Source: Candidatus Rariloculaceae bacterium
Lineage (GTDB): Bacteria; Pseudomonadota; Gammaproteobacteria; Steroidobacterales; Rariloculaceae
Length of the DNA: 64,000 nucleotides
Assembly (NCBI GenBank): GCA_965262365.1
Contig: OZ253541.1
Location: 1,092,614 to 1,156,613, forward strand
Direction of reading: 5' to 3'
Position 1 is the stretch's first letter, and each line of letters starts with the position of its first letter. The notes beneath the pieces were generated by a model that saw nothing but the letters and a program-made list of their open reading frames with translations, was not told where the DNA came from and did no database searches. Below, piece by piece: positions 1-64,000 of this stretch. The translations under genes were made by a program, and so were the position numbers.

Positions 1-2576
1 AAGTCGAGCCTTACTCCGATCTCCCGGGGGATCCGTGGATCGAAATCGAAGTTCCGATTATTGCGGTGGGTAATACTTCGGTCGTTTCGCAGGCCCCTGA
101 CTCGCCTCGGTTGATCCTCGTTGGTCAGGTTGTTGCCGAACAGCACGATCCGCCAGTTGTCATTGGAGAGGCTCAAGGTGCCGTTCATCGTCGTGACCGC
201 CGGCAACTCCATCAGGTTGAGCATTTCCATGAACTCCGAGCCCTGATAGCGAAGCCCGAGGCGCCCCAGCCACTGCCAGCCGGTACCGCCCAGCGGTGCC
301 CGATAGCTCGCCGACAGGGCGGCCTGTTCCTCGACTGCCGCCTCGATCCGGTTCCCGGAAACGTCGTAACAGTCGAACAGGACGCCGTCGTCCTCAATGG
401 TCAGCGTGGGTGTGTAGCGGAAGTCGTCGATGGGCTCCTGGTCACAGTTCTCGGCGTAGGTGTTGTCCATCAGCGACAGCATGCCCCTGAAACTCAAGTT
501 GTCGCCGGCATGCCACGTGGCCTCGACCTCGATGCCGCTCAAATCTCCGTCACCCCGGTTCAGGGCGACCATCCCGCTTCTTACGTCGTTGTCGTCATAG
601 ATCACGCCGTTGGGGTCGAAGGAGCCGTCATTCCAGCAATCGGATATTCGCATACCACCCGGGTCGAAACAGGTCCCCGTGACGGGGTCGGGATCCGATC
701 CCAGCCAATCGAATTCTCCGCCGAGAATCATTTGCTCCCAGTCCATGGTGTAGACGGCGGCTGCGAGTTGCAATCGGCCATCGAACGCTGAGCCCTTGAT
801 CCCGAACTCGAGGTTCGTGAGTATTTCTTCCTCGGAATCACGAAACGTGGTTTCGTCATAGGTGATGAGACCCCCCGCCCGCGCCGCTGCAAGCGACGCG
901 ATGATGACCGGATCCGCAAATGCCGGCGTACTGCGGGCGGGGTTCGACCCCTGGGAAAGCTGGCCATAAACCGACCACTCGTCGTTGACCGCGTGATTGA
1001 TTGCAAGGCGCGGTTGAAACGACTCCGTCACCAGCCGGACCGTATTGCCCGAGCTTTCCTCGATGGTAAGGACATCGTCCTCCTGCAAACGTCCCTCGAA
1101 CGAGACCGTCGTTCGGTCCGAGAGATCGTAGGTCAGGTTGCCATAGATGCCGGCAGCCGTAGTGTCCTGGAACTGCCGTCGGTTGGGTCTGAACGGCGCG
1201 CCCCCATTGATTGAATCCGCAAGACCCAATTCGGGATACAGGATGGCCGTCATCTGCCGCCAGCTACGGTTCTTGCGAAAAAAGTCGAATACGGAGGCGC
1301 CCACCAGCCAGCGTAGCGGCTGGTCTCACGGCGAGATCCAGCGAACGTCGACATAGGTCTCTTCCTGGATTCGGTCAGAGCCGCCGCTCTGGGTATTCAT
1401 GCCGATCGTGTTGTTCCTGGTATTGACGGTGATCGGCGTCGCGTCGGTCCCATCCGAATCGCCCCAGCGCGTTCCCTCCTCTTCGTTATAGGAGGTAATC
1501 ACCTGAAGCAGGCTCCCGTCCTCCATCGGGAAGTTGAACTCCGCCTGAAGCCGTGTCCGCTCGAACTCGCTCCTCGGGTCCAGCACGCTGTTCGCCAGGG
1601 CGATATCGTATTCCAGCGTCCCCGGAGCGAACCCGCCCAACAGCGCGAGATTGCCGTTGCGGCGAGCGGGTCCTGTCGGCAGCTCGCAATTGAACACACC
1701 CGTGATGTAGGGGCGGCCATTGGCAAGCGTGGTATTCGCGCAGGCATCCCGTGACGCCTCGCTCAAGTATTCCTCCCTGTCGGGTCCGTCGTCCGAGTCC
1801 AGGAACGAGGCCCTGACTTCCATGTCGAACCGGTCGCTGGGCGTCCACTTCAGCTTGCCGGAGTAGTAACCGGTCGCCGTGGTGCCCACTCGGGTCCCGT
1901 CGGTGGCAATCCACTCGTCCGGACCCAGGAACTCGTCCTGGTAGAGGTCGAGCGTATATCCCAGCGTATCGGTGAGCGGGCCGTCCAGGGAAATGCCGAG
2001 CATGTTGCGGCTCAGATCCGAAGTCGCGGCCTTGATCGTGCTCGTTTGCTCGTCGCCCGGGTCCCGGGTGATGTATTGGAATGCGCCGGCGAAGTTCGCT
2101 CGGCCGAAGGCAGCGCTCTGCGGTCCGCGCAACACCTCGATGCGCTCCAGGTTGGTAAACTGCAGCGAACCCGAGTTGCCCAACAGCGGCGCACCGTCGA
2201 TGAAGGTGCCGATTTTCGTCACCAGGATGTTCTGCTGTGTCGTCGACACTCCGCGAATGGCGGGGCGGCTGCCCAGACGGTCACCCGACTGTTTGTATTC
2301 GACGCCGGGCGTCTCCGCGTACAGGTCGAAATGATCCAGGACATTCTGCTCGATGAGAAAGTTCTCATTCAGCACGCTGATAGCCACGGGAACGTCCTGC
2401 AGGCTTTCCTCGCGCCGGCGGGCGGTGACGAGGATTTCCTCCAGTACGTCGTCTGCACCCGCCTGGGCCTGCGCCGGCGGGCTGGGAGCCGCGACAAGCG
2501 CCAGCGCCGCAGCAGAGGCAAATGTGGTCCGATGGAAGAAAGCTCTGAATAGGGAGCAGCGAACTAGAGTAGACAT
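1..2576 (-). pseudogene. TonB-dependent receptor paralog 1; 3' end runs off the window; single in-frame TGA at 1326..1328
   Basis: ORF 1326..2576 encodes a signal peptide plus plug start LEEILVTARRREESLQDVPVAISV. I checked every codon of the same frame from 1325 down to 1. There is no further stop, and it keeps aligning to the two paralogs (DQPLRWLVGASVFDF, QPRLAINHAVNDEWSVYGQ, GVRLD at the window edge). Confidence 0.8.
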
Positions 2577-2894
2577 ATTGGAATCCCCCGAATTTGTTTG
2601 TTATCTGCGAAACGACGTCCGTGGCAAACTCCGCAGTAAAAAAACAACAGTTATGCAATGCCTCCCAGCAGATCTAGCATAGCCAATTCGCGGGGTGTTA
2701 CGCAAAATGCCATGCGCAACGAGTTGGTTGTCATAGATACTGGTTATGCCTTGTCGCGCGTAGGTGCGTTTCGCCGATAAACGAAGCCAGGTCGTGTTGG
2801 AATCGCAGTCCCAGGGCACCAGGGCAGCATTCCGTAGCCCGGGTTGACCATCGGTGATACCTTTGGAGCAGGGAATGGAATCGGAGATAGCACC

Positions 2895-4559
2895 ATGAGA
2901 TTTTGGGCCGGTCCGACCGTATTGGGCCTGTTCGCCGGGCTGCAGGCGTGTTCGCCGGAAGTTCCGGTCGCAACGGATGGAACATCGAACGGCGCGGGTG
3001 TTCTCGCGGGGAGTACGCAGTCAGAGCAGATCGGAACTACGCCCAACATTCTGTACATCGTCGCAGACGATCTCGGTTACACCGATATCGGTCCCTTCGG
3101 CAGCGAGATCCCGACCCCCAATCTCGATGAACTCGCGTTCGCGGGCGTGCGGCTGACCAACTTTCATACCGACAGTGGATGTCAGCAGACTCGAGTCATG
3201 CTCATGGCCAGCCAGGGTTCGGCGGCAGCGCTCGAATTGATCGGCAATCCCATGTCCGGTCGGCGGGGCAACCTGTTGCGCCGCGACTGGGCGGTCCTGC
3301 CGGAGCTGTTGCAGGACGCGGGTTACACGACTTTCATGACGGGCAAGTGGGATATTGGAGCGGGCGAGGGCTACACGCCGGCAACCCGGGGATTCGACCG
3401 CTCCTTTGTTCTGGTGGATGCGTCTGCAAGCCACTTTGCGGAGCTGTTTTGGGAGGACCCGATGCCGTACGAGGACGATGGTGTCCCGCTGCGCATCGAT
3501 CAACTGTCCGAGGATTTCTATGCCACCGAGTATTACACCGACAAGATGCTCGAGTTCCTGAAGTCCCATGACGGCGAGACGCCCTGGTTTGCCTATGTGC
3601 CCTATACGACGCCCCACTGGCCGTTGCAGTTGCCGGATGACTGGCTGGACCGCCACGCGGGACGCTACGACGAGGGCTACGAGGTGCTGCGCGCGGAGCG
3701 CTACGCCCGAGCCCGGGAGCTTGGTGTCATACCGGAAGGCGGCAACCTCGATGCTTTCGCGCCGACAGCGCCGCCTTGGTCCGATCTTGACCCGGAAATG
3801 CAGCGCCGCCAGGCGCGTGCCTACGAGATATATGCGGGCATGGTGGAGTACCTCGACATGAGCGTGGGCAGGCTCATCAACTACCTTCGCGAGAGCGGCC
3901 AACTGGAGAATACGGTCGTCATGTTTTCCTCGGATCACGGCGCCTCATCCGGAGATGCCGGTCTGATCGAAAGCGTGGCTCCGAGGGGAGTTCCCAACCG
4001 GGATAACAGCCTTGAGAACTTCGGGCGTCCCGGCTCCTTTATTGGTGCCGGGCCGGGCTTTGCTGAAGCGGGTTCGGCGCCGTTCCGGGGCCACAAGGGA
4101 ACGCGCCGAGAGGGCGGGTTGCGGGCAGCTGCCTTCATCCATTACCCGGCGGCCATTCCGGCGGGTGGGGTCAACGGAGCCTTCATGACCATCATGGACG
4201 TGCTGCCGACGTTTCTCGATATTGCCGGTACCGAGCACCCGGGCGCGTCGATATACAAGGAGCGTGAAATCAAGGGGATCGTAGGACGGTCGTTCTGGCC
4301 CCACTTGACGGGGCAGTCCGCGACGGTTCATTTGCCGGGCGACACGGCGGGATGGGAAGCGGACGGTTCCGGTGCACTGATTCGAGGCGACTACAAGCTC
4401 TTCAGCGATGTCGACGGAAATGGCGTGGTTACGCCATGGGAGCTGTATAAAATCGCCGAAGATCCCGGCGAAAGCCGCGATCTGGCCGCCGATCATCCGG
4501 AATTGGTGGCCGAGCTTGCGGCGGAATGGGAGACGAACTGGAATCGGCCTCCTGAGTAG
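2895..4559 (+). CDS. sulfatase-family (alkaline-phosphatase superfamily) lipoprotein with atypical active-site motifs
   Basis: ORF 2844..4559. I prefer ATG 2895 (GGAG 7 nt upstream), which gives MRFWAGPTVLGLFAGLQAC (lipobox-like). Sulfatase blocks ILYIVADDLGYTDIGPFGSEIPTPNLD and FSSDHGAS are present. The FGly motif position reads C-Q-Q-T-R and the GKWHLG position reads GKWDIG. Confidence 0.85.
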   Translation: MRFWAGPTVLGLFAGLQACSPEVPVATDGTSNGAGVLAGSTQSEQIGTTPNILYIVADDLGYTDIGPFGSEIPTPNLDELAFAGVRLTNFHTDSGCQQTRVMLMASQGSAAALELIGNPMSGRRGNLLRRDWAVLPELLQDAGYTTFMTGKWDIGAGEGYTPATRGFDRSFVLVDASASHFAELFWEDPMPYEDDGVPLRIDQLSEDFYATEYYTDKMLEFLKSHDGETPWFAYVPYTTPHWPLQLPDDWLDRHAGRYDEGYEVLRAERYARARELGVIPEGGNLDAFAPTAPPWSDLDPEMQRRQARAYEIYAGMVEYLDMSVGRLINYLRESGQLENTVVMFSSDHGASSGDAGLIESVAPRGVPNRDNSLENFGRPGSFIGAGPGFAEAGSAPFRGHKGTRREGGLRAAAFIHYPAAIPAGGVNGAFMTIMDVLPTFLDIAGTEHPGASIYKEREIKGIVGRSFWPHLTGQSATVHLPGDTAGWEADGSGALIRGDYKLFSDVDGNGVVTPWELYKIAEDPGESRDLAADHPELVAELAAEWETNWNRPPE

Positions 4560-4568
4560 GGGAGACCC

Positions 4569-5615
4569 TTGAGAACCTTCACTTCCGCCCTCGCAGCGCT
4601 GGCCGTGCAGGCCATGTTGCCCGTGAGCGCCCATCATGGGCCGCCGAGCAACGAAGCGCTGTATTTCGCGGACGAATTGATCGAGATCGAGGGGCAGTTG
4701 ACCGAGGTTCTGTGGCGTAACCCTCACGTTCGCGCGCGTGTTGCAGTAACCGATGAGAATGGCAGCCAGGTCACCTGGGACCTGCATCTGGGTCCGAGCC
4801 CCGGGGCGTTGGAGAGCAGGGGATACTCGGCCGAGGATTTTTTGGGGGAGATAAGAGCGGCGGGATACGTATCCAGGCGCAGCCCCGATTCACTCGGGGT
4901 GGTCAACTTGTTGCTGCCCAACGGCCAGGAATGGGCATTGGGTAACCAGGCCATGCGTTGGTCCGGCACCGGATTGGCCGAGCCGGCACCGATAGACGAA
5001 ACCAGGGTCACGCGGGCGGAGCAGGCTGTCCAGGGCATCTTCCGCGTGTGGGGCCGGCGCTCGGGATTGGGCGCACACTACCGAGCCTCCGTGGAATCGC
5101 AAGCATTGACCGACGCCGGCCGCGCGTTGGCGGAAGCCTACGATCCTCTCGTCCACAATCTCCAACTCGACTGCCTACAGGGCATGCCGGACGCCATGTT
5201 CGATCCGGTACCGTTGGAAATCATCGATCGGGGGGCGTACATCGTCATCCACGTCCAGCAGATGGACGCCGAACGGGTCGTGCACATGGGCATGGAAGAG
5301 CCGCCGGCCGAGCCGCCATTCTCGTCCCTTGGATATTCCACGGGACATTGGGACGGGGAAGAACTCGTGGTGACCACTTCACATATTGATTGGCCCTACT
5401 ATGCAGAGATAGGCACGCCTCAGTCGACGCGGGCGCGCTATGTTGAGCGATTTTCGATTGCGGATGGTGGAGAAACGCTGAACTATTCGATCACGATCAC
5501 CGATCCTGCCGTATTTGCGGAGTCGTTCACCATCAATGCGACCCGGGACTGGGCGCCCGGTTTGGAAATTGAGCCCTACAACTGCGCTTACGAGTGGGAA
5601 GAGCCCGCAGACTGA
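4569..5615 (+). CDS. exported two-module protein (HH/WxNPH N-module fused to WxGxxLVVxT C-module)
   Basis: TTG start just after GGGGAGA. Signal peptide ends ...MLPVSA then HHGPP. Motifs: IEIEGQLTEVLWRNPH; C-half LDCLQGMP ... GYSTGHWDGEELVVTT ... ITDPAVF ... PYNC. Confidence 0.8.
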   Translation: MRTFTSALAALAVQAMLPVSAHHGPPSNEALYFADELIEIEGQLTEVLWRNPHVRARVAVTDENGSQVTWDLHLGPSPGALESRGYSAEDFLGEIRAAGYVSRRSPDSLGVVNLLLPNGQEWALGNQAMRWSGTGLAEPAPIDETRVTRAEQAVQGIFRVWGRRSGLGAHYRASVESQALTDAGRALAEAYDPLVHNLQLDCLQGMPDAMFDPVPLEIIDRGAYIVIHVQQMDAERVVHMGMEEPPAEPPFSSLGYSTGHWDGEELVVTTSHIDWPYYAEIGTPQSTRARYVERFSIADGGETLNYSITITDPAVFAESFTINATRDWAPGLEIEPYNCAYEWEEPAD

Positions 5616-5661
5616 ATCGTGCCGCAATCAACTCGTGGTTGGAAGACTGAGTAAATCAACC

Positions 5662-5692
5662 CCCCGGCCGGCACGCTGTGCACCGGCCGGGG
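5662..5692. terminator. GC-rich hairpin between convergent genes (possible bidirectional terminator)
   Basis: CCCCGGCCGG-11 nt-CCGGCCGGGG is a perfect 10-bp stem between the stop at 5615 (+) and the stop at 5722 (-). Flanking T-runs are weak. Confidence 0.45.
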
Positions 5693-5721
5693 TTGTTAGC
5701 GCGAGCGCCCGAGGTCCCGCC

Positions 5722-8265
5722 TCAGAACGAATAGTTGAGTCGCAGTCCGAGTTCCCGGGGCAGTCGCGGCCTGTAGCGGCAGTTGGCTTGCGACGCACCG
5801 CGGCCCGGAAGGCTGCGGTCTCTCCAGCCGCACTGCACGTCCAGGACCGAATCGTCGTCGGTCAGGTTGGCGCCGTACAAAATGACGTCCCAGTTGTCGT
5901 TTGCGAAGGACAACTGGCCGTTGACCAGCGTTTGAGGCGCCAGCTCCATGAGGTTGATGATGTCGCGGTATTGCGGCCCCTGATAGCGCAGGCCCAGGCG
6001 TCCCGTCCACTCCCAGCCGCTGCCGATCATGCCGGTATAGGATCCGGACAGCGTACCGGAAACCTCGGATACCTCCTCGATATGCTTTCCGGAGACATCG
6101 ACACAGTCGGCGATGACGCCGTGCTCCTCCACCGTGTAGTCCGGCTCAAGACCAAAATCGCCGACCGACTCCGGATCGCAGTTTTCCGCGAATACGTTGT
6201 TCTGCAATGCCAGGCTGCTGCGGAAGGACCAGTTGTCGGTAGCCCGCCACGTCGCCTCGAACTCCAGGCCCTTGAGGTCGCCGTCGCCGCGGTTGGTCTG
6301 GGTGCCCGGGTCGAAGTCGTCATCCTCGCCGAAGCTCACGCCGTTGTACGAGAAACCGTCGGGCGCGTTGGGGTCGAGATAGGCGTCGAGCCAGCCGGGA
6401 TCATAGAGGTTCAGATCGAGCCCGAGACCCAGGATCATGTCCTGCCAGTCCATGGCGTAGGCGGTCGCGGCAAGTTGCAGCCGCCCGTCGAGGGCGTTGC
6501 CCTTGATGCCGACTTCAAAGTTGGTCAGTTTCTCCTCGGTCGAGGAGACGAAATCGTCCGCGTTAAAGGAGATGATGCCCGCGGCCTGCGCCGCATAGAA
6601 GGCAGCCTTGACGCCGGGGTCCGCAAGTTCCGGGGTACTGGTGGCCGGGTTGGTTCCGCTTGAATACTGGGCATAGACCGACCATTCGTCGTTGAGCGCG
6701 TGATTGAGGGCAAGACGCGGCTGGAACGAATCCGTCACCTGCGCGATCACCGTGCCGCCCACCACCTCGATGGTGGTTCTGTCATCGCGTTGCATGCGTC
6801 CTTCGAAAGAGAGCGTCGTGGTATCCGAGAAGTCGTAGGTAATATTGCCGTAAGCGCCCGTGGCGGTGGTCTCGTTGAACTGGCGGCGGTCCGGTTCGAA
6901 CGGCTCGCAGTCGTTGATCTTGCATTCCAGGTCCAGTTCCGGATATTCGATGGCGGCAATTTGGAGGAAAGTGTCGTCCTTGTGGGTGAATTCGAAGACC
7001 GAGACGCCGGCCAGCCAGCGCAACGGCGCGTCGCCCGGCGAAACCCAGCGGATGTCGAAGTAAGTCTCGTCCCGATTCCTGGGGCTGCCCATATTATTGG
7101 AGGTCGCCCGGCTGACGGCGCCCCGCTGGATTCGCGGCGGTGTGTCGGTCATGTCGCCGTCGTGCCAGCGCAAGGCTTCTTCCTCGTGGTAGGAGGCGAT
7201 CAACTGAACAAAGCTGCCGTCGTCCATGGAAAAGTTGAATTCCCCTTGAATCCGCGAACGATCGGCTCGGACCGTGGGATCGATCACGCTGACCGACTGG
7301 GCGATGTAGAAGTCTTGCGTTCCCGGCTCGAAATAAGTCGTCAGGTCGTGGTTGCGGCGCGGCTGCAAACCGTCGATCTGGCAATTGAACTCGCCTGCGA
7401 CGTAGGGAACGCGATTGGCAAGGACGTGATTGAGGCAGGCCTCGCGAGCATCCGCCGGCAGGAGCAGTTCGTTGGACGGTCCATCGTTGTGCGACAACTG
7501 CGAAACGTTAATTTCCATGTCGAAGCGGTCGTTCGGGGTGTACTTGAGTTTCGCCGCGATGTAGTCCGTAGCCGTACTGCCCGTCTGTACGCCATCGTTT
7601 GCGATCCACTCCTCAGGACCATCGAATTCCTCCGAAACGACGTCGAGGGTATAGCCTAGCGTGTCCGAAATAGGGCCATCGAGGGCGAGACCCAGAATGG
7701 TGCGGTTCTGGTTCGAGAAGGTGGTCTTGATCGTTGAGTTCTGTTCCTCGCCGGGATCGCGGGTGACGAAGTTGATCGCCCCGGAGAACGTCGCGCGGCC
7801 GAAGGCCGAGCTTTGCGGACCGCGCAACACTTCGATTCGTTCGAGGTCGCCGAACCGATAGGGTGACGCGTTGCCGAGGATGGGTGCACCGTCGATGAAG
7901 ACGCTCATCTTCTGGTTGAGGGCATTCTGGGCCGTCTGCTGCACGCCGCGAATCGTTGGGCTGGTACCCAGCCGGTCCCGGCGTTCCTCATACTCGACGC
8001 CCGGCGTCTCCGCATAGAGATCGAAGTGATCCAGGACGGTTGCTCCCTGGATGAAATCGTCGGTCAGCACCGAAATAGCAACCGGGACGTCCTGGAGACT
8101 CTCTTCTCGTCGCCGGGCGGTGACCAGGACTTCTTCCAGCAAGGCGTCCGCGCCCGCTTCCTGCGCTTGCGTGGTCGGCACAGCAAGCAGTGCCAGGGTT
8201 GCAGCAGTTCCAAAGGCTGCCAACCCGATCGCTTCGATTCGCCGTAATTTTTCGTTTAAACGCAT
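5722..8265 (-). CDS. TonB-dependent receptor paralog 2
   Basis: ORF 5722..8283. ATG 8265 gives the signal peptide MRLNEKLRRIEAIGLAAFGTAATLALLAVPTTQAQ. Plug start LEEVLVTARRREESLQDVPVAISV; C-terminal LRLNYSF. Confidence 0.9.
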   Translation of the reverse strand: MRLNEKLRRIEAIGLAAFGTAATLALLAVPTTQAQEAGADALLEEVLVTARRREESLQDVPVAISVLTDDFIQGATVLDHFDLYAETPGVEYEERRDRLGTSPTIRGVQQTAQNALNQKMSVFIDGAPILGNASPYRFGDLERIEVLRGPQSSAFGRATFSGAINFVTRDPGEEQNSTIKTTFSNQNRTILGLALDGPISDTLGYTLDVVSEEFDGPEEWIANDGVQTGSTATDYIAAKLKYTPNDRFDMEINVSQLSHNDGPSNELLLPADAREACLNHVLANRVPYVAGEFNCQIDGLQPRRNHDLTTYFEPGTQDFYIAQSVSVIDPTVRADRSRIQGEFNFSMDDGSFVQLIASYHEEEALRWHDGDMTDTPPRIQRGAVSRATSNNMGSPRNRDETYFDIRWVSPGDAPLRWLAGVSVFEFTHKDDTFLQIAAIEYPELDLECKINDCEPFEPDRRQFNETTATGAYGNITYDFSDTTTLSFEGRMQRDDRTTIEVVGGTVIAQVTDSFQPRLALNHALNDEWSVYAQYSSGTNPATSTPELADPGVKAAFYAAQAAGIISFNADDFVSSTEEKLTNFEVGIKGNALDGRLQLAATAYAMDWQDMILGLGLDLNLYDPGWLDAYLDPNAPDGFSYNGVSFGEDDDFDPGTQTNRGDGDLKGLEFEATWRATDNWSFRSSLALQNNVFAENCDPESVGDFGLEPDYTVEEHGVIADCVDVSGKHIEEVSEVSGTLSGSYTGMIGSGWEWTGRLGLRYQGPQYRDIINLMELAPQTLVNGQLSFANDNWDVILYGANLTDDDSVLDVQCGWRDRSLPGRGASQANCRYRPRLPRELGLRLNYSF

Positions 8266-8520
8266 GACTTCACCCTCGTCCATCTCGCAAATGTCTGACG
8301 CTCAATGTCTAATTCTGCCTGTATCGAAGAAAACACAATCAACCGAAGAGCATAGCTTGAACGTGTAGTGAGGAAAACAAGAATGCATGTCCAGAAATGT
8401 CGGTCGTAATGCATTTTGGTTATGACGCCGGTCTTTTTGTCGTCATGGCGCACCTGGGGGGGGTAGAACGCCTCATTTGTAGCTACGGTACAACGCACAT
8501 TTCGCGTCATGGCAAACCCG

Positions 8521-8561
8521 AACAAAGAAAAACCCCGCCCGGCACGATGCGCCGGACGGGG
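8521..8561 (-). terminator. rho-independent terminator after TonB-dependent receptor 3
   Basis: On the minus strand CCCCGTCCGGC-GCATCGT-GCCGGGCGGGG forms an 11-bp stem with one G-U pair. It is followed by TTTTTCTTTGTT and lies about 30 nt after the stop at 8589. Confidence 0.65.
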
Positions 8562-8588
8562 TCGTTTCGTAGAGGACCGGGGCCTGGC

Positions 8589-11108
8589 TCAGAACGAATA
8601 GTTAAGCCGAAGTCCGAACTCCCGCGGGATACGCGGACGATACCGCCAGCTCCATTGTCGCCCGACCCTGTTATCCCTGTAGTCATCGAGATCCAGCGGC
8701 GTGTCCTCGTTGGTGAGGTTGTTGCCGAACAGGATGACATCCAGGTTGTTGTTACTGAGGGTGATCTGACCCGTAACAGTCGTTGAGGCGGGAAGCTCGA
8801 GCCAGTTCATGACGTCATAGAACTTCGGACCCTGGTGGCGAACGCCAAGACGTCCGGTCCACTGCCAGGCGCCGCCGAGCGACCCGGCGTAGGCTGCCGA
8901 AAACGTGCCGGAGGTCTCCGCATTTCGTTCGATTTCATTGCCGGCCACTTCGTAGCAGTCGGCCCCCCTGACGGTGTCTGTCGGCTCGAATCCGAAGGTC
9001 TCGACCGGCTGGACGTCGCAGTTCTGAGCGTATTTGTTGTCCTGCAACGCCAGCGAGCCCCGCAGGGACCAATTGTCGGTTGCCCGCCAGTTCGCCTCGA
9101 CCTCGACGCCCTTCAGGTCGCCTTCACCCTGGTTGATCCGTACGCCGGTGGCGTGGGCGTCTTCGTCGGAATAGATCACGCCATTGGAGTGGGCGCCGTC
9201 GTTCCAGCAGTTGGAGATGCCCGCGCAACTCCCGTCGACCGGGGGGTTACCCAACCAGTCGAATGTGTGGCTCAATAACATGTCTGTCCAGTCAATGACA
9301 TACACGGAGGCCGCAAGCTGCAGCCGGCCGTCGAGCGTGTTGCCCTTGATCCCGAACTCGACGTTGGTCAGTGTCTCTTCATCCGACGAAGCAAAGGTAG
9401 CGGCGGTGTAAGTGATAACACCCGCGTCGAAAGCCGCCTGAGTGCTCGCCTGTATCACTGGATTGATCAGCTCCGGCGTGGTCGTGGCAGGGCTCGTTCC
9501 CTGGGCTAGCTGGCCGTAAAGGGACCAGTCATCGTTGAGGGCGTGAGTGATGGCCAGGCGCGGTTGAAAGGAGTCCGTGACCTGGGTGATCGAACGGCCG
9601 CTGACCGTGTCCAGCGTGAATTGTTCATCTCGCTGAAAGCGTCCCTCGAAGGAGAGCGTCGTCCGGTCGCTGAGATCGTAGGTGACGTTACCGTAGACAC
9701 CCGTCGCCATGGTTGTGAGATTCTGCCGCCGATCCGGCGGGAAATCCATGCAGTCGTTGATAAGACACTGCAGACCCAGGTCCGGGAACTCGACTCCGGC
9801 AAACTGGTTGATGGCCGCGTCATTGAAGGCAAACTCGAAGCTGGATACGCCCACCAACCATCGAAGCGAGGAGTCCGCGGGAGAGAGCCAGCGAACGTCT
9901 ACGTATTCTTCCCTGTCGGTCTTGCGGCGGTTGCCCATGTTTCCCGTGAGCATGGAGCTGAACGTGCCCCTGCTGGTGATCGTGGGGGCATCGCTCATAT
10001 CCGAGTCGATCCAGCGTCTCGTGTTGTCGAAGGCGGATGCCACGATTGCTTGAAGCAGGCCGCCATTATCGAAGCTGAAATTGAATTCGCCGGCAATTCT
10101 CTGCCGATCCTGGGTTGCGCCCGGGCGCAGCACGCTCTCCGACCACGCCAGATTGTAGGCGTCGGTGCCCTCTTCATACTCCCCGCGCAGATCGTGATTC
10201 CGCGGGTTGAGTCCCTCGTACTGCTCGCATTTCCACTCTCCACGCACATAACCTCGCCCGTTGGGAAGTTCGGTGTTGTTGCAAGTGTCGATAGTGTCCG
10301 AAGCGATCAGGAATTCACTGCCGGGACCGTCGTCCCCCAACGTGCGGGCAGCCGTTATTTCCATGTCGAAAAAGTCATTGGGCGTGAATTTCAGCTTGCC
10401 GGAAAAGTATTCGGTCAGCGTGCTTCCCGACCGGTAGCCGTCGGTGGTGATCCACTCGTCCGGCGCACCCCAGTCCTCCTGAACGACGTCGAGCGTGAAT
10501 CCCAACGAATCGGTGATCGGACCCTCCAGCGCCACGCCGAGGATGGTGCGATTCTGGTTCGAGGCCGTGGCCTTCACTGATCCGCTGAATTGATCGCCGG
10601 GATCCCGAGTCACGTAGTTGACGGCGCCCGCGAATGTCGCACGTCCGAACGCGGCACTCTGGGGGCCGCGCAGAACTTCGATCCGCTCAAGATCGATGAA
10701 CTGCATCGACGCATTGGTACCGAAGATCGGCGCCCCGTTGATGAAGATGGATACCTTCTGATTGGCCGGGCCCTGGGAACCGGGGTTGATTCCGCGGATG
10801 GTCGTCCTGGACCCCAGCCGTTCCCGGGTTTGTTCGAAGTCGACACCGGGCGTCTCGGCGTAGAGATCGAAGGTATCCATGATATTCGCCTCCTGGACGA
10901 AATCCATGGTCATTACGGTGATGGCGACGGGAACATCCTGCAGGCTCTCTTCGCGCCGGCGGGCCGTGACCAGGATCTCCTCGAGGAGATTATCTTCAGC
11001 CAATTGAGCTCGCGCAGGTGCGGTTGGCGCAAGCGCCAGCCCCATTGCCGCAATACCGAAGGCGCTGAGATAAACCACCGAGCGCCGTGCGAAATAAATT
11101 CCAGACAT
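8589..11108 (-). CDS. TonB-dependent receptor paralog 3
   Basis: ORF 8589..11141. ATG 11108 gives MSGIYFARRSVVYLSAFGIAAMGLALAPTAPARAQ. Plug start LEEILVTARRREESLQDVPVAITV; C-terminal LRLNYSF. Confidence 0.9.
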   Translation of the reverse strand: MSGIYFARRSVVYLSAFGIAAMGLALAPTAPARAQLAEDNLLEEILVTARRREESLQDVPVAITVMTMDFVQEANIMDTFDLYAETPGVDFEQTRERLGSRTTIRGINPGSQGPANQKVSIFINGAPIFGTNASMQFIDLERIEVLRGPQSAAFGRATFAGAVNYVTRDPGDQFSGSVKATASNQNRTILGVALEGPITDSLGFTLDVVQEDWGAPDEWITTDGYRSGSTLTEYFSGKLKFTPNDFFDMEITAARTLGDDGPGSEFLIASDTIDTCNNTELPNGRGYVRGEWKCEQYEGLNPRNHDLRGEYEEGTDAYNLAWSESVLRPGATQDRQRIAGEFNFSFDNGGLLQAIVASAFDNTRRWIDSDMSDAPTITSRGTFSSMLTGNMGNRRKTDREEYVDVRWLSPADSSLRWLVGVSSFEFAFNDAAINQFAGVEFPDLGLQCLINDCMDFPPDRRQNLTTMATGVYGNVTYDLSDRTTLSFEGRFQRDEQFTLDTVSGRSITQVTDSFQPRLAITHALNDDWSLYGQLAQGTSPATTTPELINPVIQASTQAAFDAGVITYTAATFASSDEETLTNVEFGIKGNTLDGRLQLAASVYVIDWTDMLLSHTFDWLGNPPVDGSCAGISNCWNDGAHSNGVIYSDEDAHATGVRINQGEGDLKGVEVEANWRATDNWSLRGSLALQDNKYAQNCDVQPVETFGFEPTDTVRGADCYEVAGNEIERNAETSGTFSAAYAGSLGGAWQWTGRLGVRHQGPKFYDVMNWLELPASTTVTGQITLSNNNLDVILFGNNLTNEDTPLDLDDYRDNRVGRQWSWRYRPRIPREFGLRLNYSF

Positions 11109-11443
11109 GATGCCGTCCCCTGTATTCTCGATCGCTTGCAAACTGAAAACATCGGTTGCCCGTGTCAGAGGCGCGACAACCGCGACGGCGGATCATAGCG
11201 TGTTCACGCTAGTTAGAAAAGCCAATGACTTCACTTGTGGCGGCTGCGCAACCCGAGCTCATTATCTGGGTTTTTCCAGTCATGCAAATTTCTTATGAAG
11301 TAACACGCGGCGCAGACACTCTGGTATCGTCGGCAAGGATGGCTCTGCGCGTCTCGCCGTGGAGCGTCCGCAACTGAACCGGGGAATTCATCGCGGAATG
11401 GGAAGCAACCGATGTTGGCATTATCGTCTAAACTGGCTCAATC

Positions 11444-12340
11444 ATGAAACCCGGAATATTTCAGATCTTCGGGCTGGCCCTGTTGCTGGCAATCTCGATC
11501 GATTCGGGAATGGCCCAGGTCGATATCGCCAACATGTGGCGTCCGCTGCCCCACAATCAGGACGGTAGCGGGATGATCGGCGATGCCGCCGGCGTGCCGA
11601 TTAGCGAAGATGGGCATTGGCGGGCGGAGAGCTGGTCGCCCGAGCAGTTCGACATGGCTGAGTGGGTCTGTCGACCCCACGCCTGGGACTACTCGCTCGA
11701 GGGACCGCTGGCCCAGGTGCGTTTCGCGGCGCAATACGACCAGGCCACCCAGGGAGTCGAGGCTTACCTGGGCCACATCTATATGCAGTGGCAGCAGCAG
11801 ACCATCTGGATGGATGGTCGCGAGCATCCGCCTGAGAACGCGCCGCACACCTGGAGCGGTTTTACGACGGGCGAGTGGCAGGGGGACGTCCTGGTGACGA
11901 CCACAACGCATGTCAAGGCAGACTACATCCGGCGCTGGGGTCTGGTGCGTAGCGACCGGACCGCGGTGAGGACGCACTGGCGGCGTATTGGGGAGGACTA
12001 CCTCCAGGCGACGGTGATCATGTACGACCCCGTCTACCTCACGGAGCCCTACAGCCGCAGCTCCTTGATCTGGATCAAGGATCCCGGGCTCGCGATGGAC
12101 CCGTATCCCTGCGAAGAGGCAACCGAAACCGCCGTGCCAAAGGGTTCCGTTGCGCATTTTCTACCCGGTGAGAGCTACATGCCGGCATACGATCCCGAGC
12201 GATCGGATCCTTTTGGGACGCCCTATGAAGCGAGAATGGGGGGGGCTGAAAGCATGTATCCGGACTACATCGAGCAGATGGAGACGATGGAGGTATCGGA
12301 CGCGGCTCCCGATCCGGCCGACGTACGCGGGACACCTTGA
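11444..12340 (+). CDS. exported stand-alone C-module protein (divergent member)
   Basis: Signal peptide MKPGIFQIFGLALLLAISIDSGMAQ. Motifs: VCRPHAW ... WSGFTTGEWQGDVLVTTTTH ... IMYDPVYLTEPY ... PYPC. Confidence 0.75.
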   Translation: MKPGIFQIFGLALLLAISIDSGMAQVDIANMWRPLPHNQDGSGMIGDAAGVPISEDGHWRAESWSPEQFDMAEWVCRPHAWDYSLEGPLAQVRFAAQYDQATQGVEAYLGHIYMQWQQQTIWMDGREHPPENAPHTWSGFTTGEWQGDVLVTTTTHVKADYIRRWGLVRSDRTAVRTHWRRIGEDYLQATVIMYDPVYLTEPYSRSSLIWIKDPGLAMDPYPCEEATETAVPKGSVAHFLPGESYMPAYDPERSDPFGTPYEARMGGAESMYPDYIEQMETMEVSDAAPDPADVRGTP

Positions 12341-12341
12341 G

Positions 12342-13340
12342 ATGACTTCGACGAGCAGCAGATTGTTCTCTCCCGGCCTCTGGCTCGCAGGCGTGCTCAT
12401 GACCGGCGCGCAAGCGCAGACGTGGTCGCCGCCGCTGCGCGGCGCGGCGGAAGGGGAAGTCCAGATCCTCCACGTGAAGGGCAGCGTCTACATGCTGGCA
12501 GGATCCGGTGGCAACATCGCCGTGCAGGTAGGCGAGCAGGGGACTCTGCTGGTGGATACCGGCAGCGCCGCCATGACCGACGCGGTGCTCGCTGCGATCG
12601 AGACCATCACGCCCGAGCCCGTGCGCTACATCGTCAATACGAGCTACGCCGTGGACTACACTGGCGGCAACGCGGCGATTGCGGCCGCGGGACGAAAAAC
12701 GCTTCCGTTCCGTGGTGCGGGCAGTTCCAGCGTGCAGGGGCAGTTCGGCGCGGACAAGGCGTCCGTCGTCTCTTACTACACCGTCTTTCACCGGATGGCG
12801 GCACCGCCCGGCGACTGGGAGCCGAGAGAGGAAGGTGCTTGGCCGGACAATACGTTCTCGATTCCACTGAAGCGGCTCTATTTCAACGATGAGCCGGTGA
12901 TGATCATGCACCAACCATCCACCACCGATGGCAACAGCCTGGTCCTGTTTCGCAAGTCCGATGTGGTGGCGGCGGGCGCCCTTCTGAATCTTGAAACCTT
13001 CCCCGTCATCGAAGTCGACGCCGGGGGGAGCGTCCAGGCGGTCGTCGAAGGCCTGAACGGGCTGATCGACCTGGCCGTCCCCAGCGGGCGGTCGGAAGGC
13101 GGGACGCTGGTCATCCCGGGTCACGGCCGGATCGCGGACTTTGCGGAAATCGCTCAGCAACGCGACATGATGACCGCCATTCGCGACCGGGTTCAGAACA
13201 TGACCGACAAGGGAATGACACTGACCGAGGTTATCGAGGCCGGACCCACCCGCGGGTACGATGCGCGTTACGGACGCGACACCGGTCCGTGGACGACCGA
13301 AATGTTTGTCGAGGCCGTGTACAGGAGCCTGACCAAGTAG
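12342..13340 (+). CDS. exported MBL-fold protein with degenerate metal-binding motif
   Basis: ATG 12342 lies 1 nt after the upstream stop. Signal peptide ...GVLMTGAQAQ. MBL-like blocks GTLLVDTGS and VIPGHG are present, but the HxHxDH position reads NTSYAVDYTGGN and the later HTDGD position reads STTDGN. Confidence 0.75.
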   Translation: MTSTSSRLFSPGLWLAGVLMTGAQAQTWSPPLRGAAEGEVQILHVKGSVYMLAGSGGNIAVQVGEQGTLLVDTGSAAMTDAVLAAIETITPEPVRYIVNTSYAVDYTGGNAAIAAAGRKTLPFRGAGSSSVQGQFGADKASVVSYYTVFHRMAAPPGDWEPREEGAWPDNTFSIPLKRLYFNDEPVMIMHQPSTTDGNSLVLFRKSDVVAAGALLNLETFPVIEVDAGGSVQAVVEGLNGLIDLAVPSGRSEGGTLVIPGHGRIADFAEIAQQRDMMTAIRDRVQNMTDKGMTLTEVIEAGPTRGYDARYGRDTGPWTTEMFVEAVYRSLTK

Positions 13341-13360
13341 TCGCTCCAAGGAGACTTTCG

Positions 13361-13762
13361 ATGAAGAGATTCTTCCCATTGAGGCTGGCGTTGTTTGTCG
13401 GGGGCGCCCTTTTTCTGGCCGTTGCCGGGCGTGTCGTCGCGCATCATTCGTTTGCGGCGACCTATCAGGCGGATGGCCGGATCGAGATCGAAGGCACCGT
13501 CAAGGAACTCGTCTGGCGAAACCCGCATTCTTTTCTAAGGATCGATGTCACGGACGACGATGGGAATATCCAGACGTGGTCACTGGAATGGACGTCCGCG
13601 AATCGGCTCTCGGGCAGCAACCTGACCCGCACGACGCTCCGTCCGCTGGACGTTGTCGTCGCGACCGGAAGTCCGGCTCGAAATCCGGAATCGCCCCGCC
13701 TCCTGCTGCGGCAGTTGAGGCGACCCAGTGACGGTTGGGAGTGGATCGGTGATATCGACTGA
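13361..13762 (+). CDS. exported stand-alone N-module protein (resembles what I recall as the uncharacterised DUF6152 family)
   Basis: ATG 13361 lies 7 nt after AAGGAG. MKRFFPLRLALFVGGALFLAVAGRVVA then HHSFAATYQADGRIEIEGTVKELVWRNPH. 133 aa. Confidence 0.8.
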   Translation: MKRFFPLRLALFVGGALFLAVAGRVVAHHSFAATYQADGRIEIEGTVKELVWRNPHSFLRIDVTDDDGNIQTWSLEWTSANRLSGSNLTRTTLRPLDVVVATGSPARNPESPRLLLRQLRRPSDGWEWIGDID

Positions 13763-14552
13763 CAGGTGTACTTCCTGTCGTCTCGTTGTCGTCCTGGCGG
13801 CGATGCTCGGACTTGGCGGGGCGCCCGCCCTGGCACAGGACGGCGTCCGACCCACCGGCAGGGCAGCGATGCCCCCGGACCAGGATCCGACGGGTTATTG
13901 GGTCTCGGTGGTCACTCAACACTGGCACTATCGAATGCGGATGCCGCCGAGGGGCGACTTCGCCAAGATTCCCATGAGCGCGGAGGGCCGGCGGATTTTC
14001 GACGCCTGGGACCCGCTCGCCGATCAGGCCAACGGCGAGGAGTGCCGGGCCTATGGCGCGGGCAATATCATGCGCATTCCGGGACGCCTGCACATCCACT
14101 GGGCGGGCGACAATACGCTGCAGATCGATACGGACTCCGGGACGCAGACCCGTCTCCTGCAGTTTGCTCCCGACATGCCCGCGGAACAGGTCGCGCCGTC
14201 CTGGCAGGGACGATCCTTCGCAGGCTGGGTCGGGCGCGAGGGCGCGCCGGAGGGTGACCGGTACGCGGATCAGAACGATCCCAACGCGCCCCGCTACCTG
14301 GCCGTGTCGACGACACGGCTTCGCCCCGGCTACCTGCTGAAGAACGGCGTGGCGTACAGCGAAAGCAGCAGGCTTGAAGAATACTTCTACACATTTATGG
14401 AACCCAACGGCGACACCTGGCTGGTGGTGACGACGATCATCACGGACCCCGAGTATCTGTCCCGGCCCCACGTCACCAGCAATCAGTTCAAGAAGCTCCC
14501 GAACGACTCGGGCTGGGATCCGACTCCCTGTCGGATAGATCACCCGCGTTAG
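13728..14552 (+). CDS. exported stand-alone C-module protein (divergent member)
   Basis: ATG 13728 overlaps the upstream gene by 35 nt. Signal ...VVVLAAMLGLGGAPALAQ. Motifs: ECRAYGAG ... WQGRSFAGW ... TWLVVTTIITDPEYLSRP ... PTPC. The start codon is uncertain. Confidence 0.7.
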   Translation: MTVGSGSVISTDRCTSCRLVVVLAAMLGLGGAPALAQDGVRPTGRAAMPPDQDPTGYWVSVVTQHWHYRMRMPPRGDFAKIPMSAEGRRIFDAWDPLADQANGEECRAYGAGNIMRIPGRLHIHWAGDNTLQIDTDSGTQTRLLQFAPDMPAEQVAPSWQGRSFAGWVGREGAPEGDRYADQNDPNAPRYLAVSTTRLRPGYLLKNGVAYSESSRLEEYFYTFMEPNGDTWLVVTTIITDPEYLSRPHVTSNQFKKLPNDSGWDPTPCRIDHPR

Positions 14553-14598
14553 CCACGCGGACCCGGGCGAGACGCCAGATGGGCAAGGAGACCAAAAT

Positions 14599-15624
14599 AT
14601 GATTCGTCCAAGCATTCTTGCAGTGACTTTTTTCTTTGCGGGTGCTGCCTCGGCGCATCACGCGTTCAGCGCCTTCTACGACACTGACAATGTCGGGGAA
14701 ATTGAGGGCGAAGTCATCGAGACTTTCTGGATCAACCCGCACGCGGGCTTCAGGATCCGGACGGACGACGGGGAAGTCTGGAACATCGAGACTGCGCCGG
14801 TGAATCGCCTGCAACGCCTCGGGCTCGCCGAGTCGGTCAGCGTGGGCGACCGTGTCGGATTTGTCGGTGCGTTTTCGCGCCTCGGAAGAAACGAGGTGCT
14901 CGCAACCAACATGATCATGCCCGGTGGCGAAGAAGTTCTTCTTGATCCGGGTTTTGCACGGCGACTGGGTTTGGGGGACAGGGTTTCCGGAGCCGGTGGG
15001 TCCGGAGCCGGTGGGTCCGGGGCTGTCTCGGACATCGGCAGCGATGAACCCAACGGCATCTACCGCGTCTGGACCCGGGCGCGCAGTCCGGAAGACCGCG
15101 ACCCCGAGCGTACGCTGACCGAGGCGTCACTGGCCGCCGTGGAAGCGTGGGATCCGGTAACCGACGACCCCGCGTTGCGCTGCGAAGCGCCCGGTATGCC
15201 GGTGGCCATGGATACGCCGTTTCCCTTTGCGCTCGAGGAAGGTGACGGGCAGATCCTGATGCGTATCGAGCAGTGGGATGGGCTGCGAACGATCCACATG
15301 GGACCCGGGGCAGCGGAGGAAGACCCGGAAGATTCGCTCATGGGACATTCGGTGGGACGCTGGGAAGGGCAGACTCTGGTGGTCGAAACGACGGACATAA
15401 GCTGGCCGTACGTCGACGAGTTCGGTACCCCGAAGAGCGACGAGTACACGCTGGTTGAGCGTTTAACCTTCAGCGAGGACAACACTGCGATGACATGGGA
15501 GGCCACCGCGACGGATCCGGCAACCTACGTCGGACCGGCCTTTCTGGGCAGCATCAGTTACGCCTGGGTGCCGGGAGAAGAGATCAAGCCCTACAACTGC
15601 ACCATCGCCGGGGAAGCGCTCTAG
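14599..15624 (+). CDS. exported two-module protein (fused N- and C-modules joined by a Gly/Ser linker)
   Basis: MIRPSILAVTFFFAGAASA then HHAFSAFYDTDNVGEIEGEVIETFWINPH. Linker SGAGGSGAGGSGAVS. C-half LRCEAPGMP ... GHSVGRWEGQTLVVETT ... ATDPATY ... PYNC. Confidence 0.85.
   Translation: MIRPSILAVTFFFAGAASAHHAFSAFYDTDNVGEIEGEVIETFWINPHAGFRIRTDDGEVWNIETAPVNRLQRLGLAESVSVGDRVGFVGAFSRLGRNEVLATNMIMPGGEEVLLDPGFARRLGLGDRVSGAGGSGAGGSGAVSDIGSDEPNGIYRVWTRARSPEDRDPERTLTEASLAAVEAWDPVTDDPALRCEAPGMPVAMDTPFPFALEEGDGQILMRIEQWDGLRTIHMGPGAAEEDPEDSLMGHSVGRWEGQTLVVETTDISWPYVDEFGTPKSDEYTLVERLTFSEDNTAMTWEATATDPATYVGPAFLGSISYAWVPGEEIKPYNCTIAGEAL
14996..15034 (+). repeat. 15-bp tandem duplication (TCCGGAGCCGGTGGG x2 plus a partial third copy) encoding the inter-module linker
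   Basis: Two exact 15-mers at 14996..15010 and 15011..15025, followed by TCCGGGGCT. Confidence 0.9.
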
Positions 15625-15672
15625 GCCGGGGAAGCGCTCCAGGCGCGACTCGGATTCACAGGGAAGAAATCG

Positions 15673-16065
15673 ATGGTTGACCAGGATACGTCGCTGGAGG
15701 AAATCCTTGGCACGCGGCAGCCCGGAATCAGACTGTACGGAATCTTCATGAAGCCCACCGGCAGGATGCTGGAGATGCGCGGCACGCCGGAACTGGATGA
15801 AATGCGCCGGCAGGCGTTCGTCTACCTCTGGCAGTTGGAGGAACGGAACAAGCTGCTGCTGGCAGGCCCGTTCGAGGAGGGAACATCCCGACAGGAAGGC
15901 ATGATGCTGCTGAATGTGGACAGCATCGAAGAGGCGCAGGCCATCGCCGCCGCCGAACCCATGCACAAGGCCGGCTGGCGCACCAACACCGTCAGGTCTT
16001 TCGCGCTCAACGAGGGCTTGCTGGTCGACTCCGTGCGGTCGTTGACCGGGTCGTCGGATTCGTAA
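15673..16065 (+). CDS. YciI-like protein
   Basis: FVYLWQLEERNKLLLAGPF ... GMMLLNVDSIEEAQAIAAAEPMHKAGW matches the YciI-family pattern (H..yl..L...G.l..aGP ... s.eeA ... DP...aG). Confidence 0.6.
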   Translation: MVDQDTSLEEILGTRQPGIRLYGIFMKPTGRMLEMRGTPELDEMRRQAFVYLWQLEERNKLLLAGPFEEGTSRQEGMMLLNVDSIEEAQAIAAAEPMHKAGWRTNTVRSFALNEGLLVDSVRSLTGSSDS

Positions 16066-16068
16066 GCC

Positions 16069-17640
16069 ATGGCGACCTCGATCAAGACCATCCGCGCCGC
16101 GGCCGGCGCCGACACCGAGGCATTCCGGCTGCGGCGCTTCATCGCCGATCTCGAGCAGGCGGGCGAACTGGAAACCTGTTCCGAGGCGCTCCAGCCGGCG
16201 GCCATCTCCGAACGCATGGAGGGCAACCGCAATGCGGTCTGGTTCACCCATGTCGGTGCCGAGAAGGCCGAAGTCATCGGCAACGTCATGGGGTCAAGAT
16301 CCCGCATCGCCGTCGCTTTCGGCGTCGGTTTGGGAGAGTTGCTGGACGAGATCCGGTCGCGATTAAAGGCGCCCCAGGCGCTCGTTGAGGTTGCCGCCGC
16401 GGATGCTCCGGTGCAGGAAGACGTTCTGACCGGGGAGGCGGCCGATCTGACGAAACTGCCGGTGCCTTTTCAGCACGGTCTCGACGGAGCGCCCTACCTG
16501 TCGTCGCCGATCGATGTAGTCATGGATCCCGCCACCGGGCTGTACAACGTCGGTTGCCGGCGGCTGATGCTGCGCGGCCGGCGCAGTTGCGGCGTCGACC
16601 TGAATGCGCCCAGCGATCTCAAGGCGATTTACGAGGACGCCGTGCAGGCCGGCCGGCCGTTACCGGTGAGCTTTGTTCTGGGCGCTCATCCCATCGATCA
16701 CTTCACCGGTGCGATGCGCGCGCCAGGCGACGAACTGGAACTGATGGCGAAGCTGCGCGGCGTTCCCATGCCGGTCGTGAAGTGCGTCACCAACGACCTG
16801 CTCGTGCCCGCTGATGCGGAATGCATTCTGGAGGGCTTCCTGAGTCCGGAGGGGCACGTGGAAGATGAGGGCCCGTACGGGGAGTTCCTCGGTTACTACG
16901 GCGGCGTCAAGCGCAACCCGGTCTTTCACCTCACGGCGATCACGCGGCGCAAGGATGCCCTGTTCCAGACGACATCCATCGCCGGCCGGCACATGAGCTG
17001 CACGGATACGGCTCAACTGGTGGCATTGAAGGCTGAGCTGGGCCTGTGGGGCGCGTTGGCCACGGCCGTTCGAGATCCGGTCGCCGTATACGCGACCACA
17101 TCCAGCGGCGGATGCTTCCATGCGCGCGTCGCCCTCAAACAGCGTTCGCCCGGGGATGCACGCAATGCCATTGCCGCCGTACTGGGCAGTTTCATGAACG
17201 TGAAGCATGTCTTCGTCGTCGACGAAGACATCGATATTTTCGATGACGGACAGATGGACTGGGCCCTGGCGTCCCGCTTCCAGGCGGACCGCGATCTGGT
17301 GGTGCTCGAGGGCATGCGTCTGCCCCCCGTCGATCCGTCCATGGGGAACTCCAGGGTCAGCGCAAAGGCCGGTTTCGACCTGACGATTCCCTTTGCCGAG
17401 CGCGGCGACAGCGAATGGGCGGTGCCGGAGCCCCCTGATTTGACTCCCTCCGAAGTACGCTTCGAGTCGGTTGAGGCTGCGCTGCGCGATGGGCCCAGGC
17501 AATTCGAGGAATTGATGCAGTGTCTGGGATCCGCGGACGGGCGGGAAATCGTTATTGAACTTGAATCGTTGCGCGAGAGCGGACGCCTTTCCCGCCGTCG
17601 CCCGGACGGCCGGTATTCTCTAAATCAACTTTATAGTTAA
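16069..17640 (+). CDS. UbiD-family (prFMN-type) decarboxylase
   Basis: 523 aa, starting 3 nt after the YciI-like stop. Contains the UbiD-like block EDEGPYGEFLGYYGG, and the overall length and layout fit the family. Confidence 0.8.
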   Translation: MATSIKTIRAAAGADTEAFRLRRFIADLEQAGELETCSEALQPAAISERMEGNRNAVWFTHVGAEKAEVIGNVMGSRSRIAVAFGVGLGELLDEIRSRLKAPQALVEVAAADAPVQEDVLTGEAADLTKLPVPFQHGLDGAPYLSSPIDVVMDPATGLYNVGCRRLMLRGRRSCGVDLNAPSDLKAIYEDAVQAGRPLPVSFVLGAHPIDHFTGAMRAPGDELELMAKLRGVPMPVVKCVTNDLLVPADAECILEGFLSPEGHVEDEGPYGEFLGYYGGVKRNPVFHLTAITRRKDALFQTTSIAGRHMSCTDTAQLVALKAELGLWGALATAVRDPVAVYATTSSGGCFHARVALKQRSPGDARNAIAAVLGSFMNVKHVFVVDEDIDIFDDGQMDWALASRFQADRDLVVLEGMRLPPVDPSMGNSRVSAKAGFDLTIPFAERGDSEWAVPEPPDLTPSEVRFESVEAALRDGPRQFEELMQCLGSADGREIVIELESLRESGRLSRRRPDGRYSLNQLYS

Positions 17641-17670
17641 TCCGTCTAATTAGCTGATAAATAGAAACTT

Positions 17671-20034
17671 ATGCGCGACGATTCAAGCTCGCGGATGATC
17701 GGTCGACGGCTTCCACGACGGGAAGACGGTCGTCTGCTGACCGGCCAGGGGCGTTTCAGCGACGATGTCAACGTGGCAGGGCAATGCTATGCGCAGTTTG
17801 TCCGCTCGCCCTACGCCCATGCCGCGATAAACGGGGTCGACACCACCGATGCGTTGCTGTTGCCCGGCGTTGTCGCGATCCTCACCGGAGAGGACTGGAA
17901 CGCGGACGGCCACGGAAATATCTTTCACATCGCCGATCCGGCGGACGGCTGCGACCCCAAGACCAAGACATTCGCCGACCGCGGCGGGTTCGTATTCGAC
18001 GATGGCCAGCCCGTGATTGCTACGGACAAGGTGCGTCACGTGGGCGAACCGGTGGCGATCGTCGTGGCGGAGTCGGCGGATGCCGCCAAGGATGCCGTTG
18101 AACTGGTCATGGTCGACTACGACGAACTGCCGGCGGCATCGACCATCGACTCGGCACTGTCCGGGGATGCATGGCGCATTTGGGACGGTGCGCCCGGCAA
18201 CCTGTGCCTTGACACACTTATGTGGGACGAAGAATCCCAGGTCGAGTCTGCGTTTGGGAACGCGGCGCACGTGATCGAGCGGTCGTTCACGAACAACCGG
18301 ATCGCTGGCTGCCAGATGGAACCCAGGAGCGGCGTGGGCGACTACGATTCGGGGACTGGACGTTACTTCCTCTACGCCGGGAGCCAGGGATCCATTCGGC
18401 TCAAGAACGGTCTGATGAGGGTGTTTGGCGTATCGGCCGACAAGGTCAGGGTCGTTTCCGAAGATGTTGGCGGCGGGTTCGGTCCGCGCAACTTCCTCTA
18501 CCCGGACTTCGTCCTGCTGACCTGGGCCGCCCGCCGCACGGGACGCCCGGTCAAATGGACCTCGACTCGCGGTGAGGCCTTCCTGAGCGATACCCAGGGC
18601 CGCGACAATATCCTCAAGCTCGCCCTCGCGTTCGACGACCGGCACCGCCTGGCCGGGGTAAAGATGGATTTTCTGGCCAATATCGGCGCCGCGCCGGTTT
18701 CCTACGCACCGGTTCAGAACGTCGCGCGGCTGTGTACCACCGTGTACCACGCACCGGTGGCCCGTGCCCGGGTTCGCGGGGTGCTGACCAACACGGTCCC
18801 GACCGGACCCTATCGCGGAGCGGGCCGGCCCGAGATGATCTACGCATTCGAACGTCTGCTGGATACCTATGCTCGGGAACAGGGGATCGATCGAATCGAA
18901 CTACGGCGGCGTAACCTGATTCCGGCAGACGCATTGCCCTACAACGGCAGGACCGGGCTCAGCATCGACTCCGGCGAATTCGAGAAGAACATGGACATGG
19001 TCATGGAACTGGCGGACTGGAAGGGGTTCGATCGACGCCGCGAGCGGTCGGAGTCCTCGGGACGACTGCGTGGCATCGGGATTGCCAATTTCATGGAGAT
19101 ACCGGTCGGCTTCCCGCACGAAACCGCGGACCTGGCGGTAACCGGCGACGGTCGAGTGGAACTGACCGTCGGGACCCAGTCGATGGGCATGGGCCACGAG
19201 ACGGTGTTCGCGCAGGTTCTGGCGGACCGGTTGGGTGTGCCGCTGGACTGTGTCGATCTCCTGACCGGGGACACCGACCTGACCGGACTGGGCGGTGGGG
19301 CCCACTCGGACCGCTCCATGCGGCTGGTGGGGACGCTCATGGTCGAAGCCGCTGCGTCGCTCATAGCCAGGGCCAGGGGGCTCGCCTCCCGGGTTCTTGG
19401 GGTCTCGGAAGAGGAAGTATCTTTCGTGGACGGCAACTTTGTCGGGGGGCAATCAGGGAGCGTGAGCCTGTTCGAACTCGCGGCGCTGCTGGAGTCCGGA
19501 GACGTTTCCGGTCATGGGTCCGCAAAGCTGACCGTCAGGGAGGTCATTCACGATCGCTTGCCCGCGTTCCCGAACGGCTGCGCCTGTTCGGAAGTGGAGG
19601 TGGACCCTGAAACCGGCGAGGTCGAGTTGGTGCGCCACTCGCTCATCCACGACGCGGGCCTGGAAATCAACCCGATGATCGTGGAAGGGCAGGGCCACGG
19701 CGGTATCGCACAGGGCATCGGCCAGGCGATTTGCGAGGACTTCATCTACGAAGAGTCCGGCGCGCAGATTCTCTCGGGAAGCTTCATGGACTACTGCCTG
19801 CCCCGGGCAGACGATCTGCCCAATTTCGATCTCGGTTCCAACCCCACCGCGGCCGCGAGCAACCCGCTCGGCGTGAAGGGCGGAGGGGAGGGCGGCACCA
19901 CACCGGCGCTGGGCGCCTTCTTCAATGCGCTGCATGACGCGCTCGAACCGCTGGGCATTCGGGAGATCCCCATGCCCGCCACGTCTAATCGGGTGTGGGA
20001 ATTGATCGCCCGGTCGCGTGTGGGCAACGCGTGA
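17671..20034 (+). CDS. xanthine dehydrogenase/aldehyde oxidase/CoxL-family molybdopterin-binding large subunit
   Basis: IGRRLPRREDGRLLTGQGRFSDDV N-terminus and TGPYRGAGRPE motif. 787 aa. No FeS or FAD subunit gene is adjacent. Confidence 0.85.
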   Translation: MRDDSSSRMIGRRLPRREDGRLLTGQGRFSDDVNVAGQCYAQFVRSPYAHAAINGVDTTDALLLPGVVAILTGEDWNADGHGNIFHIADPADGCDPKTKTFADRGGFVFDDGQPVIATDKVRHVGEPVAIVVAESADAAKDAVELVMVDYDELPAASTIDSALSGDAWRIWDGAPGNLCLDTLMWDEESQVESAFGNAAHVIERSFTNNRIAGCQMEPRSGVGDYDSGTGRYFLYAGSQGSIRLKNGLMRVFGVSADKVRVVSEDVGGGFGPRNFLYPDFVLLTWAARRTGRPVKWTSTRGEAFLSDTQGRDNILKLALAFDDRHRLAGVKMDFLANIGAAPVSYAPVQNVARLCTTVYHAPVARARVRGVLTNTVPTGPYRGAGRPEMIYAFERLLDTYAREQGIDRIELRRRNLIPADALPYNGRTGLSIDSGEFEKNMDMVMELADWKGFDRRRERSESSGRLRGIGIANFMEIPVGFPHETADLAVTGDGRVELTVGTQSMGMGHETVFAQVLADRLGVPLDCVDLLTGDTDLTGLGGGAHSDRSMRLVGTLMVEAAASLIARARGLASRVLGVSEEEVSFVDGNFVGGQSGSVSLFELAALLESGDVSGHGSAKLTVREVIHDRLPAFPNGCACSEVEVDPETGEVELVRHSLIHDAGLEINPMIVEGQGHGGIAQGIGQAICEDFIYEESGAQILSGSFMDYCLPRADDLPNFDLGSNPTAAASNPLGVKGGGEGGTTPALGAFFNALHDALEPLGIREIPMPATSNRVWELIARSRVGNA

Positions 20035-20111
20035 CTGGCGCCGGACGCATCGCCGGTCTCCGTTCGACGCGCGTTGTCGCTCCAAGCGCGTCGCCGGCCG
20101 CGCAGATATTC

Positions 20112-20555
20112 TCACTGCAACGCCTCTCGCAGCGCCTGCGCGATTTGTCTTTGCTCCTCAATTGGAATCACGTCGTAGTTCCGTTGCAGGTAGAGTTTCT
20201 CCCTTTCACTGTGCTCGTATTTCGGAACGACGTGAACATGAAAGTGCGGTTCGTGCTGAGAGGCTTTTAGTCCATTGTTCTGGTAGATGTTGGCGCCGAC
20301 AGCACCGAAGGCTCGCTCGGCGGCCAGCGCCATGCGCTTCGCCAATCGGTGGACCGCATCGACCTCGTGTTCTTCGATATCCAGAATGGTCTCGCGATGA
20401 CATTTCGGAATGATCAACATCGCTCCCTGCTCGTATTGCCTTTCATCAATTTCGGCTGCAGCGTACTCGTTGTCCGAGACAAAGGCGCACTCTCTATCTC
20501 CGGATAGATCCAGGCAGAAACTACAGGATTTGTAAGGAGCAACAGGAAACGGCAT
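20112..20555 (-). CDS. HIT-family protein
   Basis: CSFC near the N-terminus and the histidine triad HEPHFHVHVVP. Local GC is visibly lower than in the flanks. Confidence 0.85.
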   Translation of the reverse strand: MPFPVAPYKSCSFCLDLSGDRECAFVSDNEYAAAEIDERQYEQGAMLIIPKCHRETILDIEEHEVDAVHRLAKRMALAAERAFGAVGANIYQNNGLKASQHEPHFHVHVVPKYEHSEREKLYLQRNYDVIPIEEQRQIAQALREALQ

Positions 20556-20589
20556 CGTTCATCCTTTGTTTTAATCGCGAATCAGGAAA

Positions 20590-21009
20590 ATGGGCACATT
20601 GGTGATGGATATCGCACGGAAGGTTCTGAAAGTATTGACTGTGATGACGGCGGGATTGGTCGCCCTCTTATTTCCCGTGATGCTGTTTGCCTTTCAGGGG
20701 CTCGGCGAAATTGATCTTGAGGCGGTGGTGTTTCTGGTGAGCTTGTACCTGATTCATCCGGTGTCACTTGTGCTGATTTTCATGGCGTCATTCGGCAAGA
20801 TTGCTGAGGGACGGCCGGCACACCTGGCGACTGGTTTCATTGCCCTCAATGCCGTGTGTCAGCTTGCCGTGGCCGCCATCATCCAGGCGGACGTCATCAG
20901 GGGCGACTCGATAATTCCGATCCTGATTGCCGTTCCCTCGTTTCTCTACTTGCTCAACTACTGCATTGACGCGTTGTCGAAGCCCGGACAAGCAGGGGAA
21001 ACCAACTAA
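20590..21009 (+). CDS. hypothetical multi-pass membrane protein
   Basis: 139 aa with about four hydrophobic stretches and no recognisable motif. Confidence 0.45.
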   Translation: MGTLVMDIARKVLKVLTVMTAGLVALLFPVMLFAFQGLGEIDLEAVVFLVSLYLIHPVSLVLIFMASFGKIAEGRPAHLATGFIALNAVCQLAVAAIIQADVIRGDSIIPILIAVPSFLYLLNYCIDALSKPGQAGETN

Positions 21010-21194
21010 TCCCGCCTTTGATTACGGCGTGCTCACCGCCTTTACGTGCGGTAACACGATCAACAGCATCAACAACAACCAATCACTTGCTGCCTGGATT
21101 AACCGATCGGCGCACGGGAGGACGACCGGAAATTCGACCTCGCCATCGCCGACTTGGAGCGCGTCGATGAAGAGGCGCAAAATCCGCCAACAAG

Positions 21195-21863
21195 TCAGGA
21201 TCCCGGAAGAGAGTCGGGAAACAAGGTCCGTTGACCGCGTTTTGCAACTTCTGATTGGGAATGATTGGAATAGGTGTTCCAATCGGGCGCGTAGTCGTCG
21301 GCTTGGTTCCCCCACACACACCAACCATCGCGCTTCCCTCGGGCGAACAGCTCGATATACGGGCCGGGGCTGCAGGCTTCGATCAGCGCGTACTGCTCAT
21401 CCGGCTTCCGGCTGTGCTCCCGTTTGCGCGAGACGATGATGTTTTCCTGTCGACGGCCCTGCGCGAGCGTGCGCGCATTGCGTCCTCGAATGCCGAAGAG
21501 AATGACTTCCGTCACGTTGCGGAAGTAGAAACCCACGCCGCGTCGATCCGGTCCACCGTCCTTGCGAACCTTGTACCACACGAGGTTGGTCTTGTATTCG
21601 AATCCCCACTGCCGCATGACCTCCAGCCCATACGGCAGTAGCGCGTTGGGAATCCACAGGTACAGGTGGGCGGTATCCGCGACAATGCCGGGCACGGGCA
21701 ATTCGCCGATTTCGTCAAACGACATTGTTGTGTAGCGGGACAACCGCTTGTGTTCGGGGGCCATCTTGCCGGTTTTGTTGGCGAACCGCCATGGCGGATC
21801 CGCCAAGACTGTCGCGAATTTTCGATTACCGACCCTCTCCAGGAGATCCTCAGCGGCGTTCAT
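21195..21863 (-). CDS. MT-A70-family N6-adenine methyltransferase (no intact partner endonuclease seen)
   Basis: VLADPPWRF (DPPW catalytic motif), then LYLWIPNALL and EHSRKPDE blocks typical of MT-A70. Confidence 0.8.
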   Translation of the reverse strand: MNAAEDLLERVGNRKFATVLADPPWRFANKTGKMAPEHKRLSRYTTMSFDEIGELPVPGIVADTAHLYLWIPNALLPYGLEVMRQWGFEYKTNLVWYKVRKDGGPDRRGVGFYFRNVTEVILFGIRGRNARTLAQGRRQENIIVSRKREHSRKPDEQYALIEACSPGPYIELFARGKRDGWCVWGNQADDYAPDWNTYSNHSQSEVAKRGQRTLFPDSLPGS

Positions 21864-22033
21864 TCATCGTCCTCCACGTAGAGCCTCTTCGAAATCCCAA
21901 AAACCAGCAGCGGGCATCCGCCGCCGCCGCCACCCTCAATCGGAAAGTCTTCATGCAGTACTGCACAGGCGTGCTTCCATTCGTGTACTTCGTAGTTATC
22001 ACGAATGAATCTTGGTAGCAGACCGATGCTCAT
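21860..22033 (-). CDS. 57-codon ORF translationally coupled (ATGA overlap) to the MT-A70 gene; possible remnant of a partner gene
   Basis: MSIGLLPRFIRDNYEVHEWKHACAVLHEDFPIEGGGGGGCPLLVFGISKRLYVEDDE. Its stop overlaps the methylase ATG. It contains a (GGC)n-type run encoding six Gly. Confidence 0.35.
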   Translation of the reverse strand: MSIGLLPRFIRDNYEVHEWKHACAVLHEDFPIEGGGGGGCPLLVFGISKRLYVEDDE

Positions 22034-22050
22034 CGGGGTCGCCTCGCCAT

Positions 22051-23379
22051 TCAACTGGCATTTGCCTGAGACGCGGGTCTCGGCAACACGATCAACAGCA
22101 TCAACAACAGCCCAAGCACCTGCGGCACCGCGTATATCCAGTAGACCCCGCTGGTCGTCCAACCCGCGGCAAACAACAGACCCGCGAATGCGGGGCTCAA
22201 CGTGGAACCGATCCGGCCGATGCCGATGGCCCAGCCCACGCCGGTGGTGCGGACATGGGCCGGGTAGATGCACGCGGCGGTGGCGAAGAGTCCCGCGATG
22301 CAGCCGTAGACGAAGAAACCGATCGCCGTGGCCAGCACGATGATCAGGTTGAGCTGGGTTCCCGCGAATGACAGCAGGATAATGGCCACCATACAGCTGA
22401 AGAAATACCACTTGATCATCCTCAGCAGGCCCAGTTGCGTGGAGAAATAGCCCAGCAGCATCATGCCCACTGCTCCGCCAAGGCCGAAGAAGATGTTGAC
22501 GGAGATGCCCTCCGAGAGCGCCAGTCCCGCTTCGGTGATGATGGTGGGCAGCCAGTTCTGAAAGAAGAACAGGGTTCCGAACGCACAGAAGAAGCCGCCC
22601 CACAGCGCGAATGTCGATCTTCGGGTCCCGGATGCAAAAACCTCGGCGAACCGGATTTTCTCTTCGGCCTGTGGCCGTTCGGGAAGTGCAGTGAGCGCGG
22701 GCCGGCCAATCCGGGTCAGGATCCGATTGGCGCGTTCCAGGGCGTTTTCCGGCTGTTTTGTGAGTAGGAAGTCCACCGATTCCGGGAGGCCCACGTAGAC
22801 GATCGGAATCATGATCGCCGATGCCGTGCCGGCAACCACGAAGATGGATCGCCAGCCGTACGTGCCGACGATGCCGAAGGCAACCAGCCCCGCGATGATG
22901 GCCCCGGCCGTGAAGCCAAAGTGCATGAAGCTGAGTGCGAAGTTGCGCCGCTCTTCCGACGAATATTCGGCGACCAGGGTATTGAGGCTTGCGAGGATCG
23001 CCCCGATGCCCAGTCCGGTGATGAATCGGGCGGCAATCACGAGGTTGAGCGACGGCGCCACGGCCGTGAGGAACAGACCGACGGTGATCAGCACAAGAAA
23101 CGCCAGCACGGTATTGCGCCGACCGTAGACATCCGCGAGGGGCGCCAGCAGGAAGGAGGCAACGGTCATGCCGGCAACACCGGAGCTGAAAAGCAGTCCG
23201 AGTTGCTCCGGCGATACGCCCCACTCGCTGCGTATGACCGGAGCGGCGACGGCGATGACAAACAGGTCGAATCCATCCAGCGTATTCAGTATCCAGCAGA
23301 TGATGACGACGCGGATCTGCAGCGGCGCCATTTTCTGTTGACCCAGGGCGTAGCTGACGCCGGCACTCGTAGAACTCAT
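22051..23379 (-). CDS. MFS transporter, aromatic-acid/H+ symporter-like
   Basis: 442 aa with a 12-TM pattern. LDGFDLFVIAVAAPVIRSEWGVSPEQLGLLFS and PLADVYGRRN are loop motifs typical of AAHS-type MFS. Confidence 0.8.
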   Translation of the reverse strand: MSSTSAGVSYALGQQKMAPLQIRVVIICWILNTLDGFDLFVIAVAAPVIRSEWGVSPEQLGLLFSSGVAGMTVASFLLAPLADVYGRRNTVLAFLVLITVGLFLTAVAPSLNLVIAARFITGLGIGAILASLNTLVAEYSSEERRNFALSFMHFGFTAGAIIAGLVAFGIVGTYGWRSIFVVAGTASAIMIPIVYVGLPESVDFLLTKQPENALERANRILTRIGRPALTALPERPQAEEKIRFAEVFASGTRRSTFALWGGFFCAFGTLFFFQNWLPTIITEAGLALSEGISVNIFFGLGGAVGMMLLGYFSTQLGLLRMIKWYFFSCMVAIILLSFAGTQLNLIIVLATAIGFFVYGCIAGLFATAACIYPAHVRTTGVGWAIGIGRIGSTLSPAFAGLLFAAGWTTSGVYWIYAVPQVLGLLLMLLIVLPRPASQANAS

Positions 23380-23445
23380 TCGATAGGCTCCGTATTCAAT
23401 GGACTCCGTGGACGCAATAGTCTCAACGTATTCGACAGGTTTCGC

Positions 23446-24516
23446 CTAGAGCGAGAAAACCCGTTCCGCGTTTTCCTGGTAGATCATGCGGCGGTCCGCG
23501 GCGGATATGGGCGCATTGTCCAGCCAGCGGGTTCCCTGTTCGCTGGAGGCAAACGGCGAATCCACGGCAAACATGATGCGCTCCGCGCCCAGGACGTCGA
23601 GGCACAGGGTGAGCGTCGGGTCCCAGAACATGGCGCTGGTTGTGATGTGGATATTGTCCCTGAAGTACTCGCTGGGTCTGCGTTGCAGTTCCGGCATGCC
23701 GGTGCGTGCCGAGACCTCGTCCAGTCGGCTCAGCCAGAAGGGGATGCCTTCGCCCATATGGCCCAGCACGATCTGCAGCCTCGGGAATTGGTCGAATACA
23801 CCGCCCATGATCAGGCGCATCACGTGCAGCGATGCTTCCGCGGCGAACCCCCACAAGGCCCTGTCCAACAGGTAGTCGGTGTACGCGTCGTACATCTGCG
23901 CGGGCGGCGTCCTGGGGTGCAGGTAGACCGGCGTGTCCAGGGCCTGTGCGGCTTCCAGGATCGGCCAGAACTTCGGATCGTCCAGGTGTTCGCCATTGGT
24001 GTGCGAATTGATCAGGAGTCCGTTCAGGCCGAGGCTGGAAACCGCCCGCTCCAATTCCTGGGCGCCGGCCTGGGGATCCTGCGGGGCCACGAGGGCCAGA
24101 CCCGCGAAACGGTCGGGATGACGGCCGATCGCCTCCGCCAGGCGGTCGTTGACAAGCCGCGCCAGTTCGTTGCCCTGTGCGGGATCGAACGGCTGTACGC
24201 CGGGCGACCAGTGCGAGAGAACCTGGACATCCACGCCCGCGGCATCCATCGCCGCGATCCGGGCCTCGCCGAGATCGGTCAGTGTGCGAATCGTGTCGGT
24301 GACCACATAGGGGGGTGCGGTGAGGCCGGGTTCCCGATCGGGTTCGTTCTCCACCAGGACGCGCAAGGCATCCAGCACCTCCGGGACGGCAAAGGTCTCT
24401 TCGACAGCGATTCGCCTGACCGCGGCCGATTCCGCCTCCTGTGCCCGAGCGGTACTGGCAACGGCATAGGCTGATGAAGCCGCCATCGCCTCCTTTAGAA
24501 AAGTTCTTCTGTCCAT
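23446..24516 (-). CDS. amidohydrolase-2 (ACMSD/LigW-type decarboxylase/hydrolase) family protein with a twin-arginine signal
   Basis: ATG 24516 gives MDRRTFLKEAMAASSAYAVASTARAQ (RRxFLK). The body carries IAVEETF ... INSHTNG ... LHPRTP ... VLGHMGEGIPF ... MFAVDSPF, as in Amidohydro_2 enzymes. Confidence 0.8.
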   Translation of the reverse strand: MDRRTFLKEAMAASSAYAVASTARAQEAESAAVRRIAVEETFAVPEVLDALRVLVENEPDREPGLTAPPYVVTDTIRTLTDLGEARIAAMDAAGVDVQVLSHWSPGVQPFDPAQGNELARLVNDRLAEAIGRHPDRFAGLALVAPQDPQAGAQELERAVSSLGLNGLLINSHTNGEHLDDPKFWPILEAAQALDTPVYLHPRTPPAQMYDAYTDYLLDRALWGFAAEASLHVMRLIMGGVFDQFPRLQIVLGHMGEGIPFWLSRLDEVSARTGMPELQRRPSEYFRDNIHITTSAMFWDPTLTLCLDVLGAERIMFAVDSPFASSEQGTRWLDNAPISAADRRMIYQENAERVFSL

Positions 24517-24648
24517 GCAAATGGCTCCGGTCGATCCGCGGTTGTGTACCAACGGAATGCAATTGTTATGAGCTTGCCAAAAAAATCTATAAGGAACGCG
24601 CCGGGAACACAGTCCGGGCGCGCTACTGACCATATACAATAGCGGACA

Positions 24649-25296
24649 ATGAGTTCAACTGACCAGAATCCCGGCCGCAATTGGCGAGTGTCTCGCGTCG
24701 CATCGACACCGGCGAGGCGCCCGGCCGGCGTCCTGTTCCCGCTGCTCATGGTCACGGCAATGTTGAGTTCGCATGCGGCTGTCGCCCACCATTCCTTCGC
24801 GCAGCGGGTGGCTGGTGAGCTGCAATCCATTGAAATTCATGAAGGTACGATCGAGCTGTACAAAATGCTCAATCCTCACAGTGCGCTGATCGTGCGAGTG
24901 GACGGTGAAGACACTTCGGGTGAGGACGCGGCCGGCGAAGACTGGCTGATCGAACTCAGCTCGGCTTCGACCCTCGGGCGCGAGGGGTGGACGGACGATT
25001 TTCTCAGCGCCGGCGACCGGGTGAGCATCGCGATTCTCGCATCCCGTACGCCGAACCGCGGCCGCCTCCGGGCGCTGCTGGTGCACGCAAACGATGCCGC
25101 AGGGGCGTCCCGGTTGATCGTGGCGTACGGGATTCGCGGGGATACCCCGATCATGCGGCGGCTCCGTGACCGGCTGCCCACGTGTGCTGGCATCGAGGCC
25201 CGGCTGGAGCGGGGCGAATGCTTCATGGCGGAGCCTGCCGCACTGCGTGCGCTGGAAGAAGAATTCCCGGGCAAGATGGGATACATCCTGCCATGA
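24649..25296 (+). CDS. exported N-module protein with a C-terminal extension
   Basis: ...LLMVTAMLSSHAAVA then HHSFAQRVAGELQSIEIHEGTIELYKMLNPH. An extra ~90-aa tail carries two Cys. It is divergent from the amidohydrolase gene. Confidence 0.7.
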   Translation: MSSTDQNPGRNWRVSRVASTPARRPAGVLFPLLMVTAMLSSHAAVAHHSFAQRVAGELQSIEIHEGTIELYKMLNPHSALIVRVDGEDTSGEDAAGEDWLIELSSASTLGREGWTDDFLSAGDRVSIAILASRTPNRGRLRALLVHANDAAGASRLIVAYGIRGDTPIMRRLRDRLPTCAGIEARLERGECFMAEPAALRALEEEFPGKMGYILP

Positions 25297-26042
25297 GACT
25301 GGCACGTGGCTTCCTGTCGGCCGGTGCCGTGGGGCGTTGTTCAGTCCGCTGCCTGTGGTGGCTGATGGTGCTGATTGGTTGTACCTGCGGTGCTGCGGCC
25401 AGCGCCCAGGCTCCGGACTTCTTCGGTCGATACGTCGGCGAGCTGGCCATCGCCGAGCCCGCGGAATATGTGCTTACCCAGCAGGGCCAGTTTGCCTTCG
25501 ACAACTACGACCCGGACTACGGCGACCCTCGCCAGTGGGACGATTGCGAACCCGAAGGGGTTCCCGCGATCCTGCTCACGCTTGGCGTGGCTACCGTGGA
25601 TTTCGTGCGGGTGGACGGCACCGTAGAGATGCGCTTCGAGCGCGACGATGCCGTTCGCGTCATCCATATGAACGCCGCCGAACCGCCGCCGGATCAGCCT
25701 CATACAGTGCTCGGTTACTCCCGCGGACATTGGGACGGCGATGTCTTCGTCATCGAGACCTCGCACCTGACGGCGGGCGTCGTCATTGCGCAAACGAGCT
25801 ATCCCATGAGCGAGGATGCGTTCGTGGTGGAGCGCTACTGGCGTGAACCCGGTGAGAACGACCTGCAGATGGACGTAACGGTAGAGGACCCGGTGAACTA
25901 CGGGCAACCCGTTACGATCGGCCGGGAGTGGGTCTGGTCGCCCGATGCGCCGAAGCTTCCCTGGAATTGCGTGAGCCTCGGGCCCCGACACACGGACGAT
26001 CTGGACATCGATGAGCTCAGACGCAGGCTGGAAGAGCTGTAG
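25293..26042 (+). CDS. exported stand-alone C-module protein
   Basis: ATG 25293 overlaps the upstream TGA (ATGA). Signal ...LIGCTCGAAASAQA. Motifs: DDCEPEGVP ... GYSRGHWDGDVFVIETSH ... VEDPVNY ... PWNC. Confidence 0.8.
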   Translation: MRLARGFLSAGAVGRCSVRCLWWLMVLIGCTCGAAASAQAPDFFGRYVGELAIAEPAEYVLTQQGQFAFDNYDPDYGDPRQWDDCEPEGVPAILLTLGVATVDFVRVDGTVEMRFERDDAVRVIHMNAAEPPPDQPHTVLGYSRGHWDGDVFVIETSHLTAGVVIAQTSYPMSEDAFVVERYWREPGENDLQMDVTVEDPVNYGQPVTIGREWVWSPDAPKLPWNCVSLGPRHTDDLDIDELRRRLEEL

Positions 26043-26116
26043 GCAACGCCGATAGCGGCAGGCAAGTATCACCAACCGGCCACCGCGGCTCCGGTCGCGC
26101 GTGCAGGGAATAGTTT

Positions 26117-26596
26117 ATGGACGTATCGGGCGAGTATCGATTGTCGCTGAGCAGGCAGGCTGTCTGGAACGCGCTGCTGGACCCGGCGGTTCTGCAGCAA
26201 TGCATTCCCGGCTGCGAGGCGTTCGAGAAACTGGGGGACGACCGGTACCGGGCAACCGTGAAAACCGCGATCGGGCCCGTGAAGGCAAAGTTCATCAGCG
26301 AGCTCGGTATCGTCAACGCTCAGCCGCCCGAGAGCTATCGCCTCGAGGGGGAGGGCAAGGCCGGCGCCGTCGGATTCGGCCGGGGCGCGGCAGACGTCAC
26401 GCTGACAGAGGAGGGCGGTGAAACGGTCCTGAGCTACTCGGCTGACTTCCAGGTCGGCGGGCGTCTGGCGCAGATCGGATCACGACTTGTAGTGGGTGCG
26501 ACCCGCAAGATCGCCGATGAATTCTTTGGCCGCCTGGCCGGTGTCATCGACGAACATGCGGAAAGAGTTGAGCCGCCGAAGGGCGGCTGTTGTTAG
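26117..26596 (+). CDS. CoxG-family (SRPBCC) protein whose 3' end is replaced by the transposon insertion
   Basis: MDVSGEYRLSLSRQAVWNALLDPAVLQQCIPGCE ... GRLAQIGSRLV is the CoxG pattern. The last three codons (tgt tgt tag) are supplied by the transposon left end. Confidence 0.75.
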   Translation: MDVSGEYRLSLSRQAVWNALLDPAVLQQCIPGCEAFEKLGDDRYRATVKTAIGPVKAKFISELGIVNAQPPESYRLEGEGKAGAVGFGRGAADVTLTEEGGETVLSYSADFQVGGRLAQIGSRLVVGATRKIADEFFGRLAGVIDEHAERVEPPKGGCC

Positions 26597-26600
26597 GCAC
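26588..26600. repeat. transposon left terminal inverted repeat
   Basis: TGTTGTTAGGCAC, preceded by GGCGGC. Confidence 0.75.
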
Positions 26601-26794
26601 ATTCTTTCACTGAACCACCGAGCCTTTTGGTCGGTTTATCTTCCTGGTGAAACGTCTGACGTGGTGGATTAATCCGGCACGGCCAAGTCGGCGTTGACGT
26701 AGCGTTATCCACGGGCTGTCCACGGGCGCGGGCCCTTGGTCAGCCCTGTCGCCGGTGGGCAGGCGGTGGATAACGCGGTGCTGGCGCGACCGAC

Positions 26795-27511
26795 GTGGGG
26801 GCGGGGCACTGGGTTAACCTGAGCGCTTCCTGGATGGAAAGGGAGGGTGGCCCGCGCGGGACGACGATTCCCGCCGGGCCGTGGCCGGTGCAGCTTCGGT
26901 ATCCAACGGGGCTTACCGGCGAGCAATACGTTAAACGCCGTGCATGGCGCGATGCAACCCTTGAGCGGTGTCCGAACCATCCGCGGGGCGGTTGTTCCTT
27001 CGCCCGCCACGGGACCTACCCGCGCAAGCGCCCGCGCGGGACGCGCGTTGCCCGCTGGTACTGTCCTGAGAGTCACATGACGTTCAGCCGGTTGCCGGAT
27101 TGCCTGGCGGCGAGGCTGGGGGGCACGCTGCAGGCGGTCGAAGAGGCGGTGGTTGAGGCGGAGGCCGCGCCCAGTCTCGCCAAGGCGGCCGACGCGCTGC
27201 GGCGCGACGCGGTGCATCTGCCCGGGGCGATGCGCTGGCTGGGCCGCCGGGTGCGGGCGGTGCATCGGAACCTGGCGGCGGTTCGGGGGCTGTGGCCGGA
27301 GCGGTTCCTGAAGTGTCCCCCGGAAGTTGGGGCGTTCCGGGAGCGGCTCAAGACCGAGGCGGTGCTGGTGGGGCTGCGCGGGCGGTGCGAGGGGCGCCTG
27401 GCGCGGCTGGCGCCGCCGTTGGGCTTTTGTCCTGACGTGCCGGCGCCGGGGACCGCTCTGGCGGTCGTCCAACACGGGACGGGGCCTGATCCACCGGCTT
27501 GCAGGCGCTAA
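26795..27511 (+). CDS. transposon ORF1, Cys/His-rich putative zinc-binding protein
   Basis: CPNHPRGGCSFARHGTYPRKR...ARWYCPESH cluster. The start is uncertain (GTG 26795 or ATG 26834). Confidence 0.55.
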   Translation: MGAGHWVNLSASWMEREGGPRGTTIPAGPWPVQLRYPTGLTGEQYVKRRAWRDATLERCPNHPRGGCSFARHGTYPRKRPRGTRVARWYCPESHMTFSRLPDCLAARLGGTLQAVEEAVVEAEAAPSLAKAADALRRDAVHLPGAMRWLGRRVRAVHRNLAAVRGLWPERFLKCPPEVGAFRERLKTEAVLVGLRGRCEGRLARLAPPLGFCPDVPAPGTALAVVQHGTGPDPPACRR

Positions 27512-27558
27512 CGTGGCCACCGTGAACCGCGCAAGACCCCGGGGAGGCCGCCGAGACC

Positions 27559-28890
27559 ATGACCGAGCACGACGAGAAGCTGCGAGAGGCCGTGGCGCTG
27601 TTCCGCTACGGGCTGATCGCGGACTTGGCGCACCTGCCCCGCGGCGCCCGCGGCATCGGTGAGAAGCTGAAAGAAAAGGCCGCCGGGACCTACGCGATCC
27701 CCGGCACGCACCGCACCCGGGTGGCCGCGGAGACGATACGCAAGTGGCTGGTGACGTACCGCTACGGTGGCTTCGAGGCGCTGTACCCGAAACGTCGCTC
27801 GGACCTGGGCCGGCCCCGGCGCATGCCCGCGGAGGTCGCCGAGGCGCTGGTGGCGATCAAGACCCGGCGCCCCGGCTACTCCGTGCGCGCGGTCATCGCC
27901 CACGCCGCCGAGCACGGGCTGGTGAGCGAGGCGGCGATGCCCTCGGCGTCCACCGTGCAGCGGTTGCTGCGCCGCGAGGGGCTGACGGGCCGGGCCGCCG
28001 CGCAGGGACCCGCCACGGACCGGCGCCGCTTCAACTATCGCCGGGCGGGCCAACTCTGGATGAGCGATGTAATGCACGGGCCGAAGGTCCCTGACGGTCG
28101 CCGCCGGCGCAAGACCTTCCTCATCGCCTTCATCGACGACGCCACCCGCGTCATTCCCCACGCCGCGTTCGCCTTCGCCGAGAACACCGCCGCGTTCCTG
28201 CCGGTGTTCAAGCACGCGCTGCTGCGCCGCGGACTCACCGAGCGCCTCTACGTGGACAACGGGGCGAATTACCGCTCCCGCCACCTCGCGCTGGTGTGCG
28301 CGAAGCTCGGCATTGCGCTCATCCACGCCCGCCCGTATCAACCGGCCGGCAAGGGCAAGATCGAACGCTGGTTCCGCACCCTGCGCGCCGGCTGGCTGCG
28401 CCATCTGGATGTGGGCTCGATCGACGGGATCGAGGCGTTGAACCGTGCGCTGGCCGGCTGGGTGGAGGGCGAATACCATCAGTCCCCGCACCGCGGACTG
28501 GACGGTCAGACCCCGCTGGACCGCTGGGCCGGGACCGCCGCCGAGGTGCGCTACCCGGACGCCGCCGGGCTGGATCTGGACGAGCTGTTCCTGTTCGAGA
28601 CCAAACGCCGCGTGCTCAAGGACCGCACCCTGAGTCTGCACGGGCGCCTCTACGAGGCCGACGCGATCCTCATCGGGCAAACCGTCACCGTGCGATACGA
28701 TCCGGCCGCCCCGCCCACCCGGGCGCTGCAACTGGTGCACGAGGGACGTCCCGCGGGCCTGGCCACGCCGCTGGACGCCTACGCCAACACCGCCGTGAAA
28801 CGCGAGCGCCGCTGCGGGCGCATCGAGCCCGGGGAGCCGCAACCGCCGCGCTCGCCGCTGAGCATCCGCCGACTGAAGGAGGAAGACTGA
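27559..28890 (+). CDS. DDE (rve/integrase-core) transposase, Mu/TniA/TnsB-like
   Basis: Catalytic blocks LWMSDVMHG, LYVDNGANYRS and GKGKIERWFRTL, plus an N-terminal HTH-like region. Confidence 0.85.
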   Translation: MTEHDEKLREAVALFRYGLIADLAHLPRGARGIGEKLKEKAAGTYAIPGTHRTRVAAETIRKWLVTYRYGGFEALYPKRRSDLGRPRRMPAEVAEALVAIKTRRPGYSVRAVIAHAAEHGLVSEAAMPSASTVQRLLRREGLTGRAAAQGPATDRRRFNYRRAGQLWMSDVMHGPKVPDGRRRRKTFLIAFIDDATRVIPHAAFAFAENTAAFLPVFKHALLRRGLTERLYVDNGANYRSRHLALVCAKLGIALIHARPYQPAGKGKIERWFRTLRAGWLRHLDVGSIDGIEALNRALAGWVEGEYHQSPHRGLDGQTPLDRWAGTAAEVRYPDAAGLDLDELFLFETKRRVLKDRTLSLHGRLYEADAILIGQTVTVRYDPAAPPTRALQLVHEGRPAGLATPLDAYANTAVKRERRCGRIEPGEPQPPRSPLSIRRLKEED

Positions 28891-29690
28891 TGTACCTGCG
28901 CCACTTCGCCCTGACCCGCCTGCCGTTCGAAACCCCCGCGCACACCGACGAGCTGTTCCGCTGCGGCTCCCATCGCGAGGCCGAGGCGCGGCTCAAGCAC
29001 CTCATCGATCTGCGCGGTATCGGGCTGCTGACCGGGGAGTCCGGCAGCGGCAAGACCAGCGTGTGCCGCCACGTCACCGGTGCGTTGCACCCGGGGCTGT
29101 TCCGGGTGTGCTACGTGGCGCTGTCCACCGGCAACGTGATGGACATGTACAAGAGCATCGGCTGGGAACTGGGCCTGCCTACCGAGCACGCCCGCGCCGC
29201 GGCCTACCGCGCCATCCAGACCGAGATCACCCGCCTGGTCGGGGAGGCCAAGCAACAACCGGTGCTCGTCATCGACGAGGCTCACCACCTCAGAGCCGAC
29301 GTGATCGAGGACCTCAGGCTGCTGACCAACTTCGACATGGACTCCGCCCCCAGGCTGTGCCTGGTGCTCATCGGACTGACCGAACTGCGCCGGCGCCTGA
29401 GCATGGCCGTGCACGAATCGATGCAACAGCGACTCATCGTTCAACACCACCTGCGCGGGCTGGAGCGCGAGGAACTGGACCCCTACCTCGCCCACCGGCT
29501 GCGCCTGGCCGGGTGCGAAATGCCCCTGTTCGATCCCCCCGCCATCGAGGCGCTGTACCAGGCCGCCCGCGGACTGCCGCGGCTCATCAACCGCATCGCC
29601 CACTACGCGCTCTCGGCCGCGGCGGTCGAGCAAGCGCGTACCGTGGACGCCGAACACCTGGCCCGCGCCGTCGAGGATCTGCGGCCATGA
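28890..29690 (+). CDS. AAA+ ATPase (ExeA/TniB/MuB-like) transposition helper
   Basis: The ATG overlaps the transposase TGA (TGATG). Walker A GESGSGKT and Walker B VLVIDEAHHL. Confidence 0.85.
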   Translation: MYLRHFALTRLPFETPAHTDELFRCGSHREAEARLKHLIDLRGIGLLTGESGSGKTSVCRHVTGALHPGLFRVCYVALSTGNVMDMYKSIGWELGLPTEHARAAAYRAIQTEITRLVGEAKQQPVLVIDEAHHLRADVIEDLRLLTNFDMDSAPRLCLVLIGLTELRRRLSMAVHESMQQRLIVQHHLRGLEREELDPYLAHRLRLAGCEMPLFDPPAIEALYQAARGLPRLINRIAHYALSAAAVEQARTVDAEHLARAVEDLRP

Positions 29691-29896
29691 TCGATCCCGA
29701 TCCCCGGCCCGAGCAGATCAGCGACGAGGCCGCCGCGCACATGGCCGAGTGCCTGCAACGCATCGCCTATGACTTCGAAGGCCGCTACTACGGCCAGATC
29801 AGGCGCCACGCAGAATCCATCCGGCCGCCCCCGTGCCCCGCCGAGTCCTGCCACGAACGCCAGCTGCACCTGTTCGGCGAACCCCGCCCGTTCTGA
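29687..29896 (+). CDS. transposon small ORF (69 aa), unknown function
   Basis: ATGA overlap with the ATPase stop. MIDPDPRPEQISDEAAAHMAECLQRIAYDFEGRYYGQIRR... Confidence 0.5.
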   Translation: MIDPDPRPEQISDEAAAHMAECLQRIAYDFEGRYYGQIRRHAESIRPPPCPAESCHERQLHLFGEPRPF

Positions 29897-30077
29897 ATCC
29901 GCGCCCAAACGGACCCGCCAACGCCGGCCGATCCTTCGGATCGGACCGGGTCGTGCCCCTCCATCGCCCAACCGCCGTCGCGGCGACCGGCCTGCGATGG
30001 TCGGCAAAAGCAAAACAATGTGACCAATTCGGCCTCAACCGTGACCGGATAATCCGACAAATCCGTGTCGGTCTAGT

Positions 30078-30090
30078 CTGACCAACAACA
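30078..30090. repeat. transposon right terminal inverted repeat
   Basis: CTGACCAACAACA (reverse complement TGTTGTTGGTCAG), followed by GGCGGC. Confidence 0.75.
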
Positions 30091-30096
30091 GGCGGC

Positions 30097-30174
30097 ATAC
30101 GCAAGGAACTCGTCTGGGTGGCGGTGACGGTAACCGTGGTCGCCGCGCTCATCTGGTGGCTGACCACTCGATAA
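30097..30174 (+). other. displaced original 3' end of the coxG-like gene
   Basis: Reading on in the coxG frame after the right-hand GGCGGC gives IRKELVWVAVTVTVVAALIWWLTTR-stop, a hydrophobic tail. Confidence 0.65.
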
Positions 30175-30219
30175 TCGCGTTCAGATCTATTCTGAAAACG
30201 CGGGCTAACCGTCCGGCGC

Positions 30220-30597
30220 CTACTGAGGAGTTTCGGGCTGGGAGGGCGACTCCCGACGGCCGCTGAGAAATGCCACGTCCTCACGGATGATTGTGACGTG
30301 AGTCTCCAAGCGAGCCATGCGTTCCCGTAGATCTGCAACGTCTTCACGCAGGCCGCCTACCTCAAAGTCAATTCTCTCGCGCAGGCCGTCGATTTCTGCG
30401 TGCATTTCTCCCCGTAGGTCACCGATTTCCCCTCGTACATCCGCTATATCGGCTCGAAGCAAGGAAAATGCGCTGACCTGACCGACCAACAGCGTTGCAC
30501 CAACAGCCAGAATGCCCAGCAGTTCTTTGCTGAGGGCGGACGGTCCTTCAGCTTGCCGCCCGATGCTGTGTTTGGCTCCTGGCACTACATCGCCCAT
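30220..30597 (-). CDS. membrane-anchored coiled-coil protein, unknown function
   Basis: One TM segment (LLGILAVGATLLVGQVSAF) followed by repeated D/E-x-x-x-LR-x-E units (DVRGEIGDLRGEMHAEIDGLRERIDFEVGGLREDVADLRERMARLE). Confidence 0.5.
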   Translation of the reverse strand: MGDVVPGAKHSIGRQAEGPSALSKELLGILAVGATLLVGQVSAFSLLRADIADVRGEIGDLRGEMHAEIDGLRERIDFEVGGLREDVADLRERMARLETHVTIIREDVAFLSGRRESPSQPETPQ

Positions 30598-30744
30598 TCT
30601 GCGTTGATTTCGATCAGGTTTGTAGACTACAGCCCATAGTCTATGCCTGCCACCGCCGCAACGCTTGAACTTGCGTACTTTTGGGGCTGGACATTTGCCC
30701 CGCCACGCTTAAGCGAACCGGTTTCCAATACGCGCAGTCAGTCG

Positions 30745-31581
30745 CTATTGCGCGGCCGCCAGCCTCTCCTGCGTATCGACAATCACCTCGTCCAGCCAGT
30801 TATGAAAGTCGTCCGGCGCAACCCAGGGGTGGGGGTCGCCAGGCTGCCGGTTGGCGAGACGTTCGGCTCGTTCGAACAGGTTGTCTGCGTTGGAGGCATG
30901 GATGTCGTAGTGATTGATGATCTGCACTTCGATACCCGGGATTTGCTTGATTCGCTCCAGGTCTGCCAGAAACTCGGCGATGACCTCCGGGTCATCGGAG
31001 CGCAGCGCCGATCCGCCATGGAAATAGGCTTCGTGGCGCATGCCGTTGTCGAAAACCGGCATGCGTATTGACGTGGTACCGGGCGTATGGCCCGGTGTGA
31101 TCTCGAATTGCAGCGTCGTGTCGCCCAGGGTCAGGGAGTCGCCTTCCTCAATGACAAAATGGCGGCGCGGCGACTGCTCGCCCTGATCGGCTTCGATCAT
31201 TCTCCAGTCTTCCTCCGCGGCGCCGAACTGCGCGTCGGGGATGTGCTCGTCCTGAAGCGTACGCGCCCCCATGTAGTGGTCCCAGTGGCCCTGAAGGATC
31301 AGCACGTACTTCACGTCCGCGATATCCAGTCCCATGGTTTGCATGTTTTCGATCAGGTAGGGCGTGTAGGGCCCCCCATATAGCGTATCGATCAGAATGA
31401 GTCCGTCGCTGGTGGTGATGACGTAGCTGGCCACCTCGCCCGTACCGGCAAAGTAGAGGTTGTCGAACACCTGGAAGGGTTCCCTCGCCATCTCGCTCAT
31501 GGCCGGCGGCGTGCGCTGCGCCTGGCCGATACCCGACCAGCACACGAGAATCAATGTCAGGGTTGAAATCAAGGTTCTCAT
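30745..31581 (-). CDS. exported MBL-fold hydrolase, subclass-B3-like motif set
   Basis: ATG 31581 follows GGGGAG. Signal MRTLISTLTLILVCWSGIGQAQ. Blocks: LILIDT, LILQGHWDHYMG (Q-x-H-x-D-H), ITPGHTPGTT. Confidence 0.75.
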   Translation of the reverse strand: MRTLISTLTLILVCWSGIGQAQRTPPAMSEMAREPFQVFDNLYFAGTGEVASYVITTSDGLILIDTLYGGPYTPYLIENMQTMGLDIADVKYVLILQGHWDHYMGARTLQDEHIPDAQFGAAEEDWRMIEADQGEQSPRRHFVIEEGDSLTLGDTTLQFEITPGHTPGTTSIRMPVFDNGMRHEAYFHGGSALRSDDPEVIAEFLADLERIKQIPGIEVQIINHYDIHASNADNLFERAERLANRQPGDPHPWVAPDDFHNWLDEVIVDTQERLAAAQ

Positions 31582-31776
31582 GACAGACTCCCCAAAAAAG
31601 GTATTGGCCGATTCTACCGCGTTGCGGAGCGCCGCATGCGTTACGGTCACGTTAGGCAGGCAAGTGCTGCCCACAGGGCTATAGCAGTTTTCGCCCCGGC
31701 GCCCGGCGCGCTGACGCCTATGGAAAAGGGGTTTTCCATGCAAGTCCCCTGTGCTCAAGCAACGGCTGAGACGCTT

Positions 31777-32826
31777 TTACGGACGGTACTCGGCATTGCA
31801 CTCAAATGGGCGTACCTCGGCGTCCGGACGCCACGTCCAGTACTTTTCGAGTGTTACCGGTTCGGTGAAGGTGGCAGGGTCGGTCACCGTAAGGGAGTAC
31901 CTAAGACGCGTGCCGTTCGCACTCGGCGTGAAGCGCTCCAGCAGTTCGGCCGCCGGGCTTTGGGGGATGCCGGACTGGTCGAAATACGGCCAGCCCAGGC
32001 GATTCGTTCGCACGACCAGCGTGCCGCCTTCCCAGGTTCCCCGGGAGTAACCCTGCGGTGTCGGAGGCGATTCGTCCGCGGCGGACTGCTCACCCTGCAT
32101 GTGGATCGTCCGTACAACATCGTACAGCTCGATGCGCAGCACGATCCGCTCGCCTTCGTCGATGAATTCCATGGGATAGGGCTGGCCCATGATTCGCGGC
32201 ATGCCGACGGGTTCGCAGGTCAGATACGGATTGTTCGCCGCCGGGTCCCAGGTGGCTCGTGCTGCTATTGCGGCTTCCGTCAACGGGTACTCGGGAGCGG
32301 CGCCGGCCACATCCAGGAACAACGGAAAGCTGGCCGGATTGGCCATGTTGGAACTCCACACGCGGAAGATATCGTTGCGGATGCCAAGGGATGAAGGGGT
32401 ACTCTCGCCATCGGCGGCCATGGCTCCGGCCGCCCCCATGGGATCGTCGGACCAGCGTGCGGCCATGCCCGGCCACAGGATCAACTCGACTCCATCCGGG
32501 AGCAGCATGTTCAGCGCAAAGACGCGGTTTTCCCGTTGCCGACCGGGCCAGCCGGCGATCTGCACCCGGTCGCCGGCATTCACGAGGCCTTCGGTCAGGC
32601 CCATCCGCCGCAGGATGCTGACGGAATTGCTCTCCACGTTCCAGGATTCTCCGTCCGCCGCCTGAACCGTGAAGTACACGTGGGGGTTTCGCCAGACGGC
32701 TTCGGTGACCTCGCCGGACAATTCGATCACTGCATCCACGTCAAAGTAGACACCCGCCGAATGATGGCCGAGTGTTCCGGATGGACACAGCGCGACGGCC
32801 AGGCAACCAAGTATTCGCGTCATCAA
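31777..32826 (-). CDS. exported two-module protein (fused N- and C-modules)
   Basis: MMTRILGCLAVALCPSGTLG then HHSAGVYFDVDAVIELSGEVTEAVWRNPH. C-half LTCEPVGMP ... GYSRGTWEGGTLVVRTN ... VTDPATF ... PFEC. Confidence 0.85.
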   Translation of the reverse strand: MMTRILGCLAVALCPSGTLGHHSAGVYFDVDAVIELSGEVTEAVWRNPHVYFTVQAADGESWNVESNSVSILRRMGLTEGLVNAGDRVQIAGWPGRQRENRVFALNMLLPDGVELILWPGMAARWSDDPMGAAGAMAADGESTPSSLGIRNDIFRVWSSNMANPASFPLFLDVAGAAPEYPLTEAAIAARATWDPAANNPYLTCEPVGMPRIMGQPYPMEFIDEGERIVLRIELYDVVRTIHMQGEQSAADESPPTPQGYSRGTWEGGTLVVRTNRLGWPYFDQSGIPQSPAAELLERFTPSANGTRLRYSLTVTDPATFTEPVTLEKYWTWRPDAEVRPFECNAEYRP

Positions 32827-32993
32827 TCAGCCAGGGTAAGACATGGGCGAGCGCACGTGGCGCACGGGCCAATAATGGCAGAGATTCCACTTGGTTGTCA
32901 GCCACACATGGCCGCAGTACAGGCCGCATGCAGTCCAGCGGAAGTGTCAACGGATGCGTTGCGGATGCTCCGCGGCCGGTAACCCCGACGGCG

Positions 32994-33644
32994 TCAGGCC
33001 GACTTCAATACCAGGTCCGGCCCGCCCTTGGGCTGTTCGACCGGCACCTCCCAGTCGCCCGGCATACGGCTGAAATCGAAGAACGGCTCGGTGTCGCCCT
33101 CGTCGATGGCGTTCTGAACCTGGCGGTAGAACTCGCCGCCGGCGCGATTCGAGAACGTGATCTCCACGCGCCGGGCTTCGCTCGCATTCCTCGGCCGCTC
33201 GCAATACTCCGGAAACGTGGCTTCCCCGGCGTGTCCCGAGGCGTAGCCCTTGGCGAACATCTGCTTGAGGATCCCGAATCCGTCGTCCTGCACCAGGACG
33301 CCGCCACGGGGATGCCCGCCCTTTGACTTCATGTGGTCGATAAATGCATCCAGGTCGTGGCAGTCGTAGGCGACATGCTGGCAGGCATGGTCGCCGTGTC
33401 TCTCGACGAAGGACGTCACCTGGGACTTCTCCGCCCGATCGATGCCTTCAATCAGTGCAATACCGAAGTCGCCGTAATCAATGCACCAGATCTTCATGCT
33501 GCTGTTGGGATCGCCCGGCCGGGCATCGTCGATTCGTTTGATCAACTTGCCGCCTTCGACTTCGATGTGGAACCAGGCCCAGCGCTCGATTGCGCCGGAT
33601 TCCACCGCGTAGGTGACGTGGTCTATCTTTTTCAGATGGGACAT
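32994..33644 (-). CDS. VOC-superfamily (glyoxalase/HPPD-like) protein
   Basis: ATG 33644 follows AGGAGA. IDHVTYAV ... ACQHVAYDCHDLDAFIDHMKSKG ... ILKQMF ... F..EY.ER ... EFYRQVQNAIDEG resembles the HPPD C-terminal domain. Confidence 0.65.
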   Translation of the reverse strand: MSHLKKIDHVTYAVESGAIERWAWFHIEVEGGKLIKRIDDARPGDPNSSMKIWCIDYGDFGIALIEGIDRAEKSQVTSFVERHGDHACQHVAYDCHDLDAFIDHMKSKGGHPRGGVLVQDDGFGILKQMFAKGYASGHAGEATFPEYCERPRNASEARRVEITFSNRAGGEFYRQVQNAIDEGDTEPFFDFSRMPGDWEVPVEQPKGGPDLVLKSA

Positions 33645-33771
33645 TGCGAGGTCTCCTGTCCGACTCGTTTGCTGCTTCCTACAGAATAATGAAACAGACT
33701 CGCAGGGTGGTCGCGTAATTGAGCGTATTAGGCAGTTTATACGCAGTAAATTCGTTATAATATTCAAAATT

Positions 33772-34251
33772 ATGCAGGAAATGGACTCCATGGATAAGAT
33801 AGACGCCCGCATCCTCTCCGAGCTCCAGTCGGATGGCCGTCTGAGGTGGTCGAGACTCTCCGAACGCGTGCACCTGTCCGCGAGCGCCTGCCAGCGCCGG
33901 GTCGAGTCGCTTCTGGAGCGCGGGGTAATACGGAATTTCACGCTGAACCTCAACGAGACCGCGCTCGGGCATCACGTGACGGCTTTCGTGGCCGTGAGTG
34001 TCGACCGCCAGAACACCGCCTCCGCGGAGGAATTCAGGCGATGGGTGCGAGGGCAGCCCCGTGTGCAGGCGTGTCACATGCTGACCGGCAGCATTGACTT
34101 CATGCTCCAGGTGGTTGCCGCGGATCTTGAATCCCTCGGAAAATTCCTGGAAGGCGAATTGCTGAAACTGCCGGCGGTCAAGGACGCCTCCACGTCCATC
34201 GTTCTCAACGAAGTCAAGCCGAAACGAACCATGGTGACCGACGGCTGGTAG
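33772..34251 (+). CDS. Lrp/AsnC-family transcriptional regulator
   Basis: MDKIDARILSELQSDGRLRWSRLSERVHLSASACQRRVESLLERGVI is the HTH_AsnC pattern. The start is ATG 33772 or 33790. It is divergent from the VOC gene across an AT-rich spacer. Confidence 0.85.
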   Translation: MQEMDSMDKIDARILSELQSDGRLRWSRLSERVHLSASACQRRVESLLERGVIRNFTLNLNETALGHHVTAFVAVSVDRQNTASAEEFRRWVRGQPRVQACHMLTGSIDFMLQVVAADLESLGKFLEGELLKLPAVKDASTSIVLNEVKPKRTMVTDGW

Positions 34252-34342
34252 AATCCGCGAAATCCGGCCGCTGGTAATGTCGGCGGGCGAAACAGGAGGA
34301 TGATGGGAACGGCGGGCCTTTGAGGCGTTCTTCAGCAAGACG

Positions 34343-35893
34343 ATGAGTGGCGAGACCGCAAAAACCATATCCATCATGGATACGACGCTCCGGGACGGCG
34401 AGCAGACGCCCGGAATCGCCTATACGCCGTCGGAGAAGCTCCACGTGGCCCGCATGTTGCTCGGCGATGTCGGGGTGGATCGTATCGAGATCGTGTCCGC
34501 CCGCGCCTCGTCGGGCGAGCTGGAAGGGGCGCAGCGGGTGACAAACTGGGCCAGCGAGGCGGGCCTCATCGACCGCGTGGAAATGCTCGGATTCTGCGAC
34601 GGGGATCGCTCCGTGGACTGGATCCGCAACGCCGGCGGAGCGGTAATCAACCTTCTGACCAAGGGCTCGGAGCGACACTGCCGCGAGCAGTTGGGGATGA
34701 CGCCCGGCGAACACGTCGAGCGGATCGTCGATACGGTGAACTACGCCCGGGAGCAGGGCGTTCGCGTAAACGTCTACCTGGAGGACTGGTCCAACGGCAT
34801 TCGAGACGGGTTCGACTACGTCAAGCGCCTGGTCGATGCGCTGCAGGGGTTGGGCGTGGAACGGGTTCTGTTGGCCGATACCCTCGGCGTGCTTGCGCCC
34901 GACGATGTGCGCCACTACGTGAGCCTCATGGCCGTCACCTGGCCCGAAAACGTGTTCGACTTCCACGGCCACAACGACTACGGCCTCGCCACCGCCAATG
35001 CCATCGCCGCGATCCAGTCGGGGGCGGTGGGGGTGCATACCAGCGTCAACGGACTGGGCGAGCGGGCCGGCAATACTTCGCTGGCGGAGATCGTCACGGC
35101 CATCGCCGACCACACGTCGTTCCGGACCAACGTCAACGAATCCCGGCTTGCCGCGGTTTCCGAGTTGGTGGAAACCTTCAGCGGCAAGAACATTTCGGCG
35201 AATACCCCGATTCTCGGCGCCGATGTCTTTACCCAGACGGCGGGAATCCACGCCGACGGTGACGCCAAGGGCGACCTCTACGCCACGCGCCTGGCGCCGC
35301 AGCGGTTCGGCCGCGAGCGCCGTTACGCGCTCGGCAAACTCTCCGGCAAGGCTTCGCTGGACCATAACCTGGCCCAACTCGGCATCAAGCTTTCCGACAC
35401 CAACCGCAGAAAGGTTCTCGACCGAATCATCGAACTCGGCGACAAGAAGCACACGGTGGTGCCGGAAGATCTGCTGATGATCATCGCCGATGTGCTCAAG
35501 ACGCCGGCGGAACATCTTGTAAGGATCAACCGCTACAAGATCGATGTCGCATCCGACAGGCCGCCCAGGGCTTCGGTCAGCGTCTCGTTCAAGGGGCGCA
35601 CCAGCGAGGCTTCAGATACGGGAGACGGTGGCTACGACGCCTTCATGAAGGCGCTGGCACAGGCCGTTTCGCACCACGGCATCGACATGCCGCGGCTGGC
35701 CGATTACCGGGTACGAATTCCGCCCGGGGGACGTACCGAGGCCCTGGTGGAGACCCTGATCGAATGGAGCGACCAGGCGAACGGCCGGCGGTTTTCCACC
35801 GTGGGTGTGGATCCCGACCAGACGGCAGCCGCCGTTATCGCCACCGAAAAGATGTTGAACATCGTTGCCCACGAACGCGCCAGAGCGGGATAA
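34343..35893 (+). CDS. citramalate synthase / 2-isopropylmalate synthase family enzyme (CimA-like length)
   Basis: IMDTTLRDGEQTPGIAY ... HGHNDYGLATANAIAAIQSGA ... VNGLGERAGN are HMGL-like catalytic blocks. 516 aa with a C-terminal regulatory-domain-sized region. Confidence 0.85.
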   Translation: MSGETAKTISIMDTTLRDGEQTPGIAYTPSEKLHVARMLLGDVGVDRIEIVSARASSGELEGAQRVTNWASEAGLIDRVEMLGFCDGDRSVDWIRNAGGAVINLLTKGSERHCREQLGMTPGEHVERIVDTVNYAREQGVRVNVYLEDWSNGIRDGFDYVKRLVDALQGLGVERVLLADTLGVLAPDDVRHYVSLMAVTWPENVFDFHGHNDYGLATANAIAAIQSGAVGVHTSVNGLGERAGNTSLAEIVTAIADHTSFRTNVNESRLAAVSELVETFSGKNISANTPILGADVFTQTAGIHADGDAKGDLYATRLAPQRFGRERRYALGKLSGKASLDHNLAQLGIKLSDTNRRKVLDRIIELGDKKHTVVPEDLLMIIADVLKTPAEHLVRINRYKIDVASDRPPRASVSVSFKGRTSEASDTGDGGYDAFMKALAQAVSHHGIDMPRLADYRVRIPPGGRTEALVETLIEWSDQANGRRFSTVGVDPDQTAAAVIATEKMLNIVAHERARAG

Positions 35894-35991
35894 GTGGGCG
35901 CCATCGCTGCTGTTGGTGGTGGACCGGCCCTCTGCAAGCGCTGCAACCGCATGACAGCGTTCACTCTGATGGGTTTGAGACGCGTGCGCTG

Positions 35992-37246
35992 ATGCGGTTT
36001 GGCAGCGTATTGGTGGCCTTGGCGTTGGCGTTGGCGTTGGCATTGGCACTGGCGCCGGGAGCGGGGGCGCAGGCGCAGTCGCTCGACTTCGCGGGCACGC
36101 TCGGTCTTCAGACCCGATGGTATCCCGAGTCGCCGGCATTCGCCGGACAGCGCTCGCACGCCAGCGGCTTTGTTGCCGAACCGAATCTCTATACCGAAAG
36201 CGCCGGGGGCGCGAGCTTTACGCTCACGCCGTTCGCACGTTACGACAGCGCCGACTCACGGCGAACCCACGCCGATCTGCGCGAGGCCTACCTGCTGGTG
36301 TACGGGGACTGGGGTGCGAACTTCTGGGAACTTCGACTGGGGGTGGGCCGGGTGTTCTGGGGCGTTGCCGAGTTGCACAATCTCGTGGACATCGTCAATC
36401 AATTTGACCTGATCGAGCACCCCAGGGAGGAAGCCAAGCTGGGGCAGCCCATGGCGTACCTGACGCTCGGCGGCGATTGGGGCGTGGCGGAAGTTGGTGG
36501 CGCTGCCCTATCACCGCGAGCGCACCTTTGCGGGGCCCTCCGGCCGCCTTCGCCCGGGCCGGTTGATCCTGGATGATGCCCTGTATGAGAGCGGAGATGA
36601 AGATCGTCATCTGGACGTCGCGGCCCGCTACAGCAACAGCGTGGGGCTCGTGGATTTCGGCCTGAGTACTTTCGCCGGTACGAACCGTGAGCCCTTTTTC
36701 GTTCCGGCGATCCAACCCGGCTTGATTCCGGACGCCAATACCGCGCTGATTCCCTACTACGAACAAATCCGGCAATTTGGCCTTGACGCCCAGCTTACGG
36801 CCGGGTCATGGTTGTTCAAGCTGGAAGCGATTCACCGCAGTGGGGCACGCAACCTTCTTGGCGAAGAAGAGGATTACCGTGCGGCCATCCTCGGCGGGGA
36901 GCGCACCGTTTACGCTGTCTTCGGTTCCGTGGCCGACCTGACACTGCTTGCCGAATGGCACGACGACGGCCGCGGCCGCTGGGCGACCAACGTATGGGCC
37001 AATGACGTCTTTGTGGCCGGGCACCTGGCATTGAACGACATGCAGGGCACAGAGATCGCGGCGGGTCTTCTGGGGGACCTGAGCCGCAACTACCGAGCGC
37101 TGAGCGTGGAGATGAGGCGGCGCTTGTCGAACCGTTGGTCGATGCGCCTGGAGCTGATCGCCAACGTAGACGTCGACCCGGAAGATCTCACCTACGATGC
37201 CAGGCGCGACAGTTTCGTGGCCTTCGACTTCAACTACAACTTCTAG
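35992..37246 (+). pseudogene. outer-membrane beta-barrel protein gene split by a +1 frameshift near 36490
   Basis: ORF A (MRFGSVLVALALALALALALAPGAGAQAQ...LTLGGDWGVAE) and ORF B (LVALPYHRERTF...FDFNYNF, with a terminal aromatic residue) abut in different frames. After the junction ORF A reads only low-complexity sequence. Confidence 0.7.
36016..36054 (+). repeat. hexanucleotide repeat (GCNYTG x6, core GCGTTG x3) encoding (Ala-Leu)n in the signal peptide
   Basis: gcc ttg gcg ttg gcg ttg gcg ttg gca ttg gca ctg gcg, read directly. Confidence 0.9.
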
Positions 37247-38936
37247 CGCCTGTTGCCGCAATTTCGGATGGCGTAAACGGGTCCAAATCCGTTCGCCAGG
37301 GTTCCAGGCCGATCCGATCGGCGTAGTCGGCCCAATGCGCGACCAACTCCGACTTGATGTCCGGGTGCAGGTCGGAAACGTCCTGGCGCTCGCCTGGATC
37401 GTCCTGGAGGTTAAACAGGTCCCATTCCAACGGCGGGTCCTCCTGATCATTTCCACCGGTCGCCCGAGTGACGATTTTCCATGGCCAGAGAACGAGCGCG
37501 GCCCGGCGATCGTTGGTCGTGATCCAGGGCGTGGCCGTTGGTTCGGGCGGCTCGCCGCCGCGAATCAGATCCCAGAACGATCGACCGCGTACGGGCAAGA
37601 CCTGGCGTCCCTGGAACTCTTCGGTCGGAGCCGGCGCCTCGGCAATGTGGAGGAAGGTCGGGATCAGGTCCATCACCGTCAGATACGTGCGCTCGTGTCC
37701 GCCCTTGTTGGCTAGATCAGGGTGCCGCACGAAGGTCGCGACCTGTGTGCCTCCGGTGTACATCGATCCCTTGAGTTCCCTGAAGGGCGCCGTGGCAGCT
37801 TCACCCCAGCCGCGCTCATAGGCTGTAAACGACCATTGCCGGCCCATGTTGGCCAGCGAAAGGTCGTTGTCCGTGCGGGGCATCTCGGGCGGATAGAACG
37901 TATCATCGCCTCCGGACGCGCCGTTGTCCGATGAGAAGATGATGACCGTGTCGTCGAGTTGTCCGGATTCCTCCAGGAACACGACAAGCCGGCCGATGTT
38001 CCAATCGACGTTCTCGACCATGGCCGAATAGATTTCCATGGCCCGTGAAAGCTTGGACCGGTGTTCCTCGCTGAGGTCGTTCCACGCAGGCGCTTGCCCC
38101 CGGTATCCATCCAGCGTCAATCCATCCGGAAGCACGCCGAGCTCCGTCGCACGAGCGACGCGCGCCTCCCGCACCGCATCGTAGCCGTCGTCGTAGCGGC
38201 CTGCGTACCGGTCGATCCAGTCCTCGGGCGCCTGCAGCGGCCAGTGGGGAGCCGTGAGTGCGAGATAACCGAACCAGGGCACTCCGTCATTCAGGTTGGT
38301 GGAAATCTGTTCGATCAGTTTGTCGGTAAAGAGGTCCGATGAGAACCACTCCTCGGGCAGAGGGAAACTCACGCCGTTTTCCAGGTAGGCGCCTCCTGGC
38401 GCGAATTCGGAGACCGGAGGGTAATTGCTGTGCCCCAGGTGATTGTCGGCCGGGGGACCGAGCGCGAACGACAATTCGAAGCCTCGAGCGCGGGCACTTT
38501 GTTCCAGCGTAATTCCCAGGTTCCACTTGCCGGACATATACGTGTGGTACCCGGCCGCGCCGAGCCACTCCGGCATGGTCGCCACATCCGGTCGCAGGGT
38601 TTCATTGTGGAATATGACACCGGCTTCGCGCGTCGTCATCCCGGACATCAGGCTGGCGCGGGTCGCGGCGCAGTAGGGCGCAGCATGAAAGTTCGTCAGC
38701 CGCACGCCCTCGAACGCCAGTGCGTCCAGATTGGGCGTGGAAATCTCACCGCCGAACGAGCCCACGTCGGTATAGCCAAGGTCGTCGGTGAGGATGAACA
38801 GGATGTTCGGCCGTCCGTCCTCGACTGCCACGGTGCTGGGGGCGTCGGGGGAATCGGGTGGTGGCTCACCCTGGCACGCCACCAGCATCGCCGTCACAAC
38901 CATCGTACCGGTGAACGGAAGGGAATTGGGTCTCAC
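37230..38936 (-). CDS. sulfatase-family lipoprotein with atypical active-site motifs
   Basis: MVVTAMLVAC lipobox. Blocks NILFILTDDLGYTDVGSFGGEISTPNLD and FSSDNGAS. The FGly motif reads C-A-A-T-R and the GKWHLG position reads GKWNLG. The 3' end overlaps the convergent OMP pseudogene by 17 nt. Confidence 0.85.
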   Translation of the reverse strand: MRPNSLPFTGTMVVTAMLVACQGEPPPDSPDAPSTVAVEDGRPNILFILTDDLGYTDVGSFGGEISTPNLDALAFEGVRLTNFHAAPYCAATRASLMSGMTTREAGVIFHNETLRPDVATMPEWLGAAGYHTYMSGKWNLGITLEQSARARGFELSFALGPPADNHLGHSNYPPVSEFAPGGAYLENGVSFPLPEEWFSSDLFTDKLIEQISTNLNDGVPWFGYLALTAPHWPLQAPEDWIDRYAGRYDDGYDAVREARVARATELGVLPDGLTLDGYRGQAPAWNDLSEEHRSKLSRAMEIYSAMVENVDWNIGRLVVFLEESGQLDDTVIIFSSDNGASGGDDTFYPPEMPRTDNDLSLANMGRQWSFTAYERGWGEAATAPFRELKGSMYTGGTQVATFVRHPDLANKGGHERTYLTVMDLIPTFLHIAEAPAPTEEFQGRQVLPVRGRSFWDLIRGGEPPEPTATPWITTNDRRAALVLWPWKIVTRATGGNDQEDPPLEWDLFNLQDDPGERQDVSDLHPDIKSELVAHWADYADRIGLEPWRTDLDPFTPSEIAATGARSCS

Positions 38937-39090
38937 GGGCGCGCCTCTGCGTTCTTGCCAGCGCGTGAGTTTAACCGAACGGGGAAATTTTGCGCCTTGT
39001 CGCCGAATTACCGGTGTCCGTCCATTTCAATTTCGATTCGTGTATGATTTTCACATTTGTTTAATGACTTAAACATTGCGTATTCTCATT

Positions 39091-39339
39091 ATGAAAATCA
39101 TACAACTAACCATGGATACAGAGTTGGTGGCGCGGGTGGACGACTGCGCTCGGCGCCTTGGCGCCACGCGCTCCGGGTTCACACGGGAAGCGTTGCGGGC
39201 CGCATTGCGGCGCTACGAAGAAAAAGAGCTTGAGGAGCGTCACAGGGCCGGATACCGTGAAACACCGTCCCGTCCGCGCGAATTTGAAATTCCGGAAGAT
39301 GATTGGGCCTGGGGCGATGAAGCATGGAGTGGCGAATAG
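39091..39339 (+). CDS. ribbon-helix-helix (CopG/MazE-like) antitoxin
   Basis: MKIIQLTMDTELVARVDDCARRLGATRSGFTREALRAALRRY is an RHH pattern. It lies directly upstream of the toxin gene and overlaps it. Confidence 0.75.
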   Translation: MKIIQLTMDTELVARVDDCARRLGATRSGFTREALRAALRRYEEKELEERHRAGYRETPSRPREFEIPEDDWAWGDEAWSGE

Positions 39340-39653
39340 TGCGCCGCGGCGAAATCCGCTGGTACCGATTTGCCCAACCGGATAAGCGCAGACCCGTCCT
39401 GATTCTGACGCGGGATTCGATCATCTCCAGCCTTGGCGAGGTAACCGTTGCGCCGTTGACCACCACGATTCGGAATATTCCCAGCGAAGTAGTGCTTTCC
39501 AGGGATGACGGACCGCCTCGGGATTGTGCGGTGAACTGCGACCACTTGCAGACGGTGCCACGGAGTCGGCTCGGAGGGCCGGTTGGTAGTCTTTCCACGC
39601 TGAAAATGGAACAGGTGGCAAGAGCCGTTCGTTTCGCACTTGCGCTCGGATGA
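39324..39653 (+). CDS. PemK/MazF-family toxin
   Basis: RRGEIRWYRFAQPDKRRPVLILTRD...VTVAPLTTTIRNIPSEV...DCAVNCDHLQTV is the MazF pattern. The more likely start is GTG 39339, which overlaps the antitoxin TAG. Confidence 0.8.
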   Translation: MEWRIVRRGEIRWYRFAQPDKRRPVLILTRDSIISSLGEVTVAPLTTTIRNIPSEVVLSRDDGPPRDCAVNCDHLQTVPRSRLGGPVGSLSTLKMEQVARAVRFALALG

Positions 39654-39759
39654 GCGCAGACTACCGCACGCATAACCCGGTCGGCCCGCCAATTCCGACT
39701 TCGGGCGCAAGGAATTGGGGTCGCGCGAGGTTCGCCTCAAACAACTAGCCAATGGACAG

Positions 39760-39975
39760 CTAGTCGGCCAACACGTTGGCGCCGCCGTCAATACCGCCCA
39801 GACAGCGCTCGGTGCAGCAGGAAGTGCAGTAGCAGTCGCGGTAGGTCCAGGTGTTGGCGCCTTGATGGATGTGTTCTGACGCGCTGTAGATTCCCCAATT
39901 GAATGCTTTGAGCCTCTGCGCGTGTTGCGGTTCGAGCCTGTTCTGGCTTTCAAAGGCCAGGGGATATGTCAGCAT
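39760..39975 (-). CDS. small Cys-rich protein (71 aa from ATG 39975; up to 95 aa from TTG 40047)
   Basis: ...NWGIYSASEHIHQGANTWTYRDCYCTSCCTERCLGGIDGGANVLAD. By my count 53 of 71 third-codon positions are G/C, in a lower-GC region, which supports coding. No signal peptide is evident. Confidence 0.5.
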   Translation of the reverse strand: MLTYPLAFESQNRLEPQHAQRLKAFNWGIYSASEHIHQGANTWTYRDCYCTSCCTERCLGGIDGGANVLAD

Positions 39976-40084
39976 CCTGGCCGCGAGTTCATCCGGGAAG
40001 GTGCCAATCAAGCAGAACTTTGGCCTAATATGCGAGTCCAACGGCAATATTCCGCCCCAAGAGAGATTCCTCTCCGTTCAATAC

Positions 40085-40828
40085 ATGCGGCACTCAAGTA
40101 ACCATGGCGATGGCCAAATAGCTGATGACAGCATTTTGGCGATCGCGGTCAATATGATCGCCGCGCCGCGCGAAGCTCTGCAGGCACTGAGGCTCAAAAC
40201 GGCGGCACTGGCGCCGCTAAGTGTGATCGTCATTGCCAATGCCGCCATCATACTTGCGTATTACAGCCAGGTTGATTTGACCTGGCTCGTCGAAACGGAC
40301 ATGCAAAACTCCTCCCAGGAACTGACTCAGGAGCAGCGCGAAGCAGCCGCCGACTTCATGGGGGACACTTCCCCAATGTTGTTGGGGTCGATCGGCGCCC
40401 TGGCGGCGACGGTCGTGCTTGCACTGTTGTTCGTCCTGAACGCCGCCTGGCTATCCGGTATATCGCTGCTGAGCAACGATGGCATCGGGTTCAGGTATTG
40501 GTTTTCGATGATCTGCTGGTGCGCATTACCGCTCGTATTCGGATACGCGGCGTCGCTTGTGAACCTGTTTGTCAGCGACGCAACCTTTCTCCCCGCCGAC
40601 CGCATCAATCCATTGTCATTCAGCAGTCTTCTCAACATCGAAAGCGCCAATGGGCGCATGCTGCGGCAATCCATGCAGTCGTTGGACATTACGGCCATCT
40701 GGTCCATGGCACTGGTGGTGTTTGGGTATCACACATGGACGCAACGGAGCTTGCTTAAGTCGGCGTTGATCGTTTTCTCGCCCGCGGTACTGATCGTCGG
40801 CACTATCCTGTATGTCACGAGCGGCTAG
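40085..40828 (+). CDS. YIP1-like multi-pass membrane protein
   Basis: ATG 40085. There is one TM segment, then a soluble stretch (SSQELTQEQREAAADFMGD), then four more TM segments, a layout I associate with Yip1-domain proteins. Confidence 0.5.
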   Translation: MRHSSNHGDGQIADDSILAIAVNMIAAPREALQALRLKTAALAPLSVIVIANAAIILAYYSQVDLTWLVETDMQNSSQELTQEQREAAADFMGDTSPMLLGSIGALAATVVLALLFVLNAAWLSGISLLSNDGIGFRYWFSMICWCALPLVFGYAASLVNLFVSDATFLPADRINPLSFSSLLNIESANGRMLRQSMQSLDITAIWSMALVVFGYHTWTQRSLLKSALIVFSPAVLIVGTILYVTSG

Positions 40829-40843
40829 CGGCCAGGCCACGTC

Positions 40844-42016
40844 ATGCAGAAAAAACTACTTGTCATCTTTGCAATTGCCCTGGCTGTCGTGGCCGTGCCG
40901 GTGCTGCGCAACGTGGCAGGCGGCGGCAATTCGGTCGAAGTCCAGATCGAGGCATTGGCGCCGCGCAGCATCCAGGCGTCGGTGCTGGCGTCCGGGCACC
41001 TCGTCCACGAGGAAGAGGTCAAGCTGAGCACCGAAGTCATCGGCAGGGTCACCGGGATCTATGTCGAGGAAGGGGACCGCGTGACGAACGGGCAGCTCCT
41101 GCTGCAGATCGACGATGATATCTACCGCGCCGCGGTCGATCAGAACGAAGCCACCGTGCGCATGCAGGAAATTGCCATTCAACGCCAACAGATGTGGGCT
41201 GAAAATCTCAAGACGAAGTGGGATCGACAACAGGAGTTACACGAGCGCAATCTCATCGACGACGATAGTTTCGAGGTCGCGACGAACGAATGGGGCGTTG
41301 CGGAAATCGACTTGCGTTCGAGCCGCGAGTCGCTATCCCAGGCCATTGCGCAGCTTGAACAGGCCGAAGACCGCTTGAGCAAGACGCGCGTCGTCTCGCC
41401 GATCGATGGCACGGTAACCTCACTCGACATCAAGGTCGGCGAAACGGCAATTTCCAGTACGACGAATATTCCCGGCTCGGGTCTCATGACAATCGCGAAT
41501 CCCGCGAGTATTCATACGGAAGTCAACGTTGATGAAGCCGACATCGCAAATGTCGCGGTCGGTCAAAATGCGCAAGTCTTTGCGATTGCGTACCCCGATC
41601 AGCCGATCGAGGGTGTTATCGATTCTATTGCCGTGTCAGCCAAGGTCGCCGAAGGCGCTCAGGGCTTGAGCTTCGCGGTCAAGATTCGCCTGGAGAAGAC
41701 CAATGGCATCGTGCTGCGGCCCGGCATGAGCTGCCGCGCGGAAATTTTCACGGAGATCGCAGAAGGGTTACTCGCTGTTCCCATCCAGGCGATTCTTGTC
41801 GACGAAGACCGCAACGCGAACCGAACCACGTATCGCGTGTTCGTGCACGAGGACCGAAAAGCGCGCCAGGTGGAGGTTCGAGTCGGTCTGTCGGACGATG
41901 CCTGGCAGGCGGTCACCGGCGGATTGAACGAAGGTGACGAGGTCATTATCGGGCCCGACCGCGTATTGCGAAATCTCGGTAGCGGCGACAACGTCACGGT
42001 CCTGTCATCGGATTAG
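40844..42016 (+). CDS. HlyD/MacA-type periplasmic adaptor
   Basis: N-terminal TM, a long coiled-coil middle, a lipoyl-like region (SPIDGTVTSLDIKVGE) and a beta-barrel region (VLAVPIQAI). Confidence 0.85.
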   Translation: MQKKLLVIFAIALAVVAVPVLRNVAGGGNSVEVQIEALAPRSIQASVLASGHLVHEEEVKLSTEVIGRVTGIYVEEGDRVTNGQLLLQIDDDIYRAAVDQNEATVRMQEIAIQRQQMWAENLKTKWDRQQELHERNLIDDDSFEVATNEWGVAEIDLRSSRESLSQAIAQLEQAEDRLSKTRVVSPIDGTVTSLDIKVGETAISSTTNIPGSGLMTIANPASIHTEVNVDEADIANVAVGQNAQVFAIAYPDQPIEGVIDSIAVSAKVAEGAQGLSFAVKIRLEKTNGIVLRPGMSCRAEIFTEIAEGLLAVPIQAILVDEDRNANRTTYRVFVHEDRKARQVEVRVGLSDDAWQAVTGGLNEGDEVIIGPDRVLRNLGSGDNVTVLSSD

Positions 42017-42022
42017 GCCGCC

Positions 42023-42724
42023 ATGGCCCTTATCGAACTCACGTCCATCAGTCGGCACTACGTGATGGGGCAGCACGTTATCAAGGCTATCGATAACGTC
42101 GACCTCGGCATAGAGTCAAATGAATACGTCGTTTTTATCGGCTCGTCCGGTTCCGGAAAATCGACACTCATGAATATCGTCGGCTGTCTGGATACACCCA
42201 CGCACGGACGCTACGTACTGAACGGCCGCAATGTCAACGGTCTCGACCAGGGCGCGCTTGCGGACATACGCAATCAGGAGATCGGCTTCATATTTCAAAG
42301 TTTCAATCTGCTGCCCCGCGCGACGGCGCTGAAAAACGTGATGCAGCCGCTGATCTATGCCGGCATCGGATTCGCCGACCGCCGCGCCGAGGCCGAACAC
42401 GTGTTGGAGCGCGTGGGCCTCGCCGACCGAAGCGAGCATTTGCCGAATCAATTGTCGGGAGGGCAGTGCCAGCGCGTTGCCATTGCCCGCGCATTGGTCA
42501 CCCACCCGTCGATCCTGCTTGCGGACGAGCCGACGGGGAATCTGGATTCGCAAACGACCATGGAGATCATGGCCCTGTTCGACGAACTGCACGACGAAGG
42601 GCATACGATTGTCGTTGTCACGCACGAGCCCGATATCGCCGCACACAGCGAGCGCGTGGTGCGGCTCCGGGACGGTCGGATTTCGGAAGACCACGCACAT
42701 GACGCCGATCGACAATCCGGATAG
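42023..42724 (+). CDS. ABC transporter ATP-binding protein (MacB/LolD-type)
   Basis: Walker A GSSGSGKST, signature LSGGQCQRVAIARAL, Walker B LLADEPTGNLD. Confidence 0.9.
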   Translation: MALIELTSISRHYVMGQHVIKAIDNVDLGIESNEYVVFIGSSGSGKSTLMNIVGCLDTPTHGRYVLNGRNVNGLDQGALADIRNQEIGFIFQSFNLLPRATALKNVMQPLIYAGIGFADRRAEAEHVLERVGLADRSEHLPNQLSGGQCQRVAIARALVTHPSILLADEPTGNLDSQTTMEIMALFDELHDEGHTIVVVTHEPDIAAHSERVVRLRDGRISEDHAHDADRQSG

Positions 42725-43994
42725 CTGCCACCGGCAACGTCGCCCGGCAGGCACGAGATTTCCGTTGTGGTTCGCCGCAACCGAAAGCGTGCGGGCCGCG
42801 CTCGGTTCGATCCGTGCACATGGCTTTCGCAGTTTCCTGACGACATTGGGCATCGTGATCGGTGTTGCGTCAGTCATCGGGATGGTTTCGATCATCCAGG
42901 GACTGAGCTTCGCGATCGGTGCGCAACTGCAAGGCCTCGGAAGCAACGGCGTCACGGTGCAGTCGTACACACCGATGATCCAGCGCCTGCAGGGCCGTCG
43001 CGCTCGGCTCACCCAGGAGGACCTGGACCTCATCAGCTACCGCGTCGACGGCATCGAATCGATCACGCCGATCATGTATTTGCAGGCTGGCCTGAGTCAG
43101 GTTCGCTACGGCTCACAGACCGCCGTTGCGCAGGTTCTCGGGACAACCTATTCCTTTCAGGAGGTCGGCCAGTACTTTTCGCAGTATGGCCGGTTCTTGT
43201 CCGACAGCGACAACAGAACGCGTCGGCGCGTCGCGGTAGTCGCCGAACAGACCCGGGAGGACCTGGGCTTACCCGAAAACCCCGTCGGTGAGTTCATTCA
43301 AGTCAACGGGGAGTGGCTCAAGATCATCGGACTACCGGAACCCAAGGGCGAGATCCTCGGGCAAGCGCTCGACGACCGCGTGCTGATCCCATACAGCACG
43401 ATGGCCAGCATGCTGGGAAACCAAAGATCCCCGGATATTCAGATCCAGTTGACGATTGCCGACTTGAATGAGATGGACGCGATCATCGGGTTGATTGCGC
43501 GACTGCTCAGAAATGCGCACAACCTGGAGCCGGCAGATCCCAACGACTTCCGAATTCAGACCGCCGAGCAGCTTCGAGAGACGTTCGATACGATCATTAA
43601 CAACATAACGATCGCAATGGCCGGAATCGTCGGTATCTCCTTGCTCGTCGGCGGCATCGGCATCATGAATATCATGCTGGTGTCGGTGACCGAGCGGACC
43701 CGCGAGATAGGTATCTGCAAGGCGATCGGTGCCAAACGGCACCACATCTTGCTGCAGTTTCTGCTCGAGGCGCTGGTTCTGTGCCTGCTCGGCGGCTTGG
43801 CCGGGCTAGCTATCGGCTACGGGATCGGAGCGGTCGCGGCATCGCTCATTCCAGGTTTTCCACCGGCACACACGCCCGCATGGGCGATCGCGCTGGCGCT
43901 TGGCTTCTCCGCCGCCGTCGGTGTCGTATTCGGAATTCTGCCGGCCGCGAAAGCGGCGAACCTGGACCCGATCAGTTCTCTGCGTTATGAATAG
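42699..43994 (+). CDS. MacB/FtsX-type ABC permease
   Basis: ATG 42699 overlaps the ATPase gene by 26 nt. FRSFLTTLGIVIGVASVI at the N-terminus, a large periplasmic domain, and C-terminal FtsX blocks TERTREIGICKAIGA and PAAKAANLDPISSLRYE. Confidence 0.85.
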   Translation: MTPIDNPDSCHRQRRPAGTRFPLWFAATESVRAALGSIRAHGFRSFLTTLGIVIGVASVIGMVSIIQGLSFAIGAQLQGLGSNGVTVQSYTPMIQRLQGRRARLTQEDLDLISYRVDGIESITPIMYLQAGLSQVRYGSQTAVAQVLGTTYSFQEVGQYFSQYGRFLSDSDNRTRRRVAVVAEQTREDLGLPENPVGEFIQVNGEWLKIIGLPEPKGEILGQALDDRVLIPYSTMASMLGNQRSPDIQIQLTIADLNEMDAIIGLIARLLRNAHNLEPADPNDFRIQTAEQLRETFDTIINNITIAMAGIVGISLLVGGIGIMNIMLVSVTERTREIGICKAIGAKRHHILLQFLLEALVLCLLGGLAGLAIGYGIGAVAASLIPGFPPAHTPAWAIALALGFSAAVGVVFGILPAAKAANLDPISSLRYE

Positions 43995-43997
43995 GCT

Positions 43998-44013
43998 GGC
44001 TCCCCGGGCCGGC
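43998..44013. repeat. 16-bp direct repeat identical to the 3' end of tRNA-Asn (att-like scar)
   Basis: TGGCTCCCCGGGCCGG at 43998..44013 equals 46471..46486, which is the last 16 nt of the tRNA on the minus strand. Confidence 0.85.
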
Positions 44014-44112
44014 ATTTCATCCAACGGAACAGGTTTTGCGCACCCGCCAGCTCACCATCCCATAGCGCTTCCAGATATCGGCGGGTGGCCTGCTGCCCGT
44101 GCGCACGCCCAC

Positions 44113-44322
44113 TCAATCGGACTGCGGTACCAGCTCGACTTCGTACAGCCTGGGCCAGTTCTTGCCAGTGAGGAATAACCTCTCAGACGTCGGGTCGAAT
44201 GCGATACCGTTCAACATGTCCTCATAACTGCGCTGAGACCGCGGATAGAGCAGGCGAAGCTTAAAACCCACGGTGTGTGGCATTGAGCGTCGGGACGCGG
44301 ACGCCCTGGCACGCCAGCGCAT
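44113..44322 (-). pseudogene. C-terminal remnant of a glutaminyl cyclase (glutamine cyclotransferase)-like gene
   Basis: ...[31 protein letters not shown] matches the C-terminal blade of bacterial glutamine cyclotransferases. The rest of the roughly 250-aa protein is absent. Confidence 0.55.
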
Positions 44323-44354
44323 ATACTGTTCGCCCCGTTGCGTTTCATGGCCTC

Positions 44355-44939
44355 ATGTCATTCTCAATCGTCCCCATCGGCACCGCCGCTTCGCTCGTTC
44401 TGGCGTTCATCGTGGTGCTTCTTCTCGCAATCGGCGCGGTGACGATTGCTGTCACACGCAAACGGCTCGAAATTACATCGCCGGCCGCCTGGTCCGCGAT
44501 TATCCTTGGTGGCGCTTTGCCGTTTGTTCTGGCGTTCGGCTGCGGATATTTCCTTTTCGGCGGACACCTCTCCAACGCCACGCTCGCAGAAGGCGTACTT
44601 CAGATCAACATACCGATCTATGGCCGGAGCATTCCGCTCGATCGCATCGATCTTGCAAGCCCCCTCGTCATCGACATGACCGCAAGCCAGGAGGTGCGGC
44701 TCACACTCCGCACCAATGGGTTCGGCGTGCCAGGTTACGTGCTGGGCTGGTTTCGGGTCGGCAGGGAAGGCCGGGCGCTGGTCGCGCTCACCGACCGCTC
44801 GTCCGTCGCCTGGGTGCGCCTCACCGACGGGACGAGTTTGCTCTTCAGCCTCCGCGACCCGGATGCCTTTCTCGATGCCTTGCAGGCGGCGGGCGACGGG
44901 CCTGATGAGGCCCAACAGTCTCCCTACGGCTTTCCCTAG
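44355..44939 (+). CDS. membrane protein with a C-terminal bacterial PH-like domain
   Basis: ATG 44355. Two TM segments, then NGFGVPGYVLGWFRVGREGRALVALTDRSSVAWVRLTDGTSLLFSLRDPDAFL. Confidence 0.5.
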   Translation: MSFSIVPIGTAASLVLAFIVVLLLAIGAVTIAVTRKRLEITSPAAWSAIILGGALPFVLAFGCGYFLFGGHLSNATLAEGVLQINIPIYGRSIPLDRIDLASPLVIDMTASQEVRLTLRTNGFGVPGYVLGWFRVGREGRALVALTDRSSVAWVRLTDGTSLLFSLRDPDAFLDALQAAGDGPDEAQQSPYGFP

Positions 44940-44988
44940 GTCGCCGCAGTCCCGACGGCGTGGCTCAGAACCGCCCGGGGGCGTTGGC

Positions 44989-46080
44989 TCACCACCCGTA
45001 GCGCACCGACAGCCCGACGCTGTGGTGGTTGATCTGCGCGCGCGTTGCCGCCAGATCGAGTGGTAGTGTGCGGCTGCCGTCCCGCCACTCAACCCGCCCG
45101 GCGCCTTCTGCCGTGACCACATCGCCCTGGTCCGCGTATCGCCACGTCACATCCAGAACTGTTCGTTCCGACAGTGCCCGGGAGAACCCCGCCGTCACCG
45201 TCCACGCCCACTCCGTGCTCGCGGCGCCCGGCACAATCGTGTCGGTTCTGGGGAACCTCATCCGCGTCTCGCCCAGTCGGTGCCGCGCCCGCCCGATGCC
45301 CACGCCCGCGAACGGGTGGAACCCGGCGATTCCGCGCTCTCCGGGCGTGGGCAAATCGAATTCCGCCTCGATCAGTCCCGACAGCGAGGATCCCTCCACC
45401 GTGACCGATTGCTCCCGCGTTGGCTCCAGGAAATTCGCCTCGCCCCCGAACAACACTACCGGTCGGTACGTCGCCCGAATCTGCAGCCTGACGGCCGGTC
45501 TGACGGCGTAGCCTACGCCGAATTCAATTGCGCCGGAGGACGCGAAATCACCGGCCGAGCGCAGGGGGTTTCCGTCCCCGCCGGTCCCGCAACCGTACAA
45601 CGCCGCGGGCATCTCCCGCGCGCAGTCCGTGTCCGTAAAGTGCGCCGACGCGTCAAGGGCGATACCGACCCCGGTCCGCAGGTACCCCTCCGCCGACGCC
45701 GTGCTGCCCGTCAGCGCTGCCGCAGCGTACAGCCACGCTGCGGCGCGCGTCGTCGCGACCGGGTGCCGCGCTTGCCGCCGGGGGGGCGGCGCCTCGTGGG
45801 TGTGCAACTCCACGCACGCATCGGAACGCAGCCGCTCCGGTGGCACGGTCTCGGGGTCGTCCCAAGAGAGCGTGAGGACGCGGCCGGTGCGTGCGCCGAT
45901 GCTGTCCGCCCATCGGAACAGCTGCTCGAAACAGGGGCCTACCTTCGTGTATGGACCGACGTGGCGGACGCGCACCACGTGGATTGGCTTGAAGGTCTTG
46001 ATCTGAACGTCGATGACAGCGTCTCCGTGCCGCATGCCGGCTCGTGCAGGCCGGGATACGGGAGAGGCATCGTACCGCAA
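44989..46080 (-). CDS. chimeric ORF: truncated GyrI-like (SbmC-type) domain fused in frame to an outer-membrane beta-barrel protein
   Basis: Residues ~20-90 (VQIKTFKPIHVVRVRHVGPYTKVGPCFEQLFRWADS...WDDPETVPPERLRSDACVEL) align to the first half of SbmC. From AAAWLYAAAALTGSTASA on, the sequence is a signal peptide plus barrel ending VGLSVRYGW. An in-frame TTG in VELHT could be the native OMP start. Confidence 0.6.
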   Translation of the reverse strand: MRYDASPVSRPARAGMRHGDAVIDVQIKTFKPIHVVRVRHVGPYTKVGPCFEQLFRWADSIGARTGRVLTLSWDDPETVPPERLRSDACVELHTHEAPPPRRQARHPVATTRAAAWLYAAAALTGSTASAEGYLRTGVGIALDASAHFTDTDCAREMPAALYGCGTGGDGNPLRSAGDFASSGAIEFGVGYAVRPAVRLQIRATYRPVVLFGGEANFLEPTREQSVTVEGSSLSGLIEAEFDLPTPGERGIAGFHPFAGVGIGRARHRLGETRMRFPRTDTIVPGAASTEWAWTVTAGFSRALSERTVLDVTWRYADQGDVVTAEGAGRVEWRDGSRTLPLDLAATRAQINHHSVGLSVRYGW

Positions 46081-46470
46081 TCGTTTGGTCTCGGCCGCCC
46101 TCGTCGGCTATACGCAACGGTACTGGATCGAACATCAAATCCGGCCGGGGCCAGACTCGACCTCTGACGAGATAATCAAGGGGAGCCAAAAAAGTGTGCC
46201 CCCGTATACTTCGTTGAGCTCGGCATTGCGCGTTCTCCATGTCAATTGCAGCGGGCCTCGAGCGCTCACCAAGACTACGCCGCCGTGGACACCCCTCGGA
46301 TTCTGTCCCCTGTGCGGACGGCGTTTACAAAGCGCAATTTACTGCCCCTTTCTGTCCGCGGCGACCGCGAAGAGTAGATGCGGGCGCGAACGTCAACCTG
46401 AAATGTTCACGTAACGTATTGGTTGTTATTAATAAAATGTTGTTCGCGCGAAGTGGCGCGTGGGAAGGGG

Positions 46471-46546
46471 TGGCTCCCCGGGCCGGACTCGAACCAGCGA
46501 CCAATCGGTTAACAGCCGACCGCTCTACCAACTGAGCTACCGGGGA
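46471..46546 (-). tRNA. tRNA-Asn (GTT)
   Basis: The reverse complement folds as TCCCCGG/TA/GCTC-AGTTGGTA-GAGC/G/GTCGG-CTGTTAA-CCGAT/TGGTC/GCTGG-TTCGAGT-CCGGC/CCGGGGA-G-CCA. Confidence 0.9.
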
Positions 46547-46872
46547 ACATTGATCAACGGGGGCGCATTCTGAAAGAACCCCCTCTCGAAGTCAAGGATA
46601 AGAATATAATCACTCGTAAAATCAGATAAATAAAACTATAAGTTAATCTATATTGTGAATATAATTATCCTGTCAACTGCGAAATGCAATTCTGCCATGC
46701 TGGCGCCGGACGGTATTCGCAAATTCCCGTCTGCGCAATCCCCGGACTCCTATAATGATCCCGCGCAAGACCGTGGATCCCAATGCCGTGTGTATCTCCC
46801 GCCGTCCGCCGCCTTTCCATTCAATCTCATAGCCCGTTATCTTTAGGCGTTTACTTCAGGCACCAAACACAT

Positions 46873-48918
<2,046 letters not shown>

Positions 48919-48996
48919 CCAGACCAACCACGGCGGTTACAATCGCCGTGGCCATACTTGAGTACTGTGACCGGAAATGGTTATTGTTCGCACCAC

Positions 48997-49071
48997 AGGC
49001 GCGTAGCTCAGCGGTAGAGCACCACCTTGACATGGTGGGGGTCGGTGGTTCGATCCCACTCGCGCCTACCA
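48997..49071 (+). tRNA. tRNA-Val (GAC)
   Basis: AGGCGCG/TA/GCTC-AGCGGTA-GAGC/A/CCACC-TTGACAT-GGTGG/GGGTC/GGTGG-TTCGATC-CCACT/CGCGCCT-A-CCA. Confidence 0.9.
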
Positions 49072-49364
49072 GTTGACGGGATCGGGGGCCGGTGCCTCCG
49101 ATCCCACACTGGGCGTCAGTTCGATCCGCTGACCATGGGAACCGGGCTGAGGTGAGATTCTTGCCGAGAACGGCAGATTCTTGCTCTTGTGCAGGTCGGG
49201 CCTGAGACTTACAATCTCGTGCCGCCCGTGGTGGTAGAATGAATCAAGTACGGGTGCTGAATATCAGACGGCCGTCGGCGATTCCAGGCGAGAGGCAGCG
49301 AATGTCCTCGACCGGCGCCACGGCCGCTATTTATTACGGGTTTAGGTAACAGGGAGCACAAACT

Positions 49365-49883
49365 ATCGTTCTCACGAAGCGTATTCGACGCAACGACGAG
49401 ATCACCGTCCTTCAAGTACGGGTTATCGCAACGGACGGCGAACAGGTTGGGATCCTGCCCATAGATGACGCGCTGGAACTGGCGCAGAACGAGAGTCTGG
49501 ATCTGGTGGAGGTGGCGCCGAACTCGGATCCTCCGGTTTGCCGAATCATGGATTACGGCAAGTTCGTATTCGAGCAGCGAAAGAAGGCTCAGTCGGGGCG
49601 GCGCAAGCAGAAACAGATTCACGTCAAGGAAGTCAAGTTTCGACCGGGTACCGAGGAAGGGGACTACCAGGTCAAACTGAGAAACCTGATTCGATTTCTC
49701 ACCTCCGGCGACAAGACGAAGGTGACCCTGCGCTTCAGGGGACGGGAGATGGCGCACCAGGAACTGGGTGTACAGTTACTTGAGCGCGTCCAGAACGACC
49801 TGCGGGAATACGGTGTTGTTGAACAGTTTCCGCAACTTGAACACCGGCAGATGGTCATGATCATCGCGCCAAGGAAACATTGA
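49365..49883 (+). CDS. infC: translation initiation factor IF-3, non-AUG start
   Basis: ...[23 protein letters not shown]...[12 protein letters not shown]...[22 protein letters not shown]...[10 protein letters not shown]. There is no ATG/GTG/TTG between the in-frame TAA (49347) and the conserved N-domain. ATC 49365 lies 8 nt after AGGGAG, and ATT 49383 is an alternative. Confidence 0.85.
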
Positions 49884-49915
49884 CGGTGATGATCGGGCTC
49901 CACCAGGAGAGAGCA

Positions 49916-50113
49916 ATGCCGAAGCTGAAGACAAATCGCGGAGCCGCCAAGCGGTTCAGCCGTACGGGGAAGGGAGGCTACAAACGTGGCCAGTCCTACC
50001 TCAATCACATGCTGACCAAGAAGAGTTCGAAGCGTAAGCGTCAACTCGGCAAGACGCTGCAGGTCGCCGACGCGGATGCCAAGGCGGTCCGCAAGTTGTT
50101 GCCCTATAGCTGA
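49916..50113 (+). CDS. rpmI: 50S ribosomal protein L35
   Basis: [14 protein letters not shown]..., with AGGAGAG upstream. Confidence 0.95.
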
Positions 50114-50121
50114 GGTGATTC

Positions 50122-51491
<1,370 letters not shown>

Positions 51492-51501
51492 GGGTTGAGT
51501 C

Positions 51502-53565
51502 ATGCGCATCGATATCGAGTGGCTCGGCGAAATGCTCCAGCGGGAACTGGACCCGGAGCAGCTTGCAGAGCAGTTGACCCTCGGCGGCCTGGAAGTCGAA
51601 TCCGTGCGGCTGTCCGGAACTGACGCGGGCGATGGCGCGACGGTGGATGGCGACGTTCTCGACTTTGAACTGACGCCAAACAGAGGCGATTGTTTCAGCG
51701 TCCTGGGGATCGCCCGGGAGGTGTCCGCGCTCGGCGGAACGCGCCTGGAACCACCGGCCTTTGCGCAGGTGTCCGCGGCCGTGGAGGACACCTTTCCGGT
51801 GACACTGGATTCGCCGCCGGCCTGCCCGCGCTTCGCCGGCCGCGTGATTCGCAACATCGAGCCGGGAAACCGCTCTCCCGAATGGCTCAGGTTGCGCCTG
51901 GAGCGAGCGGGTCTGCGCGCGTTGCACCCGGTCGTGGACGTCACAAACTATGTGATGCTGGAACTGGGTCAGCCGCTTCATGGCTATGATCTGCAAGCGC
52001 TCAGCGGTGGCATTTCCGTCCGATTTGCCGAAGACGGCGAACCACTGACGCTGCTGGATGGCAATCGCATCACCCTGCAACCCGATGTATTGGTCATCGC
52101 GGACGATTCGGGCGCGATCGGGCTCGCGGGCATCATGGGCGGGCAGGGTACTGCGGTGTCGGATACCACCCGGGACGTCTTTCTGGAATCGGCGTACTTT
52201 TCGCCGGGGTCGATAGCGGGGCGCCCGCGGCGGTTTGGATTGCATACGGACGCGTCCTTGCGATTCGAGCGTGGCGTGGATCCTGTTCAACAGCGCCGTG
52301 CGATCGAACGGGCGACGGCTTTGCTGCTGGACACTGCGGGCGGTGAGCCGGGTCCGATCGTCGAGGAAGTGGCCGCGAACGAATTGCCGAGCAGAAACCC
52401 CGTTTTCCTGCGGCTGGAGCGGCTGAACTCGATTCTCGGGACGCGGCTGGAGCCTGCCGATGTACAAACGCAGCTTGACCTGCTCCACATTGCCGCCACG
52501 CAAGAGAACGGCGGTTGGACCGCCGTGCCTCCGGAATTTCGCTTTGATCTGGAGATCGAGGAAGACCTGGTAGAAGAGATCGGTCGCATGACCGGCTATG
52601 ACAATATCCCCGTGGTCGCTGAACGCAGTCCGCGGCACGTCGGGAGCGTAACCGAAGCGGTGGTATCCGAGGAACGCATCGCCGACACGCTCTGTTCGCG
52701 CGGATACTCCGAAGTTGTGACCTACGGCTTCGTCGACGAAGAGTTGGCGGACGCGGTCAATCCCGGCGCAAACCATGTGCGCCTGACAAACCCGTTGTCG
52801 CAGGAGATGGGGGTCATGCGCCAGTCTCTCTGGCCGGGGCTCCTGGTTGCCGCGCAGCACAACAGAAGCCGACAACAGGCGCGGGTACGCCTGTTCGAGA
52901 TCGGCACCCAGTTCGCCCCTGGCGACGACGGCGTTCGCGAGAGCCGGGTCCTGGCCGGCCTCGCGATCGGCGCACACCGGCCAGAGCATTGGGAGGGCGG
53001 CGGTCGTGAAGTGGACTTTTTCGACGTCAAGTCCGACATGGAGGCGATATTGGCGTTGGCAGGCCGAGTCGCAGACGTGGCGTTTTGCCGGGCTGAACAC
53101 CCGGCGCTCGCCGCTGGCCAGAGTGCGCGGCTGACGCTGGGAGACGAAGGCGTCGGCTGGCTCGGCGTCCTGCATCCTCGCCTGCAGGGCAGGATGGCCT
53201 GGAAAAGGCCCGCGATCCTGTTTGCGATGCGACTGGATCAAACCTCCCGAGCCGGAATTCCCAGGTACAGGGAGTATTCGAAGTTTCCCTCCCTGCGACG
53301 GGACATTGCGGTCGTGGTCGACGGCGACGTTTCGGCCGACCGGTTGCTGGAGTGCGTTCGCCAGGCGACGGGAGACGTGCTGAGCAGTGTGGGAATTTTC
53401 GACGTCTACCGCGGCAAGGGAATAGATTCAGGACGAAAAAGTGTCGCTTTTGGCTTGATTTTACAGGACAGATCACGCACGCTTACTGACGCGGAAGCAG
53501 ACTGGATCGTGTCATCCACCACGCGGAAACTGGAGCACGAACTCAAGGCGACCATCAGGGAATAG
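51502..53565 (+). CDS. pheT: phenylalanine--tRNA ligase beta subunit, short form lacking the N-terminal OB-fold tRNA-binding (B2) domain
   Basis: 687 aa. [37 protein letters not shown] joins what in my recollection of E. coli PheT are residues ~35 and ~150. The B3/4, B5, catalytic-like and FDX-ACB regions are present. Confidence 0.9.
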
Positions 53566-53575
53566 GCTGTCATCC

Positions 53576-53878
53576 ATGGCGTCATTGACCAAGGCGAAAA
53601 TGGCTGAATCGTTGTTCAACGAACTTGGCCTGAACAAGCGGGAAGCGCGCGAGTTGGTGGATACGTTCTTCGAGGACCTGAGAGTGTCCCTTTCGAGCGG
53701 CGAGCAAGTCAAACTGTCCGGATTCGGCAATTTCGACCTGCGGGACAAGAATCAGAGACCCGGACGCAATCCGAAGACCGGTGAGGAAATTCCCATCACT
53801 GCGCGGCGGGTGGTTACCTTCCACCCCGGCCAGAAGCTGAAGGCGCGAGTCGAAGTCTATGCTGGAACCAGGGGATAA
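53576..53878 (+). CDS. ihfA: integration host factor alpha subunit
   Basis: [30 protein letters not shown]...[26 protein letters not shown]. Confidence 0.95.
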
Positions 53879-54215
53879 CGCGGAACTTCCGCCGATTCCG
53901 GGTAAGCGCTACTTCACCATCGGCGAAGTAAGTGAGTTATGTGCGGTCAAGCCCCACGTACTGCGCTACTGGGAGCAGGAATTCCCGCAGCTCAAACCGG
54001 TGAAGCGCCGCGGCAATCGCCGCTACTACCAGCGGCAGGATGTCCTCATCATCCGTCAGATTCGCAGTCTCCTGTATTCCGAGGGCTTCACGATCGGTGG
54101 AGCGCGACAGAAGCTGGCCGGAGACGAAGCGCGCACCGACGTCAGCCAGAGCCAGCAAATCATCCGCCAGGTGCGTTCCGAACTCGAGGACGTACTGCGA
54201 TTGTTGCGGCGATAG
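53859..54215 (+). CDS. MerR-family transcriptional regulator
   Basis: [40 protein letters not shown]. It overlaps the ihfA 3' end by 20 nt. Confidence 0.85.
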
Positions 54216-54345
54216 CCCGTATTACACGCTCAGGACTACCCCACAGCACGGGCATTTCGCTACACTTACGCCTAGCCTGCACGGCACACCCATGAACGCT
54301 TCGCGCGAGACGCGGGGCGGCCCGGTGAGTTGAGCTGGCACGGGT

Positions 54346-54422
54346 CGGGGTGTGGCGCAGCCTGGTAGCGCACTTGCATGGGGCGCAAGAGGTCGCTGGT
54401 TCAAATCCAGTCGCCCCGACCA
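54346..54422 (+). tRNA. tRNA-Pro (GGG)
   Basis: CGGGGTG/TG/GCGC-AGCCTGGTA-GCGC/A/CTTGC-ATGGGGC-GCAAG/AGGTC/GCTGG-TTCAAAT-CCAGT/CGCCCCG-A-CCA. Confidence 0.9.
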
Positions 54423-54457
54423 CTTTTATCCCCAACGACACTGGCAGGGAAGCGGGT

Positions 54458-56158
54458 ATGGCAGCAAAGACGCCGCGCGAACGCGGCGAAGTCGATCCCA
54501 GACGGCATTCCCGCGTGGTCGTTGACGGCCTGGAGCAGGCTCCGAGCCGGGCCATGCTGCGCGCAGTCGGCTTCAAGGAGGAAGACTTCTCCAAACCACA
54601 GGTCGGTATTGCCTCCACCTGGAGCATGGTGACGCCCTGCAACATGCATATCGACGGGTTGGCGAAACTGGCCGGTGCGTCCGCCGACGAGGCCGGCGGC
54701 AAGAGCGTCATTTTCAATACGATTACAGTGTCAGACGGCATTTCCATGGGCACCCAGGGGATGCGTTATTCGCTGGTTTCTCGAGAGGTCATCGCCGATT
54801 CCATCGAGGCCGTGGCGGCCGCCGAGGGGTTCGACGGACTGGTCGCCATCGGCGGGTGCGACAAGAACATGCCGGGGTGCGTCATGGCGCTGGCGCGGCT
54901 GAACCGGCCCTCGGTATTCGTCTACGGCGGCACGATCCAGCCGGGCCCGAAACACCGCGACTTGGTCTCCGTCTTCGAGGCGGTGGGCGGTGTGGCCGCC
55001 GGAAGGATCAGCGCGGCGGAACTTTTCGAAGTGGAGTCCACGGCCATCCCCGGCCCCGGTTCCTGCGCCGGAATGTACACCGCCAACACCATGGCCTCGG
55101 CGATCGAAGCCCTGGGCATGAGCCTTGCGAACAGCTCCGCTCAGGAAGCTGTCTCCGAGGCCAAGCAGGTTGACTGTCAACGGGCGGGGCGGGCCGTGAT
55201 GCGGCTCCTTGAGCGTGGCATCACGCCGGCGGACATTCTCAGCAAGGAGGCGTTCGAGAACGCCATCGCCACGGTGATCGCCCTGGGCGGATCGACCAAC
55301 GCGGTATTGCATCTGCTGGCCGTCGCCCACGACGCGCAAGTGGATCTGACGCTTGCGGATTTCTCCCGTCTCGGTGAGCGCGTGCCGGTATTGGCGAACC
55401 TCCGTCCCAGCGGGCGTTACATGATGTCCGAACTGATACGGATCGGCGGCATACAACCGCTGATGAAAACGCTGCTGGACGCCGGATTGCTGCACGGTGA
55501 CTGCCTGACCGTGACCGGCCGCACGCTGGCGGAGAACCTCGCGGACGTCGATCCCTACCCGGATGGGCAGATTATCGTTCGGCCGATGTCGGACCCTATC
55601 AAGGTGGACAGTCACCTGGCGATCCTTTACGGGAACCTGGCGCCCGACGGCGCGGTCGCCAAGATTTCCGGCAAGGAAGGCACCGAATTCAGCGGTCCCG
55701 CGCGAGTGTTCGAGTCGGAGGAGGACGCATTGCGCTCGATCCTGGATGGTGTGGTTCAGGCAGGCGACGTGGTGGTGATCCGTAATGAAGGTCCCAAGGG
55801 TGGCCCCGGCATGCGCGAAATGCTGAGCCCCACCGGCGCCATCATCGGCAAGGGACTGGGCGACAAGGTGGCCTTGATCACCGACGGCCGATTTTCGGGC
55901 GGAAGCCACGGCTTCGTGGTCGGGCACGTGGCGCCGGAAGCCGCGGTGGGCGGGCCGCTGGCGGTGGTGCGGGACGGTGACCGCATCTCGATAAACGCCG
56001 AGACGAAAAGGATCGATATCGAGACTTCGGAGGGAGAACTCGAGGAGCGTCTGCGAGCCTGGACCCCGCGTCAGCCGAACGCCACCCGCGGGTTATTGGC
56101 CAAGTACGCAAAATTGGTCAGTTCGGCGTCGCTGGGAGCAGTTACAGACCCGAATTAG
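54458..56158 (+). CDS. ilvD: dihydroxy-acid dehydratase
   Basis: ATG 54458. ...[18 protein letters not shown]...[26 protein letters not shown]...GGCDKNMPG...[11 protein letters not shown]. Confidence 0.95.
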
Positions 56159-56313
56159 GCCGATATGCACGACTCGGCACCAAAGCGTACGCCGCAGTTC
56201 ATCGTACATTCTCCCCCGATTCAGCAAGACTGGAAACACGGTGTCAGACGGGAAATAATGCAGAGCACAAGCATTTGACTCTGGCGAATGCGAATAGTGG
56301 TGGATTGAAGGGG

Positions 56314-57273
56314 ATGTTTACCAGGCGGTCGTTGATCGGTGGTAGCGTTGCGGGCGGGCTGATCTGGCCCTGGCTGCGGACCCTTGCGGCAACCCCGGGC
56401 GCCGGGGTCACCGACAGCGAAATTATCCTGGGCATGTCCGCAGCGTTTTCCTGATCCTCCAGGGGACTCGGTATCGAGTTGTACCGGGGCGCCTGGGCGT
56501 ATTTCGAACATGTCAATCGCGCTGGCGGTATTTCGGGCCGGCGGATCGCTCTCAAGCTATACGACGACGGTTATCAGCCGGACGCATCGGTCAACAACAC
56601 CATGAAGCTGATGTTGGAAGACCAGGTGTTTCTCCTGTTCGGCTACGTGGGTACGCCCACCGTGACACGAGTCTTGCCGATCCTGAAGAAGTTCCAGGAC
56701 GAGAACGTCTATCTTTTTTTCCCGTTCACCGGCGCGCAACCCCAGCGGGAACCGCCCTACGGTGAATTCGCGTTCAATCTGCGCGCATCCTACGCCCAGG
56801 AAACCGCTGGGCTGGTGGAGAATTTCGTGCAGGTCGGGCGTCGGCGAATCGCCGTCTTCTACCAGGCGGACGCCTACGGTCGCAGCGGCTGGGCCGGTGT
56901 CAGGGCAGCACTTGCACGGCACGGGGAACGAATCGCAGGAGAAGCCACCTATCGCCGCGGCACGCAGTTCACCGGCACGATGCGCGGGCAGGTGGAGATA
57001 CTTCAGGCCGCCGAACCGGATGCGGTGATTTGTATCGGCGCCTATGCAGCCTGCGCCGCCTTCGCCCGGGATGCCGTCGATCTCGGGTTGCGTGTGCCGA
57101 TCGCGAACCTGTCCTTTGTCGGCAGCGAAAACATGCTCGGGCTGTTGAGCGAGGGCCGCTATCGCGAAGACGCCGAACGCTACACGAGCCTGCTGGTCAA
57201 TTCGCAGGTCGTTCCCAGTTATCACGACACCTCGATACCCGCCGTGCAGGAATACCGGGAATTCCGGAGGTGA
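56314..57273 (+). pseudogene. periplasmic Leu/Ile/Val-type substrate-binding protein gene with an in-frame TGA (56452..56454) and a missing 3' portion
   Basis: MFTRRSLIGGSVAGGLIWPWLRTLAA signal, then VTDSEIILGMSAAFS-TGA-SSRGLGIELYRGAWAYFEHVNRAGGISGRRIALKLYDDGYQP...FGYVGTPT, all in one frame. The ORF ends ~100 aa short of the usual length, right at a junction with unrelated sequence. Confidence 0.7.
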
Positions 57274-57623
57274 TTCTCAACTCGGACCCGAGCGACACTT
57301 CCACCGTGGAACGGCAACTGCCGGGGATGGGGGATTTCGTGGAAGTCAGCCGCCCGATCCTCGCCGGGGTGGCCGGAGCCGTTCACGTGGGCATGGATAC
57401 CGGAATCATTGCACTTCAAGTTCAACGGGCCATTGGCCGGCAGGTCTACCTCATCTCCATTGTCTTCGTCCTGGGTGTCGTGGCCGCGATCTGGCTGGTC
57501 AACCTGGCGGCAAGACCCATCGGCCAGGTGCTGACCTACGCGGTAGCACTGGCACGGGGGGAGGAGGGAGAAGCCGAGTCTGTGGAAAGTGTACTCGGTC
57601 GCAAGGACGAGGCTGGCCATCTT
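57267..57623 (+). pseudogene. fragment of a sensor protein (end of a periplasmic domain, TM helix, first part of HAMP)
   Basis: ...VSRPILAGVAGAVHVGMDTGIIALQVQRAIGRQVYLISIVFVLGVVAAIWLVNLAARPIGQVLTYAVALARGE...GRKDEAGHL. There is no start upstream and no output domain downstream. Confidence 0.55.
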
Positions 57624-58552
57624 CTCCCTCGGCGTAGCGGCCGCCTGGGCAGGGACCGCGCTGCCCAGACTTGGCCCGAGAAAGCTGGCGTTGACCGGGA
57701 GCATATTGTTCTGCAGTGGGTACGTGATCGCCAGTCTGGCACTGTCGATGGATCACATGTTGCTCTTCTACCTGGGTTACGGGGTCATCGGCGGCGCGGG
57801 GATCGGTCTGGGGTATGTCACGCCCGTGGCGACGGTGGCCAAATGGTTCCCGGACCGCAAGGGGCTCGCCACGGGAACGGTGGTGATGGGTTTCGGAATT
57901 GGGGCGCTGTTGCTGAGCAAGTTGCTCGCGCCCGTCCTGGTGGTCTACAGCGGCCGCCGCAGCGTCCAGGGCATTCGAGGCAGACGATGCCGGTGTGAAG
58001 GTGCGGGAATACCTCATGTCGCAGCAGTTTTCCTGCATGTGGGTGGTCTTTTTCTGCAACATCGCGGCGGGCATTTCGGTCATCAGCTTTCAGTCGGCAC
58101 TACTGCAGGATGTCTGGGGACTGGCGGTACCGACATTGGAACCCGAGACACTGGCGGCCTATGGCGCCACCCTGATCGCCGCCAGCTCGGTCTGTAACGG
58201 CGTGGGACGCCTGTTCTGGGGGCTGCTGTCGGACCGAATTGGCCGGGTGCGGGTGTTGCGCATCCTGCTGGGCAGCCAACTGATCGTCTTCGGCAGCAGA
58301 CGGATGTCGACGATATACGGGGCGATTCTCACCGCGTGGGCCGCGGCCGGGATCATCGGACCGCTTTACGTCGGCTATCTCAAGGACCAGTATCCCGACC
58401 GGGCGGTCACTTACTGCTTCCTGATCGGGGTTCTTATGCTCGGCGTAGGCTATGTATCCACCTACCTGTTGAACGATGACCGCATACTGCTGCGGCGTCC
58501 GACTGTGGAGGGTACGCTCAGGTATTTCAACATCCCCGTCCCGCGGACTTGA
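57589..58552 (+). pseudogene. oxalate/formate-antiporter-like MFS transporter remnants (N-terminal truncation, frameshift near 57940, internal deletion)
   Basis: Frame 1 reads LAIFSLGVAAAWAGTALPRLGPRKLALTGSILF...GYVTPVATVAKWFPDRKGLATG...LLAPVLVVY. It then switches to another frame: AFEADDAGVKVREYLMSQQFSCMWVVFFCNIAAGISVISFQ...GRLFWGLLSDRIGR. Several TM segments are missing before YGAILTAWAAAGIIGP. Confidence 0.6.
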
Positions 58553-58756
58553 AGCAGCCAACGCTTCATTCCGATTCCGCAGGCCTGAAGAAACCTGGTC
58601 TTCCTTGACCTGACCACTCGATGCCTATATGTTGCGCGCCATGGAATTGATCGGTAAGGGCATGACGACCGGCATGATGGCGAGCGGCAAACGCGCCGTC
58701 AGCGGGTTGGCTGTACCGATGGTCTAGTAACACACAGACGATTGTCACCAGGTAAA

Positions 58757-58787
58757 CCCGCTGAGGACTGTCCCGGCGGGTTTTTTT
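58757..58787 (+). terminator. rho-independent terminator-like hairpin immediately upstream of the aspartokinase fusion gene
   Basis: CCCGCTG-AGGACTGTCC-CGGCGGG (7-bp stem including one G-U) followed by T7. It ends 13 nt before ATG 58801. Confidence 0.6.
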
Positions 58788-58800
58788 GTGGAGCGACTCC

Positions 58801-61428
58801 ATGAACGACTACACCAGCAGGCGGACGGATTTCGAATCCGTGGAATCCCCCTTTCCCGACTCGCCGTTCGTGGTGATGAAGTTCGGGGGGCGTAGCGTCT
58901 CCACGGCAGAAAACTGGAGCCGAATCGCCGAGTTGCTCCGGTCGAGGCTCGATTCCGGTTTGAGGCCTGTGGTCGTGCATTCGGCGTTGGCCGGCGTCTC
59001 CGACGCGTTGGAAGCGCTGATCGAAGCTGCGGTCGACAGCGATCCGACGCCGATTCTCGACGATATACGTGCGACCCACGATCAGCTCGCGGTCAAGCTC
59101 GGAGTGGACTCTTCGATCCTGGACGATCATTTCCGCACGCTGGCTCAGCTAATCGACGGCGTACGCCTTCTGCGGGAGGTAAGCCCGGGGGTACATGCCC
59201 GGGTCATGGCAACGGGCGAGTTGGCCGCGACGACACTCGGTGCGCACTACCTGCAGGCCGGGACTTTGCCGGCGCACTGGTGGGATGCCCGAGAGCTGCT
59301 CGAGACAACCGAGCCTCGAAATCTTTCCGAACGGGCGCAATTCCTGTCAGCGTCTTGTGCTCACGACACCGATAAGAAACTGCAGCAAGTGCTTGAAGAT
59401 GTAGACGGATTCATCGTCACACAGGGGTTCATCGGGCGCAATTCGCGAGGGGATACGGTGCTGTTCGGGCGCGGCGGTTCGGACACTTCAGGCGCCTATC
59501 TCGCAGCAAGGTTGCAGGCCCGTCGGCTCGAAATCTGGAGCGACGTGCCGGGTTTCTTCAGCGCGGACCCCAAGGCGGTCCCATCGGCGCGGCTGCTTCG
59601 GGAACTCACCTACAGCGAAGCTCAGGAAATCGCCTCGGCGGGCGGTGGTCTGCTTCATCCCAGGACCATTTCTCCCGTGCGCCGATGCGGCATTCCGCTG
59701 TTTCTCAAGATAACCAGCCACCCCCAATGGGAAGGTACTGTCGTATCGAACTCGCCGGGCGATGACACGCCTCAAATCAAGGCGATATCCAGACGTCAGG
59801 GAATCACACTCATCTCGATGGAGTCCATGGAGATGTGGCACCAGGTTGGGTTCCTTGCGCATGCCTTTGATTGTTTTCGAAAACACCGTCTTTCGGTGGA
59901 CCTGATTTCCACGTCCGAAAGCAACGTCACGGTTTCCATAGACCCCGTTGCCAACTTTGCCGACCCTGCGGCGGTGGATGCCCTGGTCAAGGACCTTGGC
60001 GGCTTCTGCAGGGTCAGCGTGATTCGCGACTGTGCGGCGATCACGTTGGTGGGAAGACGCATCCGGACCATCCTGCATGAGCTCAGCCCGGTCATGGAGG
60101 CATTTGAAGAGCAAAAGGTGCACCTGCTGACACAGGCGGCCAACGACCTGAACCTCACGTTCGTCGTGGATGGCAATCATGCCTTTCGGCTGCTGAAGCG
60201 CCTTCATTCCCTGCTGGTATCCAGGTTTCGGGAGGGCCGCGTATTTGGCCCGACGTGGGAGCAGCTCCAGGCGCTGGAACCGGTGGCCGACAGAACAAGG
60301 ACTCCGTGGTGGGAACTGCAACGGGAGCGGCTCATCTCGACAGCCCGGGAGCGAGGGTCCGCCTACGTATACCACCTGGACAGCGTTGCGGAGGCAATGT
60401 CCGCACTCACGTCGTTGAACTCGGTGGACGCGGTGTTCTACTCGGTGAAGGCCAATTCCCATCCGGAAATCCTGCGCGCCGTCGACGGACACGGTGGAAA
60501 CTTCGAGTGTGTCTCGCCCGGTGAAATCCGCCGCGTGAACGATACGCTGCCCGGAATCGATCCCCGACGGATCCTGTTTACGCCCAACTTCGCGCCCAGG
60601 GACGAATACGCATGGGCTCTCGAACAAGGTGTGTGGGTCACCCTGGACAATCTTCACCCGATCCGGCATTGGCCGGAGGTGTTTCGCGGACGGGACGTCT
60701 TTGTTCGCGTCGACCCCGGGGTAGGGCGGGGACACCATGAACACGTTCGCACGGCGGGGGCACATTCGAAATTCGGAGTCCCGCTATTCGAAATGCAGGA
60801 GTTTGCAACGCTGATCGAATCTGCCGGCGCTCGCGTCGTGGGCCTCCACGCCCATACCGGCAGCGGAATTTTCAATCCCTACAACTGGGAACAGGCCGGA
60901 GCCTGCCTGGCAGGCCTTCTGGAACTCTTCCCACTGGTCCGCTACGCTGACCTGGGCGGTGGCCTGGGAATTCCCGAAAAGCCCGGAGAATCGCCGTTGG
61001 ACATGGCTGAACTTGACGCTGCCATCGGCCGTGTCAAGGAATTGGCGCCGCAACTGGAACTGTGGCTGGAACCCGGGCGATTCATCGTCGCCGGGGCGGG
61101 GGCGCTGGTCACTTGCGTTACCCAGACCAAGGGAAAGGGCGATATTCGCTACGTGGGTGTGGGCACAGGAATGAACACCTTGCTGCGCCCCGCACTGTAC
61201 GGCGCCTATCACGAAATCGTGAACCTGTCGCGACTGCATGATCCGGCAGGTGAAATCGTCAACATCGTTGGGCCCGTTTGCGAAACCGGCGACCGGCTGG
61301 GGTCCGACCGGCTCCTGCCGCAGACTCGGGAGGGGGACGTACTGCTGATCGCCAACGCCGGGGCGTACGGATACGTAATGAGCTCCCGCTACAATTTGAG
61401 GGAACCCGCTGTCGAAGTATTGATTTGA
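58801..61428 (+). CDS. bifunctional aspartate kinase / diaminopimelate decarboxylase (LysC-LysA fusion)
   Basis: The N-half VVMKFGGRSVSTAEN...VVHSALAGVSD...GRGGSDTSGAYLAA plus ACT-like region is an aspartokinase. The C-half YVYHLDSV...FYSVKANSHPEIL...ECVSPGE...HAHTGSG...GGGLGIP...GPVCETGD is a PLP-dependent DAP decarboxylase. Confidence 0.9.
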   Translation: MNDYTSRRTDFESVESPFPDSPFVVMKFGGRSVSTAENWSRIAELLRSRLDSGLRPVVVHSALAGVSDALEALIEAAVDSDPTPILDDIRATHDQLAVKLGVDSSILDDHFRTLAQLIDGVRLLREVSPGVHARVMATGELAATTLGAHYLQAGTLPAHWWDARELLETTEPRNLSERAQFLSASCAHDTDKKLQQVLEDVDGFIVTQGFIGRNSRGDTVLFGRGGSDTSGAYLAARLQARRLEIWSDVPGFFSADPKAVPSARLLRELTYSEAQEIASAGGGLLHPRTISPVRRCGIPLFLKITSHPQWEGTVVSNSPGDDTPQIKAISRRQGITLISMESMEMWHQVGFLAHAFDCFRKHRLSVDLISTSESNVTVSIDPVANFADPAAVDALVKDLGGFCRVSVIRDCAAITLVGRRIRTILHELSPVMEAFEEQKVHLLTQAANDLNLTFVVDGNHAFRLLKRLHSLLVSRFREGRVFGPTWEQLQALEPVADRTRTPWWELQRERLISTARERGSAYVYHLDSVAEAMSALTSLNSVDAVFYSVKANSHPEILRAVDGHGGNFECVSPGEIRRVNDTLPGIDPRRILFTPNFAPRDEYAWALEQGVWVTLDNLHPIRHWPEVFRGRDVFVRVDPGVGRGHHEHVRTAGAHSKFGVPLFEMQEFATLIESAGARVVGLHAHTGSGIFNPYNWEQAGACLAGLLELFPLVRYADLGGGLGIPEKPGESPLDMAELDAAIGRVKELAPQLELWLEPGRFIVAGAGALVTCVTQTKGKGDIRYVGVGTGMNTLLRPALYGAYHEIVNLSRLHDPAGEIVNIVGPVCETGDRLGSDRLLPQTREGDVLLIANAGAYGYVMSSRYNLREPAVEVLI

Positions 61429-61544
61429 GGGAATCCCTGAGGAAGCCGGCGTATTGACTGGAACGCCTCGGTTACCTACCTTGACCAGGGCGGCCTGTTA
61501 CACGCTCCTGGACAGGCAAGCTGCGTTCAGGGAGGCGCCGGGGA

Positions 61545-61979
61545 TCACCCTGCCGCCAGGGACAGGGAAAACTGACCCATCAGGCCGCACAAGACGATGA
61601 CGCTGAGGGCGAAAATGGCGCCGCGGTGCAAGACCCGGTTGTAGGTCACGTGAACGACGCTGTGCACGATACGCAGTGTAAAATAGGTCCATGCGAGCCA
61701 CACGGTCAGAACGGTCACTATTTCGGTGACGTACAACATGGCGCAGCAGAAGTAAAACAACACCGGCGATTCAAACAGGTTGACGTAGTTTCGATTCGTC
61801 GCCGATACGAGAGCAGGTATGTTGTGCGGCTCGCCTACGCTGTACTGCTCGATTCGTTCGGTTATCCTTGTGCCGGTGTTCAGCGAGGGTTCCAATCTCC
61901 GGTACGAAACGAGCGCAAGGATGGCGATGCTCCACCATGCCAGCGCGATGGCGGGAAAGAGTATGGCAGTTGTGTTCAA
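61545..61979 (-). CDS. MAPEG-like small membrane protein
   Basis: From TTG 61979 the product is 144 aa with four hydrophobic helices, NRNYVNLFESPVLFYF and RIVHSVVH. The longer ATG 62120 start would add an AT-richer basic tail that looks non-coding. Confidence 0.5.
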   Translation of the reverse strand: MNTTAILFPAIALAWWSIAILALVSYRRLEPSLNTGTRITERIEQYSVGEPHNIPALVSATNRNYVNLFESPVLFYFCCAMLYVTEIVTVLTVWLAWTYFTLRIVHSVVHVTYNRVLHRGAIFALSVIVLCGLMGQFSLSLAAG

Positions 61980-62112
61980 CTTGTGGTTCCTTGTGGATTG
62001 TGATCGCGAATTCCGGTTCCTGGCGAAGCGAAGACAGGATTGAACTTGTCTCTTCCGTTGATTCGTCCCGCTTGATTTTATTGTCTTTTTCGGAGAGTTC
62101 CAGCCAGGGGGT

Positions 62113-62835
62113 ATGTTCAAGGTGAGCAGGAAATTGATTCGGATTATCGCACCGCAGTATTGCCTGATCTTGTGGGCGTTGCTTGCGGCACCCCTTTACG
62201 GACAGGAATTGCCTGATCCGGAACGTTTCGAGGACGCCGTCCGTCGTTTTGAAGCGATGGACAGGGAAATTCCACCGCCGGACGGTGCGATCGTGTTGAC
62301 CGGGAGTTCCAGTATCGCGCGCTGGAACGATCGGGCCGCGGCGGCGCTTGCTCCGCTCACCGTGATCCCGCGAGGCTTCGGCGGCAGCGTGATGAACGAT
62401 GTGCTGCACTACCTTGATCGGGTCGCGATTGCCTACCGGCCGCGTGCGATCCTGATATACGAGGGTGACAACGACACCGGTAGCGGCAATCCGATCCCTA
62501 CGGAAACGATTCTGGATCAGTTGCGGCAGATCATCGGTCGCGTCCATGCGGACCTGCCGGAAACCCGGATTTACGTTCTATCCGTCAAGCCAAGCATCTT
62601 GCGCTGGAATGTCTGGCCGGTGGCGCAAGAGGTCAACGCGGGTTACCGCGCAATTGCCGACGATGACCCGCTCGTTTACTACGTCGACGTGGCAACTCCG
62701 CTGTTGAATGCCGATGGGACCCTCAGGCCGGAGCTCTATGTGGATGACGGACTTCACCTGAACGATCCGGGCAATTCGGTCTGGGGCGCATCCATAAAGG
62801 ACGCCTTGATGCCGGTGGAAGCCGGATTCGAATGA
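62113..62835 (+). CDS. exported SGNH/GDSL-family hydrolase
   Basis: Signal peptide, then block I VLTGSSSI, block II GFGGS, block III YEGDND and block V DDGLHLN. Confidence 0.8.
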   Translation: MFKVSRKLIRIIAPQYCLILWALLAAPLYGQELPDPERFEDAVRRFEAMDREIPPPDGAIVLTGSSSIARWNDRAAAALAPLTVIPRGFGGSVMNDVLHYLDRVAIAYRPRAILIYEGDNDTGSGNPIPTETILDQLRQIIGRVHADLPETRIYVLSVKPSILRWNVWPVAQEVNAGYRAIADDDPLVYYVDVATPLLNADGTLRPELYVDDGLHLNDPGNSVWGASIKDALMPVEAGFE

Positions 62836-62899
62836 GGCGATTCGCGTATCCGGCCCTGGTCGGAACTCAGGAAACCGCACCTTGGACTGCAGCAGGTAC

Positions 62900-62947
62900 T
62901 AACAGCTCCGGTCGCTAACAGCTCCGATCGCTAACGGCTCCGGTCAC
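62900..62947. repeat. three tandem 16-bp units in the convergent intergenic region, overlapping the hisE stop
   Basis: TAACAGCTCCGGTCGC / TAACAGCTCCGATCGC / TAACGGCTCCGGTCAC. Confidence 0.9.
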
Positions 62948-63240
62948 GACACCGGCCGGTGACGCCCCTCCAGTTCCGAAACCACGGATTCCAGAGACAA
63001 TCCGCGCATTCTGAGCAACACTAGCAGGTGGTAGAGCAGGTCGGCCGACTCCTCGGTCAGCCGCGCCGGAGACTCGGCCACGGCCGCCAGGGCGACCTCG
63101 GCCGCTTCTTCAGCAAGTTTCTTGGCAGCCCGTAGCTCGCCGCCCTCCGCCAGGCGCGCGGTATAGCTTTCCGGCCGGGGGTCGTCCAGCCGGTCCTGAA
63201 TTATTCCTTCGAGCGTGTTCAGGAAATCGTTTCCAGCCAC
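62944..63240 (-). CDS. hisE: phosphoribosyl-ATP pyrophosphatase
   Basis: LEGIIQDRLDDPRPESYTARLAEGGELRAAKKLAEEAAEVALAA...EESADLLYHLLVLL. Confidence 0.9.
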   Translation of the reverse strand: MAGNDFLNTLEGIIQDRLDDPRPESYTARLAEGGELRAAKKLAEEAAEVALAAVAESPARLTEESADLLYHLLVLLRMRGLSLESVVSELEGRHRPVS

Positions 63241-63243
63241 GGG

Positions 63244-64000
63244 TCACTCCTCCTCCGGCGGCCGCATGGGAATCGCGGCGTCGATCAGGTACTTCTTCAG
63301 CGCGGGTATGGGAATCGCGGCCGTATGGAAGACGCTGGCGGCCAGTGCTCCATCGACATCCGCACGTTCGAAAACTTCCTTGAAGTGTTCCATGGCGCCC
63401 GCGCCGCCCGAGGCGATCAGGGGGACCTGGCACACTGCGCGCACCCGCGCCAACTGCTCGATGTCGTAGCCTTCGCGAACGCCGTCCCGATTCATGCAAT
63501 TCAGGACGATTTCGCCGGCGCCGCGGGCCTGCGCCTCGGTGATCCAGTCCAGCGTACGGCGACCGCTGGTCCGGCTGCGATTCGGGTCGCCGGTGTACTG
63601 GTAGACCAGATAATCGAGTTCCTCCGGATGCCGATCGTTCGTCTTTCCGTCGGACGGTCCCCGCGCCAGGCTGTCGACGCCGACCACCACGCATTGGGAG
63701 CCAAACCGTCGAGCGAGGATCTCGATCAGGTCGGGATTTTCCAACGCCGGTGAATTGATGGATATCTTGTCCGCACCCAGGTTGAGGACAGTCTCCGCGT
63801 CGGTCAGGGTTCGAATTCCCCCGGCGACGCAGAAGGGGATGTCGAGTACCTCCGCGACCCTGTTGACCCAGTTGCGGTCAACCGTCCGGCCATCGGGGCT
63901 GGCGGTGATGTCATAGAACACAAGCTCGTCCGCCCCTTCGTCACGGTACCGGCGGGCCAGCTCGATGATATCGCCCATCACCCGATGGTTACGAAACTGC
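63244..64000 (-). CDS. hisF: imidazole glycerol phosphate synthase cyclase subunit, 5' end beyond the window
   Basis: ...[34 protein letters not shown]...[10 protein letters not shown]...[12 protein letters not shown]...PLIASGGAG...ALAASVFH. The frame stays open to position 64000. Confidence 0.95.

What the first reader, a model, noticed from the sequence alone, without database searches (positions are those of the whole stretch)
12342..13340. MBL-fold protein inside the cluster has lost most canonical metal ligands
The fold-defining blocks are present (GTLLVDTGS and a late VIPGHG). However, the HxHxDH signature position reads T-S-Y-A-V-D-Y (NTSYAVDYTGGN, where related proteins read NTHWHGDHTGGN as I recall). 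The next ligand region reads STTDGN instead of HTDGD, and the following GD reads GA. This suggests a binding or scaffold role, or different chemistry, rather than classical di-zinc hydrolysis. It is exported and embedded between the C-module and N-module genes. A second, intact-looking MBL (30745..31581) sits next to another member of the two-module family.
Basis: partly seen in the sequence, partly recalled or inferred. Interest (0 to 1): 0.55.

Follow-up and report, generated by a model that had tools for sequence, protein, structure and literature searches.

The report
Metal-site-dead MBL-fold protein in module
This gene encodes an exported protein with a metallo-beta-lactamase shape that has lost almost all its metal-binding residues yet is still under selection, and it sits in the enzyme slot of a widespread, uncharacterised four-gene periplasmic module, so it most likely acts as a binding or partner subunit, not a zinc hydrolase.

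Summary
Window 12342-13340 (+) encodes a 332-aa exported MBL-fold protein (Pfam PF00753 above cut-off; AF2 pLDDT 90; best Foldseek hit 8D2Z). At the seven canonical ligand columns it reads S116, A118, D120, Y121, T196, A221, H263. H263 is Arg in 18 of 22 clade members. Further family-conserved pocket residues are also replaced (AHEN>SYYT, HTDGD>TTDGN).

New context: the gene is the second gene of a four-gene module, C-module-1 > MBL > DUF6152 > C-module-2, found in at least 590 loci of GTDB species genomes. In 32 of the 84 loci examined the same slot holds a fully canonical HxHxDH/H/D/H protein. A neighbour-joining tree shows stepwise loss (7 > 4 > 1-2 ligands), with the window clade (Ca. Rariloculaceae) at the end.

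The degenerate gene is under purifying selection (dN/dS 0.09-0.20, like its partners). Its replacement residues are invariant within the clade. C-module-1+MBL occurs as a natural fusion in about 21 of 150 family representatives, whatever the ligand state.

Best reading: a non-hydrolytic partner or binding subunit. A rival with novel-site catalysis is not excluded. No family name, solved structure or paper covers this module.

The parts
12342..13340 (+). Degenerate MBL-fold protein, 332 aa (the finding).
   Evidence: Translation. Pfam PF00753 27.2 bits. AF2 pLDDT 90.1. Foldseek 8D2Z E 3.8e-16. dN/dS 0.09-0.20.
12342..12416 (+). Predicted Sec signal peptide (aa 1-25, ...GAQA|QT).
   Evidence: Read from the sequence: one Arg, a hydrophobic stretch, then A-Q-A. 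pLDDT is about 50 over aa 1-30. Natural fusions align only from query residue about 26 onward. No signal-peptide predictor was available.
12636..12671 (+). Motif-2 region NTSYAVDYTGGN. Columns 116/118/120/121 read S/A/D/Y instead of H/H/D/H.
   Evidence: Alignments; column counts.
12771..12791 (+). Helix segment S144-Y-Y-T-V-F-H150. The family-conserved A-H-E-N is replaced by S-Y-Y-T, and a new lineage-specific invariant His150 appears.
   Evidence: The family H-E columns align to CphA F156/T157, which contact ligands docked into the CphA site (PMC9604271).
12918..12935 (+). Motif-3 region STTDGN. Column 196 is T194 instead of H, and the family-conserved final D is N198.
12978..12980 (+). Column 221 is A213 (GA instead of GD).
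13122..13124 (+). Column 263 is H261 (VIPGHG). It is retained here but is Arg in 18 of 22 clade members.
11444..12340 (+). C-module-1 protein (298 aa, exported, no known family). It is the upstream partner, and its TGA stop lies one base before the MBL ATG.
   Evidence: No Pfam, NCBIfam or PDB match. Immediately upstream in 65 of 82 loci. Fused to the MBL domain in about 21 of 150 representatives. Junction sequence.
13361..13762 (+). DUF6152 protein (N-module), with an AGGAG ribosome-binding site upstream.
   Evidence: Pfam PF19649 75.6 bits. Immediately downstream in 55 of 80 loci. P0168 is an MBL+DUF6152 fusion. Invariant A|HH and RNPHSF. Junction.
13728..14552 (+). C-module-2 protein, a paralogue of C-module-1. 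The exact start is uncertain.
   Evidence: Within 1.3 kb downstream of the MBL in 74 of 78 loci. Aligned with C-module-1 in A3.
14599..15624 (+). DUF6152+C-module fusion protein, next gene on the same strand (47 bases after the end of C-module-2).
   Evidence: Pfam PF19649 on aa 14-97. The C-terminal half aligns with the C-modules.
8589..11141 (-). TonB-dependent receptor, divergently transcribed from the module.
   Evidence: Pfam Plug and TonB_dep_Rec_b-barrel. Same arrangement in L001 and L003.
5722..8283 (-). Second TonB-dependent receptor.
   Evidence: Pfam Plug and TonB_dep_Rec_b-barrel.
15673..20034 (+). Downstream same-strand genes: YciI-like (15673-16065), UbiD-family decarboxylase (16069-17640) and xanthine-dehydrogenase-family molybdopterin subunit (17671-20034).
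   Evidence: Pfam. Same order in L001 and L003.

Best explanation
The gene encodes a periplasmic MBL-fold protein that descends from a canonical binuclear-site hydrolase and has lost the metal site. It is kept as a non-hydrolytic subunit of a conserved four-protein periplasmic module: C-module-1, MBL, DUF6152, C-module-2.

Shown here:
1. The fold is MBL plus a C-terminal helical extension.
2. Five of seven ligand columns are non-ligands, and H263 is not conserved in the clade.
3. In other lineages the same operon slot holds a fully canonical MBL. The loss was stepwise: first the Zn1 set (116/118/196), then the Zn2 set (121/221/263).
4. The gene is under purifying selection equal to that of its partners. 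The replacement residues (Y106, Y146, T194, N198, A213) and a new His150 are invariant in the clade.
5. C-module-1 and the MBL are separated by one base, and in many lineages they form one polypeptide whatever the ligand state.

Inferred:
- The protein binds no catalytic di-zinc centre.
- It forms a complex with C-module-1, and probably with the DUF6152/C-module-2 pair.
- Its remodelled, Tyr-lined former active-site pocket binds a small molecule without cleaving it. That molecule would be imported by the adjacent TonB-dependent receptors and would feed the downstream UbiD/molybdoenzyme catabolic genes.

The substrate is unknown.
For: - Fold: Pfam, profile against PDB, AF2 and Foldseek.
- Ligand columns agree across three alignment methods. 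The window pattern SADYTAH scores 2 of 7, and its sisters' pattern SADYTAR scores 1 of 7.
- Further family-conserved pocket residues are lost (H145/E146/N147, D198).
- The same slot is canonical in 32 of 84 loci, and ligand states cluster on the tree. The window clade is nested in the 4-of-7 group, sister to L003 (TADHNDH), which has the identical operon.
- Purifying selection: dN/dS 0.09-0.20 for the MBL, against 0.06-0.26 for the partners. Identity of the MBL to orthologues tracks that of the partners.
- Synteny: 65/82, 55/80 and 74/78.
- Fusions: about 21 C-module-1+MBL representatives. They include 7/7 forms (P0232, P0214) and 1/7 forms (P0122, P0157, P0158), and in-frame fusions occur in L016 and L019. 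P0168 is MBL+DUF6152.
- The fusions align from query residue about 26 and leave no room for the MBL's own leader.
- The upstream stop is one base before the start: TGA-G-ATG.
Against: - There is no direct evidence on metal content, activity or complex formation.
- D120 is invariant. H190 is conserved family-wide, and H150 is newly invariant. D196 and E184 are also conserved. A non-canonical mononuclear or metal-independent catalytic site therefore cannot be excluded.
- The strict conservation of the replacement residues fits a new catalytic site as well as a binding pocket.
- Fusion and synteny show functional linkage, not necessarily a stable complex.
Confidence: 0.55

Rival explanations
1. 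The protein is still an enzyme that uses a rebuilt, non-canonical site. This could be a mononuclear metal centre or metal-independent acid/base chemistry. Candidate residues are D105, H150, H190, D196 and H261/R261, with Tyr106 and Tyr146 as ligands or as catalytic/oxyanion residues.
For: - The replacement residues are invariant within the clade. A new invariant His150 appears exactly in the lineages that lost H116/H118/H196: 22/22 in the clade and 89/99 in the mid group, against N/T/A in canonical members.
- D120 is retained in 22/22 and H190 is conserved family-wide.
- dN/dS is low.
- The intermediate group keeps D120/H121/D221/H263. By established knowledge this resembles the single active Zn2 site of B2 enzymes and the Zn2 site of B3 enzymes. 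The family therefore seems to tolerate reduced metal sites.
Against: - In the window clade, H121, D221 and mostly H263 are gone as well, which leaves one canonical ligand in 18 of 22 sequences.
- H261 alternates with Arg, which is not expected of an essential ligand.
- No known MBL-fold enzyme with this residue set was found in Pfam, NCBIfam or PDB.
- The conserved positions are equally explained by ligand binding or by an interface.
Confidence: 0.3
2. The gene is a decaying relic of the module's hydrolase and no longer has a function.
For: Most catalytic residues are lost. H263 varies between H and R within the clade.
Against: - The reading frame is intact.
- dN/dS of 0.09-0.20 against five relatives is the same as for the neighbouring genes.
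- Conservation of 72-98% identity tracks that of the partners.
- 22 clade sequences and a 46-member 90% cluster are all full length.
- The replacement residues are invariant.
Confidence: 0.03
3. The ligands are present but shifted, so the apparent loss is an alignment artefact and the protein has a normal di-metal site.
For: Sister sequences carry His at column 117 (NTSHA.DY). His150 and His190 exist outside the canonical columns.
Against: - The window protein has only four His and no Cys, too few for a HxHxDH/H/H site.
- The window itself has Tyr, not His, at column 117.
- Three alignment methods agree on the columns.
- Canonical relatives at 44-50% identity align without gaps across the motifs.
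Confidence: 0.02

Closest known systems
PDB 8D2Z, 'Metallo-beta-lactamase superfamily protein' from Burkholderia cenocepacia (deposited structure; no paper found)
   Same: It is the best sequence and fold match: profile E 9.8e-21, and Foldseek E 3.8e-16 with TM 0.61/0.66 over about 300 residues. It has the same MBL core plus C-terminal helices. It also has an incomplete ligand set.
   Different: It is only 18% identical. It keeps H116/H118/H196 (SHYHAVR...GHTKGD) and lacks D120/H121, the opposite half-site to the one kept in this family. It has no known function, and its genomic context was not examined.
Subclass B2 metallo-beta-lactamases (CphA, Sfh-I)
   Same: They are the closest characterised enzymes by sequence (E about 4e-12 to the family profile). 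They share the NT..H.DR.GGN-type motif-2 context and a helix that lines the pocket. They naturally lack H116 (N116) and, by established knowledge, work with one zinc at the 120/221/263 site.
   Different: The window protein also lacks H118, H196, C/D221 and, in its clade, H263. NCBIfam B2 models score about 21 bits against cut-offs of 240-550. It has an extra insertion of about 50 residues and about 70 residues of C-terminal helices.
Type III alkylsulfatases (SdsA1, Pisa1)
   Same: The MBL domain is followed by helices that superpose on the alkylsulfatase dimerisation region (Foldseek E about 1e-13; local sequence hit aa 270-298 to Pisa1 369-397). Formylglycine-type sulfatases are encoded nearby in the window.
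   Different: There is no SCP2-like third domain, no metal ligands, and no Pfam hit to the alkylsulfatase domains. Sequence identity is about 15%.
NCBIfam TIGR04558/TIGR04559, SoxH-related 'quinoprotein relay system zinc metallohydrolase 1/2'
   Same: This is the best curated-family hit for the window protein (54 bits over aa 57-303) and for canonical members of the family (79-97 bits). These are periplasmic MBL-fold proteins of unknown role found in conserved neighbourhoods. Some acidobacterial loci have PQQ dehydrogenases nearby.
   Different: The scores are far below the cut-offs of 280-300. The gene neighbourhood is different (C-modules and DUF6152).
CPSF100 and INTS9, the inactive MBL-fold partners of CPSF73 and INTS11
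   Same: They work in a like manner in principle. Each is an MBL-fold protein that has lost its zinc ligands and is kept as an obligate structural partner within a complex (PMC7980224 appeared; the rest is established knowledge).
   Different: They are eukaryotic beta-CASP nucleases that pair with an active MBL paralogue. Here the partner is a non-MBL protein (the C-module), the location is the periplasm, and there is no homology beyond the fold.
HARLDQ-motif MBL-fold proteins (NCBIfam NF000405; PDB 8VLC)
   Same: They are bacterial MBL-fold proteins in which HxHxDH is degenerate, and NCBI explicitly flags them as not being beta-lactamases.
   Different: They are a B3-derived lineage that keeps H116 and D120. 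They have no link to the C-module/DUF6152 module. The window protein does not match that model.

Membership tests
Metallo-beta-lactamase fold superfamily (Pfam PF00753 / clan) | Alpha-beta/beta-alpha sandwich fold, and a sequence match above Pfam's gathering score. | tested here: met
   PF00753 scores 27.2 bits against a cut-off of 22.7, on aa 56-121 only. The AF2 model has pLDDT 90.1. There are 552 Foldseek PDB hits at E<=1e-3, and all 50 listed are MBL-fold proteins.
Metallo-beta-lactamase fold superfamily: catalytic members | Motif 2, H116-x-H118-x-D120-H121. | tested here: not met
   It reads S-Y-A-V-D-Y, so only D120 is kept.
Metallo-beta-lactamase fold superfamily: catalytic members | Motif 3 His196, motif 4 Asp/Cys221 and motif 5 His263. 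| tested here: not met
   T194 and A213 replace 196 and 221. H261 is present in the window but is Arg in 18 of 22 clade members.
Class B beta-lactamases (B1/B2/B3) | Score above the NCBIfam subclass cut-offs (200-240 bits). | tested here: not met
   B2 scores 20.8, B3 19.8 and B1 18.0 bits.
TIGR04558/TIGR04559 quinoprotein relay system zinc metallohydrolases | Score above the curated cut-off (300/280 bits). | tested here: not met
   54.4 and 51.3 bits. Canonical family members also score only 49-97 bits.
Type III alkylsulfatase | MBL domain with a binuclear Zn site, plus a dimerisation domain and a C-terminal SCP2-like domain. | tested here: not met
   The protein ends after the helical extension at aa 332. 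The ligands are absent, and there is no Pfam hit for the C-terminal region. Only fold-level similarity was found.
Unnamed MBL subfamily of the C-module-1 / MBL / DUF6152 / C-module-2 module (defined here) | Full-length homology to the subfamily, including the C-terminal ...PTRxYDxRYG...WTT..FVEA.Y helices. | tested here: met
   361 representatives at E<=1e-30. 44-98% identity over about 300 aa to the 84 loci.
Unnamed MBL subfamily of the C-module-1 / MBL / DUF6152 / C-module-2 module (defined here) | Position between a C-module-1 gene and DUF6152/C-module-2 genes. | tested here: met
   Window gene order is 11444-12340, 12342-13340, 13361-13762, 13728-14552. The same order holds in 65/82, 55/80 and 74/78 loci.
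Pseudoenzyme (catalytically dead homologue retained under selection) | Loss of the catalytic residues of an active ancestor, together with purifying selection. | tested here: met
   Stepwise loss on the tree from 7/7 relatives. dN/dS is 0.09-0.20.
Pseudoenzyme (catalytically dead homologue retained under selection) | Demonstrated absence of catalytic activity and of bound metal. | not testable with these tools
   This needs ICP-MS and enzyme assays on purified protein.

The most novel reading that the evidence does not exclude
The four genes C-module-1 / MBL / DUF6152 / C-module-2 encode a previously undescribed periplasmic machine. It is found in at least 590 loci across Acidobacteriota and Gammaproteobacteria. 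In this reading its chemistry sits in the DUF6152/C-module pair: DUF6152 matures to an invariant N-terminal His-His and, with a conserved RNPH motif, could form a histidine-brace-type metal centre. The MBL subunit's conserved job would be to capture or present substrate. In Ca. Rariloculaceae it would have been fully converted from a hydrolase into a metal-free receptor subunit, a bacterial periplasmic counterpart of the CPSF100/INTS9 type of pseudoenzyme.
Probability: 0.2. Interest if true: 0.75.

Novelty: new variant of a known kind. Interest (0 to 1): 0.5.

Why it matters
MBL-fold proteins are routinely annotated as 'MBL fold metallo-hydrolase'. That is the only source name found for this clade. 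Here the annotation is almost certainly wrong at the level of chemistry.

More usefully, the finding exposes a natural series within one orthologous operon slot: 7, then 4, then 1-2 metal ligands. This gives a ready-made comparative system for asking what an MBL subunit contributes once its metals are gone.

It also flags a widespread, completely uncharacterised periplasmic module. The C-module has no Pfam family and no solved relative, and DUF6152 is mentioned in no paper in the library. In the window and its closest relatives the module lies next to TonB-dependent receptors, and sulfatase genes occur in the window and in L001/L003. These bacteria are abundant soil and marine-sediment groups.

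The gene-fusion evidence tells an experimenter exactly which proteins to co-express.

Tried and rejected
- AF2 with a shallow 18-sequence alignment failed (pLDDT 39.7). It was repeated with 101 diverse sequences and succeeded.
- Literature searches found nothing relevant. '8D2Z' gave only irrelevant hits and 'DUF6152' gave none. 'metallo-beta-lactamase fold' with 'pseudoenzyme' gave only the Integrator paper. 'HARLDQ' gave nothing relevant to this family. The ActIV/cyclase search was swamped by 'activ...' matches. The JGI label 'cyclase' on many homologues is therefore treated as an untested automatic annotation.
- The C-module gave no hit in Pfam even at E<=10, none in NCBIfam, and none in PDB by sequence or by profile. 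DUF6152 gave no meaningful PDB hit.
- The C-terminal helices gave no Pfam hit.
- Rejected: pseudogene; shifted ligands (only four His); membership of the B1/B2/B3 or SoxH-related families.
- Rejected: the second window MBL as a same-family paralogue. hhalign probability is only 46% and covers only the N-terminal half.
- No second member of this MBL subfamily exists in the 64-kb window. Whether the genome has a canonical paralogue elsewhere could not be checked.
Full report
**1. The observation**

Window 12342-13340 (+) is an uninterrupted ORF of 332 codons. The longer ORF that starts at TTG 12150 is not the gene. Homologues of 332 aa cover the query from residue 1. The ATG at 12342 lies one base after the TGA of the upstream gene (ccTTGAgATGact).

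The N-terminus looks like a Sec leader: MTSTSSRLFSPGLWLAGVLMTGAQA|QT, with one Arg, a hydrophobic core and an A-x-A site. No signal-peptide predictor was available, so this is read from the sequence. Two results support it. The AF2 model has low confidence over residues 1-30. Natural fusion proteins align only from query residue about 26.

**2. It is an MBL-fold protein**

- Pfam PF00753 is above its gathering score (27.2 against 22.7 bits), but only for the N-terminal third (aa 56-121). That pattern is itself a symptom of the degenerate later motifs.
- A profile of 101 family members hits PDB 8D2Z at E 9.8e-21 and the B2 enzymes Sfh-I and CphA at about E 4e-12.
- AF2 with a shallow alignment failed (pLDDT 39.7). 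With 101 diverse sequences it gave pLDDT 90.1 and pTM 0.85.
- Foldseek against the PDB returns MBL-fold proteins: 8D2Z (E 3.8e-16, TM 0.61/0.66), the alkylsulfatases Pisa1 and SdsA1, BcII, chlorothalonil dehalogenase and LACTB2.
- The protein is therefore an MBL core plus about 70 residues of C-terminal helices, as in 8D2Z and the alkylsulfatase dimerisation region.

**3. The ligand columns**

Three independent alignments give the same register:
- phmmer against 8D2Z and Sfh-I;
- the family profile against CphA;
- hhalign of the family profile against the B3-like MBL encoded at 30745-31581.

| Standard class-B column | 116 | 118 | 120 | 121 | 196 | 221 | 263 |
|---|---|---|---|---|---|---|---|
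| Canonical | H | H | D | H | H | D/C | H |
| Window protein | S101 | A103 | D105 | Y106 | T194 | A213 | H261 |

The protein contains only four histidines (H44, H150, H190, H261) and no cysteine, so a hidden or shifted di-metal site is not possible.

In the 22 sequences of the >=70% identity clade the pattern is S/N, A/P, D, Y, T, A, and then R (18) or H (4). The one remaining His ligand of the window protein is thus not conserved even among its closest relatives.

Two further blocks conserved in the wider family are also replaced. A-H-E-N becomes S-Y/F-Y-T (aa 144-147), and the final Asp of HTDGD becomes Asn198. The H-E pair aligns with CphA F156/T157. These residues contact ligands docked into the CphA active site alongside H118, D120, H196 and H263 (PMC9604271). 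The substitutions therefore probably line the former substrate pocket. This is an inference, because model coordinates could not be read.

**4. What the family looks like**

The subfamily is large. There are 7092 representatives at 50% clustering with E<=1e-3, and 361 with E<=1e-30. At least 590 loci were found in GTDB species genomes.

It contains every degree of ligand retention:
- fully canonical NTH.H.DHTGGN...AAHTDGD...GD...PGHG;
- a frequent S/T-x-D-x-D-H variant (5 of 7);
- an x-x-D-H...N/T...D...H group (4 of 7, effectively only the Zn2-type half-site);
- the window clade (1-2 of 7).

No curated family covers even the canonical members. The best NCBIfam models are the SoxH-related 'quinoprotein relay system zinc metallohydrolases', at 49-97 bits against cut-offs of 280-300. 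The only source names found are the generic 'MBL fold metallo-hydrolase', 'glyoxylase-like metal-dependent hydrolase' and 'cyclase'.

**5. The genomic context is the key new result**

In the window the gene order is:
- C-module-1 (11444-12340, 298 aa, exported, no family);
- the MBL-like gene;
- DUF6152 (13361-13762, with an AGGAG ribosome-binding site);
- C-module-2 (13728-14552).

A DUF6152+C-module fusion, a YciI-like gene, a UbiD-family decarboxylase and a xanthine-dehydrogenase-family molybdopterin subunit follow on the same strand. Two TonB-dependent receptors are transcribed divergently upstream.

The first four genes recur as a unit in four metagenomic contigs and in the 80 genome loci. 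Across all 84 loci:
- C-module-1 lies immediately upstream in 65 of 82;
- DUF6152 lies immediately downstream in 55 of 80;
- C-module-2 lies within 1.3 kb downstream in 74 of 78.

In several of the exceptions C-module-1 has simply moved behind C-module-2.

The hosts are Ca. Rariloculaceae and other Gammaproteobacteria for the window clade. The remaining loci come mostly from Acidobacteriota (Vicinamibacterales, Acidiferrales, Bryobacterales), with some from Steroidobacteraceae.

**6. Same slot, canonical enzyme elsewhere**

In 32 of the 84 loci the MBL in this slot has all seven ligands.

A neighbour-joining tree groups the ligand states. There is a canonical group, with S/T-D-D-H variants nested inside it, and a 4-of-7 group. 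The window clade nests within the 4-of-7 group, next to L003. L003 is 69% identical, reads TADHNDH, and has the identical operon including YciI/UbiD/molybdoenzyme.

Outgroup MBLs carry the His ligands, which is established knowledge of the superfamily. The direction is therefore loss: first 116/118/196, later 121/221/263.

**7. The gene is maintained**

dN/dS of the degenerate gene against five relatives is 0.09-0.20. For C-module-1, DUF6152 and C-module-2 it is 0.06-0.26.

Its protein identity to orthologues tracks that of the partners. For example, L005 gives 84/85/94/88% and L007 gives 77/72/77/71%.

The replacement residues Y106, Y146, T194, N198, A213, S130 and S144 are invariant in the clade. 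A new His150 is invariant in exactly those lineages that lost H116/H118/H196 (22/22 and 89/99). Canonical members have N/T/A at that position.

This is a remodelled pocket, not a decayed one.

**8. Evidence for association with the neighbours**

About 21 of the 150 family representatives are proteins of about 600 aa. Their N-terminal 290 residues are C-module-1 (up to 60% identity to the window protein, E 5e-127) and their C-terminal half is the MBL domain. P0168 is MBL+DUF6152. The window itself carries DUF6152+C-module fusions. So all three pairwise fusions occur in nature.

The C-module-1+MBL fusions occur with canonical sites (P0232, P0214), 5-of-7 sites, and 1-of-7 sites (P0122 TGDYNGR, P0157, P0158). 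In-frame fusions are seen in L016 and in the Rariloculaceae genome L019.

The lengths of the fusions leave no room for the MBL's own leader peptide, which argues against read-through artefacts.

The association therefore does not depend on the metal site. That is what one expects if the MBL domain's conserved contribution is structural or ligand-binding.

**9. Mechanism proposed**

Shown: fold, ligand loss, direction of loss, selection, synteny and fusion.

Inferred:
- The mature protein is periplasmic and carries no catalytic di-zinc centre.
- It pairs with C-module-1.
- It uses its Tyr-lined former active site to hold a small molecule without cleaving it. That molecule would be taken up by the adjacent TonB-dependent receptors and would feed the downstream cytoplasmic UbiD/molybdoenzyme steps.

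I put this at 0.55.

The main rival (0.30) is that D105, H150, H190, D196 and the tyrosines form a new catalytic or mononuclear metal site. Sequence alone cannot separate these two readings. The relic gene (0.03) and misalignment (0.02) are effectively excluded.

**10. Comparison with what is known**

The protein is a member of the MBL fold superfamily. It is not a member of any named subfamily: B1/B2/B3, SoxH-related or alkylsulfatase were all tested and the cut-offs or defining features were not met.

In concept it works like the inactive MBL partners CPSF100 and INTS9, and it resembles the bacterial 'HARLDQ' non-lactamase B3 relatives. It differs from these in lineage, in partner (a non-MBL protein) and in compartment.

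No paper in the library mentions DUF6152 or 8D2Z in a relevant sense.

**11. Verdict**

The degenerate MBL is a new variant of a known kind, a pseudoenzyme-like MBL-fold protein. The more interesting object is the uncharacterised four-gene module in which it sits, together with the natural 7 > 4 > 1-2 ligand series in one orthologous slot.

Interest is 0.5.

Noticed in passing
window 13361-13762 (+); also the N-terminal modules of 4569-5615 (+), 14599-15624 (+) and 31777-32826 (-): In 58 module-linked DUF6152 homologues, A|HH at the predicted signal-peptidase site and RNPHSF about 27 residues later are invariant (58/58). The mature protein would start His-His, which suggests a histidine-brace-like or other N-terminal metal site. 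There are no papers on DUF6152.
   Followed up: partly
window 4569-5615 (+), 11444-14552 (+), 14599-15624 (+), about 24763-26042 (+), 31777-32826 (-): The 64-kb window holds five DUF6152/C-module units, three of them fused and two split. Only one of them is accompanied by an MBL of this subfamily. The unit at about 24.8-26.0 kb was seen only by tblastn and was not examined further.
   Followed up: partly
window 2844-4559 (+) and 4569-5615 (+); 30745-31581 (-) and 31777-32826 (-): DUF6152+C-module fusion genes sit directly next to exported hydrolases. A formylglycine-type sulfatase ends 10 bases before one fusion, and a B3-like MBL lies just downstream of another. This hints that the two-module proteins are general accessory partners of periplasmic hydrolases.
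   Followed up: no
window 30745-31581 (-): The 'intact' second MBL reads QGHWDH, with Gln at column 116 as in GOB-type B3 enzymes. It scores 114 bits against the NCBIfam subclass-B3 model (cut-off 240) and 153 bits against the CAR family (cut-off 500). It is B3-like but is not callable as a beta-lactamase.
   Followed up: partly
window 11444-12340 (+) and 13728-14552 (+): The C-module has no Pfam or NCBIfam family and no PDB relative, even by profile search. Two Cys (C76 and C223 of the first protein) are invariant across both paralogue types and the fusions, which is consistent with a periplasmic disulfide.
   Followed up: partly
window 12342-13340, residue His150 (DNA 12789-12791): A new invariant His appears in the lineages that lost H116/H118/H196 and is absent from canonical members. 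His190 (IMHQP) is conserved across the whole subfamily although it is not one of the seven canonical ligands.
   Followed up: partly
window 27559-29690 (+): A Mu-type transposase (HTH_32, rve, Mu-transpos_C) is followed by an AAA_22 ATPase, in a stretch with G+C of 0.69-0.70 against about 0.61 for the window. This is probably an inserted mobile element.
   Followed up: partly
window 15673-20034 (+) and 22051-23379 (-): YciI-like, UbiD-family decarboxylase and xanthine-dehydrogenase-family molybdopterin-subunit genes follow the module on the same strand. This order is conserved in L001 and L003. An MFS transporter gene lies nearby. No partner FAD or 2Fe-2S subunit genes were looked for.
   Followed up: no
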